In this document: one piece after another, positions 1 to 64,000 of the stretch
How the letters are laid out: each line of letters begins with the position of its first letter
How positions within the stretch are numbered: position 1 is the stretch's first letter
Assembly (NCBI GenBank): GCA_046263195.1
Contig: JBHELG010000108.1
Span: 2,293-66,292 of the forward strand
Reading direction: 5' to 3'
DNA: 64,000 nt
DNA from: Nitriliruptorales bacterium
GTDB lineage: Bacteria; Actinomycetota; Nitriliruptoria; Nitriliruptorales; JAHWKO01
Program-made: the position numbers and the translations under genes
The notes under the pieces: generated by a model
Databases searched by the model: none
Seen by the model: only the letters and a program-made list of their open reading frames with translations
What the model was told of the DNA's origin: nothing

Positions 1-429
1 CCTCGCGACCCCGGGAACGCCGGGGCCGGCCCAGTGCGGCTCGTCCCAGAAGAGGCGGTCTGTCCCGGCCTCGATCGCTGCTTGGGTCCAGGTCCGCATG
101 TAGCTGCGGAACTCCGGTCGGTTGAGGCAGGCCGCCCCTACCCGCCGCCCGTCGTCGAGTACCTGGCCGAGCTCTGGACGAGCCGCCGTGAAGCGGCTCT
201 CCGCCTCACCGCCGAATACGAGGCCCACTCCCCACGGGTCCAACTGCACCTCCAGTCCCGCCTCGTGAGAACTGGCCACGATCCGTTCGATCGTGCGGGG
301 GTAGTACGCGAAGTCGTTCTCCGAGAAGGTGTGCAGCACGCCGCTGAAGCCTCGCGCCGCGAGGCCCTCCATGTCCGCTGCGGCGTGACGCAGGATGCGA
401 TTGCCGAAATATGCCGCGCCGATGGTCAC
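1..429 (-). CDS. Partial CDS (first 143 codons; continues past window start); uncharacterised, possibly TIM-barrel glycoside-hydrolase-like
   Basis: Absent from the ORF track because it runs off the edge. The reverse frame from GTG 429-427 is open to base 1: VTIGAAYFGNRILRHAAADMEGLAARGFSGVLHTFSENDFAYYPRTIERIVASSHEAGLEVQLDPWGVGLVFGGEAESRF...AIEAGTDRLFWDEPHWAGPG. Nearly every codon ends in G/C. The GTG overlaps the TGA of the upstream gene (GTGA, 426-429). The function guess rests only on the FWDEP (NEP-like) motif and the general look of the sequence. Confidence 0.5.
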   Translation of the reverse strand, partial: MTIGAAYFGNRILRHAAADMEGLAARGFSGVLHTFSENDFAYYPRTIERIVASSHEAGLEVQLDPWGVGLVFGGEAESRFTAARPELGQVLDDGRRVGAACLNRPEFRSYMRTWTQAAIEAGTDRLFWDEPHWAGPGVPGVAR

Positions 430-1463
430 TTCGAGTCCCACCCTCCCGTCGCCTGCGGTGACGTCCCGGAGTCGTGACCGCCTGGGCGCGTCCGCGGGTG
501 GAAGCTGAGCCCAGCGTCGGTGATCTCCGTGAGGAGCGAGCCCCAACGCTCCCGCTCACGGGCAGGGTCGACGAGCCATCGCAGCCCCTCGACCCAGGTC
601 CTCAGAGTCGTGCGGAAGGCGCCGTCGCGTTCAATGCGCGACAGCAGGTGGCGGAGGGCACGTGGGTCGCCGACAGGGAAGTAGCCGGGGTAATCCTCAC
701 CGAGCAGGCCGATGGAACCGGAGATACGCGTGGAGACGACCGGCACCGACGCTGCCAGGGCCTCCGAGACGACGTTTGCGCCGCCCTCAAGGCGTGAAGT
801 CAGGACGAGCAGACGACTCCGGGCCAGGATCCGTAGTGCCTCGCCCCGCGGAAGCTCCCCCACCCACGCGTAGCGGGGGTTGCGCTCGCTTTCCGCTCGA
901 GCCCGGTCGGCCATTCCCGGCTCGATCTCCCCACCCGCATGCACCACCTGGATCCTCGACTCTTCCGGGAGGTCACGTACGGCCTGGGCGGCGATGAAGG
1001 GGTCCTTGACGGAGCGAAGATGCGCGAGCAGAACCACCTCGAAGACGTCGTCGCGAGGCTGAGCCGGTGGGATCGGCTTGACGGACTGTTCGATGACCCT
1101 GACTCGCGATCGCAGCGCCGGTGGTACCTGCTCCAGCCCCAAGCGTTGCAGCACGACGATTCGGGAAGCGAGCTCGACCGAGCGGCGGGCGGAGGGGGAG
1201 TTGTCGAGGTCGCCGTAGAGATCGGTTCCCGTCAGGGCCACCACCAGAGGGGCGTCGGGCTGCATGCTGCGAAAACGGGCGATGGAAGGAGCGCTGCGCC
1301 GGGCATGCAGAGCCACGAGCACGTCACACGACCGCCCCTCGTACGCCTCGACCACAACCGCGTCGTGACCGAGCTCACACAACAGCTCTCGCCAGCGCAG
1401 GGCGGTTACACGGTTTCCGCTGTTGGTTCCCAGCGGGGCCGGCGTGACGATGCAGACCTTCAC
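426..1463 (-). CDS. senB: Glycosyltransferase, SenB-like selenosugar synthase (TIGR04348-type)
   Basis: Inside ORF 426..1865(-). Start placed at GTG 1463 (VKVCIVTPAPLGTNSGNRVTALRWRELLCELGH...), which overlaps the TGA of the EgtB-like gene (GTGA 1460-1463). The 134 upstream codons of the ORF overlap that gene and are Arg/Gly/Pro-rich noise. GT-B style C-terminus (LLVLTSRLEGGANVVSEALAASVPVVSTR). The SenB assignment comes from the N-terminal motif as I recall it plus context (EgtB-like gene and SelD nearby). Confidence 0.7.
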   Translation of the reverse strand: MKVCIVTPAPLGTNSGNRVTALRWRELLCELGHDAVVVEAYEGRSCDVLVALHARRSAPSIARFRSMQPDAPLVVALTGTDLYGDLDNSPSARRSVELASRIVVLQRLGLEQVPPALRSRVRVIEQSVKPIPPAQPRDDVFEVVLLAHLRSVKDPFIAAQAVRDLPEESRIQVVHAGGEIEPGMADRARAESERNPRYAWVGELPRGEALRILARSRLLVLTSRLEGGANVVSEALAASVPVVSTRISGSIGLLGEDYPGYFPVGDPRALRHLLSRIERDGAFRTTLRTWVEGLRWLVDPARERERWGSLLTEITDAGLSFHPRTRPGGHDSGTSPQATGGWDSK

Positions 1464-2782
1464 CTCGGCGCGCAGGTACGGAGTCCGGCAAAGACGTCTC
1501 GGCGGTCCGGTGTGAAGTAGTTGCGGTAGGTCGTGCGGACGTAGCGCGCGCGCGTCGCCCAGGCCCCGCCCCGCAACACCTTGCGGGTCCCGAACCACGG
1601 CTCCGAGTTGTCCCGATAGGCGTCCGGTTCGAAGTTCGGGTACGGCAGGAACGTGCTGGCCGTCCACTCCCACACGTTGCCGATCATCTGCCGGCAGCCG
1701 AAGGGGCTGTCGCCCGCCGGGAATGCCCCGACGTCGACGGTGCCCATGGATCGCCAATCGACGTTCGCCTGCTCGGGTCCGGGCTGGTCGTCGCCCCAGG
1801 GGTAACGTCGCTTGCGGGGAACACCTCCGCTCGTGTCCACGCCCCCCGTCGCGGCCAGTTCCCACTCCGCCTCGGTCGGCAGTCGCCTCCCCGCCCAGCG
1901 GCAGTACGCCTCGGCCTCATACCAGCAGACGTGGATGACCGGCCTGTTCGCCTCGAGGTCGACCCAGCTGTCGAAGTGGCGTCTCCGCCAGCCTCCTGGG
2001 TACCGGCGCCAGTAGACGGGGTGTTCGGCTTGCACGGCTCGGCGCCAGCGCCACCCCTCCGGGCTCCACAACTCCGCCCGCTCGTAGCCTCCGTCCGCCA
2101 CGAAAGCAGCGAACTCCTCCTGGGTCACCGCGGCCCGAGCGATCGCGAAAGGGGCGACATCGACCGGGTGGCCCCACTTCTCGTTGTCGTAGACGAACGG
2201 CTCAGCCCCAGTCGCGCCGAGCAGAAAGGAGCCGCCTGGCACGTCGACATCGCCTTCCAGTTTCCCGGCGACGAGCGCCTCCCCCGGGCCTGTTCCGCTC
2301 AGACCGTCGAGGTTGGGCGGTGCATAGCCCAGCGTCTGGCGCGTGTAGGTGATGGCCTCCGTGTGGGTGTCCTCGTGGAAGACCGTATACAGGGCGAAGT
2401 GTCGCACGACAGGGGAGGCATCGGACCGCGACAGTCGCGCCAAGACGCGGTCACGGACCTCGATCATGTAGTCGAGGGTCCTCTCGCGGGGGGGAAGGTC
2501 GAGGAACCAGCGCGTGTCGTGGGGAATCGCCGCCGAGTCCCACAGCGCATCGCAGTGGGGGATGAGGGGGGGCTCGCTCAGTGCGGAGCGCAGCAGGAAG
2601 CGCTCCTGGAACCAGGCGAGGTGCCCGATCTCCCACAACAGCGGGTTCACCGTGGCCAGCATCGGGCCGATGAGCTGTTCGTCGTCGAGGTCCGCCACGA
2701 GCTGCATGACCCGTTGACGGGCGTCGCGCACCCACTCAGCTAGGTCGGGGATCCACTCTGACCACGCCGCTGAGGCGCGCAC
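1460..2782 (-). CDS. senA: EgtB-family sulfoxide/selenoxide synthase (DinB_2 + FGE-sulfatase domains), SenA-like selenoneine synthase
   Basis: ORF 1460..2782(-), 440 aa. N-terminal DinB_2 domain with iron-ligand histidines (LWEIGHLAWF, FHEDTHTEA). C-terminal FGE-sulfatase fold (FVYDNEKWGHPV, WYEAEAYCRWAGRRLPTEAEWE, IGNVWEWT, RGGAWAT). GTG 2782 is preceded by AGGAGGAAG. SenA and EgtB cannot be told apart by eye; context favours SenA. Confidence 0.8.
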   Translation of the reverse strand: MRASAAWSEWIPDLAEWVRDARQRVMQLVADLDDEQLIGPMLATVNPLLWEIGHLAWFQERFLLRSALSEPPLIPHCDALWDSAAIPHDTRWFLDLPPRERTLDYMIEVRDRVLARLSRSDASPVVRHFALYTVFHEDTHTEAITYTRQTLGYAPPNLDGLSGTGPGEALVAGKLEGDVDVPGGSFLLGATGAEPFVYDNEKWGHPVDVAPFAIARAAVTQEEFAAFVADGGYERAELWSPEGWRWRRAVQAEHPVYWRRYPGGWRRRHFDSWVDLEANRPVIHVCWYEAEAYCRWAGRRLPTEAEWELAATGGVDTSGGVPRKRRYPWGDDQPGPEQANVDWRSMGTVDVGAFPAGDSPFGCRQMIGNVWEWTASTFLPYPNFEPDAYRDNSEPWFGTRKVLRGGAWATRARYVRTTYRNYFTPDRRDVFAGLRTCAPR

Positions 2783-2950
2783 CTACTTCCTCCTGACCGG
2801 TCCTAGCCGTCCGCTCGGGTTTACCCGCGCGTCACCTCTTGGCCACGACAAGGTGTCCGCTGAGTTTGGCATCCCCGCAGCGGACGGCCACCATAGCCCC
2901 CCATCGGTCCGGCTGTAGCCGCGCCGAGCCAGCCGGACCGTGGAGCCCAG

Positions 2951-3580
2951 GTGGAACAGTTCCTGACCGAGACCATCACCGAGACGGTCCTGCGTCACGG
3001 TTACGTCGCCGTGTTCGTGCTCATGGTCGCGGAGTCCGCCCTCATTCCGGTGCCGAGCGAGGTCACGATGCTCTTCGGCGGGGCGCTCGCGAATGTCGCT
3101 CTCGTCGAGCATCTGGGTGCGACGAGCGGACCGCTGAACTTCTGGATGGTTGGCCTGCTGGGCGCGATCGGCAACCTCGTCGGATCATGGATTGCGTACG
3201 CCATCGGAAGAACGGGGGGGCGGTCACTAGCCGAGCGGCTGGGCCGCTACCTCCTCATCCGCCACCACCATCTCGACCGCGCCGAGGTCTGGTTCGATCG
3301 CCATGGCAACGCCGCTGTCTTCGTCGGACGGCTACTGCCGGTGGTCCGCACCTTCATCAGCCTTCCTGCCGGCATCGCCGCCATGGGCTTCGTGCGCTTC
3401 TCCGTCTACACCTTCGTTGGCTGCGTCCCCTGGTCCTTGGGCCTGGCCGCGATCGGCTACGGGTTGGGCGCGAACTGGGAGAGGGTTGTGCCATGGTTCC
3501 GGCCGGTGAGCCTCGTGATCGCGGCGGCTGTGATCCTCGTCGCCATATGGTGGTTATACAACGCCGTCCTGGAGCGTTAA
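2951..3580 (+). CDS. DedA/SNARE-associated family inner-membrane protein
   Basis: ORF 2951..3580(+), 209 aa. GTG start with GGAG 5 nt upstream. Multi-TM protein with the typical DedA core (VAESALIPVPSEV, FDRHGNAAVFVGRLLPVVRTFISLPAGIAAM). Divergent from senA and directly upstream of selD. Confidence 0.8.
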   Translation: MEQFLTETITETVLRHGYVAVFVLMVAESALIPVPSEVTMLFGGALANVALVEHLGATSGPLNFWMVGLLGAIGNLVGSWIAYAIGRTGGRSLAERLGRYLLIRHHHLDRAEVWFDRHGNAAVFVGRLLPVVRTFISLPAGIAAMGFVRFSVYTFVGCVPWSLGLAAIGYGLGANWERVVPWFRPVSLVIAAAVILVAIWWLYNAVLER

Positions 3581-3706
3581 GGGACAGCAGGCTTCCACCA
3601 GCGGCTGGCTCGACGTCGATCGCGCTTCCCTGATCCCTAGACTCCCTCACTTGGGCGCTCCACCCGGCCCCTTCGGGGGCCTTCCCGGCGGCCCTACGGA
3701 GGTGTT

Positions 3707-4744
3707 GTGAACCCCACGACCCGGCGACTCACGGAGTACAGCCACGGCGCCGGCTGAGCGTGCAAGCTCGCCCCACGCGAGCTGGCGCAGGTCCTGCGCC
3801 ACCTGACCTCGGCCAGCCATCCAAACCTGCTGGTCGGCACCGAGACCGGCGATGACGCGGCAGTCTGGCGGCTCGACGACGAGCGCGCGCTCGTCGTCAC
3901 TGCGGACTTCATCACGCCGCTCGTCGACGATGCCAGGACCTGGGGACGGATCGCGGCCATCAACTCAGCCTCCGACGTCTATGCCATGGGAGGACGTCCC
4001 ATCCTCGCCCTCAACCTCGTGGGATGGAACACGGCGGAGCTGCCCACTGACCTCCTCGACGAGGTGCTCGCCGGAGCTGACGAGGCCGCCGTCGAGGGTG
4101 GGTGGGTGACGGTCGGCGGTCACACCGTCGACGACCCCGAGCCGAAGTTCGGCCTGGCGGTGGTCGGAGAGGTGCGCCCCGACCGCCTGCTGAAGAACTC
4201 GGGGCTGCGGGACGGGGATGTGCTCGTGCTCACGAAGCCGCTGGGCGTGGGAATCATCGCCACCGCGTTGAAGCGCGACGCCGCAGCGGTGGAGGTGGTC
4301 GAATCGGCGGTCGCCTCCATGCTGCGATCAAACGCCGCAGCGTCACAGGCTGCGCTCGCAGCGGGAGCGACCGGCGCGACTGACGTCACCGGGTTCGGGC
4401 TGCTCGGGCACCTCGGCAAGATGGCCGAGGTATCGGGGGTCGACGCGACCATCCACACCGCCGCCGTGCCGATGCTGGCGGGAGTCCGCGAACTCGCCGC
4501 GGCTGGCTATATCCCCGGCGGGACCCGCCGTAACCTCGAGTGGGTACGCGACCGCCTGGTCGTTGACGCGGTCGACGAGGTGACCCTTGTGCTCCTGGCG
4601 GACGCGCAGACGTCGGGCGGGTTGGTGTTCGGTGTGTCAGCTTCCGAGGCGGATAGGACGCTGGCCGTTCTGCGCGACGGGGGGGATGCGGCCGTGGTGA
4701 TCGGTGAAGCTCGTGGCGGAGCCGGCCGACTCATCCTGCGTTGA
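3707..4744 (+). CDS. selD: Selenophosphate synthetase SelD (SenC-like), predicted selenoprotein with in-frame TGA (Sec) at 3755-3757
   Basis: The ORF track gives only 3986..4744, the C-terminal 252 aa (DVYAMGGRPI, GGHTVDDPEPKFGLAVVG, LTKPLGVG, TDVTGFGLLGHL, AQTSGGL). The same frame is open back to GTG 3707 (GGAGG at 3698-3702) except for TGA 3755-3757. It reads VNPTTRRLTEYSHGAG-U-ACKLAPRELAQVLRHL, colinear with E. coli SelD RLTQYSHGAGCGCKI, with the TGA at the Cys17 position. Length is 345 codons versus 347 aa in E. coli. Confidence 0.8.
3760..3788 (+). promoter_or_regulatory. Candidate bacterial SECIS hairpin immediately 3' of the selD UGA
   Basis: The stem AGCUCGC (3765-3771) pairs with GCGAGCU (3777-3783) around the loop CCCAC. 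It is extended by 4 more pairs (3760-3763 with 3885-3888 mis-numbering avoided: 3760-3763 pair with 3785-3788) across one A/G mismatch. The hairpin starts 3 nt after the UGA. Structure only; I cannot score it against a SECIS model. Confidence 0.4.
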
Positions 4745-4831
4745 CGTGCCGCGGGGGTGTCACGCGATCGGCGCTGGATCGTTGGAGTAGCGGACAGTCA
4801 TCAGCCCATCCCGCGTGAACGGAGACCAGTC

Positions 4832-5761
4832 GTGGCGGATGTCAAGGTCATCTACATCCTTGGCTACGCGCGCGGCGGCAGCACGATCCTCGGCAACATC
4901 CTGGGCGAGCAGGATGGCTTCTTCCACGCCGGGGAGCTCTGCTACCTCTGGAGCCGCGGCAACCGGGGCGAGCGATCCCGCCGCTGCGGCTGCGGGCTGC
5001 GGGTACCCGACTGTCCCGTATGGAGCCCGGTGCTGTCCTCTCTCCTGTCGGGTCCTAACGACGCACTCGCTGCCGCGGACGGGGAGGAGCGGGTCCGCTC
5101 CCGCTCAGGATGGCCGCTGGTTTGGGCTCCTTCCCGGCGTACCGAGGCGCGCTTCGCCCCCTTTCTCGACCTGACCGAGCGTCTCTACCGCCGGGTCTTG
5201 GACGTCACTGGCGCCCGCGTCATCGTCGACTCGTCGAAGAACCCGCGATACGGGGCGCTGCTCGCCATGATCCCCGCTTTCGATGTTCGCTTCGTTCACT
5301 TGGTCCGCGACCCGCGGGCGATGGTCTACTCGCGGCAGCGCAGGCGGATGGACCGTGAAGGAGCGGGGGCCCGTATCCACAAGGGCACTCTCGCGAAGGA
5401 CGCGTTGGAGTGGGCGGGGAAGAACCTCGAGGCCGAGGTGGTGCGGCGGCGAAGTTCGACCCCGACGCCGCTCGTTCGGTACGAGGATTTCAGCCGTCAG
5501 CCTGCGACCGTGGTCGAACAGGTTCTTGACGCGGTCGACGAGCCGCAGGCGCCCGTCGCCTTCCTGACCTCGGACGCTGTGCAGTTGGGCACGAACCACA
5601 CCTGCGGCGGCAACAATCGTGTGCGCGCACACAGTGGCCCCGTACACATACGGCAAGATACGGCTTGGCTCGAGGTCATCCCCCCCGCCCACCGCCAGAC
5701 CGTGGCTTGGCTGACCCTCCCCGTGCTGCGCCGCTACGGCTACCCTCTGCGGGTTTCCTGA
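4832..5761 (+). CDS. Sulfotransferase family protein (PAPS-dependent type)
   Basis: ORF 4757..5761(+). Preferred start is GTG 4832 (GGAGA 6 nt upstream); the alternative is GTG 4757. N-terminal 5'-PSB loop ILGYARGGSTILG, 3'-PB region VHLVRDPRAMVYSRQRR, Cys cluster RRCGCGLRVPDCPVW. Lies 87 nt downstream of selD on the same strand. Confidence 0.7.
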   Translation: MADVKVIYILGYARGGSTILGNILGEQDGFFHAGELCYLWSRGNRGERSRRCGCGLRVPDCPVWSPVLSSLLSGPNDALAAADGEERVRSRSGWPLVWAPSRRTEARFAPFLDLTERLYRRVLDVTGARVIVDSSKNPRYGALLAMIPAFDVRFVHLVRDPRAMVYSRQRRRMDREGAGARIHKGTLAKDALEWAGKNLEAEVVRRRSSTPTPLVRYEDFSRQPATVVEQVLDAVDEPQAPVAFLTSDAVQLGTNHTCGGNNRVRAHSGPVHIRQDTAWLEVIPPAHRQTVAWLTLPVLRRYGYPLRVS

Positions 5762-5889
5762 CGCCTAGGCGCTACCCTGAGTCGCCAAAAGGGGACCGCC
5801 AGCCTGTGCGCGCCATGCGCACGGAGCAGTGGTCATGTGCCGCGGATGAAGGCTCCAACCCCGGCTGGATCGTCCGGACGTTTGCGTCC

Positions 5890-6119
5890 TCCATCACCTG
5901 TCGCTACAAGAGACGGGTGATGGACACATCGGTCGGCCGCTCCTGCCCTCACCCCGTCGCCGGGTACGCCCGGCGACTGCGTGTGTCCGTCTCACACCCC
6001 GTTCTGAGCCTCCTCCTGCTCATCCTCCTTTGATGCCGCGGCGCCGTCCCGCCCCATACGACGGCGACTGCGGAGGAATCTTCACCGGGGATGGGGAAGC
6101 TGGCATGTACAGGAGGAGG
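5890..6119 (+). promoter_or_regulatory. leuA leader region: Leu-rich leader peptide ORF (5920 or 5983 to 6033) plus hairpins and an anti-Shine-Dalgarno match
   Basis: A short ORF ends ...HPVLSLLLLILL-TGA at 6031-6033, with 7 Leu in its last 9 codons. CCTCCTCCTG (6009-6018) is the exact complement of CAGGAGGAGG (6110-6119), the leuA SD. Hairpins lie at 5890-5924 (13 bp) and 6036-6073. Confidence 0.5.
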
Positions 6120-6126
6120 AAAGCGA

Positions 6127-7752
6127 ATGGGAACCGTCAACGTTGGCGAGCATCCGGACCTTGATGCGATCAGGGGCGCTGTCGGTCACGACGTCACCAT
6201 CTTCGACACGACCCTGCGGGACGGCGAACAGGCTCCGGGGATTTCCCTCGACGCCCGCGAGAAGGTCGAGATTGCAACGCAGCTCGCACGCTTGAACGTC
6301 GACGTGGTAGAGGCGGGATTTCCCGCCGCAAGCAACGGGGACTTCGCGGCGGTGAAAGCGGTTGCCGAAGAAGTGGGCGCCAGCGACGAGGAGGGCACGC
6401 CACCCGTCATTGCTGCGCTCGCCCGCTGCGTGGACTCCGACATCGAGCGTGCCGCGAAGGCCATCGCCCCCGCTCGACGCAACCGCCTCCACGTCTTCAT
6501 CTCCTCGTCGGAGATCCACCGCATTCATATGCTGCATGCCTCGGAGCAGGACGTCCTCGAGCGAGCGGTGCGAGCCGTCCAGCTCGCGAGGAGCTTCAGC
6601 GAAGACGTCGAGTTCAGTCCCCAGGACGCTACGAGAACCGACTTCGCCTTCCTCGTGGATCTCGTGGCTGCGGCGGTCGAGGCCGGCGCCACGACCATCA
6701 ATATTCCCGACACGGTCGGGTACGCGCTTCCGCACGACTTCGGTCGCACAATCGCGGAGTTGCACTATCGGGTTCCCGCCATCCGTGAGCGCGGGGTGGT
6801 GGTCTCGGTCCACTGCCACAACGACCTCGGCCTCGCCGTCGCGAACTCGCTCGAAGCTGTCCGCAACGGTGCGCGGCAGGTCGAAGTCGCGGTGAACGGG
6901 ATCGGGGAGCGGGCCGGCAACTGCTCCCTCGAAGAGGTCGTCATGGCGATCAGGACACGGGCCGACCTGCTCGACGTCGGTACCGGGGTCAACACGACCG
7001 AGATAACTCGCACCTCCCGACTCGTCAGCACCCTGACCGGCTACTCGGTGCAGCGCAACAAGGCGGTGGTTGGAGCGAACGCCTTCGCACACGAGTCAGG
7101 CATTCACCAGCACGGAGTGCTGCAGGAACGTCAGACGTACGAGATCATGCGGACGGAGGATGTCGGTGCCGAAGGCTCGCAGATCGTGCTCGGAAAGCAC
7201 AGTGGTCGGCATGCCTTCCGCAAGGCGGTCAGCGAGCTCGGCTTCGAGCTGAACGAGGACGAACTGTCCCGGGCCTTCCTGCGGTTCAAGGATCTGACCG
7301 ACCGCAAGAAGGAGGTCGATGAGCGCGACTTGGAAGCCATCGTCTCCGCCGAGACCCACGTCACGAGTGAGGACAGCTACGAGCTCCTCTCGCTGACGGT
7401 AGCCGGCGGGACGACCGCGGCCCCATGCGCCACGGTCGAAGTTCGCGGTGCGGACGGAGTGATACGCACGGCCACCGCGACGGGCGATGGCATGGTGGAC
7501 GCAGCCTGCGGGGCGATCCGGGCCGCGCTCGGAAGAAACGGCATCCGCCTGGTCTCCTTCGAGGTCGCAGCTGTGACAGAGGGGGTCGACGCCCTCGGTG
7601 ACGTGACCGTGCAGGTCGAGGTGGAGGACGGCTCGCGTTTCACCGGGCGCGGCGTTTCCACCGACATCGTCGAGGCGAGCGCCCGAGCCTATATCGATGC
7701 CTTCAACCGGTCCCTGAGGCTGAAGCCCAGGGCGGGGGAGTTCCGGCCGTGA
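6127..7752 (+). CDS. leuA: 2-isopropylmalate synthase
   Basis: ORF 6091..7752(+). Start moved to ATG 6127 behind AGGAGGAGGA. HMGL-like N-terminus [13 protein letters not shown], metal site [21 protein letters not shown], and a C-terminal LeuA regulatory domain. Confidence 0.9.
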
Positions 7753-9215
7753 CGGCCCAACGACGACACGGGGGTGTCTCCAGAGAGCCAAAGACGCTGG
7801 TCGAGAAGATCTGGGATCGCCATGTCGTCTCTACGGAGCGGGACGGTCCTGATCTCCTCTACGTCGACCTTCACCTCGTGCACGAGGTGACGAGCCCACA
7901 GGCGTTCGACGCGTTGCGGCAAGCGGGGCGGCGGGTTCGTCGCCCCGACCTCACGCTGGCGACCGTCGACCACAACGTACCCACCGACCCTGAATCCGTG
8001 CGGGGCCTGCGACCGCTCGCGGACGAGCTGTCGCGAGCTCAAATGGACGCGCTCGGGCGCAACTGCGCCGAGTTCGGGATCCGACTCTTCCCAATGGGAT
8101 CACCCAACCAGGGTATCGTGCACGTAATCGGCCCTGAGCTCGGCCTGACCCAGCCGGGACTCGTCATCGTCTGCGGCGATTCGCATACAGCCACCCACGG
8201 CGCCTTCGGTGCCCTCGCCTTCGGGATCGGCACGAGCGAGGTCGAACACGTCCTTGCCACCCAGACGCTGCCGCAGCGCCGGCCGAAGGCGATGGCGATC
8301 GAGGTGGACGGCGAACGTCCCTTCGGGGTGACGGCAAAGGACGTCATCCTGGCGATCATTCGTCGCGTCGGCGTGGATGGCGGCATCGGCCACGTCATCG
8401 AGTACCGCGGCGAGGTCATCCGCGGCCTCTCCATGGAGGAACGGATGACGGTGTGCAACATGTCCATCGAGGCCGGAGCAAGGGCGGGTCTCATCGCCCC
8501 CGACGAGACGACCTTCACCTATCTGAAAGACCGGCCCTACGCCCCCAAGGGGGTGGCCTGGGAAGAGGCGGTCGAGGCCTGGCGGGCCTTGCCGAGCGAC
8601 GCGGATGCGACCTACGACCGCTTCGTCCGCCTCGACGCGGCCGACCTGGAGCCCTATGTGACCTGGGGTACTACGCCGGCCCAGTCCGTGCCGGTGACCG
8701 GCCAGGTGCCACAGCCAGAGGACGCCGCGGACGAGGCCACCGCCGAGCAGTGGCGGCGTGCCCTTGCGTACATGGGCCTAGACGGGGGTGAGCAGGTCGC
8801 CGACCTGCGCGTCGACCGGGTGTTCATCGGATCGTGCACGAACGCCCGACTTTCGGATTTGCGGGCGGCCGCTCGGGTCGCGGTGGGCAAGACAGTCGCC
8901 CCGGGGGTACGGGCGATGGTCGTGCCGGGCTCGGGCCTCGTAAAGGCTGCCGCCGAAGCCGAGGGACTCGACGTCATTTTCCGAACGGCGGGCTTCGAGT
9001 GGCGCGAGCCCGGCTGCTCGATGTGCCTGGGGATGAACCCCGACGTCCTCGGGCCTGGCGAACGCTGCGCGTCGACGTCGAACCGCAACTTCGAGGGGCG
9101 CCAGGGCGCCGGCGGCCGCACGCACCTCGTCAGCCCCGTCATGGCAGCTGCCGCAGCGATCCACGGCCGCTTCGTCGACGTTCGGGACGTCGCGGACGAG
9201 GAGGTCCTCACATGA
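7749..9215 (+). CDS. leuC: 3-isopropylmalate dehydratase large subunit
   Basis: ORF 7749..9215(+). The GTG overlaps the leuA TGA (GTGA). Aconitase-family motifs [33 protein letters not shown]. Confidence 0.9.
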
Positions 9216-9823
9216 AGGCTGTCCGGGAGGTCACCGGCAGGATCTGCCCGCTCGACCGAGCCGACGTCGACACCGACCAGATCATCCCGAAGCAGTTCCT
9301 CAAGCGCGTCGAGCGCAGCGGCTTCGGACCCTTCTCGTTCTACAACTGGCGCTATCACGAGGACGGCACCCCCGTCGAGGATTTCCCCATGAACCGGCCC
9401 GAGCACGCCGACGCGACCATCCTGCTCACCGGACCGAACTTCGGTTGTGGTTCGTCCCGTGAGCACGCAGTGTGGGCTCTCGAGGACGCTGGTTTCGAAG
9501 CGATCATCGCGCCGAGCTTCGCCGACATCTTCCACACGAACTGCGCGAAGGTGGGAGTGCTCACGGTGCAGCTAGCGTCGCACGAAGTGAGGCGCCTCTT
9601 CGACCTCGTCGCGACCGACCCCGCGGTCGAGGCCACCGTCGACCTTCCCGCTCAGGAGGTGCGCACGCCGGGTTTTGACTCGCGGTTCGACATCGACCCC
9701 CATACCAGGCACCGGCTGCTTCACGGTCTGGACGACGTGGGGCTCACCCTTCACGACGCCGACGGGATCTCCGCTTACGAGGCGCGTCGGCCGGCCTGGC
9801 TACCACGGGTCGTGCATGAGTGA
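9212..9823 (+). CDS. leuD: 3-isopropylmalate dehydratase small subunit
   Basis: In frame within ORF 8834..9823. ATG 9212 overlaps the leuC TGA (ATGA). Motifs: [49 protein letters not shown]. Confidence 0.9.
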
Positions 9824-9866
9824 TGCGCCACTCGCTAGCGCCCAGCATTCGGGACCCGGCGGGGAT

Positions 9867-10772
9867 TCAACTCTCGTCCAGCGCTACCGCCCTCACTGGT
9901 GGGAGACCCTCGGCCATACGCTGCCAGGTCTGACCAGCGTCTTGGGAGATGTAGAGCTCGCCGGCGGGTGTGGCAAACGCGGCGCTATCTCCGGCTGCGT
10001 CGAGCCAGCCCGTGTCGATGTTGCCCTCGAACCACTCCGGCAGGCCTCGGCGACAGCGCTCGAACGGCTCGTCATCCCCGAGCAGTCGACGATAGAGAGC
10101 CCCCTGGCGGGTTCGCGGCCCGGTCGAGGCGGACAGCAGGACGGTCGAGCTGGCGACCGCCACCGCGCGGCAGTAGCGGCCGTGAAGCCCCCCGGCCGAC
10201 AGTCGCCACGAGTCCCCGCGTGCCTCGCTGAGCGCGAAGCCGCCCGCACCGGTGGCGGCGACGACCCGCCCGCTGCGGGCCTCCGCCTGCACCTCGTGGA
10301 CGTCGAGGTCGATGTCGATCGTCGGCTCCCAGCTTCCACCTCCGTCATGGGAGCGGAGAATCCCGCCCACGTGGACGTTGACGTACAGCGTGCCGTCGGG
10401 GTGGGCGCTGAGGGAGCGGACCGCTGGGGGGCCGCCCCACGGCGTGTACCAGGCGTCGCGGCCCGGCGCTTCGTCGAAAGCTGCAACCGGCTCGAGACGC
10501 CCGTCCACGAGGCGAATCAGGCGCGCGCCAGCCGTCCCCGCGAACAGGCCGTCGGAAGCGACCAGAAGACAGGTCAGACGAGCGTCGCCGCGGGCTGACT
10601 CGCTCCACTCCGCTCCCGGCGTTCCGTGCAGAAGCACGCGCTCGTCGGCGACCGCCCACCACCCTTCGCTGTCGCGTGCCAATGCTGCGACGTCATGCCC
10701 GGTGAGGTCGGCTTGCGAGTTTCCAGGCAGTGAGTACAAGCCATCAGCAGTCGCGACGAGGATCCGAGTCAT
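9867..10772 (-). CDS. BNR/Asp-box repeat beta-propeller protein (sialidase-like fold)
   Basis: ORF 9867..10814(-). Start taken at ATG 10772 (MTRILVATADGLY), with GGAGGCGGGTGGGA upstream. Three Asp-box-like motifs: SHDGGGSW, SEARGDSW, SQDAGQTW. Confidence 0.6.
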   Translation of the reverse strand: MTRILVATADGLYSLPGNSQADLTGHDVAALARDSEGWWAVADERVLLHGTPGAEWSESARGDARLTCLLVASDGLFAGTAGARLIRLVDGRLEPVAAFDEAPGRDAWYTPWGGPPAVRSLSAHPDGTLYVNVHVGGILRSHDGGGSWEPTIDIDLDVHEVQAEARSGRVVAATGAGGFALSEARGDSWRLSAGGLHGRYCRAVAVASSTVLLSASTGPRTRQGALYRRLLGDDEPFERCRRGLPEWFEGNIDTGWLDAAGDSAAFATPAGELYISQDAGQTWQRMAEGLPPVRAVALDES

Positions 10773-10863
10773 CGTTTCCCACCCGCCTCCGTCGAATCGG
10801 CTTCTTCGTCTCAACCGTAGCGCTGGAGCGGTTCGGCGACCGGAGAGCGGCTAGCGTGCGGGC

Positions 10864-11460
10864 GTGCCCGAACTCGATCACCCGCCAGACTTCGACTGGA
10901 TCGTGGCGCAGGTCAGCCACCACACGCCCATCCTCATCGCGGAGGCCCACGAGCAGGGTCGGGTAGCCGCCACCGCGCTCATCCTTCACGACGATCCCCT
11001 CGGCGGCCCGCGTGTGCTGGTGATCGAGCGCACCGTGCGCGAGAGTGACCACTGGTCGGGTCACATGGCGCTGCCCGGCGGACGTCCCGATCCCAGGGAT
11101 CCAGATCTCGCCGCCACAGCTGTCCGCGAGACCCGGGAGGAAGTCGGAATCGAGCTGTGCCCCCCGATCGGCCGTCTCGATGACATCGGCAGCTTGACCC
11201 TCGGAATCGTCGTGTCGCCGTTCGTGTTCGTCGTGGACGAGGAGCCCGAGCTCGAACTGCATGTCGAGGAGGTGCAGAGCGCGGTCTGGATACCCCTCTC
11301 GTACCTGTCGTCGCCGGCCTCGCTGACCACGACGTGGTACGAGGAAAGGGGACCATTTCCTGCCATACGCTGGGGCCGGTCCCCCATCTGGGGCCTCACG
11401 TACCGCACCCTCATGCGCTTCCTCGAACTGATCGGCTACCAGACGGCATCCCCGGGCTGA
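10864..11460 (+). CDS. NUDIX hydrolase (CoA-pyrophosphatase-like)
   Basis: ORF 10864..11460(+). Nudix box: LPGGRPDPRDPDLAATAVRETREEVGIEL. Confidence 0.75.
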   Translation: MPELDHPPDFDWIVAQVSHHTPILIAEAHEQGRVAATALILHDDPLGGPRVLVIERTVRESDHWSGHMALPGGRPDPRDPDLAATAVRETREEVGIELCPPIGRLDDIGSLTLGIVVSPFVFVVDEEPELELHVEEVQSAVWIPLSYLSSPASLTTTWYEERGPFPAIRWGRSPIWGLTYRTLMRFLELIGYQTASPG

Positions 11461-11624
11461 GTGACGCTCCGCGACCAGCACCACCGACCTATCGGCTCCC
11501 ACCCGTGCCCTCACGGCGGCTCCATGGTCACGGCGTGCTCGACGAGGTCCGCGGGCGGTGGTAAACGGACCCCAGGGGCATCGTGACATCCGGTGGCTCG
11601 ACCACGAAGCGAAAGGCGGTCTTC

Positions 11625-12350
11625 ATGGCATCTCGGGTTGAGCTCTCGCAGGTCATCGACCCCGGCTGGGCCACCCAGCTCGAGCCGTGTCGGGAGCGCC
11701 TCACCGCGCTCGGACACTTTCTTCGCGCCGAGCAGGCGGCGGGGCGACGCTTCCTGCCGGCCGGAAACCGGATTCTCGCTGCCTTCCAGCAGCCCTTCGA
11801 GGCCGTGAGGGTCCTCATCGTCGGCCAGGACCCCTATCCAACGCCGGGCCATCCCATAGGACTCTGTTTCAGCGTCGCCCCCGACGTGTGGCCGCTGCCG
11901 AAGAGCCTGCAGAACATCTTCCGCGAGTACTGCGACGACCTCGGCTACCCCTCTCCTCCAAGTGGAGATCTGACCGGCTGGACCCAGCAAGGGGTCATGC
12001 TCTTGAACCGCGTTCTCACCGTCCAGAGCGGAGTGCCCGGATCCCATCGCGCCAAAGGTTGGGAAGAGGTCACCGAGCACGCCATCCGCGCGCTGGTCGC
12101 CCGTGACCGCCCGCTCGTGGCCATCCTTTGGGGGCGGGACGCACGCAACCTGAAACCGCTACTCGGTTCGACCCCCGTGGTCGAAAGCGCCCACCCGAGC
12201 CCGCTCTCCGCGAGCTCCGGATTCTTCGGCTCACGACCCTTCAGCCGCACGAACGCCCTGCTCGAACGTCTCGGCGCCCCGCCCGTCGAGTGGAGATTGG
12301 ACGGTGTGAGGCTGGGTCACCCGCTCGAGCCCGAGTGGGCGTCTAGATGA
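11625..12350 (+). CDS. ung: Uracil-DNA glycosylase, family 1
   Basis: ORF 11583..12350(+). ATG 11625 preferred; GTG 11583 is possible. Motifs [40 protein letters not shown]. The 3' end overlaps the convergent kinase gene by 34 nt. Confidence 0.85.
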
Positions 12351-13765
12351 GTACCCCGGCCGGGCTCCACGGCGTCGAGCCCGCGCGGGTCTCGACCCGA
12401 GGTGCCTTTGAGGACGACCTCGAAGCGCGCCCCGCCCCTCGGGGATTCCATAGCTCGGACCGTGCCGCCGTGGCCGGACACGACACTCTGCACGATGGCC
12501 AGGCCGATGCCGATCCCACCGCTGGTGCGGGTACGACCCTGCTCGAGGCGGGTGAAGCGTTCGAAGACCCGTTCCCGGTCTTCAGGGGGTATGCCGGGCC
12601 CGTCGTCGTCGACGTGGAGCAGGACGTTGCCGTCGCTGGTGAAGGTGCTCACGTCGACCCGGCTCCGAGCGTGGCGAAGCGCGTTGTCGAGGAGGTTGCG
12701 CACGACCCGTCTCAGCTGGTCTGAGTCGCCCCACACCGCCGCAGGCTCGAGGTGAAGCTGCACCGTCAGGGCCGTTGCGGGTGGCTCGACGCGTGCAGCC
12801 TCCTCGCGCAGCATCTCGTCGAGCTCAACCCGTCCCGGGCGGGCGCCCCGCTCCTCCAGTCGGGCCAGTTGGAGCAGATCGTCGACGAGCGCTTCGAGTC
12901 GCAAGTTCTCTTGGAGTACCCGGCGGACGAGCTCCTCCCAATCGCTCCCGTCCGGATGCGTTAGCGCCACCTCGAGGGCCGTGCGGATAGCGGCCACGGG
13001 GCTACGGAGCTCGTGAGATGCGTCCGATACGAACTCGCGCTGCCGTCGGACGGCCTGTTCGAGGCGGTTGAGCATGTCGTTGAGGGTTGTCGCGAGGCGC
13101 TCCACCTCATCCCCGGTGTCGGGCACCGGCAGGCGCTCGTCCAGCGTGGCATGCGTGATTTCCTCGACGCGGCTTCGCATGCTCTCGATGGGCCGCAATG
13201 AGCGCCTCACCACCATCCAGGTGATGAAGCCGGCTATGACCGCGAGCAGCGGTGTGCCCACGCGCAGCGCGCGGACCACCGAATCGACGCTCTGGGCGAC
13301 CTCCGCCAGCGGACTCACCGCGACCACGGTGCGCCGACCGACCGGGGAATCGACGGTGCGGCTGGCGATGACGAGCTCGCCCGTGTGAACCTCGCGCACG
13401 AGGTCGCCCCTGGCGGGGAGCTCGAAGGGGAGGATTTCCGGTTCGAGTCCGGGTCCCGGCATGACGACACGCGGCCCCACCTCCGAGGGGATCGTCGCGA
13501 CCACCTGCCCGGACTCGTCGAGGATGCGTACGAGTACCCCACTCGTGACCACGTTCGCCAGGAGCCGAGCGGACAAGGGCTGACCCTGCTCCACGGCTTC
13601 GGCTACCTGTCCCACCTGCCTGACCGCCTGTTCCCGGACGCGACCGATCAGCGTCCGCTCGAGCGAGATCACGAGTGCGAAGGAGGCGATGAGCAGAGCC
13701 ACGCTGAGTACCGCCGTCGCGGCCAGCGTGATCCGCAACCGCAGCGACCACACCCAGCTAGGCAT
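12317..13765 (-). CDS. Sensor histidine kinase (TM-HAMP-HisKA-HATPase)
   Basis: Within ORF 12317..13948(-). ATG 13765 ([20 protein letters not shown]) overlaps the stop of the upstream regulator by 8 nt. H-box [11 protein letters not shown]; ATPase boxes DDDGPGIP and [10 protein letters not shown]. Confidence 0.8.
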
Positions 13766-14480
13766 CCGGGTCCACCAGTCGGTAGCCGACGCCGCGCACG
13801 GTCTCAATACGGTCCGGCCCGAGCTTTCTGCGCAGGTAGCCGATGTATACCTCGACCGCGTTCGTGTCGCCCTCGTAGTCACCGCCCCAGACCCGGTCGA
13901 GGAGGTCGGCCTTGCGGACCGTCTGACCCGAGTAGCGCATGAGCGCATCGAGCAGGTCAGCCTCGCGGGCGGTCAACCGTTTTTCGCTTTCGTCGACGTA
14001 GCAGCGTCTGGTGGCGGGGTCGTAGCGCAGTGCCCCGCAGGTCAGCACGTCCGGGCGCGGCACCGAACCCCGCCGGATGAGGGCCCGCAGCCGCGCCACG
14101 AGCACGAGGAACGAGAACGGCTTGCGCAGGAAGTCGTCCGCGCCGTACTCGAGGGCGTCCACCTCGTCGTACTCGCCGTCTTTCGCGGTGAGCATGAGAA
14201 TCGGAGTCCACACCTCGGCGTCACGCAGTTGGCGGGCGACCTTGTAGCCGTTCAAGCCCGGCAACAGGATGTCCAGCACGATCGCGGCATACGGCCACTC
14301 ACGGGCTCGCCACAGCCCCTCGAGGCCGTCGTGGACGACGTCGACCTCGAAATCCTCCGCCTGCAGCCCCCGCTTCAGGGAGGCGGCCAGCAATTCCTCG
14401 TCTTCGACCACCAAGATGCGCACGCCATCAGTATGCGCCAACGTGTCGCCGTGCACCTGAGAGGACGCTGAGTCGCTCAC
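13758..14480 (-). CDS. OmpR/PhoB-family response regulator
   Basis: ORF 13758..14480(-). Receiver domain VRILVVEDEELLA...AIVLDILLPGLNG; winged-helix C-terminus VEVYIGYLRRKLGPDRIETVRGVGYRL. Confidence 0.85.
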   Translation of the reverse strand: MSDSASSQVHGDTLAHTDGVRILVVEDEELLAASLKRGLQAEDFEVDVVHDGLEGLWRAREWPYAAIVLDILLPGLNGYKVARQLRDAEVWTPILMLTAKDGEYDEVDALEYGADDFLRKPFSFLVLVARLRALIRRGSVPRPDVLTCGALRYDPATRRCYVDESEKRLTAREADLLDALMRYSGQTVRKADLLDRVWGGDYEGDTNAVEVYIGYLRRKLGPDRIETVRGVGYRLVDPDA

Positions 14481-14553
14481 AGCCTGCTCTCAGCCGTCTC
14501 CTGACACCGTGCCGCCAGCTCCTCATCGGAGCACCACGACGACAGGAGTTGAG

Positions 14554-15147
14554 ATGCGACCTTGGCTCGACACGAGGTTTGCAACGGTAATGCTCGCCCT
14601 CGTGCTGCTCGCCGCGGGGTGTGGCCGCGGCGCCGCCGACGCGGAGGGGACGGACGGGTCGGCCGCGACCGCGACAAGCGCGGACAGCAACCCGACCGGC
14701 CCCGAGGACGCCATGCTCGCCTTCGCGCAGTGCATGCGCGAGCACGGCGTCGACATGCCTGACCCGAAGTTCGAGGAGGGCGGTGGAGGCGCGATGGCCG
14801 TGCAGATCGACCCCGAGGACGAGGACTTCCTGCAGGCCGAGAAGGCGTGCGAGCACCTCATGGCCGACTCGGTGGCCGAGGCGAGAGACATCGACCCCGA
14901 GCGGATGGCGGAGATGGAGCGGCGCATGCTCGCGTTTGCGGAGTGCATGCGCGGCCACGGCATCGACTTCCCGGACCCCCAGCTGGACCGAAGTGGCGGT
15001 GGAGGCTTCCTGTTCGGAGGACCAGAGCACGAACTGCCCTTCGACCCCAAGGACCGCGAGTTCCAGGAGGCCGAGCGGGCGTGCCAGCACGAGCTCCCCA
15101 ACTTCCCCGGCCACGGCGTGGGCGGCCCCGCGGAGGGTCGACAGTGA
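14554..15147 (+). CDS. Predicted lipoprotein with an internal duplication of a 2-Cys module
   Basis: In ORF 14509..15147. ATG 14554 sits behind CAGGAG. Signal peptide with lipobox LLAAGC. Two repeats: MLAFAQCMREHGVDMPDPKF...AEKACEHL and MLAFAECMRGHGIDFPDPQL...AERACQHE. Confidence 0.6.
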   Translation: MRPWLDTRFATVMLALVLLAAGCGRGAADAEGTDGSAATATSADSNPTGPEDAMLAFAQCMREHGVDMPDPKFEEGGGGAMAVQIDPEDEDFLQAEKACEHLMADSVAEARDIDPERMAEMERRMLAFAECMRGHGIDFPDPQLDRSGGGGFLFGGPEHELPFDPKDREFQEAERACQHELPNFPGHGVGGPAEGRQ

Positions 15148-16292
15148 ACCGCACCATGACAGAGTCACCCGACGCGACCGGCGCGTCCTCAGCGCGACCG
15201 AGAAGACGATGCTGGTGGTGGCCTGTCGTGATGGCCGCCCTCGTCGTGACCGTTGCTGCGGCCATGCTCGCCGTGACCGCAACCCGTGAGGAGCCCGAGG
15301 AGGCGGCGCCTCCGCCCCCGGCGACGGTGCGCGTGGTCCGACGCGACATCGAACGCAGAGATTCCTTCGAAGGTCGGCTCGGCTACGGCGACGCCCGCGA
15401 GCTCCCGATCGTTCGCACCGGCACCATAACCCGGCTGCCCGAGGTCGGGGCCGTGCTCGACCAGGGCGACGCACTGGTGTGGGTCGACGCCGTCCCGGTG
15501 ATCCTGCTCGACGGGCAGCTGCCTGCGTGGCGCGACCTGCACCGCGACATGACGAACGGGGCCGACGTCCGCCAACTCGAGACGGCACTCGTCGCGCTCG
15601 GCTACGCGAAGGACGCCGGGGCGACCGGCAACCGCAACGATCTCGTCGTCGACGAGGACTTCACGGCTGCCACCGAGAGTGCCGTCAAGGCGATGCAGCG
15701 GGCTCTCGGCCTGGCCGAGGACGGCCGGCTCGACCTCGGGGAGATCGCGTTCACCACCGCTCCGGTGCGAGTTCAGAAGAGGCTCATGGCGGTCGGGGAT
15801 CTCCTCTCCGGCCCCCAGCCCGTGCTGTCGCTGACCGCCCCCGAGCGAGTCGTCACCGCTGAGCTCGAAGCGTCAGACCGTGACCTGTTGATTGATGGGA
15901 TGCCGGTCGGTGTGGAACTCCCCGACGGCCGGACCGTGACCGGCAGAGTCCGAAGCGTCGGCACCGACGTCAAGACGGGAAGTGACGGCCAGGGATCAGA
16001 TGAGGGAGACGACCCGGGACAGGGGTCGGGTCAGCAGGTCATCGAGGTGGTCATCGGACTCGAGGACGCCGCCTCCGTCGCCGGCATCGACCAGGCGCCG
16101 GTCGACGTCAACTTGACCACCGACGTCGCAACCGACGTGCTCGCCCTCCCCGTGACGGCACTCGTGGTCACGCCCCACGGCTACGCAGTCGATCGCGTCA
16201 CCGCTCAAGGGGCGACTGAGCGCGTCGCCGTCGAGGTCGGTGCCTTCGGCGACAGCTGGGTTGAGGTCAGGGGCGACCTCGCCGAGGGGTGA
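15144..16292 (+). CDS. Membrane-anchored periplasmic adaptor-like protein with peptidoglycan-binding domain
   Basis: In ORF 14847..16292. GTG 15144 overlaps the upstream TGA (GTGA). N-terminal TM (WWWPVVMAALVVTVAAAML), a PG-binding-like segment (VRQLETALVALGY...AVKAMQRALGLAEDGRL), and a beta-rich C-terminus like HlyD/MacA adaptors. Confidence 0.65.
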   Translation: MNRTMTESPDATGASSARPRRRCWWWPVVMAALVVTVAAAMLAVTATREEPEEAAPPPPATVRVVRRDIERRDSFEGRLGYGDARELPIVRTGTITRLPEVGAVLDQGDALVWVDAVPVILLDGQLPAWRDLHRDMTNGADVRQLETALVALGYAKDAGATGNRNDLVVDEDFTAATESAVKAMQRALGLAEDGRLDLGEIAFTTAPVRVQKRLMAVGDLLSGPQPVLSLTAPERVVTAELEASDRDLLIDGMPVGVELPDGRTVTGRVRSVGTDVKTGSDGQGSDEGDDPGQGSGQQVIEVVIGLEDAASVAGIDQAPVDVNLTTDVATDVLALPVTALVVTPHGYAVDRVTAQGATERVAVEVGAFGDSWVEVRGDLAEG

Positions 16293-16310
16293 CGAGGTGG
16301 GGGTGCCGTC

Positions 16311-17120
16311 GTGAGCTCGGAGCCGATAGCGCTAGGAGCGGGCAGACGAAGCAGGCGGTTTGGGCGGGCCAGGTTGGCCACGATCCCGAAGAGATCGGAC
16401 GAGCGCGGTAGGTGGCCCGTCGTCCGCCTCGTTGACGTCGTCAAGGAATATCCGGGCAGCCCGCCGGTGCGCGCGGTCGACGGCGCCACCATGACGCTCC
16501 AGCCCGGAGAGCTCGTCGCCGTCGTCGGGCCCTCCGGCTCCGGGAAGTCGACGCTGCTCAACCTCGTCGGCGCCCTCGACCGCCCAACGGCCGGACGCGC
16601 CGAGATCGAGGGGCAGGACATCGCGACGCTCTCCGATCGCAGACTGTCGGCGTTGCGCGGCCGGTCCATCGGGTTCGTCTTCCAGCAGTTCATGCTGCTG
16701 GACGCACAGACTGCCCTGGACAACGTGGCCGGCGGACTGCTCTACCGTGGCGTCGCCGCGGCAGCGCGGCGAGAGCGAGCGATCGCGGCGCTCGAGCGGG
16801 TGGGACTCGCCCACCGGATGCACTACCGCCCCTCTCGTCTGTCGGGAGGGGAGCAGCAGCGTGTCGCCATCGCCCGAGCGATCGTCGGTGACCCTTCCAT
16901 CGTGCTGGCCGACGAGCCGACCGGAAACCTCGACAGCCATACCGGGGCTCAGATCCTGGCGGTCCTGCGCGACCTGAACGCCGCCGGCAGCACCATCGTT
17001 GTGGTGACCCACGACCAGGCGGTGGCGGCTGCCATCCCGCGCCGCATCACGCTGAAGGACGGGCGCATCGTCAGGGACGATCTCGACTCCGACCGTGTAG
17101 CGGGCGGGGAGGGGGTATGA
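16311..17120 (+). CDS. ABC transporter ATP-binding protein (MacB/LolD-like)
   Basis: ORF 16311..17120(+). Walker [11 protein letters not shown]-loop FVFQQF, signature [14 protein letters not shown], Walker [13 protein letters not shown]. Confidence 0.85.
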
Positions 17121-17124
17121 GGGC

Positions 17125-18324
17125 ATGGACAGGTTGACCTCGGGACTGCGGAGCGTGGACCTCATCCGTCTCGGTTTTGCCGGCATCCGCCGCCGCCGTG
17201 GCCGCAGCGTCCTCACGACGCTGGGCATCGCCATCGGCATCGCCGCGATCGTGGCAGTCGTAGGGATCTCAGCCTCGTCACGAGCTCAGCTCCTGGCGAC
17301 GCTCGACCGCCTCGGGACGAACTACCTGAGGGTCACTCCTGGTCAGACACTTATCGGAGAGGACGCGACCCTTCCCGAGACCGCCGCTGCGATGATCGGG
17401 CGCATCGGGGAGGTGGAGGCCGTGGCGTCCACCGCCAGCGTCGAAGCCACCGTGCGGCGGACAGACCTAGTGCAGCCGAGCCGCACGGGGGGCATAAGCG
17501 TGCTCGCGGCCGAGACCGACCTGCTGGCGACGCTGAACGCACAGCTCAAGGCCGGCAGGTTCCTCGACGACGCCATCGACGGCTACCCCGTTGTGGTACT
17601 CGGCGCCACCGCTGCCGAGCGGCTCGGTCTCGACGTAAGCCACGTGGCCGACCTCGTTCAGGTATGGCTGGGCGAGCGCTGGTTCACGGTCGTCGGCATA
17701 CTCGAGCCGGTCCCGCTGGCGCCCGAGCTCGACCGGGCCGCACTCGTGGGCTGGGACAGTGCCTCCAGCTACCTCGACTTCGACCGGCTGCCGACGACTG
17801 TCTACGTCCGAACCGACCCCGCCGCCATCGATCGTGTCCGCGCCCTCGTTCCCTCCGCTGGCGACCCCGAGCACCCCGAGGAGGTCACCGTCTCGCGGCC
17901 GTCCGACGCGCTTGCCGCCCGAGCCACTGCCGCCAGCGCCTTCACCACTCTCCTGCTCGCGCTCGGCGCCGTGGCCCTGCTGGTCGGGGGGCTCGGAACC
18001 GCGAACGTCATGGTGATCGCGGTACTCGAGCGGCGCACCGAGATCGGGTTACGCCGCGCGCTGGGGGCAACCCGACGCCACGTGGGCCTGCAGTTCCTCG
18101 TCGAGGCCGTGCTGCAGGCGGCCCTAGGGGGGCTGGCCGGCATCCTCCTCGGCGCGGTCATCACCGCCGTCTACGCGAGTTCTCGCGGCTGGCTCGCCAC
18201 GATTCCCCTGGCGGGGCTTGCCGTCGGCGTCGGCGCAGCCTTGACGCTCGGTGCCATCGCCGGCCTCTACCCGGCCCTGAAAGCTGCGCGGCTGGCACCG
18301 GCCGAGGCGGTGCGACCAGCATGA
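17125..18324 (+). CDS. ABC transporter permease, FtsX/MacB type
   Basis: ORF 17125..18324(+). One N-terminal TM, a large extracytoplasmic domain, and a C-terminal three-TM FtsX-like bundle (VMVIAVLERRTEIGLRRALGA). Confidence 0.8.
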   Translation: MDRLTSGLRSVDLIRLGFAGIRRRRGRSVLTTLGIAIGIAAIVAVVGISASSRAQLLATLDRLGTNYLRVTPGQTLIGEDATLPETAAAMIGRIGEVEAVASTASVEATVRRTDLVQPSRTGGISVLAAETDLLATLNAQLKAGRFLDDAIDGYPVVVLGATAAERLGLDVSHVADLVQVWLGERWFTVVGILEPVPLAPELDRAALVGWDSASSYLDFDRLPTTVYVRTDPAAIDRVRALVPSAGDPEHPEEVTVSRPSDALAARATAASAFTTLLLALGAVALLVGGLGTANVMVIAVLERRTEIGLRRALGATRRHVGLQFLVEAVLQAALGGLAGILLGAVITAVYASSRGWLATIPLAGLAVGVGAALTLGAIAGLYPALKAARLAPAEAVRPA

Positions 18325-18362
18325 CGACCGACGATCGCGAGGTGGGGAACCCCTGCCAGCCT

Positions 18363-20066
18363 CTAGGGAGACCAGTGGTTGGGCACGGGGAGGTAGAGGT
18401 CCAGTCCGAAGGCGTGCTGGCTAACTCGCACTCCCGGCGCCGCCTGGTGCCGCTTGAACTCGGCCCAGTGGAGCTCCTGGATAACGCGCCGGACGGTGTC
18501 GCGGTCGTGGCCTTCGGCCACGATGTCCTCGAAGTCGCGGCTCTCCTCGAGGTAGGCCTGCAGAATGGCGTCGAGCACCTCGTAGGGTGGCAGAGCGTCC
18601 GCGTCGCGTTGACCAGGGCTGAGCTCGGCCGAAGGGGGTTTCTCGAAGACGTTGGCGGGTATGACCTGGTCGCGTTCGTTGCGGTGGCGGGCAAGCTCAT
18701 ACACCTGCTGCTTGTAGACGTCGATGAGGGGAGCGAACCCGCCGACCATGTCACCGTAGAGGGTCGCGTAGCCGACCGCCGCCTCGCTCTTGTTGCCGGT
18801 GGCCAACACGAGGCGGTTGAACTTGTTCGAGATGGCCATGAGGAGCACTCCGCGGATCCGCGCCTGGATGTTCTCCTCGGTTTCGTCGCGGTCCAAGCCA
18901 GCGAAGAGGTCGCTCAGGGTCTCCTCGAATGCCTCATGGGTGGGGTCGATGGGCAGGGTCTCGAGCTCGACCCCGAGATTCTTGGCCAGCTGTTCGGCGT
19001 CTCGCAGCGACTCCTCGGACGTGTGGCGCGATGGAAGGCGTACGCCCAAGACGTTGTCGGGTCCGAGCGCTTCGACGGCGACGCACGCGGTGGTGGACGA
19101 GTCGATGCCTCCAGACAGGGCCACGACCACATGCTCGAAGCCGTTCTTGCGGCAGTAGTCACGGGTTCCCAGCACCAGCGCGGCCCACAGCTCGCCGACG
19201 GGGTCGAGGCGTGGGGCGTCGTGGCGGTCGGGCAGCGGTTTGCGCTCACCTTCGTATCCCGACAGCTCGGGAGCTCCCGGGACCGGGACGGGGTCGATGT
19301 CGAGGTCGACGAAGAGCAGATCCCCGCCGAACTGGACGGCGCGTTTCACAACCCTGGCGTCGGGACCGTACACGACCGAGTCGCCGTCGAAGATGAGGCC
19401 ATCGTGACCTCCGAACGCGTTGAGGTACGCGACCCAGACCTGGTCACGGGCGGCGTGGTGACGCACCCAGCGTTCGCGCTTGTCGCGCTTTCCCCGGTGA
19501 TACGGGGACGTGTTGAGGACCACGACCAGACGGGCCCCACGGCGGGCGGCCGCAGTGACCGGGCCTTCCTCGGTCCAGAGGTCGTCGCGAATGGTGACTC
19601 CCACCGGCACCCCAGCGACGTTCACCACCAGCGGCGAGTACCCGGGGGCGAGCCAGCGCTCCTCCTCGAACGCCCCGTAGCGGGGCAGCCGCCCCTTGTG
19701 GTAGACGCCCACGATCTGGCCGTCAGCGAGCACCGCGGCAGAGTTTTGGAGGTCGTCCCGAGTAACTGTCCCCGCGTCCCATTCGCGCCGGACGACGGGA
19801 GCGCCGTCTCGAGTCAGGTATCCCACGACGGCCACGGTCCCACTCGGGGCCTGACTGCTGAGACGGTCCACGGCCTGCTGGCTGGTCGCCACCAACTCGG
19901 GCCTGAGGAGCAGGTCCTCGAGCGGGTAGCCGGTGATGACCATCTCCGGGAAGACGACGAGGTCGACACCAGCATCCGCCGACTGTTGCCATGCCTCCAG
20001 CACCCTCTGGACATTGCCTGGTACGTCCCCGACTACCGGATTGATCTGGGCCAGCGCGATTCGCAT
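18363..20066 (-). CDS. nadE: Glutamine-dependent NAD+ synthetase
   Basis: In ORF 18363..20117(-). ATG 20066 (MRIALAQINPVVGD) sits behind GGGAG. N-terminal CN-hydrolase domain (VVFPEMVITGYP); C-terminal NAD synthetase with SGGIDS. Confidence 0.9.
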   Translation of the reverse strand: MRIALAQINPVVGDVPGNVQRVLEAWQQSADAGVDLVVFPEMVITGYPLEDLLLRPELVATSQQAVDRLSSQAPSGTVAVVGYLTRDGAPVVRREWDAGTVTRDDLQNSAAVLADGQIVGVYHKGRLPRYGAFEEERWLAPGYSPLVVNVAGVPVGVTIRDDLWTEEGPVTAAARRGARLVVVLNTSPYHRGKRDKRERWVRHHAARDQVWVAYLNAFGGHDGLIFDGDSVVYGPDARVVKRAVQFGGDLLFVDLDIDPVPVPGAPELSGYEGERKPLPDRHDAPRLDPVGELWAALVLGTRDYCRKNGFEHVVVALSGGIDSSTTACVAVEALGPDNVLGVRLPSRHTSEESLRDAEQLAKNLGVELETLPIDPTHEAFEETLSDLFAGLDRDETEENIQARIRGVLLMAISNKFNRLVLATGNKSEAAVGYATLYGDMVGGFAPLIDVYKQQVYELARHRNERDQVIPANVFEKPPSAELSPGQRDADALPPYEVLDAILQAYLEESRDFEDIVAEGHDRDTVRRVIQELHWAEFKRHQAAPGVRVSQHAFGLDLYLPVPNHWSP

Positions 20067-20227
20067 TCCTGTCACACTCCCTCGCGGATCACGCGACGTC
20101 GTCCTTTTGCCATGCAAGCCGGGGGATCGGGTCGAGGACTCGTCCTATCCTCCACCTCCTCCGGGCCCCCAGGGCTTCAGGTGGTGACCGCACCACGAGG
20201 TGGTCATCCCCCTCTTGGAGGGGTCGT

Positions 20228-21268
20228 ATGACGAGGGGTTCGATGAAGATCCGCCTGTTCCTGACCGTTGCAGCTCTCCTGCTGTCGGCCTGTGCGAAGG
20301 CTGAGCCCGGCAGCGAACCCACCACGGTCGCGCCCACGGCCCCCTCGCCGGCTGCTGGGGATGCCGCGGGATGGGACGCCATCCCACGCATCGTCGCGGA
20401 GGTCGAGCCATCGGTCGTGGCGGTCCTCTCAGAAAACGGGGAGGGCAGCGGCGTCATCTACCGCTCCGACGGGACCATCGTGACCAACTATCACGTGGTA
20501 GCCGGAGCCCGCCGTGTTCAGATCCAACTCGCTGACGGCAGCAGTCTGCCCGCCGCCGTCTTGGCGACGGACGAACCGACCGACCTGGCGGTCCTTCGCA
20601 TCGAGCGCGACAACCTGCCTCCGGCCCGATTCGCCACCTCCCTACCGACGGTCGGAGAGCTCGCCATCGCGATCGGCAACCCGCTCGGTCTCGAGAACAC
20701 CGTCACCGCGGGCATCATCTCGGGCGTGCAACGTTCGGTCCCCGCGTCCGGACCGATCCCCGCTTCGCTCGTCGACCTCATTCAAACCGACGCACCGATC
20801 TCCCCGGGCAACTCCGGCGGCGCTCTCGTCAATGGCCGGGCGGAAGTGGTGGGCATCAGCGTGGCCTACGTTCCGCCCGGCCTGGGAGCGGTGTCCATCG
20901 GCTTCGCCATCCCCGCGCCTGCCGTCACCGACGTGGTCGAGCAACTGCTTGCCGGCGGTCAGGTACGCCACGCCTTTCTCGGCATCGAATACGCCCCGAT
21001 CACACCTCAGATCGCGCAACGCTTCGGGCTCGAAACGGCCACAGGGGTTCTCGTCGTCGCCGTGGTGCCCGGATCGCCGGCCGCTACGGCCGGTCTCGTG
21101 CCGGGGGACGCCATAGCAAGCTTCGACGGGCAACCGGTCCGCGAAGTCTCCGACCTGCTCGTCGCCCTTCGGCGGGCCCAACCCGGCCAGGTGGCGACGC
21201 TGAGCGTCCTCCGTGGCGGGCAGACGCGGGAGGTGAGGGTGGTGCTCAGCGAGCGCACCAGGCGGTAA
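20228..21268 (+). CDS. HtrA/DegP-family trypsin-like serine protease with PDZ domain
   Basis: ORF 20228..21268(+). GGAGG is upstream of the ATG. N-terminal signal/lipobox-like LLLSAC. Triad contexts TNYHVV, TDLAVLRI, GNSGGALV. C-terminal PDZ domain (GSPAATAGLVPGDAI). Confidence 0.8.
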   Translation: MTRGSMKIRLFLTVAALLLSACAKAEPGSEPTTVAPTAPSPAAGDAAGWDAIPRIVAEVEPSVVAVLSENGEGSGVIYRSDGTIVTNYHVVAGARRVQIQLADGSSLPAAVLATDEPTDLAVLRIERDNLPPARFATSLPTVGELAIAIGNPLGLENTVTAGIISGVQRSVPASGPIPASLVDLIQTDAPISPGNSGGALVNGRAEVVGISVAYVPPGLGAVSIGFAIPAPAVTDVVEQLLAGGQVRHAFLGIEYAPITPQIAQRFGLETATGVLVVAVVPGSPAATAGLVPGDAIASFDGQPVREVSDLLVALRRAQPGQVATLSVLRGGQTREVRVVLSERTRR

Positions 21269-21341
21269 CGGCAGGTCCATGGCTGCACGGGGCGTACGAC
21301 GTAAGGGGCTATTCTGACCGCGGTCGCCACGGGGGGAGTCG

Positions 21342-22163
21342 CTGGACAGCCGGCCCATCGGCATCTTCGACAGCGGGCTCGGGGGCCTGTCCATCGTCCG
21401 TGCGCTCATCGACCTGCTCCCCGACGAGCACCTGCTCTACTTCGGGGACACGGCCCGTTTCCCGTACGGAGACAAGAGCCCCGAAGAGCTGCGGCGATTC
21501 TCGCTCGAGATCGTCGCCGGTCTGTTCGGCCAGGCAAAGATGGTCGTGATCGCCTGCAACAGCGCCACGGCGGCAGCGCTTCCGACCCTTCAGACGGTGC
21601 TCACCACACCCATTCTCGGCGTCATCGAGCCTGGCGTACGGGCTGCCCTACAGGTCACCAGGGGTCGCATCGGTGTGATCGGAACCCGGGCGACCATCGC
21701 CTCGGGGGCCTATGAGCAAGCCGTTGCGGCCACCCGTAGCGACGTGAGGCTCACGACCCTCGCCTGTCCGGGCTTCGTAGAGCTCGTCGAAGCGGGCGAC
21801 GTCGACTCCCCGATCGCCCACCGCCTGGTCGAGGAGACCCTCGCGCCGCTCCTCTCAGCAGCGATCGACACGCTCGTCCTCGGCTGCACCCACTATCCCC
21901 ACCTCGGGCGTCTCATCGGGGAAGTCATGGGACGCGACGTCGTGCTCATCTCGAGCAGTGAAGAGACGGCCTTCGAAGTCCGTCACATCCTGGAACAGAC
22001 CGGCACGGTCCGGCCTCCCCTCCGGGGACCCGCCCCTCGGACGTTCATCACGAGTGGTGACGAAGCCACCTTCGCCGCCCTCGGGCGCCGCTTCCTCGGA
22101 CCGGACCTCGAGACGGTGCACTCCTGGTCGTGGTCGACCTCCGTCCCGTCGCGGGCCATCTGA
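21342..22163 (+). CDS. murI: Glutamate racemase; N-terminus has no ATG/GTG/TTG start (CTG 21342 proposed)
   Basis: The ORF track starts at ATG 21540 (MVVIACNSATAA...), but the same frame upstream encodes the conserved MurI N-terminus DSRPIGIFDSGLGGLSIVRALIDLLPDEHLLYFGDTARFPYG. The frame opens after TGA 21315-21317. Other motifs: ACNSATA, GCTHYP. Confidence 0.75.
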   Translation: MDSRPIGIFDSGLGGLSIVRALIDLLPDEHLLYFGDTARFPYGDKSPEELRRFSLEIVAGLFGQAKMVVIACNSATAAALPTLQTVLTTPILGVIEPGVRAALQVTRGRIGVIGTRATIASGAYEQAVAATRSDVRLTTLACPGFVELVEAGDVDSPIAHRLVEETLAPLLSAAIDTLVLGCTHYPHLGRLIGEVMGRDVVLISSSEETAFEVRHILEQTGTVRPPLRGPAPRTFITSGDEATFAALGRRFLGPDLETVHSWSWSTSVPSRAI

Positions 22164-22199
22164 ACGGCCGCCTACGCTCGCCCTGGCCGGAGGCAGAGT

Positions 22200-22775
22200 G
22201 TGCTCGACGTGGTCGCGTTCGACCTCATGGACACGGTCGTGCGCGACCCGTTCCGGGAAGCCCTCATGGAGGCTTCTGGCCGCCCGTTCGAGGAGGCCAT
22301 CGCTCGCAGGGAGCCTGTGGCGTGGCACAGCTTCGAACGCGGAGAACTCTCCGAGCAGGAGTACTTCGCCAGCTACCACCTCGACCTCGACGTCGAAGCC
22401 TTCCAGCGCGTCCGGCGCCGCGGCTACTGCCTGCTGCCGGGCATGCGAGGTCTGCTCGACGCCCTCGGCGGCCACGTCACGCGAGCCACCGCAACGAACT
22501 ACCCCGTGTGGGTGGAAGAACTCGCCAATGGCCTGCTCGCCGGCCTTTTCGACCGGGTGATCGCGTCGCACCATCTCGGCGTACGCAAGCCCGAACGTAT
22601 CTTCTTCGAGCGGCTCTGCGCATCACTGGATACGGAAGCCGACAGGATTCTGCTGGTTGACGACCGCATCGAGAACGTCGAGGGAGCACGCGACGCTGGC
22701 CTGCGAGCGCACCTCTTCCTTGGCGCGACCGACCTCCGGGACCGCCTGTTGCGCGAAGGTATCCCCCACCTCTAG
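22200..22775 (+). CDS. HAD-superfamily hydrolase
   Basis: ORF 22200..22775(+). Motif I FDLMDTVV; motif IV LLVDDRIENVEGARDAG. Confidence 0.7.
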   Translation: MLDVVAFDLMDTVVRDPFREALMEASGRPFEEAIARREPVAWHSFERGELSEQEYFASYHLDLDVEAFQRVRRRGYCLLPGMRGLLDALGGHVTRATATNYPVWVEELANGLLAGLFDRVIASHHLGVRKPERIFFERLCASLDTEADRILLVDDRIENVEGARDAGLRAHLFLGATDLRDRLLREGIPHL

Positions 22776-22846
22776 GCGCTCCACCGCTTCTTTCAGCCGC
22801 AGGAAGCGATCTTGAAGGCCTGAAGATGACTCATCGCGGCACCTTG

Positions 22847-23245
22847 TCAGCCCGAGGGATCCTCGAGGACTCCTGCCACCACCTCCGCCAGAGCGGGTGA
22901 GCGCGACACCAGAGCAAGGTCGAGGCGGGCCTCACCCGTAGCTACCCACCACAGCCGCGCCACGTCGTCTGCCTCCCGCGGGAGCTTGCGCAGCCAGTCG
23001 AGTGCCTCCTCGGCGTCCCCGTCGTGCCGAGCGCACCACGATTGAAGGCCGAAGCGCAAGGCGCAGCGGCGACCGAGTGCCCTATAGGGGGTCGGCCCGC
23101 AGGTTGGCACCAACCGCGCTTCGTTGCCGCAGTGGTCGCATTCTCCGGCGTCCACGGCCCGCGGTCCGAGGTCGTCGCGGTCGAGCCACGGGTAATGGGC
23201 GCGCAGCGCCTCCCGCAGCACCTGCTTGTCGAACGGCCGCTGCAT
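22847..23245 (-). CDS. Hypothetical Cys-containing protein
   Basis: ORF 22847..23245(-), 132 aa. Codon bias is consistent with coding. CDHCG...C...C pattern. Divergent from leuB. No family recognised. Confidence 0.45.
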
Positions 23246-23325
23246 GGGGCGAGCCTAGGTCCTGGTGCACCGCAGCGATAGCAACCAAGGCTTCTAGCAT
23301 TCGCCTTCGTGGCGAGGAGGTGCGG

Positions 23326-24408
23326 GTGGCGCGTTACCGGATCGCGGTGATCGGAGGGGACGGCATCGGACCAGAGGTCGTCAGCGAGGGTTTGAAGGTG
23401 CTCGACGCGGTCGCCGATGCCGAGGGCTTCGAGGTTGAGAAGGTCGAGTTCGACCTCGGCGCCCACCGCTACCGCTCCAGGGGCGATCTGCTCGACGACA
23501 CAACGCTCGGCGAGCTACGTGCCTTCGACGCCATCTACCTCGGGGCGGTCGGACACCCAGACGTCCCACCCGGAGTGCTCGAGCGGGGCCTGCTCCTCAC
23601 GCTCCGGTTCGCCTTCGACCTGTTCGTCAACCTGCGGCCCGTTCGACTCTACCCGGGGGTCGCCTCTCCGATCGCGGGGCTCGTGCCCGGACGGTGTGAC
23701 CTTGTGGTCGTCCGGGAGAACACCGAGGGCGTCTACGCCGGTGCCGGTGGCTTCCTCTACCGCGGCACGCATGCGGAGGTCGCCACCCAGGAGTCGCTGA
23801 ACACGCGTCGTGGCGTCGAGCGAGTCGTGCGCTACGCCTTCCAAATCGCGGAACAGCGCCGTCGCCGGCTCACCCTCTGCCACAAGACGAACGTGCTGCT
23901 CTATGCGGGCGACCTGTGGTCACGGGTCGTAGCCGAGGTGGGAGCGGACTACCCGGAGGTCACCCACGACTACGTCCACGTCGACGCCATGTGCCTCTAC
24001 CTCGTCACCCAACCTGAGCGCTTCGACGTGGTCGTGACCGACAACCTCTTCGGTGACATCGTGACCGACCTCGGGGCGGCTGTGCAGGGTGGCATGGGCC
24101 TGGCCGCCTCGGCGAACCTCGACCCGAGTCGTCGGGCCCCATCGCTGTTCGAGCCTGTCCATGGCTCCGCCCCGGATATCGCGGGCAGGGGCCGGGCTGA
24201 TCCAACCGCTGCGGTCCTCAGTCTGGCGATGATGCTCGACTTCCTCGGTGAACGGAGGGCTGCCGCACGAGTCGAGCAGGCCGTCTCCGCCTGGCTGGCT
24301 CAGCATGGCGAGGATTCGGCTCGGTACTCGACCTCCCAAGTCGGCGACCGTCTCGCGGAGCTCGCAGGCACCTCGGGCGGGCGGTCCGATTTTGGGGTGG
24401 GGTCGTAG
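23326..24408 (+). CDS. leuB: 3-isopropylmalate dehydrogenase
   Basis: In ORF 23002..24408. GTG 23326 lies 5 nt after GAGGAGG ([18 protein letters not shown]). Signature [23 protein letters not shown]. Confidence 0.85.
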
Positions 24409-24529
24409 TGACGGTCTTGGGCCTGTCAGAACCGGCCCGAGAAGCCGGCGCTTGTTCGCGCCGAAGAGTCTAAGCTCGCCTCGGCGGCGCCAGCGGCCGA
24501 ACAACGCCACGGACGACGAGGAGTCGGAG

Positions 24530-25459
24530 ATGCCCTTCCCCGCCGCTGGCTACATCTGGATGGACGGTGAGCTCGTGCCCTGGGATGAGGCGACCGTCCA
24601 CGTGCTCACACCCACTCTCCACTACGGCTACGGCGTGTTCGAGGGGATACGCGCCTACGCCACCGACCGTGGCCCGGCGGTCTTCCATCTCGAGGCCCAC
24701 GTCTCCCGGTTGTTCGGCTCGGCGAAGATCTACCCGCCGCTCGACGAGATCCCCTACACCCCCTCCGACATCGTCACGGCGGTGAAGGCCACCATCCGAG
24801 CCAACGGGCACGAAGGCGGCTGCTACATACGGCCGATCGTCTACCTCGGATATGGCGAGATGGGTGTCAACCCGCTGCCCTCCAGGGCGCAGGTTGCGAT
24901 CGCGACCTGGGAGTGGGGGGCCTACCTCGGAGAGGAGGCCTTCGATCGCGGGGTGCGGGTCATGACCTCGTCGTTCCGTCGTATCGGCAAGAACACGATC
25001 CCTCCTGTGGCGAAAGCCTGCGGGCAATACCTCAACAGTTCCCTCGCCAAGGTGGAGGCGGTGCGGGCCGGTTACGACGAGGCGATCATGCTGAGCGAGG
25101 AGGGCTTCATCTCGGAGGGCACCGGCGAGAACGTCTTCATCGTCCGCGACGGCGTGCTGATCACCCCGCCATTGTGCGACGGCCCTCTACCCGGCATCAC
25201 CCGGGCCAGCACCATGCAGATCGCTCGTGACCTCGACATCCCGGTACGGGAGACGCACCTGGCCCGCAGCGACCTCTACCTCGCCGAGGAGGCCTTCCTG
25301 ACCGGTACTGCAGCCGAGGTCGTGCCCATCCGCTCCGCCGACGGTCGGGAGATCGGCGAACGAGGCCCGATCACCGCCCGCATCCAGTCCACCTTCGTCG
25401 ATCTCGTGCACGGAAAGATCGACCGCTACAAGGACTGGCTCGCCTTCGTCTACGAGTAG
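24530..25459 (+). CDS. ilvE: Branched-chain amino acid aminotransferase (class IV)
   Basis: In ORF 24248..25459. ATG 24530 sits behind GAGGAG (MPFPAAGYIWMDGELVPW). Motifs YGYGVFEGIRAY, EGFISEGTGENVFIV. Confidence 0.85.
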   Translation: MPFPAAGYIWMDGELVPWDEATVHVLTPTLHYGYGVFEGIRAYATDRGPAVFHLEAHVSRLFGSAKIYPPLDEIPYTPSDIVTAVKATIRANGHEGGCYIRPIVYLGYGEMGVNPLPSRAQVAIATWEWGAYLGEEAFDRGVRVMTSSFRRIGKNTIPPVAKACGQYLNSSLAKVEAVRAGYDEAIMLSEEGFISEGTGENVFIVRDGVLITPPLCDGPLPGITRASTMQIARDLDIPVRETHLARSDLYLAEEAFLTGTAAEVVPIRSADGREIGERGPITARIQSTFVDLVHGKIDRYKDWLAFVYE

Positions 25460-25489
25460 GGCGCTCGCGCTCGTCAGCGTGACGAGGTG

Positions 25490-26404
25490 TCACTCCGCTT
25501 TCGGACGATCGAGTAGGGCTCGCAGCGCGTCCTCGAGCTCGGGATGACGGAAGCGGAATGCGAACTCCTCGACGAGGCGGGCCGGCAGAACGCGAGCGCT
25601 CGACAACGCAAACTCCTCGACGGCCTCGGCGCCGAGGACGAGCTCGACGGCGAACTTCGGCACGGTCAGGAAGACGGGGCGTCCGAGAACCTCTCCGAGG
25701 GTTCGGGCGAAGGTGACGTTTGGCACGGGGTTTGGCGAGGTGAGGTTCACCGGCCCTCGTGCTTCCTGGCGGTCGAGCAGGTGCAGCATGGCCCGTACGT
25801 GGTCGTCGATCGCGATCCAGGGCATCCTTTGGCGGCCGCTACCGAGCCTCGCTCCGAGCCCGAGCCGGAACGGCAACAGCTGAGCCGCAAGCAGGCCACC
25901 TTCGGGGCTCAACACCAGACCGGTACGCAAGTGGACGACCCGGATTCCCACCGCTTCTGCCGGTGCGGTGGCCGCCTCCCACTCGCGGGCGACCTCGGGG
26001 ACGAACCCCCTGCCCGGTGGGCTCGCCTCGGTGAGGACCTCGTCTCCACGGGAGCCGTACCAGCCGATCGCTGACCCACTGAGCATGACGGCCGGTGGGC
26101 GGCGCAGACCCGCCAGGGTCTGGGCGAGGAGTCGCGTGCCGGCCACGCGGCTGGCTCGGATGCGGCGCTTCTTCCTCTCGGTCCAGCGTCCGAGCAGCGG
26201 CTCGCCGGCGAGGTGCACGACGGCATCGACGCCTTCCAGGGCGTTGCCTTCGATCCGGCCGTCCGTTGGTTCCCATAGGACTGTGTCACCCTCCCGAGGT
26301 GAGCTCGGCCGCACGAGCCGCACGGGATGGTGGCCGGCGTCTCGCAGCGCCTGCCGCAGGGCAGTGCCGATGAGGCCGCTCGAACCGCTGACGAGGACGT
26401 CCAT
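25490..26404 (-). CDS. TIGR01777-type NAD-dependent epimerase/SDR with C-terminal DUF1731-like region
   Basis: In ORF 25490..26674(-). ATG 26404 sits behind GAGGAGAG (MDVLVSGSSGLIGTAL Rossmann motif). Confidence 0.75.
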   Translation of the reverse strand: MDVLVSGSSGLIGTALRQALRDAGHHPVRLVRPSSPREGDTVLWEPTDGRIEGNALEGVDAVVHLAGEPLLGRWTERKKRRIRASRVAGTRLLAQTLAGLRRPPAVMLSGSAIGWYGSRGDEVLTEASPPGRGFVPEVAREWEAATAPAEAVGIRVVHLRTGLVLSPEGGLLAAQLLPFRLGLGARLGSGRQRMPWIAIDDHVRAMLHLLDRQEARGPVNLTSPNPVPNVTFARTLGEVLGRPVFLTVPKFAVELVLGAEAVEEFALSSARVLPARLVEEFAFRFRHPELEDALRALLDRPKAE

Positions 26405-26715
26405 CCTGTCTCTCCTCATGGAAGCCCGACGGACAGTTGGTGCGCGATGCTTCCGGGCGACCCCCCGGTCGAGACCCGCTCGGCAGCTGGCAGGTTCATG
26501 ACATCTGACCCTGCCCGCGTCTGCCCGCTGCGCGGAACCTCGCCACCGCAGGAGGAATACTTCAGAGCGAGTATTCCTTACGGCATCCCGGTCCGCAGTC
26601 CGGAATGGTCGACATCGCTCCGGATCGTTGCGGAAGGACGGGGGATGGCACCCATCGCGCGAAAAGAGCGGCACGGGAGGTGGGTGCTCGAAGGGGACCC
26701 GAGGAGGGCTGGCCG

Positions 26716-27630
26716 GTGAGTAGTGGGCCGCGGGTCAGCGTCGGCCTCCCCGTGTTCAACGGGGAGCGCTACCTCGAAGAGGCGATCAGCTCGATCCTCG
26801 CGCAGGACTACACGGACTTCGAGCTCATCATCTCCGACAACGCCTCCGACGACCGTACCGAGGAGATTTGTACGCAATTCCAACGCCGAGACGCCCGGGT
26901 GCGCTACGAGCGCCAGTCCGACAACCGAGGCGCCGCCTGGAACTTCAACCACGTGTTCGCGCGCTCACAGGGGGAATACTTCAAGTGGGCTGCCGCTGAC
27001 GACGTTCTGGCTCCTGCCTTCCTACAGCGCTGCGTTGCTGTGCTCGAGACCAAAAGCGAGGTCATCGTCGCTCACCCCAGGACGTTGCTCATAGGTCCCG
27101 ATGGGGAGGAGTTGGGACGCATCAGCCACGCGCGCACGTACGACCCTCGCCCCTACCGCCGATTCCGTGAGATGGCCGTTCGCCCCCACGGATGCCATGC
27201 TGTCTTTGGACTGATACGCGCCGAGGTGCTGCGCCGCACCGTCCTCATCGGTGGCTACACCTCATCCGACCGAGTCCTTCTCGCCGACCTTGTTCTGCGG
27301 GGTCCGTTCCGCGAAGTGGAGGAGGACTTGTTCCTCAGCCGCCAGCACTCTGGACGGTCGGGGTACTCGTACAGTCGCCATCAGCGCGCCACCTGGTTCG
27401 ACCCAGCCAATGCGGGACGGCTCCTGTTCCCCACCTGGCGGATGGGAGAAGAGCTCATTCGCGTGGTACTGCGTGCGCCGATCCCACCATGGGAGAAGGC
27501 ACGCTGCCTACTGCAGTTCGGGCCGTGGGCCTGGCGCCACCGCGGGTACCTCGTCAACGACGTCGTGGTCGGAGCGAGGCTGCTACCTCACGCGCTCCTT
27601 GCACCCGCCTCGACGTTGGCCCGTCAATAG
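26716..27630 (+). CDS. Family 2 glycosyltransferase
   Basis: In ORF 26605..27630. GTG 26716 lies 7 nt after GAGGAGGG. Motifs VGLPVFNGERYLEEAISSILAQDYTDFELIISDNASDD and KWAAADD. Confidence 0.8.
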   Translation: MSSGPRVSVGLPVFNGERYLEEAISSILAQDYTDFELIISDNASDDRTEEICTQFQRRDARVRYERQSDNRGAAWNFNHVFARSQGEYFKWAAADDVLAPAFLQRCVAVLETKSEVIVAHPRTLLIGPDGEELGRISHARTYDPRPYRRFREMAVRPHGCHAVFGLIRAEVLRRTVLIGGYTSSDRVLLADLVLRGPFREVEEDLFLSRQHSGRSGYSYSRHQRATWFDPANAGRLLFPTWRMGEELIRVVLRAPIPPWEKARCLLQFGPWAWRHRGYLVNDVVVGARLLPHALLAPASTLARQ

Positions 27631-28454
27631 CCGCTGAGCAGACCGTGCTTGCGGGCGAACTGCAGCGAGCGCGAGAAAAGCGGCAGCGCCACGGCGAACA
27701 TCACCGCGTTGAAGACGACGAGCGCGACGACGGCCTCGAGAGGGTCGAATATCTTCACGGTGGGCGGAGCGACCATGAGCAGGTGACGCGCCCCCTCGAT
27801 GACGTACATGTGGGGGACCGCGTAGCTGAAGATCTCCAACCAGGGTGGGAGGTTGCTGACGGGGAACAGTGCTCCACCGAGCAGGCTCGCCGCGAGACCG
27901 TACAGGGCGATGATCGGCGCGGAGCGCTTCGCGAGTACCTGCAGGCTCGCGGACAACGTCCCGACTGCCGTGCAGGCGAGCACCCCTAGGAAGACGAGTG
28001 CGATGAAGGCGGGGATGCCGGACAACCGCAGGTCGGCACCCAGCAGCGCCCCGAGCAGGAGTATGAGTCCACACTCGATAGCTCCGAGCACGGTGCGCCA
28101 GATGTTGAGCGTGACCGGCACCGCCATCCAAGGCACCGGCTCGACCAGCATGGTCTCGAATGTCCCTTGGTTCTGGGTGACCTCCAGCCGGCGCCCGAAG
28201 CCGCTGAGGGCGCTCTGAAGGACGACCGCAACAGCAAGTCCGATGGCTGCGAAGGTGTAGTAGTCGCCGCCGACGGGTTGCCTGGCAGGGACCAGTTGGG
28301 CGATGAAGTAGTAGACGATGACGGGAAACAGCGCCGTCAGGAACTGCATGACGATCGTCATCGGATAGCTGAGGTCCTCGACGATCTCGAGTCGGGTGTA
28401 GGCGGCCCCCATCGACCAGATGTTGGCGCGCTTAGGCGTTGTCTCTGTTCTCAC
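27624..28454 (-). CDS. ABC-2 type polysaccharide/teichoic-acid export permease (Wzm/TagG-like)
   Basis: ORF 27624..28454(-), six predicted TM helices. GTG 28454 overlaps the TGA of the upstream ATPase gene (GTGA). Confidence 0.75.
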   Translation of the reverse strand: MRTETTPKRANIWSMGAAYTRLEIVEDLSYPMTIVMQFLTALFPVIVYYFIAQLVPARQPVGGDYYTFAAIGLAVAVVLQSALSGFGRRLEVTQNQGTFETMLVEPVPWMAVPVTLNIWRTVLGAIECGLILLLGALLGADLRLSGIPAFIALVFLGVLACTAVGTLSASLQVLAKRSAPIIALYGLAASLLGGALFPVSNLPPWLEIFSYAVPHMYVIEGARHLLMVAPPTVKIFDPLEAVVALVVFNAVMFAVALPLFSRSLQFARKHGLLSGY

Positions 28455-29554
28455 TGCGTCTTTCCGTCACAGATCGACCCAAGCTGGGGGAGGTAGATCT
28501 TGGCGAGCAATTCCCGTAGCGGGATCGGGCGTTCGCGGATGTGGCGGATGTCGTTCATGACGGGGGCGAGGGCACGCAGCAGGTCGCCGGTGGTGACCCC
28601 GGGATTGGGCGAGCAGGCGACCTCGGTCAGGTGGACGTGGGTCACGTGGCCGTGTGGTCCGAGCAGCTGGGACGCCCGCCGTGCGGCCACGCCTGAGGAG
28701 AAGGCGACCTCGACCTGCGGGCGGTCCCATTGGCGTCGCAACTCCTCGAGGTCTCCCTTGTAGCGGATGCGGCCCCGATCGAGCAGGGCGACGTGACTGT
28801 GCAGAGCCTCGATCTCCTCCAGTCGGTGAGAGCTGATGAGTGCCGCCAGCCGGTGCTCGTCAACGACTCTCATGATGAGCTGCAGCAGCTCGTAGGCGCC
28901 CACGGGATCCACCGCGGCGGTGGGTTCGTCGAGAATGAGCAACCGCGGGTGGGGCAGGAGGGCACGGGCCAGCTGGAGCCGGGCACGCATGCCGGAGGAC
29001 AGTGAGAACACCGAGCTGCGCTCACGTCCCGCGAGTCCGACCTCGTCGAGGATCTCGGGTATGCGCGCGCGCAGATCGTGACGGCTCAGGCCGTGCAATC
29101 GCCCGTGGAAGAAGAGGTTCTCCGCACAGGTGTGACGCATGAACAGGCTGCGATCCTCCGCCGGCATCCAACCGATGAGGCGGCGTACCGCCTCCGACTG
29201 GCTGGACGCGTCGAGACCGAAGACGGCAGCGCTGCCCGTCGAGGGGGTGGTCAGTCCGATGAGGATGCGGAAGAGCGTCGTCTTGCCGGCGCCGTTGGGG
29301 CCGACGATCGCGTAGATCTCACCGGGGTAGACGTCGAGGTCGACGTCCGCGAGGGCGACGATGGGCTCGCGGATGTTGGACCGCACGAGAAAGCGCATCC
29401 AGGTGGGTGAGGGCTCATAGACCTTGCCGAGCTGACGCAGCGAGACGATTGACTGTCCCTCGACAGCTCGAACTGCCCCCGGAACCTCCTCCAACGGCGT
29501 GATCGTCGACGTGGGCACCGGAACCCCGCGCTCACGTGCGAGTTTCCTCCTCAT
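28451..29554 (-). CDS. ABC transporter ATP-binding protein (Wzt/TagH-like)
   Basis: In ORF 28451..29704(-). ATG 29554 preferred. Walker A GPNGAGKTT, signature LSSGMRARLQLARA, Walker B LILDEPTAAVD. An extra C-terminal domain is present. Confidence 0.8.
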   Translation of the reverse strand: MRRKLARERGVPVPTSTITPLEEVPGAVRAVEGQSIVSLRQLGKVYEPSPTWMRFLVRSNIREPIVALADVDLDVYPGEIYAIVGPNGAGKTTLFRILIGLTTPSTGSAAVFGLDASSQSEAVRRLIGWMPAEDRSLFMRHTCAENLFFHGRLHGLSRHDLRARIPEILDEVGLAGRERSSVFSLSSGMRARLQLARALLPHPRLLILDEPTAAVDPVGAYELLQLIMRVVDEHRLAALISSHRLEEIEALHSHVALLDRGRIRYKGDLEELRRQWDRPQVEVAFSSGVAARRASQLLGPHGHVTHVHLTEVACSPNPGVTTGDLLRALAPVMNDIRHIRERPIPLRELLAKIYLPQLGSICDGKTQ

Positions 29555-30069
29555 GTCCGCGGTCGCTCCCTCGCATCGACTGGACGCCGGCAGGGACTTC
29601 CCATCCCCGCGTGGGTCCGGATCCTTCCTGAACTGGTCCCCGAAGAGGTCACTGAAGACGAACCACAGAGGAGGTGTTCGCGGTCTCCGGGTGGGGGGAG
29701 GCAACGCGGGTGGGTCGCCTCGAGGATGCAGTGGGCGGCAGGTGGCTGCAGCGGCAGCGAGGCGGCGAGATGGCGCCCGTCGCTTCCCGCGCAGTGTTCA
29801 CCAGGATTCCCATCACCTACGCCCCCGGACGGGGCCCGAAACCAGGGTGGCCCAGGCGTCCTCTACCCCTTGCCACTGGGGATGACCGTGCACGCACAGC
29901 GTCTGGACGATTGCACAGAGCGAGTATCGGCCTTGTGGAAGGGATCGGCAACCCCTAGCTGGAATCAAGCCGTAACATGCAGCTACCTTCCGTCGGCGCC
30001 AGCCGGCCACGAGCCGGCAGTTGTGCGCCACCGGCTGCCGGACCGTCGTCTGGCTCGAGGAGCAGCGGC

Positions 30070-31158
30070 TTGGGAGACGCGGACATCCTCCAGGTCGTAA
30101 CCGACACCGACCCTCGCGGCGCGCAGGTCTTCGGCGTTGATCTCCACGAGGCGCTGGCGGGGCGCGGTCAGACCGTGAGGACCGTAGCTCTGGCACCAGG
30201 CCGCCACGGAGACCTACTCGACCTGCCGGTGCTGGCGCGTTCGTGGCCCAGCCGAGAAGTGCTGTCGGCGTTGCGTCGTGAGATGGCGAGGGCTCGAGTC
30301 GTCGTGGCTCACGGCTCGTCGACCCTGCCCGCTTGTGCCATCGCCGGGATGGGGCGGGGCGCCCCCTTCGTGTACCGCCAGATTTCCGACTCTCTTTTCT
30401 GGGCCGACAGCGCCGCCCGCCGACTGCGCGTCCGGCTCTTCCTGCGGCGAGCCTCCCGAGTCGTGGCGCTGTGGTCGGGCTCGGCGAGGGTGCTGAGCGA
30501 GCGCTTCGGCGTCGACTCCCGTCTCATCGACATCATCCCCAACGGCGTGCCGGCCAGTCGCTGCCCACGGATCGATCCCTCTGGAAGGCCCGCCGCCCGC
30601 AGCCGATTCGGGCTTCGTCCCTTCACTCCGACGCTGCTCTACATCGGTGCGCTCGTGCCCGAGAAGGGGGTCGACGCAGCCATACGTGCGCTTGCGGGCT
30701 GTGAAGAATGCCAGCTGCTCACCGTCGGTGGCGGCCCCGAATTGGAGAGGCTACGGGCCTTGGCGGATGCCGTCGCGCCCGGTCGGGTCGTCTTCGCTGG
30801 GCCACTGGACAATCCGGCCGACGCCTTCGCCGCGGCCGACATCGTCGTGCTGCCCAGCCGTGGTGGTGACAGCATGCCTGCGGTCCTCATCGAGGCGGGC
30901 CTGAGCGGGCTGCCTGCGGTATCGACGACCGTCGGCGCCATTCCCGAAATCGTGCAAGCGGGGGTGACCGGAGAGATCGTGGCACCGGACGACGAGTCGC
31001 AGCTGGTAGCGGCGATCCGGCGGGCGCTCGGCCGCGCGGAGCGCTACGGGCTGGCAGCGCGGCGGCACTGCCTCGAGCATTTCGAGATAGGCACCGTTGC
31101 GGGGCAGTGGGACCGTCTGCTCACGAGCCTTCTCCCGGCCGCTGTCCCCGGAGCTTGA
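30070..31158 (+). CDS. Family 4 (GT-B) glycosyltransferase
   Basis: In ORF 29977..31158. TTG 30070 lies 7 nt after GAGGAG and gives (M)GDADILQVVTDTDPRGAQ, a typical GT4 N-terminus; ATG 29977 is the alternative. C-terminal EX7E-like region SRGGDSMPAVLIEAGLSGLPAVST. Confidence 0.7.
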   Translation: MGDADILQVVTDTDPRGAQVFGVDLHEALAGRGQTVRTVALAPGRHGDLLDLPVLARSWPSREVLSALRREMARARVVVAHGSSTLPACAIAGMGRGAPFVYRQISDSLFWADSAARRLRVRLFLRRASRVVALWSGSARVLSERFGVDSRLIDIIPNGVPASRCPRIDPSGRPAARSRFGLRPFTPTLLYIGALVPEKGVDAAIRALAGCEECQLLTVGGGPELERLRALADAVAPGRVVFAGPLDNPADAFAAADIVVLPSRGGDSMPAVLIEAGLSGLPAVSTTVGAIPEIVQAGVTGEIVAPDDESQLVAAIRRALGRAERYGLAARRHCLEHFEIGTVAGQWDRLLTSLLPAAVPGA

Positions 31159-31270
31159 CGAGCCGCTCGCCCGTGCTTCACCCCGCGCATACGGCCGGTG
31201 CAGGCGGAGTGGACGCCGTCGAAGGGATCTGGCACTCTGCGCGCTGAACGCACGCGTTCAGGGAGCAGAT

Positions 31271-31436
31271 ATGACCTGCGATCGCGTCCGGCAGCAGACG
31301 TTGGAGAGCGGCGGCAACGTCCGTCGCACCTCAGCGTTGGGTTCCCGACGCATAGCTCCCACCACCAGCACCACCATCATCATCGCCTGTCTCCCGTAGC
31401 CCGACTGACGCACCGGGCTGCGGGAGCGGCCCGGTG
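31271..31436 (+). promoter_or_regulatory. cimA leader: Thr/Ile-rich leader peptide ORF (31271..31399) and two mutually exclusive hairpins
   Basis: ATG 31271 lies 5 nt after GGGAG. The 42-codon ORF ends ...RRIAPTTSTTIIIACLP-TAG. Hairpin A is 31391-31403/31414-31426 (13 bp, and contains the leader stop codon). Hairpin B is 31411-31418/31429-31436 (8 bp). The two share bases 31414-31418. Confidence 0.5.
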
Positions 31437-31486
31437 AAGATCCGGCGCCTCGCCCGCACCCGGTGTCAAACCGAGAGGACGACCCG

Positions 31487-33100
31487 GTGAGCGAGCAGGA
31501 CCAACTCGGCCGCATGGGGCCGCGATTTGCCCTCTACGACACCACCCTGCGTGACGGCACCCAGCGCAGAGGTGTCAACCTCACGGTGGACGACAAGCTG
31601 AAGGTCGCTCGGCAGATTGACGAGCTGGGCGTTCACTTCATCGAGGGTGGTTGGCCGGGTGCGAACCCGAAGGACACCGAGTTCTTCCGCCGCGCAGCCG
31701 AGGGCGACCTGGTCCTGAGGCACGCGACGCTGACAGCCTTCGGTGCCACCCGGAACGTGCGCAAGAGGGCCGAGGACGACCCCTTGCTCCGGGCGCTGCT
31801 CGACGCTGGCACGCCGGTCGTGTGTATCGTGGGGAAGTCCTGGGGCTATCACGTCGAGGGAGCTCTTGGGGTTTCTCTCGAGCAGAACCTGGCGATGGTC
31901 GCCGAGACCGTCGCCTTCCTGACATCGGCCGGGCGCCGCGTCTTCTTCGACGCCGAGCACTTCTTCGACGGCTATGCGCGCGACCGCGCCTACACGCGGG
32001 ACGTCGCCCTGGTGGCGGCCGAGGCCGGCGCCGAGTGCGTCGTCCTCTGTGACACGAACGGTGGCGCGATGCCCTGGGCCGTGCAGCCGGCGGTGGCGGA
32101 CATGGTCACCATGCTTCCCTGTGAAGTTGGAACGCACTTCCACGACGACGGTGGCTGTGCCGTCGCAAACTCGCTCATCAGTGTCGAGGCAGGAGCGGTT
32201 CACGTGCAGGGGACGGCGAACGGGCTGGGTGAACGCTGCGGCAACGCCAACCTGTTCACCGTCCTCGCTGACCTCCAACTCAAGCGTGGCCTCGAGCTGG
32301 TGCCGCCCGAGCGGCTCGTCCGCATGACGACCGTGGCCCACGCGGTGGCCGAGCTCTGCAACCAGGCCCCCCCGATGGGACAGCCCTACGTCGGGTCAGG
32401 CGCCTTCGCGCACAAAGCCGGCCTGCACGTCTCGGCGCTCGCGAAAGCCGCCGACATGTACCAGCACGTTGACCCGTCTCTCGTCGGCAACCACCAGCAC
32501 CTCGTCGTCAGCGAACTGGCCGGACGGGCCACCATCGCGCTCAAGGCCCGGGCGCTCGGCCTCGAGCTGGACGACGCAACCTCCACCCGCGTGCTGGAGG
32601 AGGTCAAGCGACGGGAACATCTCGGCTGGAGCTACGACGCGGCAGACGCATCCTTCGCGCTCCTATTGCTGCGCCTGACCGGACGGCTGGGCGAGGAGCC
32701 GTTCCGTCTGCAGCATTTCCGGGTGACGGTCGGAGGGGGCGGGGCCGGCTCCAACTCGGAGGCGGTCGTGGCGGTCGAGATCGAAGGTCAGCGCAGGCTC
32801 GGCGCCGGAGAAGGCAATGGTCCTGTTGACGCACTCGACCACGCCTTCCGCAACGCCGCCAACGGGACCTGGCCCGATCTCGACCGCGTCCAGCTCGCCG
32901 ACTACAAGGTCCGCATCCTCGAAGCATCCCACGGCACCGACGCCGTCACCCGGGTGCTCGTGACCACCACGGATGGGAAGGAAACCTGGGACACGGTAGG
33001 CGTCCACCCGAACATCGTGGAAGCTTCCTGGATGGCGCTTGCTGACGCGTACGCTTGGGCGCTCGCACGCGAATCGTGGCCGGGACGAGAGCTCCAGTAG
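31487..33100 (+). CDS. cimA: (R)-citramalate synthase (LeuA-family, TIGR00977-like)
   Basis: In ORF 31463..33100. GTG 31487 lies 7 nt after GAGAGGA; alternatives are GTG 31463 and ATG 31514. Motifs YDTTLRDGTQRRGVNLTVDDKLKVARQIDELGVHFIEGGWPGANPKD and HFHDDGGCAVANS, plus a C-terminal LeuA-type regulatory domain. Confidence 0.85.
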   Translation: MSEQDQLGRMGPRFALYDTTLRDGTQRRGVNLTVDDKLKVARQIDELGVHFIEGGWPGANPKDTEFFRRAAEGDLVLRHATLTAFGATRNVRKRAEDDPLLRALLDAGTPVVCIVGKSWGYHVEGALGVSLEQNLAMVAETVAFLTSAGRRVFFDAEHFFDGYARDRAYTRDVALVAAEAGAECVVLCDTNGGAMPWAVQPAVADMVTMLPCEVGTHFHDDGGCAVANSLISVEAGAVHVQGTANGLGERCGNANLFTVLADLQLKRGLELVPPERLVRMTTVAHAVAELCNQAPPMGQPYVGSGAFAHKAGLHVSALAKAADMYQHVDPSLVGNHQHLVVSELAGRATIALKARALGLELDDATSTRVLEEVKRREHLGWSYDAADASFALLLLRLTGRLGEEPFRLQHFRVTVGGGGAGSNSEAVVAVEIEGQRRLGAGEGNGPVDALDHAFRNAANGTWPDLDRVQLADYKVRILEASHGTDAVTRVLVTTTDGKETWDTVGVHPNIVEASWMALADAYAWALARESWPGRELQ

Positions 33101-33156
33101 GGGCCAATGCCGGGTCGGCGCGCAGCGCCGGGAGGGCGGACCTGGAGGGAGCTCCC

Positions 33157-33927
33157 GTGGCACTCGTCATCCGCTTCTCCGAGCCAACTTCGTCCCAGCC
33201 TGCGTACGGGGTCGTTGAGGACGGCAAGGTCGCGGTCATCGAGCCCCACCCCTTCACCCCCTACCGGCCCACTGGGGACGCGGTGCCCTTGGAGAAGGTG
33301 CGGCTGCTCGCTCCTGTCATCCCCAGCAAGGTCGTCTGTGTCGGGCGCAACTACCGTGACCACGCGCTGGAGCTGGGCGGGCAGATCCCCGACGAGCCTC
33401 TCATCTTCCTCAAGCCGTCGACCGCCGTGATCGGGCCCTACGACCCCATCCGCTACCCGACGCAGCTCACGAGCGAGGTGCATTACGAGGGCGAGCTCGC
33501 CGTCGTGATCGGACGGCTCGTCTACCAGGTCAGTCCTGAGCAAGCGCTTGGCGCCGTCTACGGCTTCACTTGCGGCAATGACGTCACCGCCCGCGACCTG
33601 CAGCGGAAGGATGGGCAGTGGACGCGCGCCAAGGGCTTCGACACCTTCTGTCCTCTGGGGCCTGCCATATCCACCGATTTCGATCCGAACGGGGCGCGCG
33701 TGCGGACCTACGTGAACGGTGAGCTCCGCCAGGATGCTTCGACCTCCGACATGGCCTTCGACGTTGCAGCCGTCGTGTCACACGTGTCCCAGATCATGAC
33801 GCTCCTGCCCGGCGACGTCGTCCTGACGGGCACCCCGGCGGGTGTCGGGCCGATCGAGGTGGGTCAGACGGTACGCGTCGAGATCGAGGGCATCGGGGTG
33901 CTCGAGAATCCCGTGTCGATGCGCTAG
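33157..33927 (+). CDS. Fumarylacetoacetate hydrolase (FAH) family protein
   Basis: In ORF 33055..33927. GTG 33157 lies 6 nt after GGAGGGA. Motifs KVVCVGRNYRDHALE, YEGELAVVIG, GTPAGVG. Confidence 0.8.
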   Translation: MALVIRFSEPTSSQPAYGVVEDGKVAVIEPHPFTPYRPTGDAVPLEKVRLLAPVIPSKVVCVGRNYRDHALELGGQIPDEPLIFLKPSTAVIGPYDPIRYPTQLTSEVHYEGELAVVIGRLVYQVSPEQALGAVYGFTCGNDVTARDLQRKDGQWTRAKGFDTFCPLGPAISTDFDPNGARVRTYVNGELRQDASTSDMAFDVAAVVSHVSQIMTLLPGDVVLTGTPAGVGPIEVGQTVRVEIEGIGVLENPVSMR

Positions 33928-34015
33928 GAGACATCAGGGGCCGTAGCGGGGGGGCCGATCCGGCCGGGTCGGAGTGCACCCACTACCGTGCGCATGACAA
34001 ATGAGGAGGTGGCGC

Positions 34016-34243
34016 GTGAGCGACAGCAACATCTACAAGAAGATCCAGCTCGTGGGCTCGAGCGAGCACGGCATCGACGACGCGATCCGACGAGCGATCG
34101 AGCGGGCGTCCCAGACCATGCGCAACCTCGACTGGTTCGAGATGAAGGAGGTGCGCGGCTGGATACAGGACGGGCAGCCGAAGCATTTCCAAGTCGTCCT
34201 CGAGGTCGGGTTCCGGCTCGAAGAAGGCGAGTCGGTTTCCTAG
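34016..34243 (+). CDS. Dodecin-family flavin-binding protein
   Basis: In ORF 34001..34243. GTG 34016 sits behind AGGAGG. The 75-aa product reads SDSNIYKKIQLVGSSEHGIDDAIRRAIERASQTMRNLDWFEMKEVRG, which matches the dodecin pattern as I recall it. Confidence 0.75.
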   Translation: MSDSNIYKKIQLVGSSEHGIDDAIRRAIERASQTMRNLDWFEMKEVRGWIQDGQPKHFQVVLEVGFRLEEGESVS

Positions 34244-34284
34244 CCGCGCCCCACGGGCGGCGCTGAGTCACGAACGGGGATGCC

Positions 34285-35739
34285 GTGTCCGAGGCTGACG
34301 TCGTTCCGAACGTGCTCGCCTCACGCTATGCCAGTCCGGAGATACGAGACATCTGGTCTCCCCGCGCGCGCGTCGTGCTCGAGCGCCGCTTCTGGCTGGC
34401 AGTTCTGCAAGCGCAGCGAGACTTGGGCGTCGAGGTCTCCGTCGAGGTCATCGAGGCCTACGAAGCAGCAATCGAGGACGTCGACCTCGCCGCCATCGAG
34501 ATGCGTGAGCGCCAAACCCGTCACGACGTAAAGGCACGTATCGACGAGTTTGCGTCACGCGCCGGAAACTACCTGGGAGGGGACCGGCCAGAACACATCC
34601 ACAAGGCCCTGACCTCGCGCGACCTGACCGACAACGTCGAGCAGATCCAGATCCGCCGTTCCCTCGAGCTGGTCCGCGATCGGATCGTCGCCGGACTGGC
34701 CCGGCTCGCAGAGCGAGCCGCCGAGCACGAGCTGACACCCGTGGTCGGACGCACCCATAATGTGCCGGCCCAGGTCACAACAGTCGGCAAGCGCTTCTCG
34801 AACGCCGGCCAGGAACTGCTCGCCGCGCTCCGACGCCTCGAGGAGCTGCTCTCGCACTATCCCCTGCGTGGCCTGAAGGGGCCGGTTGGCACCCAGCAGG
34901 ACCTGCTCGATCTCGTCGGCGGGGACGCGGAAAGGCTCGAGGACCTGGAAGTGGCGATCGCTCGCCAATTCGGCTTCTCGGAGGTGCTCGTCAGCGTCGG
35001 CCAGGTCTATCCGCGCTCGCTCGACCTGGACGTGCTGGCAGCACTCACCCAAGCGGCGTCAGGGCCGGCCAATCTGGCGACAAGCCTCCGCCTCATGGCG
35101 GGCCACGAACTCGTCAGCGAGGGCTTCACCGCGTCGCAGGTCGGCTCGTCTGCGATGCCCCACAAGATGAACCCCCGCTCCTGCGAGCGCATCAGCGGAT
35201 TCCGCACCGTGCTGTCCGGCTACCTGGCGATGGTCGTCGGCCTGGCTGGCGAGCAGTGGAACGAGGGCGACGTCTCCTGCTCGGTCGTGCGGCGGGTGGC
35301 CCTGCCCGATGCCTTCTTCGCCATGGACGGACTGCTCGAGACCTTTCTCACGGTGCTGGACGAGCTGGCCGTCCACCCCTCGGTCGCCGAGCGTGAGCTG
35401 CGCCGCTATCTGCCCTTTCTGCTCACGGCGAAGGTGCTCGTCGCTTCGATCCGCAAGGGGGTTGGCCGCGAGCAGGCACACGCTGCCATCCGCGAGCATG
35501 CGGTCGCAGTGGCCCGAGAGCTGCGCGCGGGGCGGCTCGAGGACAACGACCTGCTCGCCCGTCTCGCCGCTGACGATCGGGTGCCGCTCGGGGCCGACGA
35601 GCTCACCGATCTCGTCGAGCGGCCACTGGACCTGGTGGGCACGGCTCGGAGACAGGTCGCGGTGTTCGTCTCCGCCGTCGAGCAGATCGCGAAGGAGCAT
35701 TCGCAGGCCGCCGCCTACACGCCCAGCTCGATTCTCTAG
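34285..35739 (+). CDS. purB: Adenylosuccinate lyase
   Basis: ORF 34285..35739(+). Lyase_1 signature GSSAMPHKMNP; N-terminus LASRYASPEIRDIWS. Confidence 0.9.
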   Translation: MSEADVVPNVLASRYASPEIRDIWSPRARVVLERRFWLAVLQAQRDLGVEVSVEVIEAYEAAIEDVDLAAIEMRERQTRHDVKARIDEFASRAGNYLGGDRPEHIHKALTSRDLTDNVEQIQIRRSLELVRDRIVAGLARLAERAAEHELTPVVGRTHNVPAQVTTVGKRFSNAGQELLAALRRLEELLSHYPLRGLKGPVGTQQDLLDLVGGDAERLEDLEVAIARQFGFSEVLVSVGQVYPRSLDLDVLAALTQAASGPANLATSLRLMAGHELVSEGFTASQVGSSAMPHKMNPRSCERISGFRTVLSGYLAMVVGLAGEQWNEGDVSCSVVRRVALPDAFFAMDGLLETFLTVLDELAVHPSVAERELRRYLPFLLTAKVLVASIRKGVGREQAHAAIREHAVAVARELRAGRLEDNDLLARLAADDRVPLGADELTDLVERPLDLVGTARRQVAVFVSAVEQIAKEHSQAAAYTPSSIL

Positions 35740-35751
35740 CAGCACTGCGGG

Positions 35752-36165
35752 CTAGAAGGCGACCTTCTCGGGGGCATGACGGGCGAGGGCGGTCCTGAAG
35801 TCGTCCCGGGTCCGCGCTCCCCGGACCCGAATGAGAAGGACATGCTCCCGCTCGTCCACGGCGACGATCGCATGGAGGGTGCGTCGGTCCGCGCCGGGCT
35901 CGACCCGGGCGACCTGGTCCCACCTGTAGATCTCGCCCCTCAGATGGAGGCCCACGCTCGAGAAGGGCAGTGGACCGTCGAAGCCGATGGCGGGGAGGTT
36001 TGCGAATGCTGTGAAGGCGGCCAGAGTGACCGTGATGGGCAGCCACAGCGAGTGCCAGAACGCCGTGGCGAGAAAGACCGCGCTGCCCGTCGCAACCCAC
36101 GAGCCCCAACGGGTCCAGGTCGGCAGCGCGGCAGAAGCCGCGAGGATTCGGTCCATGAGGGTCAC
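35752..36165 (-). CDS. Hypothetical membrane protein (two N-terminal TM helices, PH-like C-terminus)
   Basis: ORF 35752..36165(-), 137 aa. Hydrophobic segments WGSWVATGSAVFLATAFW and LPITVTLAAFTAFANL. No family recognised. Confidence 0.5.
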   Translation of the reverse strand: MTLMDRILAASAALPTWTRWGSWVATGSAVFLATAFWHSLWLPITVTLAAFTAFANLPAIGFDGPLPFSSVGLHLRGEIYRWDQVARVEPGADRRTLHAIVAVDEREHVLLIRVRGARTRDDFRTALARHAPEKVAF

Positions 36166-36224
36166 CTGTCTGACCCGGGTAGCATATCGACGGCTCCCCG
36201 CCCTCCCTTCTCCCGGAGCTAGCC

Positions 36225-37766
36225 GTGTCCGATTCCACTCCCGTGCCGCGCGTGCGACTGGCTCCGGCTCCTAGTGGGTTCCTTCACGTCGGCAGTGTCC
36301 GCACCGCCTTGTACAACTGGCTCCATGCCCGCCGGCATGGCGGACGGTTCATCCTCCGCATCGAGGACACCGATGTCGCGCGCGCCTCCGATGCGTCGAT
36401 GCACGCGATGATCGCGGCCTTGCGCTGGATCGGACTGGAGTGGGACGAGGGACCCGAGGTCGGGGGCCCCTACGGCCCCTACCGGCAATCGGATCGCGGT
36501 CCCTTCTACGGAGCGGTCATCCGACGGCTGCTGATCGCCGGGGTCGCCTACGAGGATTACGCGAGTCAGGAAGAGCTGGCCGGCTACCGCGAAGCACAAC
36601 GGGCCGCCGGTCGGCCCCCCATCGTGAAGGGAGCTTTGCGGGGGACGCCACGGCCGGGAGAGGAGACCGCCCCGTCGATTCGGGTCCGTACTCCCGTCGC
36701 GGGGGAAATTCTCGTCGACGACCTCGTACGCGGGGAGGTGAGGTTCGACTGGGCGAACATCGGGGACTTCGTCGTCCAGCGTGCCGACGGCACGGCCACC
36801 TACCCTCTGGCGAACACGGCGGATGACATAGCCCAGGGCATGACGCTCATCTGTCGGGGCGAGGACCTCCTGTCGGTGACTCCGCGTCAGCTGCTGCTCT
36901 ACGATGAGCTGACCAGGGACGGTCTCATCGACGCGGCGCTGGCAGAGGCGGGCCTACCGCCGCGTGACCCTCGCTGGCGGCCACCCCAGGCCTTCGCGCA
37001 TCTTCCACTCATAGTGGGGGAGGACCGCAAGCCGCTGTCGAAGCGGCACGGCGCCGTAGCCGTCGAGGAGTTCGCTGCGCAGGGCTACCTGCCGGAGGTC
37101 CTACTCAACTATCTTGCTCTGCTCGGCTGGTCGCCCGGTGATGGGCGCGAGCGGATGCGCCTCGACGAGCTGATCGAGGCCTTCGATATCTCAGCCGTGG
37201 GTCGCACCCCAGCAGCCTTCGACCCCGGCAAACTCACCGCGTTCAACGGCGAGCGCATACGCGAGTTGGGCGGAGACGAACTCGTCGACCGGCTCGTGCC
37301 CTACCTCGAGGGCACGTACGGGGAGGCATTCATCTCGAGCCCGCCCGGTGAGGCCGAACTCGGCATGCTGCGGAGGCTCGTACCTCTCGTCCAGGAGCGC
37401 ATGGAGCGGCTCGACGAGGTGCAACGCTATGCCGGATTCGTGTTCCGGCGGGAGATCGAGCTCGACCCGAGGGCTGTCGACAAGGTGCTGGGGACGCCCG
37501 AGGCGGTCGAAGCGCTCGAAGCGGCGGCCGAGGTTCTCGCTTCCCTGGGGGAATGGACCACCGCTTCCATCGAACGGGTCCTGCGTGCACTGCCAGAACG
37601 CCTCGGAATCGGACCCCGCAGGGCCTTTCAGCCGATCCGGGTGGCAGTGACCGGATCGACCGTCTCCCCGCCGCTGTTCGAGTCGCTCAGTCTCCTTCCG
37701 CGTGAGTGGGTACTGGAGCGGATCCATGCGGCCATCCCGATCGCGGAGAAGGCAACTCAGAGCTAG
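36225..37766 (+). CDS. gltX: Glutamate--tRNA ligase
   Basis: ORF 36225..37766(+). GTG sits behind GGAG. Motifs RLAPAPSGFLHVGSVRTALYNW (HIGH region), ILRIEDTD, PLSKRHG (KMSKS region). Confidence 0.9.
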   Translation: MSDSTPVPRVRLAPAPSGFLHVGSVRTALYNWLHARRHGGRFILRIEDTDVARASDASMHAMIAALRWIGLEWDEGPEVGGPYGPYRQSDRGPFYGAVIRRLLIAGVAYEDYASQEELAGYREAQRAAGRPPIVKGALRGTPRPGEETAPSIRVRTPVAGEILVDDLVRGEVRFDWANIGDFVVQRADGTATYPLANTADDIAQGMTLICRGEDLLSVTPRQLLLYDELTRDGLIDAALAEAGLPPRDPRWRPPQAFAHLPLIVGEDRKPLSKRHGAVAVEEFAAQGYLPEVLLNYLALLGWSPGDGRERMRLDELIEAFDISAVGRTPAAFDPGKLTAFNGERIRELGGDELVDRLVPYLEGTYGEAFISSPPGEAELGMLRRLVPLVQERMERLDEVQRYAGFVFRREIELDPRAVDKVLGTPEAVEALEAAAEVLASLGEWTTASIERVLRALPERLGIGPRRAFQPIRVAVTGSTVSPPLFESLSLLPREWVLERIHAAIPIAEKATQS

Positions 37767-37816
37767 CACTCGCAGGGGCTCACAGGCTCGCGGCGAGCAC
37801 TCCTCGCAGCGTCCGC

Positions 37817-38014
37817 TCAACTCTCGTCTTCGTCCTGGTTCTTGTCGATCTCGGGGCGGATCTCTTCGATGTCGATCTCGGAAGGCACGTCCTCGGCGGG
37901 TTGTCGCTGGCTGGTCTCCGGCTCTTCGCCGACGCCCGTCTCCTGCTCCGCCCCGGAGGATTCTTCCTCCGCCGCTCCTGGGGAAGCCTTCGCGGCGCGG
38001 TCGGTGTCCGACAT
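37817..38014 (-). CDS. Small, very acidic hypothetical protein (65 aa)
   Basis: ORF 37817..38014(-). ATG lies 4 nt after AGGAGAG. G/C-rich third positions. About a third of the residues are Asp/Glu. No family recognised. Confidence 0.45.
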   Translation of the reverse strand: MSDTDRAAKASPGAAEEESSGAEQETGVGEEPETSQRQPAEDVPSEIDIEEIRPEIDKNQDEDES

Positions 38015-38182
38015 ACGACTCTCCTGCTGACGCGACCCGGCGGCGACGGTCAGACCCGGTCCGGCGTTTCGGGGACCGGGGGAGTGCCCTCGAAGGGTAA
38101 GAGACCGTAACCGCTGCAGAGGCAGGCTGACCAGTGCACCGCCTGGCGGCCGAGGAGTGGGGTTGTTACCCTGACCCCGCCT

Positions 38183-38254
38183 TCGGGGGTGGTGTAATCG
38201 GTAACACGACGGGTTCTGGCCCCGTTATTGAGGGTTCGAGTCCTTCCCCCCGAG
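38183..38254 (+). tRNA. tRNA-Gln (anticodon CTG)
   Basis: Cloverleaf folded by hand. Acceptor TCGGGGG/CCCCCGA (U1-A72, typical of tRNA-Gln). D-stem GTGT/ACAC. Anticodon stem ACGGG/CCCGT with loop TTCTGGC. T-arm GAGGG-TTCGAGT-CCTTC. No encoded CCA. Confidence 0.85.
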
Positions 38255-38292
38255 CGTGATCGGTCGCGTGGGAGATCATGCGACCGACGAAT

Positions 38293-38365
38293 GGCCCCGT
38301 CGTCTAGCGGCCCAGGACGTCGCCCTCTCAAGGCGGTAACGCCGGTTCAAATCCGGTCGGGGCTA
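38293..38365 (+). tRNA. tRNA-Glu (anticodon CTC)
   Basis: Colinear with E. coli tRNA-Glu. Acceptor GGCCCCG/CGGGGCT. D-arm GTCTAGCGGCCCAGGAC. Anticodon stem TCGCC/GGCGG with loop CTCTCAA. T-arm GCCGG-TTCAAAT-CCGGT. No encoded CCA. Confidence 0.85.
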
Positions 38366-38395
38366 CGTAGGATGACCACCTCTCAGGTGGCCGCA

Positions 38396-39340
38396 TCAGC
38401 GCGTCCCGAAGGCGCTTTTTCGCCGCCGGCGCCTCGCTCGCCCCTTCGGGGAGAGCAGTTCCGGCCGGTAGCGGCGCATGATGGCGAGCGCCCAGTCGAC
38501 CTTGTCCTTCACCCGTTGACCCTTCGGGTGGGAGGTGGACCACAGCTCCAGGTTCTCGAGTCGGTTGTCCGTGCGGATCCCGTTGATGTGATGGACGACC
38601 TCGTCCGGTTCGAGCGGGCGGCCGAGGTGTCTCGCCATCACAAGTCGGTGTTCGAGGATCGGGGTCTCGCCGTTCGTGAGGTGACGTAGCTCCGCCGGTA
38701 CGGGGACCTTCCAGTAGCCGTGGCTGAGGCACCCTTCACCTGTTGCCTCGCGAATCGGAACGTCGGCGAGCACGTCGCCGTGTCGCTTGAGTCGGTCAGC
38801 GTGTGTTCGACACAGGCCGTGCCCCACGGTGTCCCGGGGACAGTCCTGCACGGTGCAGGTCTCCGGTTGGCGACGCCGCTCGAGCGGGACATGCGCCTGC
38901 ACATCCCCCGTGCGGTACCAGCGGAGGTAGTGGCCGTGGCACCAACCCCGCTCCGTCGCTGGGTTGGGACAGTCCTCGATAACACACTCGTCGGGCATCT
39001 CCCGCGGGTCGGCGACTTCGCCGCGCCGGCGCCAACGCTTGTAGTGCTTCTCACACCAGCCGAGGGCGTATGGCGTCGTCGTGCAGTCCTCGGCCCGACA
39101 GATCGGGGACTGCTTTCGCCGCGACAAGGGCTCGTCGGCGCGGACGTCGCCGGTACGGAGCCAGCGGAAGTAGTGCCCACTGCACCACCCGCGCGCAAAG
39201 ACGTCGTTGCCGCAGCAACCCACCTGGCAGGTCTGGATGTCAGCGCCGGCAGGTGACAGCGGACTGCGCTGGCGCCCCCCGCTCCGCTGCCCTGAAGGGC
39301 GGTTCGGCATTGTGCTCCACGTCTCGCTCGACGAAGGCAT
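38396..39340 (-). CDS. HNH endonuclease with four N-terminal Cys-rich repeats
   Basis: In ORF 38396..39508(-). The start is uncertain: ATG 39340, ATG 39310 (the latter 4 nt after GGAG) or 39508. HNH motif VVHHINGIRTDNRLENLELW. Upstream are four repeats of C-x2-(D/C)C-x8-10-G(W/L)C-x2-H-x3-(W/L)-x3-G(D/E)V. Confidence 0.7.
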   Translation of the reverse strand: MPSSSETWSTMPNRPSGQRSGGRQRSPLSPAGADIQTCQVGCCGNDVFARGWCSGHYFRWLRTGDVRADEPLSRRKQSPICRAEDCTTTPYALGWCEKHYKRWRRRGEVADPREMPDECVIEDCPNPATERGWCHGHYLRWYRTGDVQAHVPLERRRQPETCTVQDCPRDTVGHGLCRTHADRLKRHGDVLADVPIREATGEGCLSHGYWKVPVPAELRHLTNGETPILEHRLVMARHLGRPLEPDEVVHHINGIRTDNRLENLELWSTSHPKGQRVKDKVDWALAIMRRYRPELLSPKGRARRRRRKSAFGTR

Positions 39341-39623
39341 GTTCGATATTTGCGGAGGGGTGTGACAGGGACGGACCGACTCGTGCGTCCCTGCCAGTCC
39401 TGAGACTTGAGGGCGGGACGTCGAACCGGGCTTGCCCCCCCTCCTGTCGCGAAGCCATGAACACTCCAGTGTCACTATTGAGGCGAGGCGTATCGCCGTC
39501 GCGGGCACGTGCGGCCCGTAGTCCGAGCGCGCGGAAGAGGTCCCGGAGCGGGACGGAACGACGGATCACGAGTCCAAATCCGGGCCGCCCCGACCTGGCT
39601 GGCGGCGACAGAACCCGGCGGCG

Positions 39624-41015
39624 TCAGGGCTGCATGCGTGCGGCCCCTGCCATGTTTCGGCCTTGCCGCTCGATCGCATCTTCGATACGCACCAGCACGG
39701 ACTTCCAAGACCATTCGGCCACGGCTCTCTCCCGCGCACGGCGCCCAAGCTCTCGTCGCAAAGCGCCGTCCGTGACCAGCCGCATGATCGTGGCGGATAG
39801 GGCCTCTGGGTCACCGGGCGGAACGAGTAGAGCGTCCCTGCCTTCGTTCAGTAGCCGCGCCGGTTCGCCGATGTCCGGTGCGATGACCGGCCGGCCGCAG
39901 GCCATGTACTCGCGCAACTTGAGCGGGGAATAGTGGTAGTGGCGTTCGGCGGCGGTCACGAGCACCGCCACGTCCATGGCGTTGAGGTGGCGTGGCACGT
40001 CGATGTGGGCTACGGCCCCGGTGAACCTGGTGCACGCTGCGATCCCCAGTTCCGACGCGCGCGCTCGAACCCGCGCCAGGTCGTGCCCCGAACCCACCAG
40101 CAGGAGGACGACGTCCACCCGGCCGAGGCGAGCGACGGCCTCGAGGAGAATGTCCAGGTCGTGAAAGCGGTGGAAGCTACCGAGCCATCCGATCACGAAG
40201 GCATCGCTGGAGATACCGAGCTCGCCTCGCGTGTGTTCGCGGCCCCTGTCAGGGACGAACACTTCCGTGTCGACCCCATTGGGGACAACCACGACGCGGT
40301 CGGAGGGCAGGCCCAGGCGACGGACATCTTCCGCGACCTCGTCGCTTACGCACGTCACGACTTCGGCGCGCCGCAGGATCCTTCGCTCGCAGAGGCGCTC
40401 CAGGAGCAGCCCCCATAGCGGGCGCCTGACTCCCCATCTCTCCCCTTCGCGGACCAGAGCCGCGTGGACGGAGACGACGAACGGCGCCCCGGTCCGGCGG
40501 GCTAGACGCTCTCCAGCTACGAACCCGAGTTCGTGACGCTGCCAGATGTAGGGGGGGTTCACGCTCGGAAGAGGTACGGAACCGAGGGATCGGTTGAGGC
40601 GCGCCACCTCCACAAGTCGCAGAGCGTCCTTCAGAGCGGTCTTGAAGACCAGCGGCAGGCGGGCGGCGATGCCTGCCCTGGGCCGGGCTTGCGGGGTACC
40701 TTGGGAGGCGGCCTGGACCTCACGCGGGTTCAGCCACCCGGCTGGGCTCAGTAGCCAGGCATGTCCGTGTCGTTCCCGCGCCGCGAGGGTCAAGCCTGCG
40801 GCGCCGAACAGCCCCGCAACTGGACGGCGGAGCCGCGTCGGGTCGAACGGCACCACGAATACCGGTCCGCTCGCCGCTCTGGCCGCTGACGGGAGACCAC
40901 TCACCCGGTCGGTACGCACACCCTGGTGCTCGGCCGCGCCCGTGCCCCGCTCCCCGTCACACGCCATAGGCTTGCGGACTGCGGCCGCTAGGTGCCCCTC
41001 CTGGGAGACGCCCAC
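39624..41015 (-). CDS. Family 4 (GT-B) glycosyltransferase
   Basis: ORF 39624..41015(-). GTG 41015 lies 2 nt after the methyltransferase stop, behind AGGAAGGGA. Motifs VVVVPNGVDTEVF and SPLKLREYMACGRPVIAPDIG. Confidence 0.75.
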   Translation of the reverse strand: MGVSQEGHLAAAVRKPMACDGERGTGAAEHQGVRTDRVSGLPSAARAASGPVFVVPFDPTRLRRPVAGLFGAAGLTLAARERHGHAWLLSPAGWLNPREVQAASQGTPQARPRAGIAARLPLVFKTALKDALRLVEVARLNRSLGSVPLPSVNPPYIWQRHELGFVAGERLARRTGAPFVVSVHAALVREGERWGVRRPLWGLLLERLCERRILRRAEVVTCVSDEVAEDVRRLGLPSDRVVVVPNGVDTEVFVPDRGREHTRGELGISSDAFVIGWLGSFHRFHDLDILLEAVARLGRVDVVLLLVGSGHDLARVRARASELGIAACTRFTGAVAHIDVPRHLNAMDVAVLVTAAERHYHYSPLKLREYMACGRPVIAPDIGEPARLLNEGRDALLVPPGDPEALSATIMRLVTDGALRRELGRRARERAVAEWSWKSVLVRIEDAIERQGRNMAGAARMQP

Positions 41016-41017
41016 GC

Positions 41018-41740
41018 TTAGGGTCCCTTCCTGTTCGGCTCAGCAGCCGGTGTTGAGCCGCCCGGCAGACGCTGCTCAGCCCGTGGTTGCGCTATCGCGA
41101 ACGACTTCTCCCCGTCAGGGTGAATCTCCACTTTCCAGCCCTGTTCTCGCAATCTTCGGATGATTGCTGCCTCACCATCCCGATGGGCGTCGTCCAGCAG
41201 GACCGTCGCGGTGGTCACCCGCTCGCCGAGGACCTCCCAGAGCCCCCACCTCCCTCCGACGATGCCGCCAGGCGGGCCGTCACAGATCACGAGATCAAAC
41301 TGATCCGGCAACGCGGGCGGGACCGCGTACCACTCGATGTCCCCGTACCGCACCAGTGGCACGTTGAGGACTGCAGGCCCCATCGCCCTGAAGAACTCCG
41401 ACCTGTGCCGGATGGCGTCCGCCCAGTCAGCTTCGTGCTCCAGGCTCCACACCGGCGCTGTGACGCCAGGAGTCAGGGCCAAAGCCAGCGTGGTAAGGCC
41501 TGATCCACACTCCAGGATCGGCCCGGGGGAGGCGGCCACGTACTCGAGCGCCATCAGCAGGTATCGGTCTCCTGCCCTGAAGCTCGCATTCCCCCAGCCG
41601 ATGGCCAGCCGCTGGACGGCTACCGGCGAGGGCCCTTGCCGGCGCAACTCGTGAGCACCGAGACGAAAGAGAGCTGAACGCCGAGCGGACGCGAGCGGGC
41701 GACGCACACGTGCGGGCACATAGTCTCGGATCCTGGTCAC
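41018..41740 (-). CDS. Class I SAM-dependent methyltransferase
   Basis: ORF 41018..41740(-). SAM motif I ILECGSGLTTLALAL; post-I acidic WSLEHE; FDLVICDGPPG. Confidence 0.65.
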   Translation of the reverse strand: MTRIRDYVPARVRRPLASARRSALFRLGAHELRRQGPSPVAVQRLAIGWGNASFRAGDRYLLMALEYVAASPGPILECGSGLTTLALALTPGVTAPVWSLEHEADWADAIRHRSEFFRAMGPAVLNVPLVRYGDIEWYAVPPALPDQFDLVICDGPPGGIVGGRWGLWEVLGERVTTATVLLDDAHRDGEAAIIRRLREQGWKVEIHPDGEKSFAIAQPRAEQRLPGGSTPAAEPNRKGP

Positions 41741-41980
41741 GCCTCAGAAAATCTCCATGGAGGGGGAACCACTGTCCTTACCGTCTGCTGACCGGTTCCC
41801 GGACATTGACTCGATGACTGTACGGCCGCAGGTCTGTCCTCCCAGCCTGGCAGGGGAGTGGTTGACGGGAGGATCGGTGACAGTGGAGAGTACGCGACGT
41901 CCACGAGGATGTGTGGCGGCTCCGGACGGCACGACGAACACGCCGGGACCGATACTCCCTTGCCCGCTGAGGCGGACATC

Positions 41981-42889
41981 TCACGCACGGGCCCAGACCT
42001 CCTCCGCCCAGTTCCACGGCGTCGGGCCGCCCAGGGACCGGACGACCCCGAGCTCCGGCGCGAGCTCCCGTCGCAGTCGGCTGATCGTCTTCTCGTCAAT
42101 AGCCCAGAGCGCCGGGTCGAAATCTGACATGCGTCGCTGGGTCCAGCGACGTGCCCGGTCTTTGACCTCCGCCGACAGGAGCCGAGTCAGCGCCCGGTAC
42201 CAAGACGTGCGCTGCAGCCGCGCGATCGGAGGCAGCGTGGCGCTGGCGTCGAGCGTCGTATTGGCCGTCCAGTCGAAGTCGTGGGGAGCACGTTCGGGGT
42301 CTGCACCGATGTGTGCCACGGCTTGGCGCACGGTTTCGCTGCGTCGATCCCTCAGGTGCTCGGAGTAGCGCACGAGCAGCTGCGAGCTGTCGAAGTAGTC
42401 CAGGTAGCGTTCGAGCTGAGACCCATAGCGGCTCGGCGCGAGGTAACTGTCGTCCTCTTTGATCACCCGCATCAAAGGGCGCGTCTCGCGTCCACGAAGG
42501 AGCTGATGCCGATACTGAGAGACGACTCGCTCGATCGGGTCTCGGAGCAGATAGATGAGCCTGGCGTCGGGGATCGTCGCATGGATGAGAGAAGGTGCCC
42601 TTGTGAAGATGGGGTACTTGGTGTAGCTGGTTGACGCCTCGCCCAGGAGGGCACCCTTCGGGAGCCTCCCTCAACAGCTGCGCGTACCAGGCGAGGCCCG
42701 GTCCCAATTGCCCTCCGCCACGAAGAACTCGGGCTCCTTCGGGTTCGTGATGAACACGTCGGGATGGGATGCGAGGTAGGAGGCGAGACTGCTGGTTCCG
42801 GACTTCATCGCCCCGATGATGATGAAGTCCGGGAGTCTCAGAGAATCCTGCCCCAGACCGGTCCGCATCGAAGAAGCTTGCCCTGTCAT
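41981..42889 (-). pseudogene. Sulfotransferase disrupted by two compensating 1-nt indels (premature TGA at 42671-42673)
   Basis: ORFs 42671..42889 (N-terminus, PDFIIIGAMKSGTSSL PAPS loop) and 41981..42475 (C-terminus) share one frame. The conserved GLAWYAQLLREAPEG segment between them lies in a second frame (ORF 42096..42707). Adding one G at run 42697-42699 and removing one G at run 42654-42656 restores a continuous 302-aa sulfotransferase. Confidence 0.65.
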
Positions 42890-43079
42890 CCCTCTACGTC
42901 ACCGCATAGCGGTAGGGCGTGGCGGCAGAGCGGCGCATGCGCTTCCCATCCGGCGTCCCAGAGCCTCTGACGCGGCCAGCAAAACAGTAATCCTGCCCGT
43001 GTTCGAGGTCGAGGGACGTGTGCACCGGCCTTCCGGAGGCGAATCATTTGGAGCCTCATGTGAGGCCCGCGCTCCGAAG

Positions 43080-43760
43080 TCAGTCCGAGCCTGGTTTGAG
43101 CGAGGACCCGTCTTCCGCGTCCGCGTTCGGCGGCTCGCCCCACTCGACATCCATGACACCGGGACCAGGGCCGTCAGGTGGGGACGGAGAGTGCTCGGTC
43201 AGCCACGTTCGGACCGCCGCGGCCACCGCAGCGTTGCCTCCTTTCAGTTCGTGGCCCGCCCCCTCGATCCACACATGCGTGACCGGGCCGGTGATGCCGG
43301 CTGAGGCGTCTTCGAGCTCGCGAGGGCTGGCGAAAGGGTCCTTGGTACCCGATATGAACAGGCAGGGTGTTGCGAGGTTGGCAAAGTGCTCCGTTCGAAC
43401 CTGCTGCGGGCGCCCCGGAGGGTGGAGCGGATACGCGATGAGCACGAGTCCGCAGGCCCGGAGACCCTGGGCCACAGCCATCGAGCACATCCGCCCACCC
43501 ATGGAACGGCCTCCGAGGACAACCTGATCGGGCGGTACCCCGGCCCGGGCGGCCAGGGCGCCGGCTTCCTCGATCACGCACGCCACCATTCGGGACGTCG
43601 CGTCTGGTCGTTTGCGGCCGGCCCGCCGATAAGGGAAGTCGACCCGTGCGACCGCCAACGGCGCTACGGCCGCCTCGATGGCCAGCAAGGAAGGATGGTT
43701 GCGGTCGCTGCCCGCGCCCGGCGTGAGCAGCAGAGCCCTCGGCCACGCCGCGAACCTCAC
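43080..43760 (-). CDS. Alpha/beta-fold hydrolase (dienelactone-hydrolase-like)
   Basis: ORF 43080..43760(-). Nucleophile elbow GGRSMGG; LLTPGAGSDRNHP; LFISGTKDPF. Confidence 0.7.
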   Translation of the reverse strand: MRFAAWPRALLLTPGAGSDRNHPSLLAIEAAVAPLAVARVDFPYRRAGRKRPDATSRMVACVIEEAGALAARAGVPPDQVVLGGRSMGGRMCSMAVAQGLRACGLVLIAYPLHPPGRPQQVRTEHFANLATPCLFISGTKDPFASPRELEDASAGITGPVTHVWIEGAGHELKGGNAAVAAAVRTWLTEHSPSPPDGPGPGVMDVEWGEPPNADAEDGSSLKPGSD

Positions 43761-43928
43761 GGGCCAAAACCACGCATCCCCGGACGGTACCAGCGAGGGG
43801 CGGGAACCATGCGGGGAGCAGCGCTGGAGACTGAACCACGCCTTCCGGTCACGGCGGGGAGTCGGAGATTGTCACCGTCTTTGAACCCAGGTGTCATCGG
43901 GCTGCAACATCGGGTCTCTACCCTGCCC

Positions 43929-43970
43929 CTCGTGTACGAGAAGAGGCATCTCGTGTACGAGAAGAGGCAT
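43929..43970. repeat. Perfect 2 x 21-bp tandem direct repeat (CTCGTGTACGAGAAGAGGCAT), each unit carrying the inverted repeat CTCGT-GT-ACGAG
   Basis: Read directly: 43929-43949 equals 43950-43970. Located in the 242-bp gap between the hydrolase start (43760, minus strand) and the small plus-strand ORF at 44003. Confidence 0.9.
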
Positions 43971-44002
43971 GCGGAAGTGGCGGGGACGGGATCGGAGCAG
44001 AA

Positions 44003-44197
44003 GTGGAGAACTGCGAGCCGAAGCTATCCGAGTTGCTGAGCCGGATCGGTCCGATGGCCTGGACGCCGGGATGGCTGGGGGTGCTCAACCCGACAGCCCC
44101 CTTCCGGGGCCGCGAAGCAGGGCCCGTGGACGTCATCAGCCCGCTGGTCACCGAGTTGATCGCCTACGAGGTCGTCTCCCAACCCGACGCCGCTTGA
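44003..44197 (+). CDS. Small hypothetical ORF (64 aa)
   Basis: ORF 44003..44197(+). GTG lies 5 nt after GGAG. Very strong G/C third-position bias. It is the only plus-strand ORF inside a minus-strand glycan locus. No family recognised; it may not be expressed. Confidence 0.3.
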   Translation: MENCEPKLSELLSRIGPMAWTPGWLGVLNPTAPFRGREAGPVDVISPLVTELIAYEVVSQPDAA

Positions 44198-44343
44198 AGT
44201 TCGTTCTGTCGCGCACATGGAGGGCCTGGACACCGAACGCGGCCGGAACCGTCGCGGCAAGTTTAGGCAGAAGGGGTTCCCAAGCCGAAAGCGCGACCTG
44301 CGCCCCGTCGCGGATCACATTCTCGAGCGCCCCTTCATGCCAT

Positions 44344-45222
44344 TCATCGCAGCTCGAGTTCGGGCGGTAGGGGCTGCTCGTAACCGTGTAGGAAGGAAAA
44401 CCGTGCCGTGAGGTCTTGCACGTCCTCGCGGACGTGGTTGGGCCAGGCGACCTCCTGACTCGTGCGATGCGGCGACTCCAACACGACGCCGGCGCAGGCC
44501 TCGAGGTAGTCGGGGTAGGGGGCGAGCCCGAATAGGTCACACAGCCGCGACAGCTCGCGTCGTGGGTCGGCGACGAGGTCCTCGTGGCGCAGGTGCAGAA
44601 GATCCTCCCCCACGTCGGCCCTCAACCGTTCGACCACCTTGTAGCGCAACGTGTAGTACTCGAGCGCTTGCTCGAAATCTCCGCCGTTTCTGCGCGCCAA
44701 CGTCGCGATGTTGTCGAAAGGGTTGCGAGTCACGAGAACGATCTTGACGGGAACTCCGACGCGTGCCCTCAGTCGACGCAGTAGATCGGGATCCTCGCCG
44801 AGGCGCCCGGTGGTTTTTCCGCCCTTCTTGTCGCCGATGACCCTGATGGTGTTGTACCGACCCTGCCATTGACCGGATATCCGGTAGGAGTAGCCGGTCC
44901 AGCCGGACCCGGTTGTGGCGAAGTCTCTGGCCCGGCGGATCAACATCCCGTACAAGACCGGCCGCGGATAGCGCAGGAAAGCGAGCGCGTCGAGTTCGTG
45001 CGCCACCACGGCCTCGGGGTGGGCATCGAGCATCTGGCCCACGAGCGAGTGCCCGCTGCGTGCGTAGCCGACGAACAGGCAGAACGTCTCCACGTCCTCG
45101 AGAGCACGCAGGTGGGGAAGGACGGCGAGGCTGCCGCGTGCGGCCATGGAGGCCCTTCTGGCCATGCTGCGGATCTGCATGCTGCGACCTCCGCTGCCGC
45201 TGAGAAAGAAACCCGGGGTCAT
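44344..45222 (-). CDS. Sulfotransferase family protein
   Basis: In ORF 44344..45495(-). ATG 45222 overlaps the upstream TGA (ATGA). PAPS loop FVGYARSGHSLVG; VLVTRNPFDNIAT. Confidence 0.7.
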   Translation of the reverse strand: MTPGFFLSGSGGRSMQIRSMARRASMAARGSLAVLPHLRALEDVETFCLFVGYARSGHSLVGQMLDAHPEAVVAHELDALAFLRYPRPVLYGMLIRRARDFATTGSGWTGYSYRISGQWQGRYNTIRVIGDKKGGKTTGRLGEDPDLLRRLRARVGVPVKIVLVTRNPFDNIATLARRNGGDFEQALEYYTLRYKVVERLRADVGEDLLHLRHEDLVADPRRELSRLCDLFGLAPYPDYLEACAGVVLESPHRTSQEVAWPNHVREDVQDLTARFSFLHGYEQPLPPELELR

Positions 45223-46352
45223 CCCCGCGGCGCCCGGAAGAGCCCGTCGATCCATTCGAGTTGGCGCCGTCGGCTCCGCCGCAACCGGTAGCGTCGCCCT
45301 TGCCCGCTCGGTCCGAGACGGGCCAAACGGAGGACGGTCGCAATTGGTCCGGGAACGGATTCGCTGTAGCCGAAAGCCTGCATCTCGCGCCGGCAGATGG
45401 CAGCGATCGCAGTGGCCTGGCGTGGGCTTAGCTGGTTGCGCCAGGCCTCGACGCGCTCGGTTGTCACCTGTCCTTGGGTGCCTTGCTTCCACCACTCCCA
45501 GGACTGGACGAAGCTTGATGACGCCCTCAAGGTGGCAGTCCCCTCGGGGCGCTCGCCATGCCGGCTCATCAGTAAGCCCTTCAGGGCTTCACGGGCCGAG
45601 TCGGGGGCCGCGACGACGTCCTCGTACCGCAGCACGAGGCAGCGATCGTGGCCTAGTTCGGTGCGGGCCTGTCGAATCAGGCGCTGGTCCTGACGCCACA
45701 TCTCAGCCAAAGTGACGTGATGCTTCATCCCCCACGGCATCGCAAGATTCGACGCGATGACAGCGCGAGGGTCTCGCACGACGGCGACGACTTTCAGATC
45801 GGGATGAGCCTCGGTCAGTGGCCGCCACCAGCGAAGGTGAGTCGGGGTCTTTTCACCATAGATCTCCCCCTCACCGGCAAGGTGACGGACGAGGGCCCCG
45901 AAGAGATCGACGAGCGAGTCGCACCGCCCGCCCAACGTGTCGAGGACCACGTCGACATCGAGGTCCAGCTCCCTTGAGGTCTCCAGTGCACCGTAACGTC
46001 GCAGTTCCTCGCGCAGCGCCACCCGTCCGAGCGGCAAGCGCCGACGACGGACCAACTCCGGGACAAAGAGGCTGAAGAAGTGGGTTTCTGGTGGCATGAC
46101 AACGCCTGGTAGTTCGCAGGCGAGTCGCTGCACGAGCGTCGTGCCCGAGCGGGGGGTCCCCACGATGACGAAATGGGGAGCCGGCTGTGAAGGGGAAGGT
46201 TCCGATCCAACCGTGCGCCCGCTCGCTCTGCGTGTCAGGCCGTCCCGCCTGTGCTCTCGAAGTCCACCCGTCGCCCGCCGATACGCCGGGGCGCCCGGAG
46301 ACTCGCCTGTCGAGCTGCCGAAAGACTGTGCCACGGGGTCAGCCAACTCCAT
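45219..46352 (-). CDS. Sulfotransferase family protein
   Basis: ORF 45219..46352(-). PAPS loop FVIVGTPRSGTTLVQRL; 3'-PB VAVVRDPRAVIAS. The start overlaps the upstream GT gene by 14 nt. Confidence 0.75.
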   Translation of the reverse strand: MELADPVAQSFGSSTGESPGAPAYRRATGGLREHRRDGLTRRASGRTVGSEPSPSQPAPHFVIVGTPRSGTTLVQRLACELPGVVMPPETHFFSLFVPELVRRRRLPLGRVALREELRRYGALETSRELDLDVDVVLDTLGGRCDSLVDLFGALVRHLAGEGEIYGEKTPTHLRWWRPLTEAHPDLKVVAVVRDPRAVIASNLAMPWGMKHHVTLAEMWRQDQRLIRQARTELGHDRCLVLRYEDVVAAPDSAREALKGLLMSRHGERPEGTATLRASSSFVQSWEWWKQGTQGQVTTERVEAWRNQLSPRQATAIAAICRREMQAFGYSESVPGPIATVLRLARLGPSGQGRRYRLRRSRRRQLEWIDGLFRAPRG

Positions 46353-47640
46353 GCTCCGGAGCGGGTGCTGGTGGAAACTGCGCGAGGTCCCGGTTGGCTG
46401 TGTGGGGTTCGAGGCAGCCTCGCGCTTCGAGCGCCTCGACGAGGTGCAGTGCCCGCGCGTCCCAAGATGTCGCGCGTTCGGCGGTGGTGCGGGCGTTCTT
46501 CCCCATCAACTCGCGCAGGACTGGGTCCTGAGCCAGACGCTCTATGGCGGCTACGACGGCTGATGCATCGTTGGTCGGGACGAGGAGTGATTCGACGCTG
46601 TCTCGGACAGTCTGGGCGACCTGACCGACCCGTGCAGCCACTACCGGCCGCCCGCACCCCAGATATTCATACAGCTTCAGTGGCGAATAATGGAACTCGT
46701 CTGAAGACGCGAGCAGCAGGCAGACGTCGAAGCTGCGGATCCAGCGCGGCACGTCTTTCGGTGCAGCGGGTCCCACCAGCCGGATCTGATCTGGTAGGGC
46801 CCGCGCCTGCTCCGCCATCTCGTTGTGGAGGGGCCCAGTGCCCACCAGGCAGAGGATGGCTTGGGGCACGCGCTCGCGTAGGCCTCTGGCGACGTCTGCG
46901 ACGAGCTCCAGGCCATGGAAGGGACGAAAGCCTCCTACCCAGCCCACCACCAAGCGGCCGTCGAGACCGTGCAAGCGACGCAGGTGCTGGTCGGGCTCCC
47001 CGGGGGAAAACGCGTTCAAGTCCACCCCGTTTGGGATCACGACCCGCTGCTGCGGATGAATGCCGAGCCTCCCGAGCTGGCTGTCGACGGCATCCGAGAC
47101 GGAGGCGACGAGGTCCGCCCGGCGGGCAATCCGCAACTCGCCAAACCGCTCCACGAACCGCCCGAACAGGGGGCGTGGCAGCCCCCAGGCCTCCTCCTCC
47201 TGCACCTCAAGCGCCTCGACACGAAGGACCAGAGGGGCGCCCACTTGTTGAGCGAGCGCCACGCCGCAACTATGGAAACGGTGGTGGAACTGCACCACCA
47301 GGCGGTAGCCGCGTGCTCGTAGGAGATCCCCGCGGGCGCGCATCCGACGGGCCTGCCGCCAGATGCGCAGGTCGCCGAGGAGCAGCCGTGAGCTGACGGG
47401 CAGGCGTCTCACCGCCGCCCGGGCAGGGCTGGACGAGAATGCCTCCTGGACGGCCTCCTCCTCGACCTGATCGGGGCTGAGCAGACCGCTGGGTGTGAGG
47501 ACGTCAGCGCCTCCCAGCAGGAGGCCGAGCGCTCGTGCCAGATGCGCTGCCGCAAGCCACTGCGAGTGAACTGTGGCGGACCGTCCCACCGAACTGGGCA
47601 GCACGACGAGAACGCCTCCTCGTTCCCCCGCAACCGTCAC
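46339..47640 (-). CDS. Family 4 (GT-B) glycosyltransferase
   Basis: In ORF 46339..47661(-). GTG 47640 lies 5 nt after AGGAGAG; the alternative is GTG 47661. Motifs VVIPNGVDLNAF and SPLKLYEYLGCGRPVVAARVG. Confidence 0.75.
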   Translation of the reverse strand: MTVAGERGGVLVVLPSSVGRSATVHSQWLAAAHLARALGLLLGGADVLTPSGLLSPDQVEEEAVQEAFSSSPARAAVRRLPVSSRLLLGDLRIWRQARRMRARGDLLRARGYRLVVQFHHRFHSCGVALAQQVGAPLVLRVEALEVQEEEAWGLPRPLFGRFVERFGELRIARRADLVASVSDAVDSQLGRLGIHPQQRVVIPNGVDLNAFSPGEPDQHLRRLHGLDGRLVVGWVGGFRPFHGLELVADVARGLRERVPQAILCLVGTGPLHNEMAEQARALPDQIRLVGPAAPKDVPRWIRSFDVCLLLASSDEFHYSPLKLYEYLGCGRPVVAARVGQVAQTVRDSVESLLVPTNDASAVVAAIERLAQDPVLRELMGKNARTTAERATSWDARALHLVEALEARGCLEPHTANRDLAQFPPAPAPEHGVG

Positions 47641-47733
47641 GGTGCTCTCCTGCAACGACACGAAGAAGCGGAGGGCTCACGAGAGCCGCCGCTGCGGAAA
47701 TGTCCCATATGGCCTCAAAGAGTAATTGTAGAG

Positions 47734-48720
47734 TTACCCTAAGTCGAGTGACGTGTGCCCCTCGTATCCCAGGCGGACCGTGGTGGCCTTCAGCTGGGGG
47801 ATGATCCTGCCGATCTCGTGCGCTCGATCGCGCCACTTCTCAGGACGCGGCGGGGAAACCGCGCCCACGGGGTGCTCGTTCAGGTGGCGGGCCCTGTCGA
47901 GGACCCTCTCACTGGGCGGCAGGTCGAATCGCTCCAACAGGCGGCTTACCTCGAGGACAGGTTCGGCGACCAGACGTTCGAATGCCACTTCCACCCAGGA
48001 GCCTGCGGGGAGGTACTGGCGATCAACGAGGGCCGTCTCGTTCGAGCGGACGTATTGCAGGGCCGCCACCTCGGCAAACGAGGAGCGGGCTCGCTCGCGC
48101 CACCCCGGCGGCAGGATGTAGCTCCACAGCCGTCCCCGGTACTCCGCCAGGTCGAGCGCCGTCGGCAGGCGATACGAGATCCCCCGACGGGCTTGCCAGC
48201 CCTCGATGAGGGAGCTGACTGTGTCCGGGCCGTCGCGCTTGATGAACACGAAGGTGGCGTCCGGAAACAGCGCGGCAAGGTAGGGGAGCCGCAACACGTT
48301 CTTCGGGGTCTTGTCGATGAAGCGCAGACCCTGGGAGATATGGCGGATGGCGGTGTAGAGGTAGCCACGCTCGCCTGCTGCAATGTCCTCCGCGGTGGCC
48401 CTGTCGGACGCCCATCCCTTGCGGCGGGGGTGCTGATAGTTGCTCCAGAGTATGTGGCCCTCTCCGGTCAGGCCCTGCAGGGCCTCATGACGACGGAGCA
48501 GATCGAACAGCATGCTGGTGCCGGAACGGGGGCAGCCCACGAGGAAGACCGGTGCCCGGGGCGGCTCATTGAAGCCCTGTCGTGCGGCGAGAGTCTGCAA
48601 CCGCAGCATCGCCGCGCGCCTGCGGGCCGCTTGGTGCAGGAAGGCCAGGTGCGTGCGTGCGTCCTCCACCTGTTTACGACGACTGCGGGTAGCACACACC
48701 AGTACACCCCGTTGTGCCAT
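47734..48720 (-). CDS. Sulfotransferase family protein
   Basis: ORF 47734..48720(-). PAPS loop VFLVGCPRSGTSMLFDLL; FVFIKRDGPDTVSS. The start could be the internal ATG 48609. Confidence 0.75.
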   Translation of the reverse strand: MAQRGVLVCATRSRRKQVEDARTHLAFLHQAARRRAAMLRLQTLAARQGFNEPPRAPVFLVGCPRSGTSMLFDLLRRHEALQGLTGEGHILWSNYQHPRRKGWASDRATAEDIAAGERGYLYTAIRHISQGLRFIDKTPKNVLRLPYLAALFPDATFVFIKRDGPDTVSSLIEGWQARRGISYRLPTALDLAEYRGRLWSYILPPGWRERARSSFAEVAALQYVRSNETALVDRQYLPAGSWVEVAFERLVAEPVLEVSRLLERFDLPPSERVLDRARHLNEHPVGAVSPPRPEKWRDRAHEIGRIIPQLKATTVRLGYEGHTSLDLG

Positions 48721-48842
48721 GAGGGGACGAGCGCACCCACCTCGCCGGCGAGGGTCGCTCTTACGACCTACGGTGAGGTTAGATGTACAAATGGTCAGCT
48801 ACGAGTGACGTGCGTCACATGCGACGAAGCAGGCGTAGCCTG

Positions 48843-51317
48843 TCACCCCCCGCCCCAGCCCTGGTCCTCGGGCTCACCGTCCTGCGGTCTGGGCTTGTCA
48901 TGGCGCATCTGCTCCATCCACTCCTGTGGTCGTCGCGCCAGGCGGGAGAGCCAGCGGCGCAGAAGGTTGCGGCTCCCCCCGTGACGACGCACGATGAGGA
49001 AGGGAGTGGAGGACCGCTGGGCCAGCTCCTCGCGAATGTCGCCGATGGACTCCTGATCATCGAGCCAGTGGTCACTGACCCCCATGACAAGGAAATCGTT
49101 GTGGGTCGCTCGCCGTGCTATGACCTCCGCAACGTCTCCCTCGACCGGCAGCGCCTTCGTCCACACTCCGCTGCGCTCGTATGCGTCCGCGGCCTGCTGT
49201 GCGAGTTGGGAGTCACCTTCCGCGGATCCTGGGCCGATCAGGGTCACTTCAGCATTCGCGGAGGCGCCCAGCCGGAGAGCGAGATCGAGGCCGGCGTCCT
49301 CGTGAAAGCCGCCACCATACGGCACGAGAATCCGGGCACGGTCGGGCAGCGCCATCGTCAGCCGATCCGGGGCGAAGAGCACCGCCACGTCGGCCTCGGC
49401 GTCGCGCAGCACGTCGCCTACGGTGCCTCCGAACAGCCGGTCGCCGAACACCGCCCGGTGGTGCCGAGAAGTACGAGGCCCGCCTCGCGTTCGTTCGAGA
49501 CGCGAGCGATCGTGTCCCCGATCGCCGAGGACGACACGACTAGCGGGACCGCCTGAAGCCCTCTCTCCTCGATCTGAGTGACCAGGGGACGCAGGCTGTC
49601 CGCAGCCTGCTCTATGAGGGACTCCTGCACGAAAGGTGTCATGGTGTAGCCCGACCCCGGAGGTTGGACGACGCGCAGGAGCGTGATCCCTGCCTGCTCA
49701 GCCTCGTGGCCGACGGCGAGCATGCTCGCCACCCGGGCAAGCTCGCCGGCAGTGTTGGGGTTGACAACAGGGACGAGGATGCGCCGCCTCGGCGGGGGGA
49801 CGGCGGCTTCACCCTCCTCGGCCGCCTGCTCCGCGAGCAACTGTCTCTGCAGGTCGCGAGGGTAATGAAGGGCGAGCAGTGGCTCGGTCATGATGGTCGT
49901 GACAACCGCCATGATCACGAGCATGGCGAAGAGGGTCGACGGCAGAACACCGAGCTGCAGGCCGACGTTGAGGATGATGAGCTCGGTCAGACCCCGGCAG
50001 TTCATGAGCACACCGAGAGCGGACGACTCCCGCCAATTGAGGCCGACCACCCGAGCCGCCAGCGTCGTACGGCCCCACTTGCCGGCAATCGCCACGACCA
50101 GGACGAGCAGAGTGAGCAGCCAGAGCTGGGGCGAGCCGATGCGGCCGATCTCGGTCCGCAGCCCGCTGAAGGCGAAGAAGATCGGTAGGAGGAAGAGCAC
50201 AGCGAAGTGTTCGACCTTCTCGGTGACCTCCCGCACGAAGGCCGGTCGATGTGGCATGACCGCTCCGAACAAGAACGCCCCGAAGATGACGTGAATCCCG
50301 ATGCGGTCGGTTATGAGCGCGCTGAGGATGATCCCGATGAACAGCGCGGCCAGGATCCCGGCGCTGAGCCGGCCACGCTCCTCGTGGTAGCGAGCCAATC
50401 GCTGCATGAAGAGACGGACGCCGTAGATCATGAAGACGATGAACGCGAGGGACAGGGCGATCGTCACGAGGGCACCGGGCGGCGCCGGTTGCCCGTGCGA
50501 TCGTCACGACAACCGCGAGCATGCACCATGCGGTGACATCGTCCACCGCCGCGCAGGTGAGGGTCACGGCGCCGAGCTTCGTCTGTAGAGACCGCGCTCG
50601 GTCAGGATCCGCGCGAGCACCGGGAAGGCCGTGATGCTCATCGACGCGCCGATGAACAGTCCGAACGAGGTGAATCGCCCCTCACCAGAACCCAGCATCG
50701 GGAAGAGAACCAGGGCGAGCGCCACACCGGAAAGAAACGGGACGATGATGCTGGCGTGGCTGACCCATACCGCGGCGTGTCCCCTTCCGCGGATGAGGCG
50801 GATGTCGAGTTCGAGGCCCACGAGGAACATGAACAGGATGAGGCCCACGTTCGCCAGGAGATCGAGGAAAGGCATGATCTCCGCGGGGAAGAGGACCTCC
50901 TCAAACGGGGCCACACTGCACCGAGTGCCGAGGGGCCAGCAGGATTCCGGCGATGATCTCGCCGATCACCTGAGGCTGGTTGATCTTTCCATGGCAGCGC
51001 CGACCAGCCTCGCGGCGACGATGATGACGCTGGAGGCGAGCAGCAGCCGCCACAGCACGTTCGGCACCGCCGCCTACGGCCCCGCCGCCTGCCTCCTCAG
51101 GTGGAGGCGCCCGCAGGCCCCGGCCGACGGTGAGCAGGAACTGCAACGCGAGGAGAATGCTGACGACGAGCGCGGCGTAGAGGATTGCGATCCTCCTACG
51201 GTTGCCGCTACCGAAACGCTCGGAGGCGCCTCCTTGCCTGCACCGGCCTGCAGCTCGGCCTCTGCCAGGTCGTGGGTCTCCGGACGCCTGTCGCGTCCTC
51301 CTCTCCCCATCTGGCAT
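48843..51317 (-). pseudogene. CPA2 (Kef-type) cation:proton antiporter fused to tandem universal-stress-protein-like domains, broken by at least six single-base indels
   Basis: Colinear antiporter segments are spread over all three reverse frames:
- VPNVLWRLLLASSVIIVAARLVGAAM (from GTG 51067)
- GKINQPQVIGEIIAGILL
- GPSALGAVWP
- PFEEVLFPAEIMPFLDLLANVGLILFMFLVGLELD... (ORF 50564..50914)
- QTKLGAVTLTCAAVDDVTAWCMLAVVVTIARATG
- ALVTIALSLAF... (ORF 49418..50467)
- AVFGDRLFGGTVGDVL... (ORF 48843..49451)
The junctions fall in or next to G or C runs. The true 5' end is uncertain, between 51067 and 51317. Confidence 0.65.
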
Positions 51318-51423
51318 CCTCAGGTCAATGCGGATCTCTGCGACGCCAGTTCGGGTAGTGCCGAAGACGAGTGAACGGGCGAGGCCATCTCTGGGCCTCC
51401 TGGCCTGCCGCCCGCGCCCCGGC

Positions 51424-52113
51424 CTACCGCCCGGTAATCAGAGGAGGCGGATCCGCTTGGTCCGGCGGGTCGACGAGACCGAGGCGCATGGCTTTGGCGA
51501 CCGCCTCGAGCCGGGATCCGACGTCGAGCTTGCCGAGCAGGTTGCGGACGTGCGTCTGCACCGTTTCGGCGCTGATACCGAGCGACTGGGCGATCGTGCG
51601 GTTCGTCTCCCCCTGGGCGAGGAGGGCAAGGACCTCCCGCTCTCGCGGCGAGAGGCTATCGCCGAGGAGCCGCGCGTACCAGTGGCGGTCGCGTGCTGCT
51701 GCCAGCGCTTGCAGACACCTTGCGGAGTCGGTCGCTGCGAGCAGGCTGGCTCCACCAGCGATGGTCCGAACGGCGGAGATGAGCTCGACTATTTCCACTG
51801 TCTTGTGAAAGACGGCCGCTGCTCCCGCCTCGATCGCCCGTCCGAGCTCGACGTCGTCGAGCAGTCCGGTGAGGACGAGGCAGGCCGTCGTGGGACTGTT
51901 GCGCCGGATGTCTGCCAGGGCGTCTATTCCGTCGGCTCCTGGGAGATCGAGGTCGACGATCGCAACGTCGGGCCGGCGTTCGGCTGCGGCCTCGCCTGCC
52001 ACGTCCCCTCTGCCGACGTGCGCGACAACCGTGAGGTCATCTTCGAGGGCCATGACGGCCTCGAGCGCTTGCCGGAAGCTGGCGTGGTCTTCGACGAGCA
52101 TGAGCGTGATCAT
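51424..52113 (-). CDS. NarL/FixJ (LuxR-type HTH) response regulator
   Basis: ORF 51424..52113(-). Receiver domain MITLMLVEDH...VAIVDLDLPGADG. HTH region LSPREREVLALLAQGETNRTIAQSLGISAETVQTHVRNLLGKL. The ATG overlaps the kinase TGA (ATGA). Confidence 0.85.
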   Translation of the reverse strand: MITLMLVEDHASFRQALEAVMALEDDLTVVAHVGRGDVAGEAAAERRPDVAIVDLDLPGADGIDALADIRRNSPTTACLVLTGLLDDVELGRAIEAGAAAVFHKTVEIVELISAVRTIAGGASLLAATDSARCLQALAAARDRHWYARLLGDSLSPREREVLALLAQGETNRTIAQSLGISAETVQTHVRNLLGKLDVGSRLEAVAKAMRLGLVDPPDQADPPPLITGR

Positions 52114-53720
52114 GAGGCCAGCTTCACCTCGATGACGACCCTCGCGCCGGTGCCTGCTGCTTCATCCACCGTCTCGATTCGCAGTGAGCCATCATGAGCT
52201 TGCGCTATACGCGAGGCCACATACAGCCCCACGCCCCGGCCCTCCGTCTCCCTTCCACTCACACCACGGGCGTAGCGGCGCAGCACCCGCTGACGCTCCT
52301 CTCCGGGGATGCCGGGACCTTCGTCGCTGATGGCCAATTGGTAGCGGCCAGTGTCGAGGATGTGCCCCTCGATCGTGATCGGACTGTCCGCTGGCGAGTA
52401 TCGAATGGCGTTCCCGAGGACGTTCCGCAGAGCTTGGCCGAGTCGAACGGGATCCGCTTCGACGAGGGCGTCACTGCACTGCAGCGACACGGAATGGCCG
52501 TCGGGGATGCCTTGAGCAAAGCGGACAAGGTCCTCGAGGATCGGGCGGATGCGTACCGGTCGGAGCTGGCAGCGGAACTCGCTCAGCTCGAGGTCGCGGA
52601 GTTCTTCCATGCGGGCCACGAGTTCCATGAGCCGGTTCGCCTCCGCCTTTATGCCCAAGATCGCTTGCCTGCGTCTGTCGGCTGCTGTCGACGTCTCGAG
52701 CACGTGGGAATACGCCCGGATGGTGGCGATCGGTGTGGCGAGTTCGTGGGAGACGATGGTGCGGAAGTCATGCTCGTGCTCAGCGAAGGCGCGCAGGTCC
52801 TCGAGCAGGGCCTGCTGGCTGCGCAGGTCGCGCTGCTGCTCTTGGAGTGCCACCGAGCGGCTGCGGTACAGCCGCTTCAGCTGAACGAAGGCACCACCGA
52901 CCAGCAGCAGAAAGGACACAAACCTCAGCGGGTCCGCGGTTGTGAGAATCGGACCGAGGAACGCGGGATAGAGGATCTCGTGGATCTGGGCGAACACCTG
53001 GACGATGAGCGCCAGGGACAGCCAGATGTACTCCGGGGCGAGGTTGCGCAGATAGAGCCGACCGGCGAGGCCCGCCCCGACCGCGAACAGCGCGGCGGGC
53101 GCCAACTGCAGGAAGATGTGGAGTTCAGGCCCGGTCACGACCACCGCCGGTGCGAGCGGACTACCGGTGATGTGCACATGGGTCGGCAAACGGCTTGCCA
53201 TCACGGCGAGCCCGCCCTCGACGAGTGCGAGCAGGCCGAGTCCCAGTGCGAGGTAGCGGACGAGCCCCATGCGGGGCCGTTCGAGCCCAACGCAGACGAA
53301 CAGGGCGCTGATCACCCACCGGGCGGCGACCCAAGGGTAGAAGGCGAGCTCGTGGCTCGGTGTGACCTCGTTCGCGGCGAACACGGGAAGCACACCGAAG
53401 AATCCGTTCGAGACCGCGAGCACGGTGAGGGCGGCCGCAAACGCGTTGCGCGCCGGCCTCACGTCGATCTCGTTCGGCACGGCGAGTATGAGAGCCGCGA
53501 ACAACACCGCCCCGGCGCCGGCAAGCTCGAGGAGCGGGCGCAGGTTCGGCAAGAAGAGCGAGAGCCGAAGCCCGGGGCTGACGAGCGTGGCGATGGTGAG
53601 ACCGGCCCCCAAGGTCAGAGCCGCAACCTGAGCGACACGCAAGAGAAGGCGGTGACGCGGCAGGGCGGGCCCCGGGGCCCACGCCTCAGCCCTCCGGTGT
53701 GACATGTTGGTTCCGGTCAC
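52110..53720 (-). CDS. Sensor histidine kinase with polytopic N-terminal membrane domain
   Basis: ORF 52110..53720(-). About 8 TM helices, then H-box SHELATPIATI and ATPase boxes SDEGPGIPGEE and GRGVGLYVAS. Confidence 0.8.
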   Translation of the reverse strand: MTGTNMSHRRAEAWAPGPALPRHRLLLRVAQVAALTLGAGLTIATLVSPGLRLSLFLPNLRPLLELAGAGAVLFAALILAVPNEIDVRPARNAFAAALTVLAVSNGFFGVLPVFAANEVTPSHELAFYPWVAARWVISALFVCVGLERPRMGLVRYLALGLGLLALVEGGLAVMASRLPTHVHITGSPLAPAVVVTGPELHIFLQLAPAALFAVGAGLAGRLYLRNLAPEYIWLSLALIVQVFAQIHEILYPAFLGPILTTADPLRFVSFLLLVGGAFVQLKRLYRSRSVALQEQQRDLRSQQALLEDLRAFAEHEHDFRTIVSHELATPIATIRAYSHVLETSTAADRRRQAILGIKAEANRLMELVARMEELRDLELSEFRCQLRPVRIRPILEDLVRFAQGIPDGHSVSLQCSDALVEADPVRLGQALRNVLGNAIRYSPADSPITIEGHILDTGRYQLAISDEGPGIPGEERQRVLRRYARGVSGRETEGRGVGLYVASRIAQAHDGSLRIETVDEAAGTGARVVIEVKLAS

Positions 53721-54044
53721 CCATGCTCATTCAGCTCCGACTGTGCCGGTAGTGGCCGCTCTGCGACGGTTCCCACCCATACCGGTCCTCGACTCCCTCG
53801 CGGATCCTTTGGCACGGCTGCTTTTCGCCTCACACGATCCTCGCCCACATTCTCGTATGCCTGGGCGGGCCGTGCTCCGGCCCGACTCCGGGGGGCGGCC
53901 CCGACAAGCGTTGCAGCGCCCGACCCGCGGACGCTCGCAGGCCTCGGACGTCTTCCGGCCCGGCTATCCGTGATGCCCGGCCTGCCTAACTGATGGACGG
54001 GTGACATATGTGACTGGTGACCCAGTACACGCAATAATGACAAC

Positions 54045-54944
54045 GTGCCCAACACCGGGACTCCCAATACCGGGACGTACGACGTCCGACCGCGCGACGG
54101 ACCTGCTCGCCTGCAGCAGCAGCTCGGAGCCGCGCTGGCCGAACTGTTGCGACCCGGGACATATGTGGGGGCAGCCCGGGAGACTCTCTTCGCGCTCGTG
54201 CACGCCGCTGTGCATCCATTGGGGCTCTTGTCGGTGGAGGCACTTCAGGACGCCTTGGATGCCGAACGGGCGGTGGAGGCCATAGACCAGCGGCTCGCGC
54301 CGTCCACCGCGGCGATGCCTATCCTCCTCCTGCACGGCTACGTCATGAACCACAGCGCCTTCCTGGTCATGCGCCAGGCGCTGACGGAGGCCGGCTTTCG
54401 GCATGTGCGTGCCTTCAGCTATCCACAGTTCACGCACGGTGTCCCAGAGATCGCGCGAATGCTCAAGGTCGAAGTCGAGCGTGCGCTCGAAGCCGCCGGT
54501 GCGGAGAGGTGCAGCATCGTGGGCCACTCTTTGGGTGGGATCGTGGCCCGCTACTACGCCCAAGTCCTGGGAGGGGAGAATACGCTCGATACCGTGGTCA
54601 CATTGGGCACGCCGCACATGGGCACGTACGCGGCACACTTCGGCGTCGGACCGGTGGCGATGCAGCTGACCTATCAATCGCCGTTCCTGAACGAGCTGAG
54701 ACGAACGACTCGACCCAGCAGCGTCCGCTACATCTCCTATTACTCCGACCTGGACTTGTTCGTCGTGCCGGCGATCAGTGCGAAGTTGACGGACCCCTCG
54801 TTGCAGGCGACGAACATTCGTGTCCGCGACATCGGCCATCTGTCAATGCTGCTCTCGGGTGAGGTGGTGCAGAGCGTGGTCGATTATCTCGCCCACCCGG
54901 AACGCAGCCGGCCGACTACCAGGAGCTCAGCCGCCCCGGCCTGA
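54045..54944 (+). CDS. Alpha/beta hydrolase, lipase/esterase-like
   Basis: ORF 54045..54944(+). Oxyanion region ILLLHGY; nucleophile elbow VGHSLGG; TLGTPHMGT. Confidence 0.75.
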   Translation: MPNTGTPNTGTYDVRPRDGPARLQQQLGAALAELLRPGTYVGAARETLFALVHAAVHPLGLLSVEALQDALDAERAVEAIDQRLAPSTAAMPILLLHGYVMNHSAFLVMRQALTEAGFRHVRAFSYPQFTHGVPEIARMLKVEVERALEAAGAERCSIVGHSLGGIVARYYAQVLGGENTLDTVVTLGTPHMGTYAAHFGVGPVAMQLTYQSPFLNELRRTTRPSSVRYISYYSDLDLFVVPAISAKLTDPSLQATNIRVRDIGHLSMLLSGEVVQSVVDYLAHPERSRPTTRSSAAPA

Positions 54945-54997
54945 AACCGTAGCGCGCTTCGTGGGCCAAGATCTGCCAGTTCAGACCGTGCAGCTGC

Positions 54998-56089
54998 TCA
55001 GCGGCTGTCCGACAAGAATCGGCGCAACCGCTGCACAGCGAGGTGGAGATTTGCGAGCGGCACGTACTCACCGACCTGGTGAGATTGGCTCGTCAGCCCT
55101 GGCCCGTAGTTCAGCGCTGGCACCCCCGCCGCACTGAAGCGCGCCACATCCGTCCACGCCTGTTTGCCCGCGACCCGTGCGGCTGCTGCCCTCCGGAAGG
55201 CACCTACGAGGGGGGAGTCGAGGAGGGGCGGCGCGGGAGGTGCCCGGTCGACGACCTCTACCGCCCCACGGCCCCCAACCCATGCCCGCAACTCCGCTTC
55301 CGCCTCGTCCAACCCTCGATTGGGGGCAAAGCGGTAATTGAGGTTCACGTTGAAGCGGCCTGGGACGAGGTTGCGGGCATTGTCCGTCCAGGCCTGGGTT
55401 GCGGTCAGCACCTCCCGATAGAGGATGCCGTCGACGTGTACATCGACTGGCGAGCGTCGGTGGATCTCAGCCAGCGTCTCACCGGCCTTGGTCAGCGCGT
55501 TATCGCCGCTCCAGGGACGCGCGGAGTGTGCCTGCCGTCCCAGGAATGTCAGCCGGGCGTGCAGCCCGCCGAGGCAGCCAAGGTGGACCTCGAGATCCGT
55601 CGCTTCGAGCACTATGGCGAGGCCGGCTTCCTTGAGCCAGGGGACGGCGCTGAGCACTTCCGCGAGTCCGTTGCGTTCCTCGGGACCTTCCTCGCCGGAG
55701 TAGAGGACGAGTACCGGCGCGTATGGTGACAGGGACCGCAGGGCCGTGTCGCGGAACACTGCCTCGGCGACAACGATGCCTCCCTTCATGTCGGAAGTGC
55801 CGCGACCGACCACGATCACACCATCAGGGCGCCGCTCGATGCGGGGCGTGGCGTCAGCCTCCGTGGGGGGTACGACGTCGAGGTGTCCCACGAGCAGGAC
55901 CAGGGGGCGCTCGTCTGGCTCCCCGACGATCAGGTTGTCGCCGACCCGCACGAGTGCTTCGTCGGCGTACTCGTCCGCCAGCGCATCCGCGAGTGGGGCC
56001 TCCTGACCGGTCACGCTGAGGTAGCCGCAGAGCTCGACGAGACGGGCTGCGAGGTCGAAGCCAGGAAGTTCCTCGTCGGCTGTCCTCAC
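54998..56089 (-). CDS. dapE: Succinyl-diaminopimelate desuccinylase (M20 peptidase)
   Basis: ORF 54998..56089(-). GTG overlaps the dapD TGA (GTGA). Motifs LLVGHLDVVPP, GRGTSDMKGG, SGEEG. Gene context is dapD-dapE. Confidence 0.8.
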   Translation of the reverse strand: MRTADEELPGFDLAARLVELCGYLSVTGQEAPLADALADEYADEALVRVGDNLIVGEPDERPLVLLVGHLDVVPPTEADATPRIERRPDGVIVVGRGTSDMKGGIVVAEAVFRDTALRSLSPYAPVLVLYSGEEGPEERNGLAEVLSAVPWLKEAGLAIVLEATDLEVHLGCLGGLHARLTFLGRQAHSARPWSGDNALTKAGETLAEIHRRSPVDVHVDGILYREVLTATQAWTDNARNLVPGRFNVNLNYRFAPNRGLDEAEAELRAWVGGRGAVEVVDRAPPAPPLLDSPLVGAFRRAAAARVAGKQAWTDVARFSAAGVPALNYGPGLTSQSHQVGEYVPLANLHLAVQRLRRFLSDSR

Positions 56090-56910
56090 ACCTGGACCTG
56101 GAAATCCCGCAACACCTCGTTCAGAGTCGTCTTGCGGTCCGTGGACTCCGTCCGCTCACCGACCACGAGGGCGCAGGGCAACTCGTAGGTGCCGGCGGGA
56201 AAGCTCTTCGGCCGTGTGCCAGGTACCACTACCGCACGAGCCGGTACCCGTCCCCGGTAGGTCACGGGCTGCGATCCCGTGACGTCGATGATCGGGGTGG
56301 ACGAGGTGATGACCGTGTTCGCGCCGATCACCGCTTCCCGACCGACGAGCGTCCCCTCGACGATGACACAGCGGGAACCGATGAAGGCACCGTCCTCGAT
56401 GATCACCGGTCGCGCGGACAGCGGCTCGAGCACCCCTCCTATCCCAACCCCGCCCGAGAGGTGCACGTCGCGGCCGATCTGTGCACAGGACCCCACGGTG
56501 GCCCACGTGTCGACCATGGACCCGGCCCCGACCCGGGCACCGATGTTCACGTAGCTGGGCATGAGGACGACGCCTCGTTCGAGGAACGACCCGTATCGCG
56601 CCACCGCCGGCGGCACGACCCGCACTCCGGCTGCCGCGAAGCCCTGCTTGACCGGGATCTTGTCGTGATACTCGAACGGCCCGACCTCCATGACCCGCAT
56701 CTGCGCGACGGCGAAATAGAGGAGGATCGCCTGCTTCACCCAGTCGTGCACGGTCCACTCGCCGTCAGCCTCCTGGCTCGCAACCCGCACCTGGCCCTCG
56801 TCGAGCAGGGTGAGCGTGTCGTGGACGGCACGTTGCACTTCCGAGGCTCTCCAGGCATTGCCAGCGGCCTCGTATGCCTCACGTATCGTCTCTCGAAGGT
56901 CGTCGGTCAA
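56086..56910 (-). CDS. dapD: 2,3,4,5-tetrahydropyridine-2,6-dicarboxylate N-succinyltransferase
   Basis: ORF 56086..56910(-). TTG start behind GGTGGGAGGGA. Left-handed beta-helix hexapeptide repeats (NIGARVGAGSMVDTWATVGSCAQIGRDVHLSGGVGIGG). Confidence 0.85.
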   Translation of the reverse strand: MTDDLRETIREAYEAAGNAWRASEVQRAVHDTLTLLDEGQVRVASQEADGEWTVHDWVKQAILLYFAVAQMRVMEVGPFEYHDKIPVKQGFAAAGVRVVPPAVARYGSFLERGVVLMPSYVNIGARVGAGSMVDTWATVGSCAQIGRDVHLSGGVGIGGVLEPLSARPVIIEDGAFIGSRCVIVEGTLVGREAVIGANTVITSSTPIIDVTGSQPVTYRGRVPARAVVVPGTRPKSFPAGTYELPCALVVGERTESTDRKTTLNEVLRDFQVQV

Positions 56911-56981
56911 GGGCAGGTCCCTCCCACCTTCGGGCGACGCTCGCCTCGGCCCGTGGCACGTCGAACGCTACCCGCTCTGGT

Positions 56982-58157
56982 TCACACTGGGAGCCTGCCT
57001 GCGAGCAGGGCTTCGTTCCAGCGTTCCACTGCCGCAGCGCATTCCGAGACGGTCGGCGAGAGGGCCAGCCGCACCCATCCGGCCCCGCTCGGACCGAACG
57101 CCCGCCCTGAGGAGGCGAGGATGCGCTCGTGAAGCAGCGCCTCCACGTAGCCGACGTCGTCGCCCCGCGGGGCGCGGAACCAGACGTAGAAGGTGGCCGC
57201 ACTGCCCGAGACCTCCAGCCCGATGCCTTTCAGGAAGGGCAGGACGATCGCGCGCTTCTCGGCGAAGACGCGTCGGCGTGCCTCGACGTGTTCCTGGTCC
57301 GACCATGCCGCCACCGCCGCCGCCTGGACGAAGGTCGGAGAGGCGGTTCCGACGTTGGGACGGAGCAACCTCAGCCGGCCGATGAGTTGGGGGTCACCGA
57401 CCACGGCGCCACAGCGGTAGCCCGTCATCCCCGAGCGCTTCGACAGCGACACGAAGGCGAGAACCCCGGTCAGGTCGCCGTCGAGGGCTTCGAGGATAGA
57501 GGCGGGAGGGGAGTCGAACCAGATCTCCTGGTAGCACTCGTCGGAGCAGATCAGGATGTCATGGGTGCGGGCGGTCTCCACCTGTCGACGGTAGTAGTCG
57601 ACGTCGACCGCGGCCCCCGTGGGATTGTGGGGATAGTTCACCCAGGCGATGCAGGCACGCTCGAGCTGCCGTGATGCCAAGGAGTCGAGTTCGAGACGCC
57701 AACCGCGGTCGGAGGTGAGCGTCACCGGGTCAGATTCCCCGCCTGCGAACAGGGTTCCGCGTTCGTACACCGGATACCCGGGCTCCCCCCATAGGACGTG
57801 GCGCCGCGGCCCGTGGGGATCGATGACCGCCAGCGGCAGGTGGAAGATCGCCTCCTTACTGCCGGCGCTCGGCATGATGTGCGCATCGGGCTCGACGGAG
57901 ACCCCGTGACGACGTTCCAGCCACGCGGCGATGGCCTCGCGCAGTTCCCGCCGGCCGGCCGCAGTCGGATAGCGGCTGACCGGCGGCACGGACTCGACGA
58001 GCGCACGGCGAATGAACGCCGGCGTCGGCTCGACGGGGTCACCTATCGAGAAGTCGTAGAAAGGCCCGCCCTCAGCCCGCAGAACCTGGGCGAGCTCCTG
58101 CAGGGGTGCGAGCGGGTAGTCGCCGAGGCGGTCGAGGGCGGGGTTCGAGGTGACCAT
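56982..58157 (-). CDS. dapC: Class I/II aminotransferase, probable N-succinyldiaminopimelate aminotransferase
   Basis: In ORF 56982..58661(-). ATG 58157 (MVTSNPALDRLGDYPLAPL). Motifs NYPHNPTG and PLP-lysine region SLSKRSGMTGYR. The DapC call is supported only by adjacency to dapD and dapE. Confidence 0.7.
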   Translation of the reverse strand: MVTSNPALDRLGDYPLAPLQELAQVLRAEGGPFYDFSIGDPVEPTPAFIRRALVESVPPVSRYPTAAGRRELREAIAAWLERRHGVSVEPDAHIMPSAGSKEAIFHLPLAVIDPHGPRRHVLWGEPGYPVYERGTLFAGGESDPVTLTSDRGWRLELDSLASRQLERACIAWVNYPHNPTGAAVDVDYYRRQVETARTHDILICSDECYQEIWFDSPPASILEALDGDLTGVLAFVSLSKRSGMTGYRCGAVVGDPQLIGRLRLLRPNVGTASPTFVQAAAVAAWSDQEHVEARRRVFAEKRAIVLPFLKGIGLEVSGSAATFYVWFRAPRGDDVGYVEALLHERILASSGRAFGPSGAGWVRLALSPTVSECAAAVERWNEALLAGRLPV

Positions 58158-58293
58158 GGCCGGGAGGGTACGCGAGTGTGAGGAAGAGGCCGAAAAGGTT
58201 CTCCGAGCGGTTCCGGGGCGACAAGCTGCATTGCGCTGCCCCGCCTGTGAGCCGCCCCACGGTGGCAGGCCTACTGCCGTGTAATCTGAGGCC

Positions 58294-59520
58294 GTGGAAG
58301 ATCGCCGTACCCTCCTCGTGCGCATCTCCGGACGCGACCAGCCGGGTATCACTGCTGCACTGTTGAGTCTGCTCGCCGCGGACGGTGTCGACGTCGACGA
58401 CATCGAGCAGGTCACGACCCGTAACCGGCTCACCCTCGACGTCGTCGTGGCGTTGCCGGAGAGCGATGTAGCGCTGAAGGACCTGCTCTTTCTCGGCTGG
58501 GAGCGGGGACTCAGCATCGACTTCGAGGTCGTCGAACCGAGTGTGGCGCAGCCGCTCTTCCGCCATGCCCTCACCGTGATCGGTCTTCCCCTCACCACAG
58601 CTGCACTCGCTGCCGTGGCGGGAGAGATCGCGGCCGCGGGCGCGAACATCGATCGCATCACCAGGCTGTCCCGTCACCCGGTGGTCAGCTACGAGCTGGT
58701 CGTCTCCGGCGGAGACGTGGACGGCCTGCGAGCGCGTCTCGTGGCCGTATCGGCCGAGCAGGGCATCGACATTGCCGTGCAGCGCGAAGGCCTCGAGCGG
58801 CGTGCGAAGCGGCTGGTGGTCATGGACGTCGACTCGACTCTCATCCAGGATGAGGCGATCGAACTGCTGGCGCGTGAGGCCGGACGCGAGGATGCCGTCG
58901 CAGTCATCACCGAGCGCGCCATGGCTGGGGACATGGACTTCGAAGCTGCGCTGCGGGCGCGGGTCGAACTGCTCGCGGGTCTCGACCTCGCAAGCGTCGA
59001 GCGGGTGCGGGAACGTCTCCGCCTCACACCGGGAGCGCGCACGTTCCTCCGCACACTCAAGAGATTGGGCTATCGACTGGCGCTGGTTTCGGGCGGGTTC
59101 ACCGTCTTCACCGATGTGCTGCGGGCCGAGCTCGGCATTGATCACGCTTTCGCCAACCAGCTCGAGGTCGTCGACGGTCGACTGACAGGACGTCTCGTAG
59201 GGCCGATAGTCGATCGCGTCCGCAAGGCCGAGATCCTCGAGGATGTCGCCGGCCGCGAAGGGGTGCCGCTCGAGCAGGTCGTGGCGATCGGTGACGGGGC
59301 GAACGACCTCGACATGCTCGCCCGGGCCGGTCTCGGCATAGCGTTCAACGCCAAGCCGATCGTGCGTGAAGCCGCGGACACAGCCGTCTCCGTGCCCTAC
59401 CTCGACGCAGTCCTCTTCGTCCTCGGTATTCGCCGCGACGATATCGACCTGGCCGATGACGAGGAGAGTGGCCCTCACGGGCTGGCCACCGTTACCGGAG
59501 ACGCCAGGCCCGGCGTCTAG
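58294..59520 (+). CDS. serB: Phosphoserine phosphatase with two N-terminal ACT domains
   Basis: ORF 58294..59520(+). ACT-like LLVRISGRDQPGITAAL; HAD motifs VVMDVDSTLI, LVSGGF, GDGANDLDML. Confidence 0.85.
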   Translation: MEDRRTLLVRISGRDQPGITAALLSLLAADGVDVDDIEQVTTRNRLTLDVVVALPESDVALKDLLFLGWERGLSIDFEVVEPSVAQPLFRHALTVIGLPLTTAALAAVAGEIAAAGANIDRITRLSRHPVVSYELVVSGGDVDGLRARLVAVSAEQGIDIAVQREGLERRAKRLVVMDVDSTLIQDEAIELLAREAGREDAVAVITERAMAGDMDFEAALRARVELLAGLDLASVERVRERLRLTPGARTFLRTLKRLGYRLALVSGGFTVFTDVLRAELGIDHAFANQLEVVDGRLTGRLVGPIVDRVRKAEILEDVAGREGVPLEQVVAIGDGANDLDMLARAGLGIAFNAKPIVREAADTAVSVPYLDAVLFVLGIRRDDIDLADDEESGPHGLATVTGDARPGV

Positions 59521-59540
59521 CTCCGTGGCTGCAGATCGCC

Positions 59541-60491
59541 CTATTGCCGCGCCGGGAAGAGCTCATCGAGACGGTGGAGGAGGTCATCGCCGAGGCGCAG
59601 ATCGGCGGCAGCCGCGTTCTCGTCGACCTGCTCGGGCCGGCTGGCGCCGAAGATCGCGCCCGCCACTCCGTCGCTGTGGAGGGTCCACGCGAGGGCGAGT
59701 TGAGCCGGGGTGGCCCCGATCTCCGCCGCTATCTCCACGAATCGCTCGACCTTGTGAAGAGCTTCCTCATCCAGCAGTCGGTCCATGAAGCGACGATCGC
59801 CGCTCGCCGCCCGGGAGCCGGCCGGGAAATCACCGTGCCGGTACTTGCCGCTGAGCACGCCCTGGGCGAGCGGGCTGAACACGACCTGGTCGAGCCCGTA
59901 CTCCCTGCAGATCGGCAGTACCCGCTTCTCTATGCCGCGTTCCAGCAGCGAGTACGGGGGCTGGTTGCTGATCGGTCTCGGCACGTTCAAGGCGTCAGCG
60001 AGCAGGCAGGCTGCGACGATGCGTTCCGGCGGCCAGTGGGACACGCCCCAGTACAGGATCTTTCCGTTCGCGACGAGATCCCCCATGGTCCGCACGATCT
60101 CCTCGGTGGGCGTCTCCTCGTCGTAGCGGTGGCACTGGTAGAGGTCCACGTAGTCGGTCCGCAACCGGCGCAGTGAGGCGTCGATGGATTCCGTGACGTG
60201 CTTTCGGGAGAGTCCCCGGTCGTTCACATCGTCACTCATGGGGAAGTACACCTTCGTCGCGAGCACGATGTGGTGACGCTCGCGACCGGTCAGGAACTCG
60301 CCGACGACCTGCTCCGCTCGGCCGGAGTTGTAGACATCCGCCGTGTCGATGACGTTGACACCCGAGTCCAGCGCGAGACCGAGGCAGCGACGGGCTACCT
60401 CGTCGCTCACGGCGCGCCCCACCGTCAGCCAGGTGCCAAAGCAGAGGACGCTCACCTTCAGCCCGCTATGACCGAGGCGTACATAGCGCAC
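59541..60491 (-). CDS. Aldo/keto reductase
   Basis: In ORF 59541..60743(-). GTG 60491 lies 5 nt after AGGAG and gives (M)RYVRLGHSGLKVSVLCFGTW. Motifs IDTADVYN and LATKVY. Confidence 0.8.
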   Translation of the reverse strand: MRYVRLGHSGLKVSVLCFGTWLTVGRAVSDEVARRCLGLALDSGVNVIDTADVYNSGRAEQVVGEFLTGRERHHIVLATKVYFPMSDDVNDRGLSRKHVTESIDASLRRLRTDYVDLYQCHRYDEETPTEEIVRTMGDLVANGKILYWGVSHWPPERIVAACLLADALNVPRPISNQPPYSLLERGIEKRVLPICREYGLDQVVFSPLAQGVLSGKYRHGDFPAGSRAASGDRRFMDRLLDEEALHKVERFVEIAAEIGATPAQLALAWTLHSDGVAGAIFGASRPEQVDENAAAADLRLGDDLLHRLDELFPARQ

Positions 60492-60729
60492 AACCGCTCC
60501 TATCCCGCCGATGAGTAGCGGCTCCCCATCTGGCTGCCACCCTTGGCGCCTCGCCCCGCCAAGAGTGGCTCGACCAGGATCACGACACTGACGGGAGAAC
60601 TCCGGGGACAATAGGCGGCTAGGATGGATGCTGTTGCACAACTCGAGGCTCCAGCAGGAGTCGTCTCCCCAGCGACCAGCACGTTTCGCTTCCGCCGCCG
60701 TCTCAGACCTCGTCGCACCGGAGAGCAGC

Positions 60730-61533
60730 GTGTCCCGAGTCACCGTCTACCACCTGACTGCCCCTGCTCGGCTCCCGCTCATCGAGAAGGAGGGCCTACG
60801 CACGCGAGCAGATCTCAGTAACCGACTCGGCCCCCCCGGAGCCGAGGACGAGGCGGCCCCCGGACGCTACGCCCACGGGCGGCGGGTATCCGCCTACCTC
60901 TCGCTCGAGCATGCGCAGGCGCGGGCAGGGGAACTCGGACCCGGGCTCGTGACGTTCACAGTCGACCCTGAAAAGGTCATTGCCGCGCCCTCCTCGGCCC
61001 GGCGCGGAGCCCCCGCCGCCTACTGGGCGTCCGCCCGCGTACTGCGTGACTGGCTCGACGAGGGCTCTCCTCCCGACGACCTCGAGGTGCACCAGAATGT
61101 GCCGGTCCGGGCCAAGCACGTGCGTATCCAACCGGCCCTGCTCGAACCTGACGACCTGGGGGACTACGCGTCTCTCGTCGCCGCTGTCGCCGACGCGGAC
61201 CGGCTCTCCGCCAAAGCGCTCATGCACCTGGCCATTATCGCGAGCGGTGGCGACTTCGAGTCACCCGAGTTCCTTGCCGCGGTGACCCTGGCCTGGCGGG
61301 CGGAGCCTGACCCTGAGTCGCTGGCACGAGAGCTCATGGAAACCGGTGCCGACAAGGTTGCCTCGGCCGCTCTCGCCGAGTACGGGGCGACGGCCCCGGA
61401 GGCGGCCCAGCGTCTGCGTGACACCCTCGAGCAGACCCGAGTCTGGTCTGAGGAGCAGGGGCTGGAGCCAGGTCGGGGACTGCTCTTGGGCAGCTCGAGC
61501 GTGCTCGAGGGCCTGACGGCCGCCCAGGTGTAG
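60730..61533 (+). CDS. Hypothetical protein; N-terminal half has an ADP-ribosyltransferase-like H..Y..E motif pattern (speculative)
   Basis: In ORF 60628..61533. GTG 60730 lies 5 nt after GGAGAG. Motifs VTVYHLTAPARLPLIEKEGL, RRVSAYLS, DLEVHQNVPVRAKHV. The C-terminal half is Ala/Glu/Leu-rich and helical. No family recognised with confidence. Confidence 0.5.
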   Translation: MSRVTVYHLTAPARLPLIEKEGLRTRADLSNRLGPPGAEDEAAPGRYAHGRRVSAYLSLEHAQARAGELGPGLVTFTVDPEKVIAAPSSARRGAPAAYWASARVLRDWLDEGSPPDDLEVHQNVPVRAKHVRIQPALLEPDDLGDYASLVAAVADADRLSAKALMHLAIIASGGDFESPEFLAAVTLAWRAEPDPESLARELMETGADKVASAALAEYGATAPEAAQRLRDTLEQTRVWSEEQGLEPGRGLLLGSSSVLEGLTAAQV

Positions 61534-61537
61534 ATGC

Positions 61538-61741
61538 TCAGAGGGTGACGATGCCGATGTTCGTGACGCTCTTGCTTCCCTCTGTGTCGACCTCGAAGCG
61601 TACGCGCTGACCGAGGCGCAACTCGCGCAAGCCTGACTTCGCGAAGGCTTCACGGTCGACCAGCAGCTCGTTCAGCGCGTCGTCGAGTACGACCGCCGTC
61701 TTCGTCATGGGGTCGAAGCTCTTCACGGTTCCCTGAGGCAA
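61538..61741 (-). CDS. Small cold-shock-domain-like protein lacking the RNP1 aromatic motif
   Basis: In ORF 61538..61891(-). TTG 61741 lies 7 nt after GGAGG and gives a 67-aa product, (M)PQGTVKSFDPMTKTAVVLDD...GQRVRFEV...VTNI. Size and layout resemble CspA, but KGFGFI is replaced by TKTAVV. Confidence 0.45.
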   Translation of the reverse strand: MPQGTVKSFDPMTKTAVVLDDALNELLVDREAFAKSGLRELRLGQRVRFEVDTEGSKSVTNIGIVTL

Positions 61742-61854
61742 CCATCGACCTCCGTCTCGCAGGCGCAGGATAATGTCGGTCGCCGGCCCCTGGTCACTGC
61801 GGCGGGTGGGGCGGGATAGCCTCGATCGGGAGAGGCCGGAGAGCGAGGACACCC

Positions 61855-62235
61855 GTGGTCGATGATCGCAGGTCGCAAGGGAGCCGGGCACGTAGCGAGT
61901 CGGAGCGCAGCGGCGCGCGGGAGGCGGCGCCGACTGAACCTGCTGTCGCTCATCGCACGCCTTTCACGCAACAAGTCGGCCGGGTCATCGTGGGGGTCGC
62001 TGCGGTTCTGTTTCTCGTCTTCGCGTTCGTGAACAGCCAGCGGGTCACCTTCGATTGGATCTTTGGCGAGACGGAGGCGATGACGACCCCGGAAGGAGTC
62101 ATCGGCGGCGTTCCCCTGATCGTGCTCCTGCTCGGTGCCTTCCTCCTGGGCGCCGTGGTAGGTGCCGGGCTGCTCTGGCGTACCCAACGGACCATCCAGG
62201 CTCCCGCAAGACCGCGCCGTACCAGCCGCCCGTGA
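61855..62235 (+). CDS. Small membrane protein, LapA/DUF1049-like
   Basis: ORF 61855..62235(+). GTG lies 5 nt after GAGGA. Two TM helices (VIVGVAAVLFLVFAFV and VPLIVLLLGAFLLGAVVGAGLL) flank NSQRVTFDW. Confidence 0.45.
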   Translation: MVDDRRSQGSRARSESERSGAREAAPTEPAVAHRTPFTQQVGRVIVGVAAVLFLVFAFVNSQRVTFDWIFGETEAMTTPEGVIGGVPLIVLLLGAFLLGAVVGAGLLWRTQRTIQAPARPRRTSRP

Positions 62236-62450
62236 GGGCGCGACGCAGGAGCGATGCGAGAGGAACCGCCTCAGGACTCCGGGAGACCGAGGAGCGTCTT
62301 GGCTTGCTTAGGACGCGACGGAGGCCCGGACGAGTTATGGCAGTGACGGAGCTATCCACTGAGCGGCACGACACGGCCAACGGTGAGATCATGCCCGGAA
62401 CGGCAGCACGAACTGGACGCGTCCGTTCGTGACGAGAAGGGATCAGGGCT

Positions 62451-63125
62451 TTGGAGTGGGAGCCGTTCATCCGCCTCATCGCTGCGGCCGGGTTCGCGGG
62501 CGCGATCGGCCTGGACCGTGAGCTGCGAGCGAAGCCGGCGGGGCTACGGACGAACATCGTAGTGGGCGTGGCGGCTGGAGCTTTCGCCTACGCCGGACTG
62601 AACTCCTTCCCCGCGGGGGATCCCAGCCGGGTGGCCTCGCAGATCGTGTCAGGGATCGGGTTTCTGGGTGGGGGGGCCATCTTCGCCGCCGGCGGCAGGC
62701 CACACGGTCTGACCACGGCCGCTGCATTGTGGGGCTCGGCGGCCGCCGGTCTGGCCGCGGGGGTGGGGGACTACATGACGGGCTTTGCCCTCGTCGCCGT
62801 CACCGTCCTCGCGTTGTGGCCCTTGGACTGGGTGGCAAGCTCACTGCTCGCCAGCCGCCGTCGCACTGACATGCGTCTCGCCGTGGTCGTCCGCGATCTC
62901 GCCGCAGCGAGCACGGTCCGGGCCCTACTGCACGAAGCCGGGGTTCGCATCGACCATCTGGACATGCGCCCCTTCGGCGACGAGCATGTCGCCGTGGAGC
63001 TGGCGGTGCACGCCACCCGCCCGCAGCTGGCCGGGGCCATCGCCGCTCTGCGGGTCAGGGATGACGTGCTGTTCATATCGGAGGAGGCTGTTCCCGGCGA
63101 GGAGGGAGCGGCCATCGAACGCTGA
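62451..63125 (+). CDS. mgtC: MgtC/SapB family membrane protein
   Basis: ORF 62451..63125(+), TTG start. Motifs GAIGLDRELRAKPAGLRTNIVV, SQIVSGIGFLGGGAIF, GLTTAAALWGSAAAGLAAG. ACT-like C-terminal domain. Confidence 0.8.
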   Translation: MEWEPFIRLIAAAGFAGAIGLDRELRAKPAGLRTNIVVGVAAGAFAYAGLNSFPAGDPSRVASQIVSGIGFLGGGAIFAAGGRPHGLTTAAALWGSAAAGLAAGVGDYMTGFALVAVTVLALWPLDWVASSLLASRRRTDMRLAVVVRDLAAASTVRALLHEAGVRIDHLDMRPFGDEHVAVELAVHATRPQLAGAIAALRVRDDVLFISEEAVPGEEGAAIER

Positions 63126-63185
63126 CCCTGCCCACCGAAGCGTCGTGGTGGTCGGCCCAGCACTTCATCGACGGGCCTACCACCT

Positions 63186-63926
63186 TCAACGGGCAGTCTC
63201 GAGGCGTGGGCCAATGCACTGGAGGAAGCCCGCGGTTGCGGCGCCGACATGACCCTGCGACAGAGCCCGCAGGTCCGACCACGTGTCGACGTCGTGGCGA
63301 AAAGCGGCGCGATCAATCGTTGCCGTCTCCAATGCTCTCGCAGCGGCGAGATGCAGGTGCCGGGCCGCCGAACCCGCCCCGAATGCGCTGGGGACCGCCA
63401 GTGGTGGGCGACGCAGCAGCGTGGCGGTGCCCCCGTCCCAAGTGGGGGCTACGACCACCGGTTCTGGCCGCTCGATGACGGCTGCCACGTCGTCCGGGCG
63501 CAGCCGGGGCAGATCGGCCGCGACGACGAGCAGGGACACCTCAGGGCCGAAGTGCCGGCAGGCAGTGTCAACTGCCGTGTCCAGCCCACCGTTACCTGGC
63601 GGGTCGACAATCGCTTCGAGCCCGAACGCTGCAACCGAGGTGGCCGCCTGCGGTCCGGACGCCGCCACCACTACGCGGTCGAGCGGCACCGATCGCAGTG
63701 CGGCGGTGACGTCCGCCAGCATGGCCAGCGACAGAGCCGCCCGTTCTTGGACATTTAGTTCTGTCCCGAGCCGGGTCTTGCCCATGCCCGGGGATCGCAG
63801 AGGCACCAGCCCGACCACCGGTCCCGAGGCCGAGGACGGCAAGCTGCAACCGGCAGGGAGTTCGGACGTCCCCTCCCAGGTTCGGGGGATCCGCGTCGCG
63901 GGTGAGGGGGAAGATCGGTCGGACAC
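63186..63926 (-). CDS. cofC: 2-phospho-L-lactate (or phosphoenolpyruvate) guanylyltransferase, F420 biosynthesis
   Basis: ORF 63186..63926(-). The start may be GTG 63818. Motifs LVPLRSPGMGKTRLG, LLVVAADLPRL, DGGTATLL. Confidence 0.7.
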   Translation of the reverse strand: MSDRSSPSPATRIPRTWEGTSELPAGCSLPSSASGPVVGLVPLRSPGMGKTRLGTELNVQERAALSLAMLADVTAALRSVPLDRVVVAASGPQAATSVAAFGLEAIVDPPGNGGLDTAVDTACRHFGPEVSLLVVAADLPRLRPDDVAAVIERPEPVVVAPTWDGGTATLLRRPPLAVPSAFGAGSAARHLHLAAARALETATIDRAAFRHDVDTWSDLRALSQGHVGAATAGFLQCIGPRLETAR

Positions 63927-64000
63927 GCGAAGAGCCTACTTGCCCGCGGCCCCATCGGACGCTCCATGCCCGGGTAACGTGCGTGAGGCCTTTGCCTCAG

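Follow-up and report, generated by a model that had tools for sequence, protein, structure and literature searches.

A probable selenoneine biosynthetic cluster with a predicted selenocysteine-containing SelD in a Nitriliruptorales actinobacterium

A selenophosphate synthetase gene that lies close to genes for an EgtB-like enzyme and a glycosyltransferase raises the question of whether the three together build selenium into a small molecule, and whether the genes interspersed with them take part. We addressed this question for a locus at the start of a 64-kb stretch of DNA (hereafter, the window) from a metagenome-assembled genome (MAG) of Nitriliruptorales, an order of actinobacteria. Clusters of this kind (sen clusters), which encode a three-gene bacterial route to the selenium-containing antioxidant selenoneine, are known from more than 800 examples (Kayrouz et al. 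2022, bioRxiv 10.1101/2022.04.13.486033), and an actinomycete carrying one has been shown to produce selenoneine (bioRxiv 10.1101/2022.04.13.486033). Our analysis indicates that the locus is very probably a standard sen cluster. The pathway itself, published in 2022, is already picked up by standard annotation models, and the locus is an ordinary copy of it.

Organization of the locus

All the genes proposed by an earlier reading made from the sequence alone (the sequence-only reading) lie where it had placed them (Table 1). The start and stop codons of senB and senA overlap as GTGA at 1460-1463, in keeping with the translational coupling that had been suggested, and the coupling proposed for the fourth gene, X4, likewise holds, its GTG start at 429 overlapping the senB stop, again as GTGA. 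SenA, SenB and X4 would thus be produced from translationally coupled genes, with selD transcribed divergently, behind dedA. The three core genes had been described as sitting around a single divergent promoter of 168 bp; the gap is indeed exactly that long, but selD does not border it, being located downstream of dedA after a spacer of 126 bp. Promoter function of the gap is putative. One relative (L082) shares a conserved block with it, at about 2855-2900; a scan of the gap for consensus sigma-70 elements returned no match. The sulfotransferase gene is co-directional with selD, as had been stated.

Table 1. Features of the sen locus and its neighbours, in window coordinates
Feature	Coordinates	Strand	Basis
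X4 (fourth gene), first 143 codons visible, remainder outside the window	1..429	-	ORF from GTG at 429
senB, predicted selenosugar synthase (Se-glycosyltransferase, TIGR04348 family)	426..1463	-	Profile and aligned residues
senA, predicted non-haem-iron selenoxide (selenoneine) synthase, DinB_2 + FGE-sulfatase	1460..2782	-	Profiles, motif, tree
senA-dedA divergent intergenic region, 168 bp	2783..2950	.	Gap between ORFs
dedA, DedA/VTT-domain membrane protein	2951..3580	+	PF09335
selD/senC, selenophosphate synthetase, read through in-frame UGA (putative Sec17)	3707..4744	+	TIGR00476
TGA codon 17 of selD, catalytic Cys17/Sec position	3755..3757	+	Translation
Two adjacent hairpins, candidate bacterial SECIS	3765..3800	+	Folding and relatives
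Sulfotransferase, Sulfotransfer_3 family (PAPS-type)	4832..5761	+	PF13469; longest ORF begins 4757

By the published operational definition, a sen cluster has selD within 5 kb of senB (bioRxiv 10.1101/2022.04.13.486033); here the two genes are 2.2 kb apart. Compared with the sen clusters of Variovorax paradoxus and Amycolatopsis palatopharyngis (Kayrouz et al. 2022), the locus contains the same three enzyme families, an adjacent and coupled senA-senB pair, selD within the same 5 kb and conserved catalytic residues in SenA and SenB. It differs in several respects: selD is on the opposite strand, behind dedA, and is read with selenocysteine (Sec, UGA) in place of Cys; senB is followed by a coupled glycosidase-like gene; and neither egtD nor a selenate-transporter gene lies alongside.

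SenA and SenB as selenoneine-type enzymes

Assignment of the locus to selenoneine biosynthesis, as the sequence-only reading had it, follows from three lines of evidence: scores above the curated models, conserved active-site residues and the placement of SenA among selenoxide synthases. Each of the three core proteins exceeds its curated cut-off. SenA scores 501.8 bits against the NCBI model NF041186 (cut-off 420), SenB 380.6 bits against TIGR04348 (cut-off 300) and SelD, with its in-frame stop replaced by Cys, 369.3 bits against TIGR00476 (cut-off 125). SenB matches the V. paradoxus SenB structures (8k5u, 8jjn and 8fbx) with 207 bits, and the residues aligned to Gly19-Asn20, His58, Thr83-Gly84, Arg155 and the catalytic Lys158 of the V. 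paradoxus enzyme are all conserved (numbering, catalytic lysine and selenophosphate contacts according to PMC11237966).

Pfam profiles recover DinB_2 and FGE-sulfatase domains in SenA, an architecture common to EgtB, and the EgtB model TIGR03440 gives 335.3 bits. These features, together with a Sec-containing SelD that would clearly be needed for selenoproteins too, could point to an ergothioneine (sulfur) EgtB locus that an unrelated GT4 glycosyltransferase and a housekeeping SelD adjoin by chance. We consider this scarcely credible. The EgtB score falls under its cut-off of 360, whereas the SenA score exceeds its own by 82 bits; the donor site of SenA carries N-E-H and H-R, the selenosugar type, rather than the S-D-H and R-R of EgtB-I; the glycosyltransferase passes the SenB equivalog model and not generic GT4 models; and egtA, egtC and egtE are absent from the vicinity. 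A neighbour-joining tree groups SenA with the selenoxide synthases, separated by a long branch from the EgtB-I enzyme 4x8b, and places it as sister to two actinobacterial proteins encoded in the arrangement egtD-senA-senB, from Haloechinothrix aidingensis (L007) and a Propionibacteriales MAG (L010).

The composite motif of SenA reads N46 E51 H54 / H88 R91 / H136 T139 H140 / Y389 N392 / N421 Y422 F423 R427. Against the 17-position motif of SenA, xNEH--HRHxHYYN(F/Y)(F/Y)R (this and the definitions for OvsA and EgtB-I are from PMC11030361), the specified positions match except one, the equivalent of Tyr366 in V. paradoxus, which is Asn392 here; the residue at this position is reported to make its contact through the backbone carbonyl (PMC11030361). 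This departure, the OvsA structure as nearest solved structure by sequence score (334 bits, against 230 bits for V. paradoxus SenA) and the lack of egtD in the window would be expected if this SenA-like NHISS enzyme were of the ovoselenol (OvsA) type, or another selenoxide synthase with a selenoimidazole product other than selenoneine. The ovs cluster (OvsA and OvsM with SenB and SenC; PMC11030361) does share the SenB/SenC supply of selenosugar and has a closely related selenoxide synthase. We nevertheless regard this reading as very unlikely. The M-Q-A-Y motif of OvsA is absent, N-N-Y-F standing in its place (Y-N-N-Y-F-R against ...YMQAYR), and the hercynine-type residues N-Y-F-R fit the SenA rule N-(F/Y)-(F/Y) and not the Q-A-Y of OvsA. 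No methyltransferase, OvsM-like or otherwise, is encoded in 1..6000, and the taxonomic range differs, OvsA having been reported almost only from aquatic gamma-proteobacteria (PMC11030361). The combination of Asn392 and Thr139 occurs elsewhere only in the H. aidingensis and Propionibacteriales proteins, both of which have egtD immediately upstream of senA. Moreover, SenA is a 'long' form that retains a segment of about 55 residues missing from V. paradoxus SenA, and it is this segment, not an active-site difference, that accounts for the lower score against the latter.

The H. aidingensis and Propionibacteriales loci share with ours the clade-specific Asn392 and Thr139 and the senA-senB coupling. 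Unlike ours, they have egtD directly upstream of senA, Cys in SelD and no X4, DedA or sulfotransferase gene; the Propionibacteriales locus also has an MFS transporter gene between senB and selD.

With the reaction chemistry taken by homology from the characterised Variovorax enzymes, the selenoneine pathway would begin with SelD/SenC, in its selenocysteine-containing form, converting selenide and ATP to selenophosphate. SenB would then transfer selenium onto UDP-GlcNAc or UDP-Glc to give a 1-seleno sugar, which SenA, with a three-histidine iron site (H54, H136 and H140) and a catalytic Y389, would couple oxidatively to C2 of hercynine; the resulting selenoxide would eliminate spontaneously to selenoneine. 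Hercynine would be supplied by an EgtD encoded outside the window. Pfam scans detected no egtD within the 64 kb, a result that we counted against selenoneine; an adjacent egtD occurs in 31 of roughly 160 other sen loci. Counted on the same side were the single motif departure, OvsA as the nearest structure and the lack of selA, selB and tRNA-Sec in the window.

An in-frame UGA in selD

The selD gene is interrupted at codon 17 by a TGA (HGAG*ACKLAP, with Lys20 three residues after it), so that a mechanical ORF list yields only 3986..4744. This in-frame codon had been overlooked by the sequence-only reading. A GGAGG lies 4 nt ahead of the GTG start. The same TGA is present in the closest relative (L082), in which the 16 codons upstream differ by four synonymous changes only, and of 33 further selD genes linked to sen loci, 17 have a TGA at the codon-17 position (5/21 in one set and 12/12 in another). 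Two hairpins follow, 10-45 nt past the UGA. The pairing of the first (3765-3783) is preserved in one relative (L143) through a double change from C-G to U-A, and each of the six relatives aligned retains the second (3784-3800, GGCGCAG-GUC-CUGCGCC), with a single swap from G-C to C-G. There is modest support for these hairpins as a candidate bacterial SECIS, since the same stretch codes for conserved protein sequence as well; an Rfam search of the hairpin region gave no match.

Variation between Sec and Cys at position 17 is a known dimorphism of selenophosphate synthetases. As in other Sec-containing SelD proteins, the UGA falls exactly at the Cys17 position and is followed by Lys20 and downstream hairpins. 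The catalytic position, the conservation in 18 homologues across phyla, the synonymous-only upstream changes and the downstream hairpins argue for reading the TGA as selenocysteine; SelD is thus itself a selenoprotein as judged from its gene, with UGA at the catalytic Cys17 position. Because SelD would carry Sec, the organism would have to decode selenocysteine and run the selenocysteine machinery, although selA, selB and tRNA-Sec were not found within the 64-kb window. The earlier view that selenium is directed here to a small molecule rather than to protein or tRNA is not supported: with Sec in its sequence, this SelD would not be dedicated to small molecules, and most likely a single SelD serves both the selenoprotein and the small-molecule routes. 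What distinguishes this SelD from other Sec-containing forms is its location inside a sen cluster, a combination that recurs in the 17 sen-linked genes noted above and of which we found no discussion in the sen-pathway papers.

X4, DedA and the sulfotransferase

The sequence-only reading also proposed that the additional genes are partners that may alter the product or its handling. Under such an extended pathway, X4, DedA and/or the sulfotransferase would act on the selenosugar, on selenoneine or on selenium import, for instance as a Se-glycosidase or in salvage of the sugar by-product, as a selenite importer or as a sulfating tailoring enzyme. Several observations are consistent with this scenario, beginning with the GTGA overlap between X4 and senB, which argues for co-expression. 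X4 belongs to an uncharacterised family of proteins of about 330 aa that has no Pfam model; profile searches gave no family match, and its more than 2,500 homologues are all named 'hypothetical'. The AlphaFold model of a homologue 70% identical to X4 (P0287; pLDDT 92.6) has its best PDB matches in beta-amylase and in GH35/GH5/GH20 barrels (TM 0.6-0.69), predicting a glycoside-hydrolase-like (beta/alpha)8 TIM barrel for X4. Homologues lie in operons for amino-sugar (MurNAc/GlcNAc-type) uptake and catabolism, with GntR/UTRA, AnmK, GHL10, sugar-ABC, MurQ-like and NagA genes; SenB uses UDP-GlcNAc, and the pathway releases a GlcNAc-derived by-product (bioRxiv 10.1101/2022.04.13.486033). In addition, work cited in PMC11422209 ties a DedA protein to the uptake of selenite in Ralstonia metallidurans, and the order dedA-selD-sulfotransferase is conserved in one relative.

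We nonetheless judge an extended pathway improbable. X4 and the sulfotransferase were each found in none of the 160 other sen loci, DedA in one of them and there as a weak match, and all five distinct contexts of X4 homologues that we examined were devoid of sen genes. DedA (VTT_dom PF09335, 90.8 bits) has as its best NCBIfam match the undecaprenyl-phosphate transporter UptA (130.8 bits, under the cut-off of 250), a lipid-carrier transporter. The sulfotransferase (Sulfotransfer_3 PF13469, 41.8 bits; cut-off 27) has more than 4,500 homologues; those sharing about 42% identity with it are found within Wzz/Wzx/Wzy/GT4 exopolysaccharide clusters, and the window itself contains two paralogues, which belong to a glycan cluster at 44-49 kb. 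The gene order retained in the one relative (L082) runs dedA-selD-sulfotransferase-leuA-leuC; since leuA and leuC are part of it too, it is a sign of common descent and not of a functional link. Most probably, DedA, the sulfotransferase and X4 are neighbours particular to this lineage, with functions tied to the envelope or to amino sugars, outside the pathway, and the proposal that they change its product is not borne out by their near-absence from sen loci and the other contexts of their homologues.

X4 is probably co-transcribed with senA and senB, yet is not a conserved sen gene. That it serves this lineage as a fourth sen enzyme, with a role in seleno-GlcNAc chemistry, appears doubtful; were it so, X4 might cleave a dead-end hercynyl-SeGlcNAc selenoether and thereby release selenoneine or, alternatively, salvage the GlcNAc-derived elimination by-product, and this would be the first function for its large family.

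The sulfotransferase is 100% identical to an NCBI-annotated protein of 309 aa from a Nitriliruptorales MAG, and we therefore set its start at 4832 rather than at 4757.

Core genes and identity of SenA

The first genes of the window form a further instance of the already known sen system, defined as an egtB homologue, a TIGR04348 gene and selD within 5 kb, a combination that the locus reproduces (Kayrouz et al. 2022, bioRxiv 10.1101/2022.04.13.486033). That study counted 827 such clusters, a subset of them adjoined by egtD or a putative selenate transporter, reconstituted selenoneine synthesis in vitro and found selenoneine in one actinomycete and one beta-proteobacterium. The genes proposed from sequence alone were all recovered (GC content of the region, 66-71%), and GTGA start/stop overlaps at both minus-strand junctions (senA/senB and senB/X4, X4 being a partial fourth gene) bear out the proposed translational coupling of senA, senB and X4. 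On the plus strand, selD starts with GTG, preceded 4 nt upstream by GGAGG, and the locus is taken to end where leuA, leuC and leuD begin at 6091.

Coordinates of the features discussed in the text
Feature	Position	Strand	Remark
X4	1..429	-	143 codons visible; continues past window edge
senB	426..1463	-	
senA	1460..2782	-	
senA-dedA divergent gap	2783..2950		168 bp
Block shared with L082, upstream of dedA	2855..2900		GAGTTTGGCAT...GACGGCCACCATA
dedA	2951..3580	+	
Block shared with L082, upstream of selD	3625..3650		CTTCCC..CCTAGACT
selD	3707..4744	+	126 bp beyond dedA
selD codon 17 (TGA)	3755-3757	+	
First hairpin	3765-3783		
Second hairpin	3784-3800		
Sulfotransferase	4757..5761	+	longest ORF, next after selD; start at 4832 in an identical 309-aa NCBI protein (Nitriliruptorales MAG)
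LeuA-type genes	6091..7752; 31463..33100		HMGL-like + LeuA_dimer
tRNA synthetase	36225-37766		class-I Glu/Gln type, probably gltX
tRNA-Gln(CTG), tRNA-Glu(CTC)	38183-38366		
370-aa ORF	38396-39508		HNH_3 endonuclease domain
Glycan / exopolysaccharide-type cluster	39624..48720	-	
GT4 glycosyltransferases of the cluster	39624-41015; 46339-47661		
Sulfotransfer_3 genes of the cluster	44344-45495; 47734-48720		

Families were assigned with NCBIfam equivalog models and their cut-offs, together with Pfam. SenA scored 501.8 bits against NF041186 (cut-off 420) and, at 335.3 bits, did not reach the cut-off of 360 for EgtB (TIGR03440); SenB scored 380.6 bits against TIGR04348 (cut-off 300) and SelD 369.3 bits against TIGR00476 (cut-off 125). 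Pfam confirmed DinB_2 plus FGE-sulfatase, Glycos_transf_1, AIRS plus AIRS_C, VTT_dom and Sulfotransfer_3 domains, and SenB conserves the positions aligned to Lys158, Arg155, Asn20, His58 and Thr83-Gly84 of the V. paradoxus enzyme. Curated models, active-site motif and tree thus all support the selenoneine-type senABC locus recognized by the sequence-only reading, including its SenA and SenB assignments.

By plain sequence, the closest solved structure to the window SenA is the ovoselenol-type selenoxide synthase OvsA (334 bits), ahead of the ergothioneine sulfoxide synthase EgtB-I (252 bits) and V. paradoxus SenA (230 bits), so that an OvsA identity had to be weighed. The low score against V. 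paradoxus SenA is explained by a segment of ~55 residues (312-367 of the window protein) that is kept by the window SenA, OvsA and EgtB-I and is missing from V. paradoxus SenA. The segment is retained in nearly all 77 surveyed SenA homologues and absent from the V. paradoxus structure 8k5i, which makes the characterized enzyme a short, atypical form of the family. We applied the published 17-position composite active-site motif (PMC11030361). The donor site of the window SenA reads N-E-H and H-R, the SenA/OvsA type, as opposed to S-D-H and R-R in EgtB-I (PMC11030361), and the three-histidine triad and catalytic Tyr389 are present. The hercynine site, N421-Y422-F423-R427, follows the SenA rule N-(F/Y)-(F/Y)-R rather than the Q-A-Y of OvsA (PMC11030361), and an OvsA identity was rejected on this substrate motif. 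The sole departure is Asn392 at the position of SenA Tyr366, a residue reported to work via its backbone carbonyl (PMC11030361).

Among the 77 homologues, Asn392 together with Thr139 is common only to the window SenA and those of two comparison loci, L007 (Haloechinothrix) and L010 (Propionibacteriales). In a neighbour-joining tree rooted on EgtB-I and carrying no bootstrap support values, the window protein is sister to these two within a large clade of selenoxide synthases, far from EgtB-I, as a selenoneine-type assignment had anticipated. Both loci have egtD directly upstream of senA in the actinobacterial order egtD-senA-senB (L010, 8865..14559; L007, 8624..12224), whereas the window locus has no egtD; it also lacks the MFS transporter gene that L010 carries between senB and selD. 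The best SenA and SenB matches in GTDB and metagenome scans are only 66% and 64% identical, with no close relative among them. As a Nitriliruptorales example added to a well-established pathway, the core locus alters little; the most useful by-products are the frequency of putative selenocysteine (Sec)-containing SelD in non-proteobacterial sen clusters and an uncharacterized glycosidase-like family, coupled here to senB.

An in-frame TGA in selD

Codon 17 of selD is TGA (translation HGAG-*-ACK), falling on the catalytic Cys17/Sec position, with Lys20 after it. The closest relative found, L082 (an Actinomycetota MAG contig whose sulfotransferase is 73% identical), has the same TGA in a selD called as a 345-residue product, and the 16 codons upstream vary by four synonymous changes only. 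Across the other surveyed sen-linked selD genes, besides these two, the TGA recurs in 17 of 33 (5 of the 21 from reference genomes and all 12 from metagenomes). A true stop or a pseudogene was rejected on this conservation pattern, and the TGA is best read, from the gene sequences, as a Sec codon. TGA-bearing selD genes lie beside senA/senB in L009, L011, L035, L066, L082, L087, L090, L092, L093, L100, L121, L122, L133, L134, L143, L145 and L146; proteobacterial sen-linked selD genes encode Cys, in the sequence RCGGCGAK.

Two hairpins lie downstream of the UGA. Pairing in the first survives a double substitution in L143 (C-G to U-A), and six relatives preserve the second, in which one base pair is swapped from G-C to C-G. 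Their support is modest, since the same stretch encodes conserved protein sequence and a permissive Rfam scan of 2700..3900 gave no match. In many TGA-bearing selD genes, a hairpin whose loop is GGUC lies ~12 nt past the UGA.

If the TGA is read as Sec, the organism must possess selA, selB and tRNA-Sec, none of which lies within the 64-kb window, and SelD would not be a dedicated small-molecule enzyme. The earlier view that selenium is routed here to a small molecule rather than to protein overlooked this codon and is not supported in that form: most likely, the small-molecule and selenoprotein routes draw on one selenophosphate source in these organisms. Judged by the codon, Sec-containing SelD is apparently common in sen clusters outside Proteobacteria. 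Handling such a selD as a plain open reading frame in genome mining or heterologous expression yields a truncated gene; to produce the protein in, for example, E. coli, the Sec codon would have to be replaced by one for Cys or a SECIS suited to the host supplied.

Neighbouring genes and their usual contexts

Extra partners in an extended pathway had been proposed from the presence of X4, DedA and the sulfotransferase, an idea that the survey leaves unsupported. In 160 sen loci (80 SenA loci from species-representative genomes and 80 SenB loci from metagenomes), SenB accompanied SenA in 68 of 80 and SenA accompanied SenB in 62 of 80; selD was found in the flanks of 33 loci and egtD was adjacent in 31. 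X4 and the sulfotransferase occurred in none of the 160 and DedA gave one weak match, and homologues of these neighbours occur in other contexts. Because X4 is translationally coupled to senB, the extended pathway retains a small probability. The only close relative, L082, is a 6.5-kb contig that begins inside dedA; it keeps the order dedA-selD-sulfotransferase-leuA-leuC, which spans housekeeping genes and therefore reflects shared ancestry, not function.

X4 belongs to a family of >2500 members of ~330 aa named 'hypothetical', in which the motifs FGGE, FWDEP and CxCxxC are invariant. No Pfam or NCBIfam model covers the family, and below-threshold similarity to GHL6 and DUF4838 (E ~0.02-0.1) was all that X4 yielded when searched against these two libraries and the sequences in PDB; fold comparison was informative where these were not. 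For P0287, a member 70% identical to X4, AlphaFold predicts a (beta/alpha)8 barrel (pLDDT 92.6), and the structures that it resembles most are glycoside hydrolases, namely beta-amylase, GH35, GH5 and GH20 (TM 0.6-0.69). In five independent contexts, X4 homologues neighbour a GntR/UTRA regulator, AnmK, GHL10, a sugar ABC transporter, a MurQ-like SIS protein and NagA, with no sen genes nearby; this setting is one of amino-sugar recycling. On the modelled fold and these neighbours, the family looks like an uncharacterized amino-sugar enzyme family, and such glycosidase-like barrels in amino-sugar operons may deserve study in their own right. The homologues examined were P0196-P0309, at loci L081, L083, L084 and L165-L170.

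Polysaccharide clusters of the Wzz/Wzx/Wzy/GT4 kind contain homologues of the sulfotransferase (~42% identity), and the window has two paralogues of it at 44-49 kb, within a cluster rich in GT4 genes. The gene content of the larger glycan-type cluster around them suggests a sulfated polysaccharide as its product. The best named match of DedA is the undecaprenyl-phosphate transporter UptA, under its cut-off. A role for DedA as selenite importer was rejected: the literature link concerns one organism, and no DedA-selD association was seen across the surveyed loci.

Non-coding and other features of the window

A scan of 1..6300 for consensus promoters and terminators found nothing, as expected for an actinobacterium of 68% GC, and at gathering thresholds Rfam returned two tRNAs only across the whole window. 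Two non-coding blocks are shared with L082, upstream of dedA and of selD; the latter contains TAGACT, which resembles an actinobacterial -10 box, and selD may thus have its own promoter. One of the two LeuA-type genes adjoins leuC and leuD; the second may encode a citramalate synthase. The tRNA-Gln and tRNA-Glu genes follow the gltX candidate, and the HNH_3 open reading frame lies on the strand opposite to this synthetase and the tRNAs.

Follow-up and report, generated by a model that had tools for sequence, protein, structure and literature searches.

A selD gene with an in-frame TGA in an actinobacterial selenoneine cluster is predicted to encode a selenocysteine-type selenophosphate synthetase

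The selD gene of this locus raises the question of where its protein begins and how an in-frame TGA near its 5' end is read. In the window, that is, the whole 64-kb stretch of DNA that was analysed, the six-frame ORF listing gave in the selD frame just 3986..4744, which starts at ATG and encodes 252 aa. A sequence-only reading had proposed that the same frame is open back to a GTG preceded by a GGAGG and is broken by a lone TGA. When 3707-4747 was translated, the product was found to be VNPTTRRLTEYSHGAG*ACKLAPRELAQVL... (also given as VNPTTRRLTEYSHGAG*ACKLAPRELAQVLRHL...). Its sole internal stop was TGA 3755-3757, and the proposed frame was confirmed. The full-length gene, at the SenC position, spans 3707..4744 on the + strand and comprises 345 codons, with a GTG start, a predicted Sec codon at position 17 and a stop TGA at 4742-4744. 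Its Shine-Dalgarno sequence, GGAGG, was read directly at 3698..3702 (+), 4 nt 5' of GTG 3707, where translation would start. The stretch recovered in this way, 3707-3985, amounts to 279 nt or 93 codons. The start context, GGAGGTGTT-GTG, was identical in L081, a relative of 85% identity, and when the 100 nt 5' of the selD start were printed side by side for the window and L081, there was no evident similarity beyond the Shine-Dalgarno context. The evidence set out below makes it very probable that selD 3707..4744 encodes a full-length Sec-type SelD that is decoded through a SECIS element.

The read-through protein was found to belong to the SelD family over its N-terminus as well. With the TGA read as Cys, it scored 369.3 bits against the TIGR00476 selD profile (cut-off 125), and residues 7-314 matched profile positions 1-310, the N-terminal loop included. 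The score of the read-through SelD against NF002098 was 352.3 bits (cut-off 299). In the alignment to E. coli SelD (PDB 3u0o), which covered residues 5-342, the numbering was identical, so that the TGA is position 17 and is followed by Cys19 and Lys20; this agrees with the earlier assignment of the TGA to Cys17 of the E. coli enzyme and of the next Cys and Lys to Cys19 and Lys20. The window loop SHGAG-U-ACK aligned to SHGAGCGCK of E. coli, and the Gly-rich loop with its UxxK/CxxK motif is therefore present. Moreover, the 93 recovered codons did supply the conserved segments attributed to them in the sequence-only reading, LLVGTETGDDAAVW compared to LLVGNETRDDAAVY in E. coli and TADFITPLVDD compared to TTDFFMPIVDN. 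By family score and alignment the selD product is a selenophosphate synthetase, and from these its synthesis of selenophosphate is predicted.

The loss of this N-terminus by ORF callers, also proposed beforehand, was seen both in the ORF listing of the window and in the protein databases. The five closest proteins among the database matches listed were 84-86% identical and were all N-truncated calls of 293-303 aa, and approximately 20 more of the listed matches, at approximately 70% identity, were N-truncated likewise. The best match was 86% identical and N-truncated, and the full-length sequence is therefore new to the protein collection searched. A U residue was found in none of the 120 database matches listed. 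Standard gene callers thus cut this SelD and its five closest database relatives to fragments without the catalytic loop, and because of such truncated calls, selenium-metabolism surveys that use called proteins miss or mis-score SelD/SenC genes of this type.

That gene callers give only truncated products for selD and its closest relatives would also be expected if the gene were a pseudogene, or if its functional product were just the 252-residue protein from ATG 3986. This is highly improbable. A protein that began at residue 94 would be missing residues 17, 19 and 20 with their Gly-rich loop, and also DDAAV and TADF, two conserved segments that have aligned counterparts in E. coli SelD, and ATG 3986 encodes an internal Met that is part of the conserved motif DVYAMGG. 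In the comparison of the window and L081, all 4 differences in the 16 codons before the UGA were synonymous, and in codons 18-93 there were 15 synonymous and 6 non-synonymous ones. Third positions accounted for 19 of the 25 nucleotide differences in codons 1-93 against L081 and for 24 of the 27 against L083. Divergence that is mostly synonymous and at third positions indicates that the 93 recovered codons, those before the UGA included, evolve as translated sequence, which stands against both the pseudogene and the short product.

The in-frame UGA, at 3755..3757 (+), is the predicted selenocysteine codon of residue 17, in the motif U-A-C-K (UxxK). To follow it among relatives, one genome per species was sampled, giving 80 related actinobacterial loci. 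The codon homologous to 3755-3757 was TGA in 66 of the 80, TGC in 12 and TGT in 2, and the sequence RLTxFSHGAG-[U/C]-xCKLAP was kept on both sides of it. The 66 TGA-type loci cover several actinobacterial classes, and the retention of the TGA in all of them is further evidence against the 252-residue product. This pattern of TGA and Cys over 80 loci is far beyond chance; the UGA is aligned to a conserved Cys and has TGA-bearing homologues elsewhere, as in a selenoprotein gene. The proposal that SelD is itself a predicted selenoprotein is accordingly borne out by the TGA/Cys pair at 66 and 14 of the 80 loci, respectively, and by Cys17 in E. coli.

In the close relatives L081-L084 (approximately 85% identity), the same TGA was present in 4 of 4, and the N-terminal peptide was nearly unchanged. 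L081 is a GenBank MAG, and L082, L083 and L084 come from three different sequencing runs; all are independent assemblies. A sequencing or assembly error, by which TGC or TGT had been recorded as TGA in the window, would need only one base change to give the Cys form known in 14 related loci. That such an error explains the TGA is scarcely conceivable, since the same TGA occurs in these four assemblies and in 66 more distant loci, and SECIS-type pairing (described below) is confined to TGA-type genes. Together, the conservation of the TGA and the coding-type divergence around it exclude both sequencing error and pseudogene for practical purposes.

A global reassignment of UGA was also considered and was rejected. 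TGA serves as the ordinary stop in 13 of the 23 family-supported genes of the window, selD itself among them, and UGA is therefore not globally reassigned in the source genome.

Variants of the Sec loop were observed in some of the relatives. The Pseudonocardiales MAGs L004, L005, L006 and L007 carry the loop SHCAG-U-AGK (e.g. L005:9950-10045) compared to the usual SHGAG-U-xCK, with Gly in place of Cys19 and Cys in place of Gly14, as though the partner cysteine had been relocated. A loop matching this variant, SHCAGCAAK, occurs in one Cys-type database protein. At L053:9998-10051 the motif was found to be U-AVK, without any Cys19.

The coding sequence 3' of the UGA was found to contain two hairpins. 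Hairpin 1, AGCUCGC-CCCAC-GCGAGCU, lies at 3765..3783 (+) and has an energy of -10.7 kcal/mol when folded alone. Hairpin 2, GGCGCAG-GUC-CUGCGCC, lies at 3784..3800 (+), has an energy of -11.3 kcal/mol and is the predicted bSECIS apical stem-loop; it consists of a 7-bp stem and a 3-nt loop, GUC, at 3791-3793, 33 nt after the UGA. The hairpins abut, with zero unpaired bases between them. With a ribosome at UGA 3755-3757, the downstream mRNA would be expected to fold into these two abutting hairpins.

In an ungapped alignment of 50 TGA-type sequences, 93.5% of the cells of both hairpins were in standard pairs, compared to 27-43% when the 3' partners were slid by 1-3 columns. Changes on both sides were found in 10 of the 15 pairs over both hairpins, and the covariation score was 0.220 compared to a shuffle mean of 0.103, a value that 0 of 500 shuffles reached. 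In hairpins 1 and 2 taken separately, the cells paired amounted to 91.8% and 95.4%, and the pairs changed on both sides to 5 of 8 and 5 of 7, respectively. The G and U of the hairpin 2 loop were invariant in 50/50 sequences. RNAalifold, run independently, returned the same two helices. When all 65 distinct TGA-type sequences were included, 94% of the cells in the hairpin columns were paired, compared to 61% in the 14 Cys-type genes, and the structure is thus both compensatory and TGA-specific, as in a selenoprotein gene. In one example, Gln-Val-Leu (CAG GUC CUG) alternates with His-Val-Val (CAC GUC GUG). Several of these compensations need coupled amino-acid changes, indicating that it is the RNA, rather than the protein, that is under selection.

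In the bSECIS model, a loop of 3-9 nt is carried on a stem of 4-16 bp, a G stands in the first two loop positions as G[G|U], the distance from the UGA to the loop is 16-37 nt and the MFE is <= -7.5 kcal/mol (PMC13188914). Hairpin 2 agrees with the model on 4 of 4 points, its distance of 33 nt being close to the top of the range. Hairpin 1 departs from it in the loop G and in the spacing (14 nt), and for this reason it is probably not the loop bound by SelB. On this comparison with the model, hairpin 2 would be the SECIS element and the site contacted by SelB, and hairpin 1 would be a structured spacer; binding of SelB there would allow Sec to be inserted at the UGA. When 3600-4000 was scanned against Rfam at E<=10, zero SECIS families and just chance matches of the miRNA/CRISPR type were returned, and the 66 nt that follow the UGA did not fold significantly more stably than shuffles of this GC-rich composition (z = -1.1). 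Given the unremarkable folding energy and the lack of an Rfam SECIS match, the case is built on covariation and on the points of the bSECIS model, not on stability.

Between the window and the close relatives L081, L083 and L084, the SECIS stems had 0 substitutions, and the two differences in 3755-3800 were both at unpaired positions. The unchanged stems fit an ongoing constraint, weakly when taken alone, as the same would occur by chance in approximately 7% of cases by a rough estimate that takes the stems to hold about 9 third-codon positions and the third-position difference rate to be 26%.

The closest point of comparison for hairpin 2 is the bSECIS of E. coli fdhF. Both are stem-loops just 3' of the Sec-UGA within the coding region, and in both a G-U opens a small apical loop; the apex GCAGGUCCUGC of hairpin 2 resembles GCAGGUCUGC of fdhF, a sequence that was verified in 5,419 E. 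coli genomes. In contrast to fdhF, in which the loop is approximately 18 nt after the UGA (counted on the sequence), the loop in the window is 33 nt after it, and the extra distance is filled by the second, independently covarying hairpin of 7-8 bp. Hairpin 2 also differs from fdhF in being without a bulged U in the upper stem.

The genes next to selD place it in a selenoneine cluster. The gene senA (selenoneine synthase) was found at 1460..2782 (-), divergent from selD, with 501.8 bits against NF041186 SenA (cut-off 420), and senB (selenosugar synthase) at 426..1463 (-), with 379.1 bits against TIGR04348 SenB (cut-off 300). The senB ORF is open to 1865 and the TIGR04348 match starts at residue 137 of this long ORF; senB likely starts at GTG 1463, a codon that overlaps the stop of senA within the sequence GTGA. 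The selD gene thus lies beside senA and senB, which are less than 1 kb upstream on the opposite strand, in the co-location of a sen-cluster SenC. It neither overlaps senB nor is co-transcribed with it, being on the opposite strand with a DedA-family gene between. This gene, at 2951..3580 (+) between senA and selD, encodes a DedA/VTT-domain membrane protein (Pfam VTT_dom, 90.8 bits), and its product scored 130.8 bits against the NCBIfam UptA-like family, below the cut-off of 250. A DedA/VTT gene at that position was absent in L081 and in every other locus compared. A link between proteins of the DedA family and the uptake of selenite has been described. The gene may be a selenium-related accessory gene, and its membership of the system is uncertain.

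The cluster is the three-gene selenoneine cluster of Kayrouz et al. (bioRxiv 10.1101/2022.04.13.486033), whose SenC, according to the retrieved passages of that preprint, is homologous to SelD and provides the selenophosphate used by SenB. In the same passages, SenC of Variovorax paradoxus is a SelD homologue beside senA (EgtB-like) and senB (TIGR04348), as in the window; it was found via the overlap of its ORF with senB, and its production in E. coli gave a high yield. Unlike the Variovorax paradoxus gene as presented there, the window selD is divergent from senA-senB, has a DedA-family gene between and carries a Sec-UGA. In none of the retrieved passages of bioRxiv 10.1101/2022.04.13.486033 is SenC called a selenoprotein. 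The Sec17 SelD of the window would act as SenC and supply selenophosphate to SenB and SenA; if it were the sole SelD of the cell, its selenophosphate would also go to Sec synthesis.

The senB-senA / selD layout was also found in L006, L011, L012, L035, L044, L052, L071 and L081, and sen genes were present in a different placement, or cut, in L014, L019, L030 and L082. Both senA and senB were near a TGA-type selD in L006, L011 (the cultured strain Actinomadura litoris NEAU-AAG5), L012, L014, L019, L030, L035, L044, L052, L071 and L081. With at least 11 sen-linked TGA-type loci other than that of the window, a Sec-type SenC is recurrent in Actinomycetota.

The main residual uncertainty is the Sec machinery of the source genome and of this sen-linked subset. 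The tRNA genes of the 64-kb window were tRNA-Gln and tRNA-Glu only, with no tRNA-Sec. A selA/selB family search gave no match among those window genes whose length would suffice for SelA or SelB, and tblastn with SelA and SelB of L058 against the 64-kb window gave nothing. Moreover, selA, selB and tRNA-Sec were found within 10 kb of none of the sen-linked TGA-type loci. At other TGA-type loci, the machinery was found next to selD. In L058, selB (TIGR00475, 246.9 bits) and selA (TIGR00474, 398.1 bits) are upstream of the TGA-type selD on the opposite strand and tRNA-Sec is directly 3' of it; selA, selB and tRNA-Sec adjoin the TGA-type selD likewise in L049 and L060, and selA and selB do so in L056 (Pseudonocardia asaccharolytica DSM 44247). 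The result for selA, selB and selC in the window covers 64 kb, too small a stretch for their absence to be informative, and these genes are presumably located elsewhere in the source genome.

The lack of selA, selB and selC in the window and beside every sen-linked TGA-type locus would also be seen if the Sec machinery had been lost. The UGA would then terminate translation, or would be suppressed at a low level by a near-cognate tRNA (Trp/Cys), the SECIS would be a relic, and little or no SelD/SenC would be produced. The synthesis of selenoneine itself is independent of Sec decoding in the pathway as given in the retrieved passages (bioRxiv 10.1101/2022.04.13.486033), which leaves room for such a loss. 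Still, a loss of the machinery is very unlikely. In the window, as in the four close-relative loci, the TGA is retained along with two intact hairpins and an intact N-terminal peptide; the stems are free of substitutions, compared to approximately one quarter of the codons differing synonymously elsewhere in selD among the window and its close relatives; the covariation over 50 sequences reflects sustained selection on the structure; and, as noted, the absence from 64 kb does not count. These points favour a full-length SelD in which Sec is inserted at the UGA.

Among prokaryotic selenoprotein families, SelD is described as the second most widespread; it has been verified experimentally and has the Sec motif UxxK (PMC13188914), and mammalian SPS2 is also a selenoprotein (PMC1717018). 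The need of Sec-type SelD/SPS2 for selenium in its own synthesis is known (PMC13188914, PMC1717018). The window SelD agrees with Sec-type SelD/SPS2 (TIGR00476) in family score, in the Sec at the site of E. coli Cys17, in the Gly-rich loop and Lys20, in the motif U-A-C-K and in this self-dependence on selenium: as a Sec-type SelD, it would depend on selenium for its own synthesis. It differs in nothing essential, other than that the window copy belongs to a selenoneine cluster instead of lying next to selA/selB/selC.

Because Sec-type SelD is a widespread prokaryotic selenoprotein family, the result for the window selD amounts to a sound re-annotation rather than a discovery. The idea of SelD/SPS2 autoregulation dates from the mid-1990s, and since the principle of selenium dependence has been known for SelD/SPS2 for decades, no new question is opened by it here. 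What is specific to this locus is modest, namely a new sequence, the SenC position in a selenoneine cluster and a SECIS that follows another covarying hairpin. A Sec-type SelD is present in at least a dozen selenoneine clusters of actinobacteria, which implies that Sec decoding and selenoneine synthesis are combined in these organisms and that the supply of selenophosphate is made dependent on selenium itself. The value of the result is that of an annotation correction and of an indication that a Sec-type SelD is often used in the sen clusters of actinobacteria, neither of which would surprise a specialist.

It is doubtful that, in this actinobacterial lineage, the Sec-type SelD of the sen cluster is the only selenophosphate synthetase of the cell and gates selenoneine synthesis via Sec decoding, with the tandem hairpins tuning the switch. 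If such gating were true, at low selenium the UGA would terminate translation after 16 codons and no selenium would be diverted to the small molecule. In that case the conserved tandem arrangement, with the spacer hairpin stacked on the SECIS hairpin, could be a distinct SECIS architecture.

Several further features of the region were observed. In the 126-nt gap between the DedA stop and the selD start, a GC-rich perfect hairpin, GGCCCC-TTCG-GGGGCC, lies at 3667-3682 (+). A promoter and terminator scan of 2700-4900 called nothing, and the terminator scan was silent on this hairpin because it is without a T-run; possible roles for the hairpin are those of a leader or a terminator-like element. 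At 4757-5761 (+), 13 nt past the selD stop and in the same reading frame, lies a gene of the Sulfotransfer_3 family (Pfam, 41.8 bits), which was absent between selD and leuA in L081 and L083. A scan of the window for further selenoprotein genes, based on in-frame TGA with coding-like flanks, gave three matches, two of which were rejected as antisense artefacts; the third, at 42671 (-), has an in-frame TGA with coding-like flanks. An ORF with an HNH_3 endonuclease domain at 38396-39565 (-) adjoins tRNA-Gln at 38183-38255 and tRNA-Glu at 38293-38366 and may be a mobile-element remnant. The sen genes and selD are surrounded by the branched-chain amino-acid genes leuA, leuC, leuB, ilvE and citramalate synthase (6091-9215, 22942-25459 and 31409-33100). 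The order selD-leuA-leuC is common to the window and L081, and L083 shares selD-leuA and the following cut gene.

What the first reader, a model, noticed from the sequence alone, without database searches (positions are those of the whole stretch)
31244..31489. Thr/Ile-rich leader peptide with mutually exclusive hairpins upstream of citramalate synthase
ATG 31271, 5 nt after GGGAG, opens a 42-codon ORF ending ...RRIAPTTSTTIIIACLP-TAG at 31397-31399. Eleven consecutive codons hold four Thr and four Ile, including a rare ATA. cimA starts the threonine-independent route to isoleucine, so an Ile/Thr-sensing leader fits its function.
Two hairpins compete for bases 31414-31418.
- Hairpin A: CTCCCGTAGCCCG (31391-31403) with CGGGCTGCGGGAG (31414-31426), 13 bp, containing the leader stop codon.
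- Hairpin B: CACCGGGC (31411-31418) with GCCCGGTG (31429-31436).
A ribosome reaching the stop codon would melt A and allow B. A ribosome stalled on the Ile/Thr codons would leave A intact and block B. This is classic attenuator logic, although B lacks a U-tract.
The sequence CCCGGTG recurs at 31459-31465 and 31483-31489, the latter including the proposed cimA GTG. A 7-bp hairpin or palindrome (31244-31261) abuts the leader SD.
Basis: partly seen in the sequence, partly recalled or inferred. Interest (0 to 1): 0.6.

Follow-up and report, generated by a model that had tools for sequence, protein, structure and literature searches.

The report
Isoleucine-sensing leader peptide switch before cimA
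A tiny upstream gene ending in a run of isoleucine codons, followed by competing RNA hairpins, sits in front of the first gene of the citramalate route to isoleucine; it is conserved across a whole class of actinobacteria and is almost certainly a ribosome-operated isoleucine sensor of a known type, here built without the usual U-rich stop signal.

Summary
A 42-codon ORF (31271-31399) with a GGGAG ribosome site ends ...TTSTTIIIACLP-TAG, 88 nt before a gene that scores as citramalate synthase. Hairpins A and B exist as described.

- Conservation: 80 of 103 distinct actinobacterial cimA upstream regions have "II" in the last 8 codons of a short ORF, against 5 of 103 on the reverse strand. In the window's order the leader ends I(2-4)-x-x-L-P-TAG.
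- Codons: Ile is conserved. The Thr run is not.
- Structure: B is only the first half of the real alternative to A. The 22-nt block CCGGGCUGCGGGAGCGGCCCGG pairs with a downstream arm to form a ~57-nt hairpin C (31410-31466).
- Geometry: the hairpin base lies 8 nt after the first base of the last Ile codon in 46 of 86 loci, while the stop codon position varies. A stalled ribosome therefore spares A, and a passing ribosome melts it.
- Logic: this matches the published M. tuberculosis ilvB1 and C. glutamicum ilvBNC attenuators.
- Output: unproven. There is no U-tract, but this genome almost lacks U-tract terminators. Sister clades carry a canonical terminator at this position.

I found no paper describing a cimA leader. 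This scan has noted cimA Ile leaders before in other genomes (Acidimicrobiia, Planctomycetota, archaea).

The parts
31210..31238 (+). Promoter-like pair: -35 TGGACG (31210-31215), 17-nt spacer, extended -10 TGG-CACTCT (31230-31238). The predicted transcript start is about 31244-31247.
   Evidence: The pattern TGGAC-N17-19-TGGCAC/G-n-CT recurs upstream of the leader in 7 of 8 members of the window's family. The assignment is inferred from a consensus pattern and no transcript data were available.
31244..31261 (+). 7-bp palindrome CTGAACG-CACG-CGTTCAG. It would be a hairpin at the 5' end of the predicted transcript, abutting the leader's ribosome site.
   Evidence: Sequence. Only the closest relative (L082) has a comparable 5-bp hairpin, so the feature is not conserved and its function is not established.
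31261..31265 (+). Shine-Dalgarno sequence GGGAG of the leader ORF.
   Evidence: In 7 of 8 family members a GGAG-type site precedes the leader start. The eighth looks leaderless.
31271..31399 (+). Leader peptide ORF of 42 codons, ending TTSTTIIIACLP-TAG.
   Evidence: Relatives in the order end I(2-4)-x-x-L-P-TAG. 80 of 103 cimA upstream regions have an Ile pair at an ORF end, against 5 of 103 controls.
31376..31384 (+). Regulatory run of three ATC isoleucine codons. A further ATA Ile codon lies at 31352-31354.
   Evidence: Leader positions -7, -6 and -5 are Ile in 30, 27 and 33 of 33 relatives. The stem of A starts 9 nt after the first base of the last Ile codon here, and 8 nt after it in 46 of 86 loci.
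31391..31426 (+). Hairpin A, the proposed antiterminator. The 5' arm 31391-31403 contains the Leu-Pro codons and the TAG stop. The 3' arm is 31414-31426.
   Evidence: Folds. RNAalifold finds its core on its own. 93.9% of cells are paired against 32-50% when slid, and 3 pairs show changes on both sides.
31411..31436 (+). Hairpin B: 11 bp here (9 bp in the consensus) around a GGGA tetraloop. It reuses the whole 3' arm of A and is probably the first intermediate on the way to C.
   Evidence: -24.9 kcal/mol. 93.2% of cells are paired against 26-46% when slid, and 4 pairs show changes on both sides.
31410..31466 (+). Hairpin C, the proposed terminator-like OFF structure. It is about 25 bp. The 5' arm is 31410-31434 (both arms of B), the loop is 31435-31441, and the 3' arm is 31442-31466, which includes the CCCGGTG at 31459-31465.
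   Evidence: -43 kcal/mol. With the 5' arm of A masked, 25 of 28 relatives fold the equivalent hairpin, with median 57 nt and -38.8 kcal/mol. Complementarity of segment 2 to the spacer beats dinucleotide shuffles in 28 of 33 sequences, mean z -1.1. No U-tract follows: the tail is 44% C and 10% U.
31473..31489 (+). cimA ribosome site GAGAGGA (31473-31479) and GTG start codon (31487-31489).
   Evidence: Starts and SD sites of 33 orthologues compared. The ribosome-site openness changes by only 0.05 between the two switch states.
31487..33100 (+). cimA, (R)-citramalate synthase, the regulated gene.
   Evidence: TIGR00977 equivalog, 590.3 bits against a cut-off of 450.

Best explanation
This is a ribosome-mediated isoleucine attenuator of the actinobacterial two-hairpin type, controlling cimA.

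Proposed mechanism:
1. The leader mRNA probably starts near 31245 and is translated from ATG 31271.
2. When charged Ile-tRNA is scarce, the ribosome waits at ATC ATC ATC (31376-31384). Its leading edge reaches only the foot of hairpin A, so A stays closed and holds the segment CCGGGCUGCGGGAG. Hairpins B and C cannot form, RNA polymerase runs on, and cimA is expressed.
3. When Ile is plentiful, the ribosome moves on to the TAG, which lies inside the 5' arm of A, and unwinds A.
4. The freed segment snaps into B and then, with the downstream arm, into the long hairpin C (31410-31466). C is the OFF signal. It most likely causes premature transcription termination before cimA.
5. C has no U-tract, and this genome hardly uses U-tract terminators. 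The termination step is therefore probably Rho-dependent, or of the long-stem, U-less kind typical of high-G+C actinobacteria.

Shown here: the ORF, its Ile-specific conservation, the three structures and their mutual exclusion, the conserved spacing, and the single copy per genome.
Inferred: which state is ON, and that the output is transcription termination.

My sub-probabilities:
- A real Ile-responsive leader attenuator: about 0.9.
- A is the ON state: about 0.7.
- The output is termination rather than translation: about 0.6.
For: - Gene identity.
- Ile leader conserved.
- A and B conserved with compensatory changes. In L086 a G-to-A change in segment 2 is matched both in A (U-A) and in B (A-U).
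- Hairpin C is the usual fold once the 5' arm of A is masked. Its complementarity beats shuffles.
- Spacing from the last Ile codon to the hairpin base is 8 nt in 46 of 86 loci and 6-9 nt in 69 of 86. The distance to the stop codon varies among 6, 15, 18 and 21 nt. From established knowledge of the ribosomal mRNA entry channel (recalled, not tested here), this puts the hairpin at the channel entrance when the last Ile codon is in the A site.
- Sister clades (Intrasporangiaceae, Streptosporangiales, Thermobifida, Nocardioides and others) carry the same Ile leader and first hairpin, followed by a canonical GACCUCCC...GGGGGGUC-UUUU terminator. The ancestral output is therefore transcriptional.
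- Published models with the same logic: M. tuberculosis ilvB1NC (PMC13236596) and C. glutamicum ilvBNC (PMC11857589; PMC10272879).
- Only 22 of 791 gene 3' flanks in this genome hold TTTT. The ilvB leader of the same genome also ends in a hairpin without a U-tract. The rho gene is present.
- Actinobacterial 3'-end stem-loops are long, often lack U-rich tails, and have the highest Rho-dependency scores: PMC13613805.
- The spacer after the switch is C-rich, with C/G = 1.6.
- The covariance model hits once per genome, in 82 of 121 genomes of the class.
Against: - There are no transcript data.
- No U-tract follows B or C. Mycobacterial RNA polymerase is reported to need one for intrinsic termination (recalled from Czyz et al. 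2014, not checked here).
- In thermodynamic folds the cimA ribosome site is slightly more open when A is melted (0.45 against 0.41). If the output were translational, that is the wrong sign for this polarity.
- The ribosome footprint argument rests on E. coli and structural data, not on this organism.
- In G+C-rich RNA many alternative pairings score well, so C could be over-read.
- The relatives are not independent samples.
Confidence: 0.6

Rival explanations
1. Translational attenuation with the opposite polarity. The stalled ribosome prevents A, so segment 2 pairs with the C/U-rich downstream arm (hairpin C). That captures an anti-Shine-Dalgarno sequence and frees the cimA ribosome site, turning expression ON. 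When Ile is plentiful the ribosome leaves and A re-forms. The C/U-rich arm then pairs with the cimA SD, turning expression OFF.
For: - The 3' arm of C is CUCCC-like and could pair with the GGAGG-type SD.
- The ribosome site is a little more open when A is masked: 0.45 against 0.41, in a consistent direction.
- Some relatives (L088, L092, L006) show a clear opening in the folds.
- Translational attenuation by uORFs is known in mycobacteria, as cited in PMC13236596.
Against: - The Ile codons end 5 nt before A in nearly all loci, so a stalled ribosome would cover at most the first few pairs of a 13-15 bp stem.
- Complementarity between the spacer and the SD is no better than in shuffled spacers (mean z -0.05).
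- The predicted change in SD openness is only 0.05.
- Sister clades with the same leader geometry use a true terminator.
- A is part of the ground state of the free leader. An equilibrium switch would therefore sit in one state once the ribosome has left.
Confidence: 0.2
2. The long duplex C is a processing or stability signal rather than a terminator. For example, it could be an RNase III site that severs the leader from cimA mRNA and exposes it to decay when Ile is plentiful.
For: C is a conserved duplex of about 25 bp with few mismatches and no U-tract. That is the size RNase III accepts (recalled knowledge, not tested here).
Against: Nothing in the sequence points specifically to cleavage. 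Related leaders elsewhere end in ordinary terminators. No transcript ends were available.
Confidence: 0.07
3. The conserved 22-nt block is a binding site for a protein or small ligand, and the short ORF is incidental.
For: - The block is conserved in sequence, not only in pairing.
- A 10-mer, CGGGCUGCGG, is shared with the ilvB leader of the same genome.
Against: - No Rfam family matches.
- The sequence conservation is explained by one segment having to pair with three partners while its upstream partner, the 5' arm of A, also encodes Leu-Pro-stop.
- The Ile run, its reading frame and its spacing are conserved across clades whose hairpin sequences differ completely.
Confidence: 0.04

Closest known systems
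Mycobacterium tuberculosis ilvB1NC leader attenuator (PMC13236596)
   Same: - A short translated uORF with end-product codons near its end.
- Two mutually exclusive structures.
- A ribosome stalled at the regulatory codons lets the antiterminator form, and a ribosome at the stop codon masks it so the terminator forms.
- A high-G+C actinobacterium.
   Different: - The target there is ilvB1 and the codons are mixed Leu/Val/Ile. Here the target is cimA and the codons are Ile only.
- The M. tuberculosis element ends in a Rho-independent terminator with a U-tract. Here the alternative is a long hairpin with no U-tract.
- That system has experimental support. This one has none.
Corynebacterium glutamicum ilvBNC attenuator / ilvB-II motif (PMC11857589, PMC10272879)
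   Same: - A leader peptide ending ...RRLP (recalled from Morbach et al. 2000) resembles the ...xxLP end here.
- The antiterminator hairpin begins a few nucleotides after the control codons.
- The terminator follows directly.
- The paused ribosome favours the antiterminator.
   Different: - In C. glutamicum the antiterminator and terminator overlap by only 3 nt, and a U-tract follows. Here A and C share the whole 13-16 nt arm, and there is no U-tract.
- The gene and the amino-acid specificity differ.
cimA Ile leaders of other Actinomycetota
   Same: - The same regulated gene.
- The same Ile run at the end of a short ORF.
- The same 8-nt spacing to the first hairpin.
   Different: Those have hairpin P1 directly abutting a canonical terminator (GACCUCCC...GGGGGGUC-UUUU) with no obvious overlap. 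The Nitriliruptoria version has fully overlapping A and C and no U-tract.
Enterobacterial four-segment attenuators (trpL, ilvL, ivbL, leuL)
   Same: A leader peptide rich in the end-product amino acid, with the ribosome's position choosing between RNA folds.
   Different: - There the regulatory codons lie inside segment 1, and the stalled ribosome blocks the 1:2 pairing.
- Without translation those attenuators terminate. Here the untranslated ground state contains A, which is the proposed ON state.
E. coli tna operon (TnaC, Rho-dependent attenuation)
   Same: - A possible Rho-dependent output controlled by a ribosome in a leader ORF.
- Pro as the last codon before the stop.
   Different: - TnaC is an arrest peptide that senses free Trp at the stop codon. 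Here the signal is a hungry-codon run.
- The Pro-stop here is explained by the RNA stem. It is absent in L098 and in other clades.

Membership tests
Actinobacterial two-hairpin leader-peptide attenuator (M. tuberculosis ilvB1 / C. glutamicum ilvBNC type) | A short uORF with its own start signal, enriched near its end in codons for the pathway's end product. | tested here: met
   SD plus ATG at 31261-31273. Ile occupies positions -7 to -5 in 27-33 of 33 relatives, and makes up 29% of the last 12 codons against 3.6% genome-wide.
Actinobacterial two-hairpin leader-peptide attenuator (M. tuberculosis ilvB1 / C. glutamicum ilvBNC type) | The uORF lies in the 5' leader of a biosynthetic gene for that amino acid. 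| tested here: met
   cimA, TIGR00977 at 590 bits, starts 88 nt after the leader stop codon. The element is present once per genome, at cimA.
Actinobacterial two-hairpin leader-peptide attenuator (M. tuberculosis ilvB1 / C. glutamicum ilvBNC type) | Two mutually exclusive RNA structures. The first begins just downstream of the regulatory codons, so a stalled ribosome spares it and a terminating ribosome masks it. | tested here: met
   A competes with B and C. The 8-nt spacing is conserved. The stop codon lies inside the 5' arm of A.
Actinobacterial two-hairpin leader-peptide attenuator (M. tuberculosis ilvB1 / C. glutamicum ilvBNC type) | The second structure is an intrinsic terminator, a hairpin followed by a U-tract. 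| tested here: not met
   No U-run follows B or C in any of 33 relatives. The tail is 10% U. It is met in sister clades.
Actinobacterial two-hairpin leader-peptide attenuator (M. tuberculosis ilvB1 / C. glutamicum ilvBNC type) | Premature termination and induction on amino-acid limitation. | not testable with these tools
No transcript data were available.
Classical four-segment enterobacterial attenuator | The regulatory codons lie inside segment 1, with 1:2, 2:3 and 3:4 pairings and a U-tract terminator. | tested here: not met
   The codons lie 5 nt upstream of the first stem. Only 1:2 and a 2+3 hairpin against a downstream arm are found. There is no U-tract.
Translational attenuation (uORF-controlled SD sequestration) | The main gene's SD is paired in one switch state and free in the other. 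| tested here: inconclusive
   Ribosome-site openness is 0.41 against 0.45 in the two states. Spacer-to-SD complementarity is not above shuffles.
Rho-dependent leader attenuation (tna-like) | A C-rich, G-poor unstructured loading site whose exposure depends on the leader ribosome, and dependence on Rho. | tested here: inconclusive
   The rho gene is present. C/G is 1.6 in the spacer and 1.75 in the last 36 nt of the leader ORF. Rho dependence itself cannot be tested here.
Known Rfam RNA families (T-box, riboswitches, catalogued leaders) | A match to a curated covariance model. | tested here: not met
   There was no meaningful hit in the window at E up to 10. There was no hit at gathering score in five relatives' loci.

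The most novel reading that the evidence does not exclude
In the class Nitriliruptoria, whose genomes almost lack U-tract terminators, the ancestral actinobacterial cimA attenuator has been rebuilt. The canonical terminator is replaced by a long U-less hairpin that fully overlaps the antiterminator. That would make it a ribosome-mediated amino-acid attenuator whose termination step depends on Rho, or on a hairpin alone. Across all clades the sensor obeys one rule: the first hairpin starts 5 nt after the last hungry codon, at the ribosome's mRNA entrance.
Probability: 0.35. Interest if true: 0.6.

Novelty: new member of a known kind. Interest (0 to 1): 0.4.

Why it matters
- Annotation: the Ile-only leader gives independent, sequence-based support that this leuA-like gene really is the isoleucine-pathway citramalate synthase in these uncultured soda-lake-type actinobacteria. 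The Thr run is a local accident.
- A missing class of element: leader-peptide control of cimA is absent from Rfam and from the papers I could search, yet it is widespread.
- A test case for termination: the same sensor is coupled to a textbook terminator in some actinobacterial clades and to a U-less long hairpin in another. This is a natural experiment on how high-G+C bacteria terminate transcription, which is still an unsettled question.
- A search rule: the conserved 8-nt spacing is a simple, testable design rule for finding and engineering such sensors.

Tried and rejected
- Thr sensing: rejected, because the Thr run is not conserved.
- B as a canonical intrinsic terminator: rejected, because no U-tract follows it in any relative.
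- A second small ORF (GTG 31434 to TGA 31490): its SD-like GGGAG lies in the switch and its stop overlaps the cimA start, so I considered it as a translational relay. Rejected, because no relative has the start codon.
- SD sequestration as the main output: masking experiments gave only a 0.05 change, and spacer-to-SD complementarity equals that of shuffles. Kept only as a rival.
- An overlapping antiterminator in the sister-clade P1+T leaders: none was found by masked folding. A repeat of GACCUCC in the P1 loop is not conserved.
- Rfam: nothing.
- Further copies of the switch in the genome: only weak chance hits, one inside an acetyl-CoA-synthetase-like gene.
- Literature on cimA leaders: three searches found no description.
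Full report
**Observation.** The sequence is as described.
- GGGAG (31261-31265) is followed after 5 nt by ATG 31271.
- The ORF reads MTCDRVRQQTLESGGNVRRTSALGSRRIAPTTSTTIIIACLP and stops at TAG 31397-31399.
- Hairpin A (31391-31403 with 31414-31426) and hairpin B (31411-31418 with 31429-31436) are present. B extends to 11 bp around a GGGA loop, so A and B compete for all of 31414-31426.
- The gene that follows (GTG 31487, SD GAGAGGA 31473-31479) scores 590 bits on TIGR00977 citramalate synthase, against a cut-off of 450.
- The upstream gene is a GT4 glycosyltransferase ending at 31158.
- No Rfam family matches the region.

**Is the leader real?** I fetched 80 cimA loci from across Actinomycetota and 30 from the window's own family and order.
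- In 80 of 103 distinct upstream regions a short ORF has two adjacent Ile codons within its last 8 codons. The reverse strand gives 5 of 103.
- The closest named relative is a Nitriliruptoraceae genome, so the window belongs to a sister family in the same order. In that order the leader ends I(2-4)-x-x-L-P-TAG in about 30 of 33 distinct sequences.
- Position -5 is Ile in 33 of 33, -7 in 30, and -6 in 27.
- Ile is 29% of the last 12 codons, against 3.6% in this genome's genes. Thr is 4.3% against 5.4%.
- The sensor is therefore Ile-specific, and the TTSTT run is a local feature of this genome.
- Seven of eight family members have a GGAG-type site before the leader start and a shared promoter-like pattern, TGGAC-N17-19-TGGCACnCT. 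In the window this pattern places the transcript start near 31244-31247.
It is not conserved.

**Structures.** The block cgCUCCCG-UAG-CCGG-(loop)-CCGGGCUGC-GGGA-GCGGCCCGG is nearly invariant across the order, although the cimA proteins are only 65-89% identical.
- On the alignment, A is paired in 93.9% of cells and B in 93.2%, against 26-50% when partners are slid.
- A has 3 pairs and B has 4 pairs with changes on both sides. RNAalifold recovers the core of A unaided.
- Divergent members keep both structures with different letters. In L098, A is CUCCGCG/CGCGGAG and B is CCGGCCGC/GCGGCCGG. L013 has a compensating deletion. L086 has a G-to-A change that fits both A and B.
- The strong sequence conservation has a simple cause. 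One segment must pair with several partners, and its upstream partner, the 5' arm of A, also encodes Leu-Pro-stop.

**Hairpin C.** B is not the full alternative to A.
- If the 5' arm of A is masked, 25 of 28 relatives fold the whole 22-nt block (both arms of B) against a downstream arm of the form CCGG..GCC..CUCCCG..CCCGG. This long hairpin C has a median length of 57 nt and a median energy of -38.8 kcal/mol.
- In the window, C spans 31410-31466 (-43 kcal/mol).
- Complementarity between segment 2 and the variable spacer beats dinucleotide shuffles in 28 of 33 sequences, with mean z -1.1.
- The CCCGGTG copy over the cimA start is not conserved.

**Which state is ON?** Across 86 loci from clades whose hairpin sequences are unrelated, the first hairpin starts 8 nt after the first base of the last Ile codon in 46 loci, and 6-9 nt after it in 69. 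The distance to the stop codon varies among 6, 15, 18 and 21 nt.
- From established knowledge of the ribosomal mRNA channel (recalled, not tested here), a duplex starting 5 nt after the A-site codon sits at the channel entrance. That knowledge covers the helicase site near +11 and the 5-9 nt spacers of frameshift stimulators.
- A ribosome waiting for Ile-tRNA therefore leaves A closed. One step further and it begins to unwind A. At the TAG, which lies inside the 5' arm of A, A is gone.
- This is the logic published for M. tuberculosis ilvB1NC (PMC13236596) and C. glutamicum ilvBNC (PMC11857589). In both, the stalled ribosome allows the antiterminator and the terminating ribosome masks it.

**What is the output?** In sister clades the same leader and first hairpin are followed directly by a canonical terminator, GACCUCCC...GGGGGGUC-UUUU. 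These clades include Intrasporangiaceae, Streptosporangiales, Thermobifida, Nocardioides and a low-G+C lineage. The ancestral output is therefore transcription termination.
- In the window's class no U-tract follows B or C. The tail is 44% C and 10% U.
- That absence is not informative here. Only 22 of 791 gene 3' flanks in this genome contain TTTT, against 14 of 791 in coding ends. Downstream regions fold no better than shuffles.
- The ilvB leader of the same genome (peptide ...VAVIVVVM) also ends in a GGACCUCCC/GGGAGGUCC hairpin without a U-tract.
- The rho gene is present.
- The spacer is C-rich, with C/G = 1.6.
- A survey reports that actinobacterial 3'-end stem-loops have long stems, often lack U-rich tails, and show the highest Rho dependency (PMC13613805). 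Rho-dependent conditional termination linked to translated uORFs is documented in M. tuberculosis (10.1101/2022.06.01.494293).
- I therefore favour premature termination at or after C, assisted by Rho or by the hairpin alone.

**The translational alternative is weaker.** The predicted openness of the cimA ribosome site differs by only 0.05 between the two states, and in the wrong direction for this polarity. Spacer-to-SD complementarity does not exceed shuffles. Because A belongs to the ground state of the free leader, C is transient, which suits a co-transcriptional decision.

**Distribution and novelty.** A covariance model of the switch hits once in the window's genome, at cimA (66.8 bits). 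It also hits once per genome in 82 of 121 sampled genomes of the class.
- I found no paper describing a leader peptide for cimA, and no Rfam family.
- The earlier comparative study of actinobacterial RNA elements covers ilvB, leuA, trp, cys and ileS, but not cimA (PMC1262725).
- This scan has already noted Ile leaders before cimA in Acidimicrobiia, Planctomycetota, a small marine bacterium and archaea. The kind of element is therefore not new to the scan.
- What is particular here is the fully overlapping A/C design without a U-tract, and the cross-clade spacing rule.

**Limits.**
- All structures are predictions in G+C-rich RNA, where many pairings score well.
- The relatives are phylogenetically related, so the counts overstate independence.
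- The polarity and the termination step are inferences.

Noticed in passing
G000:C84, about 41115-41262 (L111 positions 1344-1491), outside the window: The ilvB gene of the same genome has its own leader peptide, VLAHVTFDMLSPSGVAVIVVVM-TAG. Hairpins follow, including GGACCUCCC-GGAC-GGGAGGUCC, with no U-tract. It shares the 10-mer CGGGCUGCGG with the cimA leader.
   Followed up: partly
whole genome G000: Canonical U-tract terminators are almost absent. Only 22 of 791 crude gene 3' flanks hold TTTT, against 14 of 791 in coding ends. Downstream regions fold no better than shuffled sequence. The rho gene is present.
   Followed up: partly
window 31434-31490: An 18-codon ORF (GTG...TGA) whose SD-like GGGAG lies inside hairpins A and B, and whose stop overlaps the cimA start (GTGA). 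It is absent from all relatives, so it is probably chance.
   Followed up: yes
window 31210-31238, and the same position in L082-L088: A conserved promoter-like pattern, TGGAC-N17-19-TGGCACnCT, lies upstream of the leader in the window's family. In L083 the leader ATG lies about 6 nt after the -10-like hexamer, which suggests a leaderless leader mRNA.
   Followed up: partly
whole genome G000 (C138:3648-4595 is the best hit): No biosynthetic threonine dehydratase (IlvA with a regulatory domain) reaches the NCBIfam cut-offs. Only a short threonine-dehydratase-like gene was found. The citramalate route may therefore be the main source of 2-oxobutyrate.
   Followed up: partly
L009, L033, L074, L058, L044 and other sister-clade loci: In other actinobacterial clades the first hairpin abuts the U-tract terminator with no spacer and no overlapping pairs. 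How the closed hairpin would prevent termination there is unexplained. Steric exclusion from the RNA exit channel is my guess.
   Followed up: partly
G000:C37:15555-15644 (L118): A weak model hit (E 0.04) where an ORF ends ...IRIGNLP-TAG followed by a GC-rich hairpin. It is probably chance and was not examined further.
   Followed up: no
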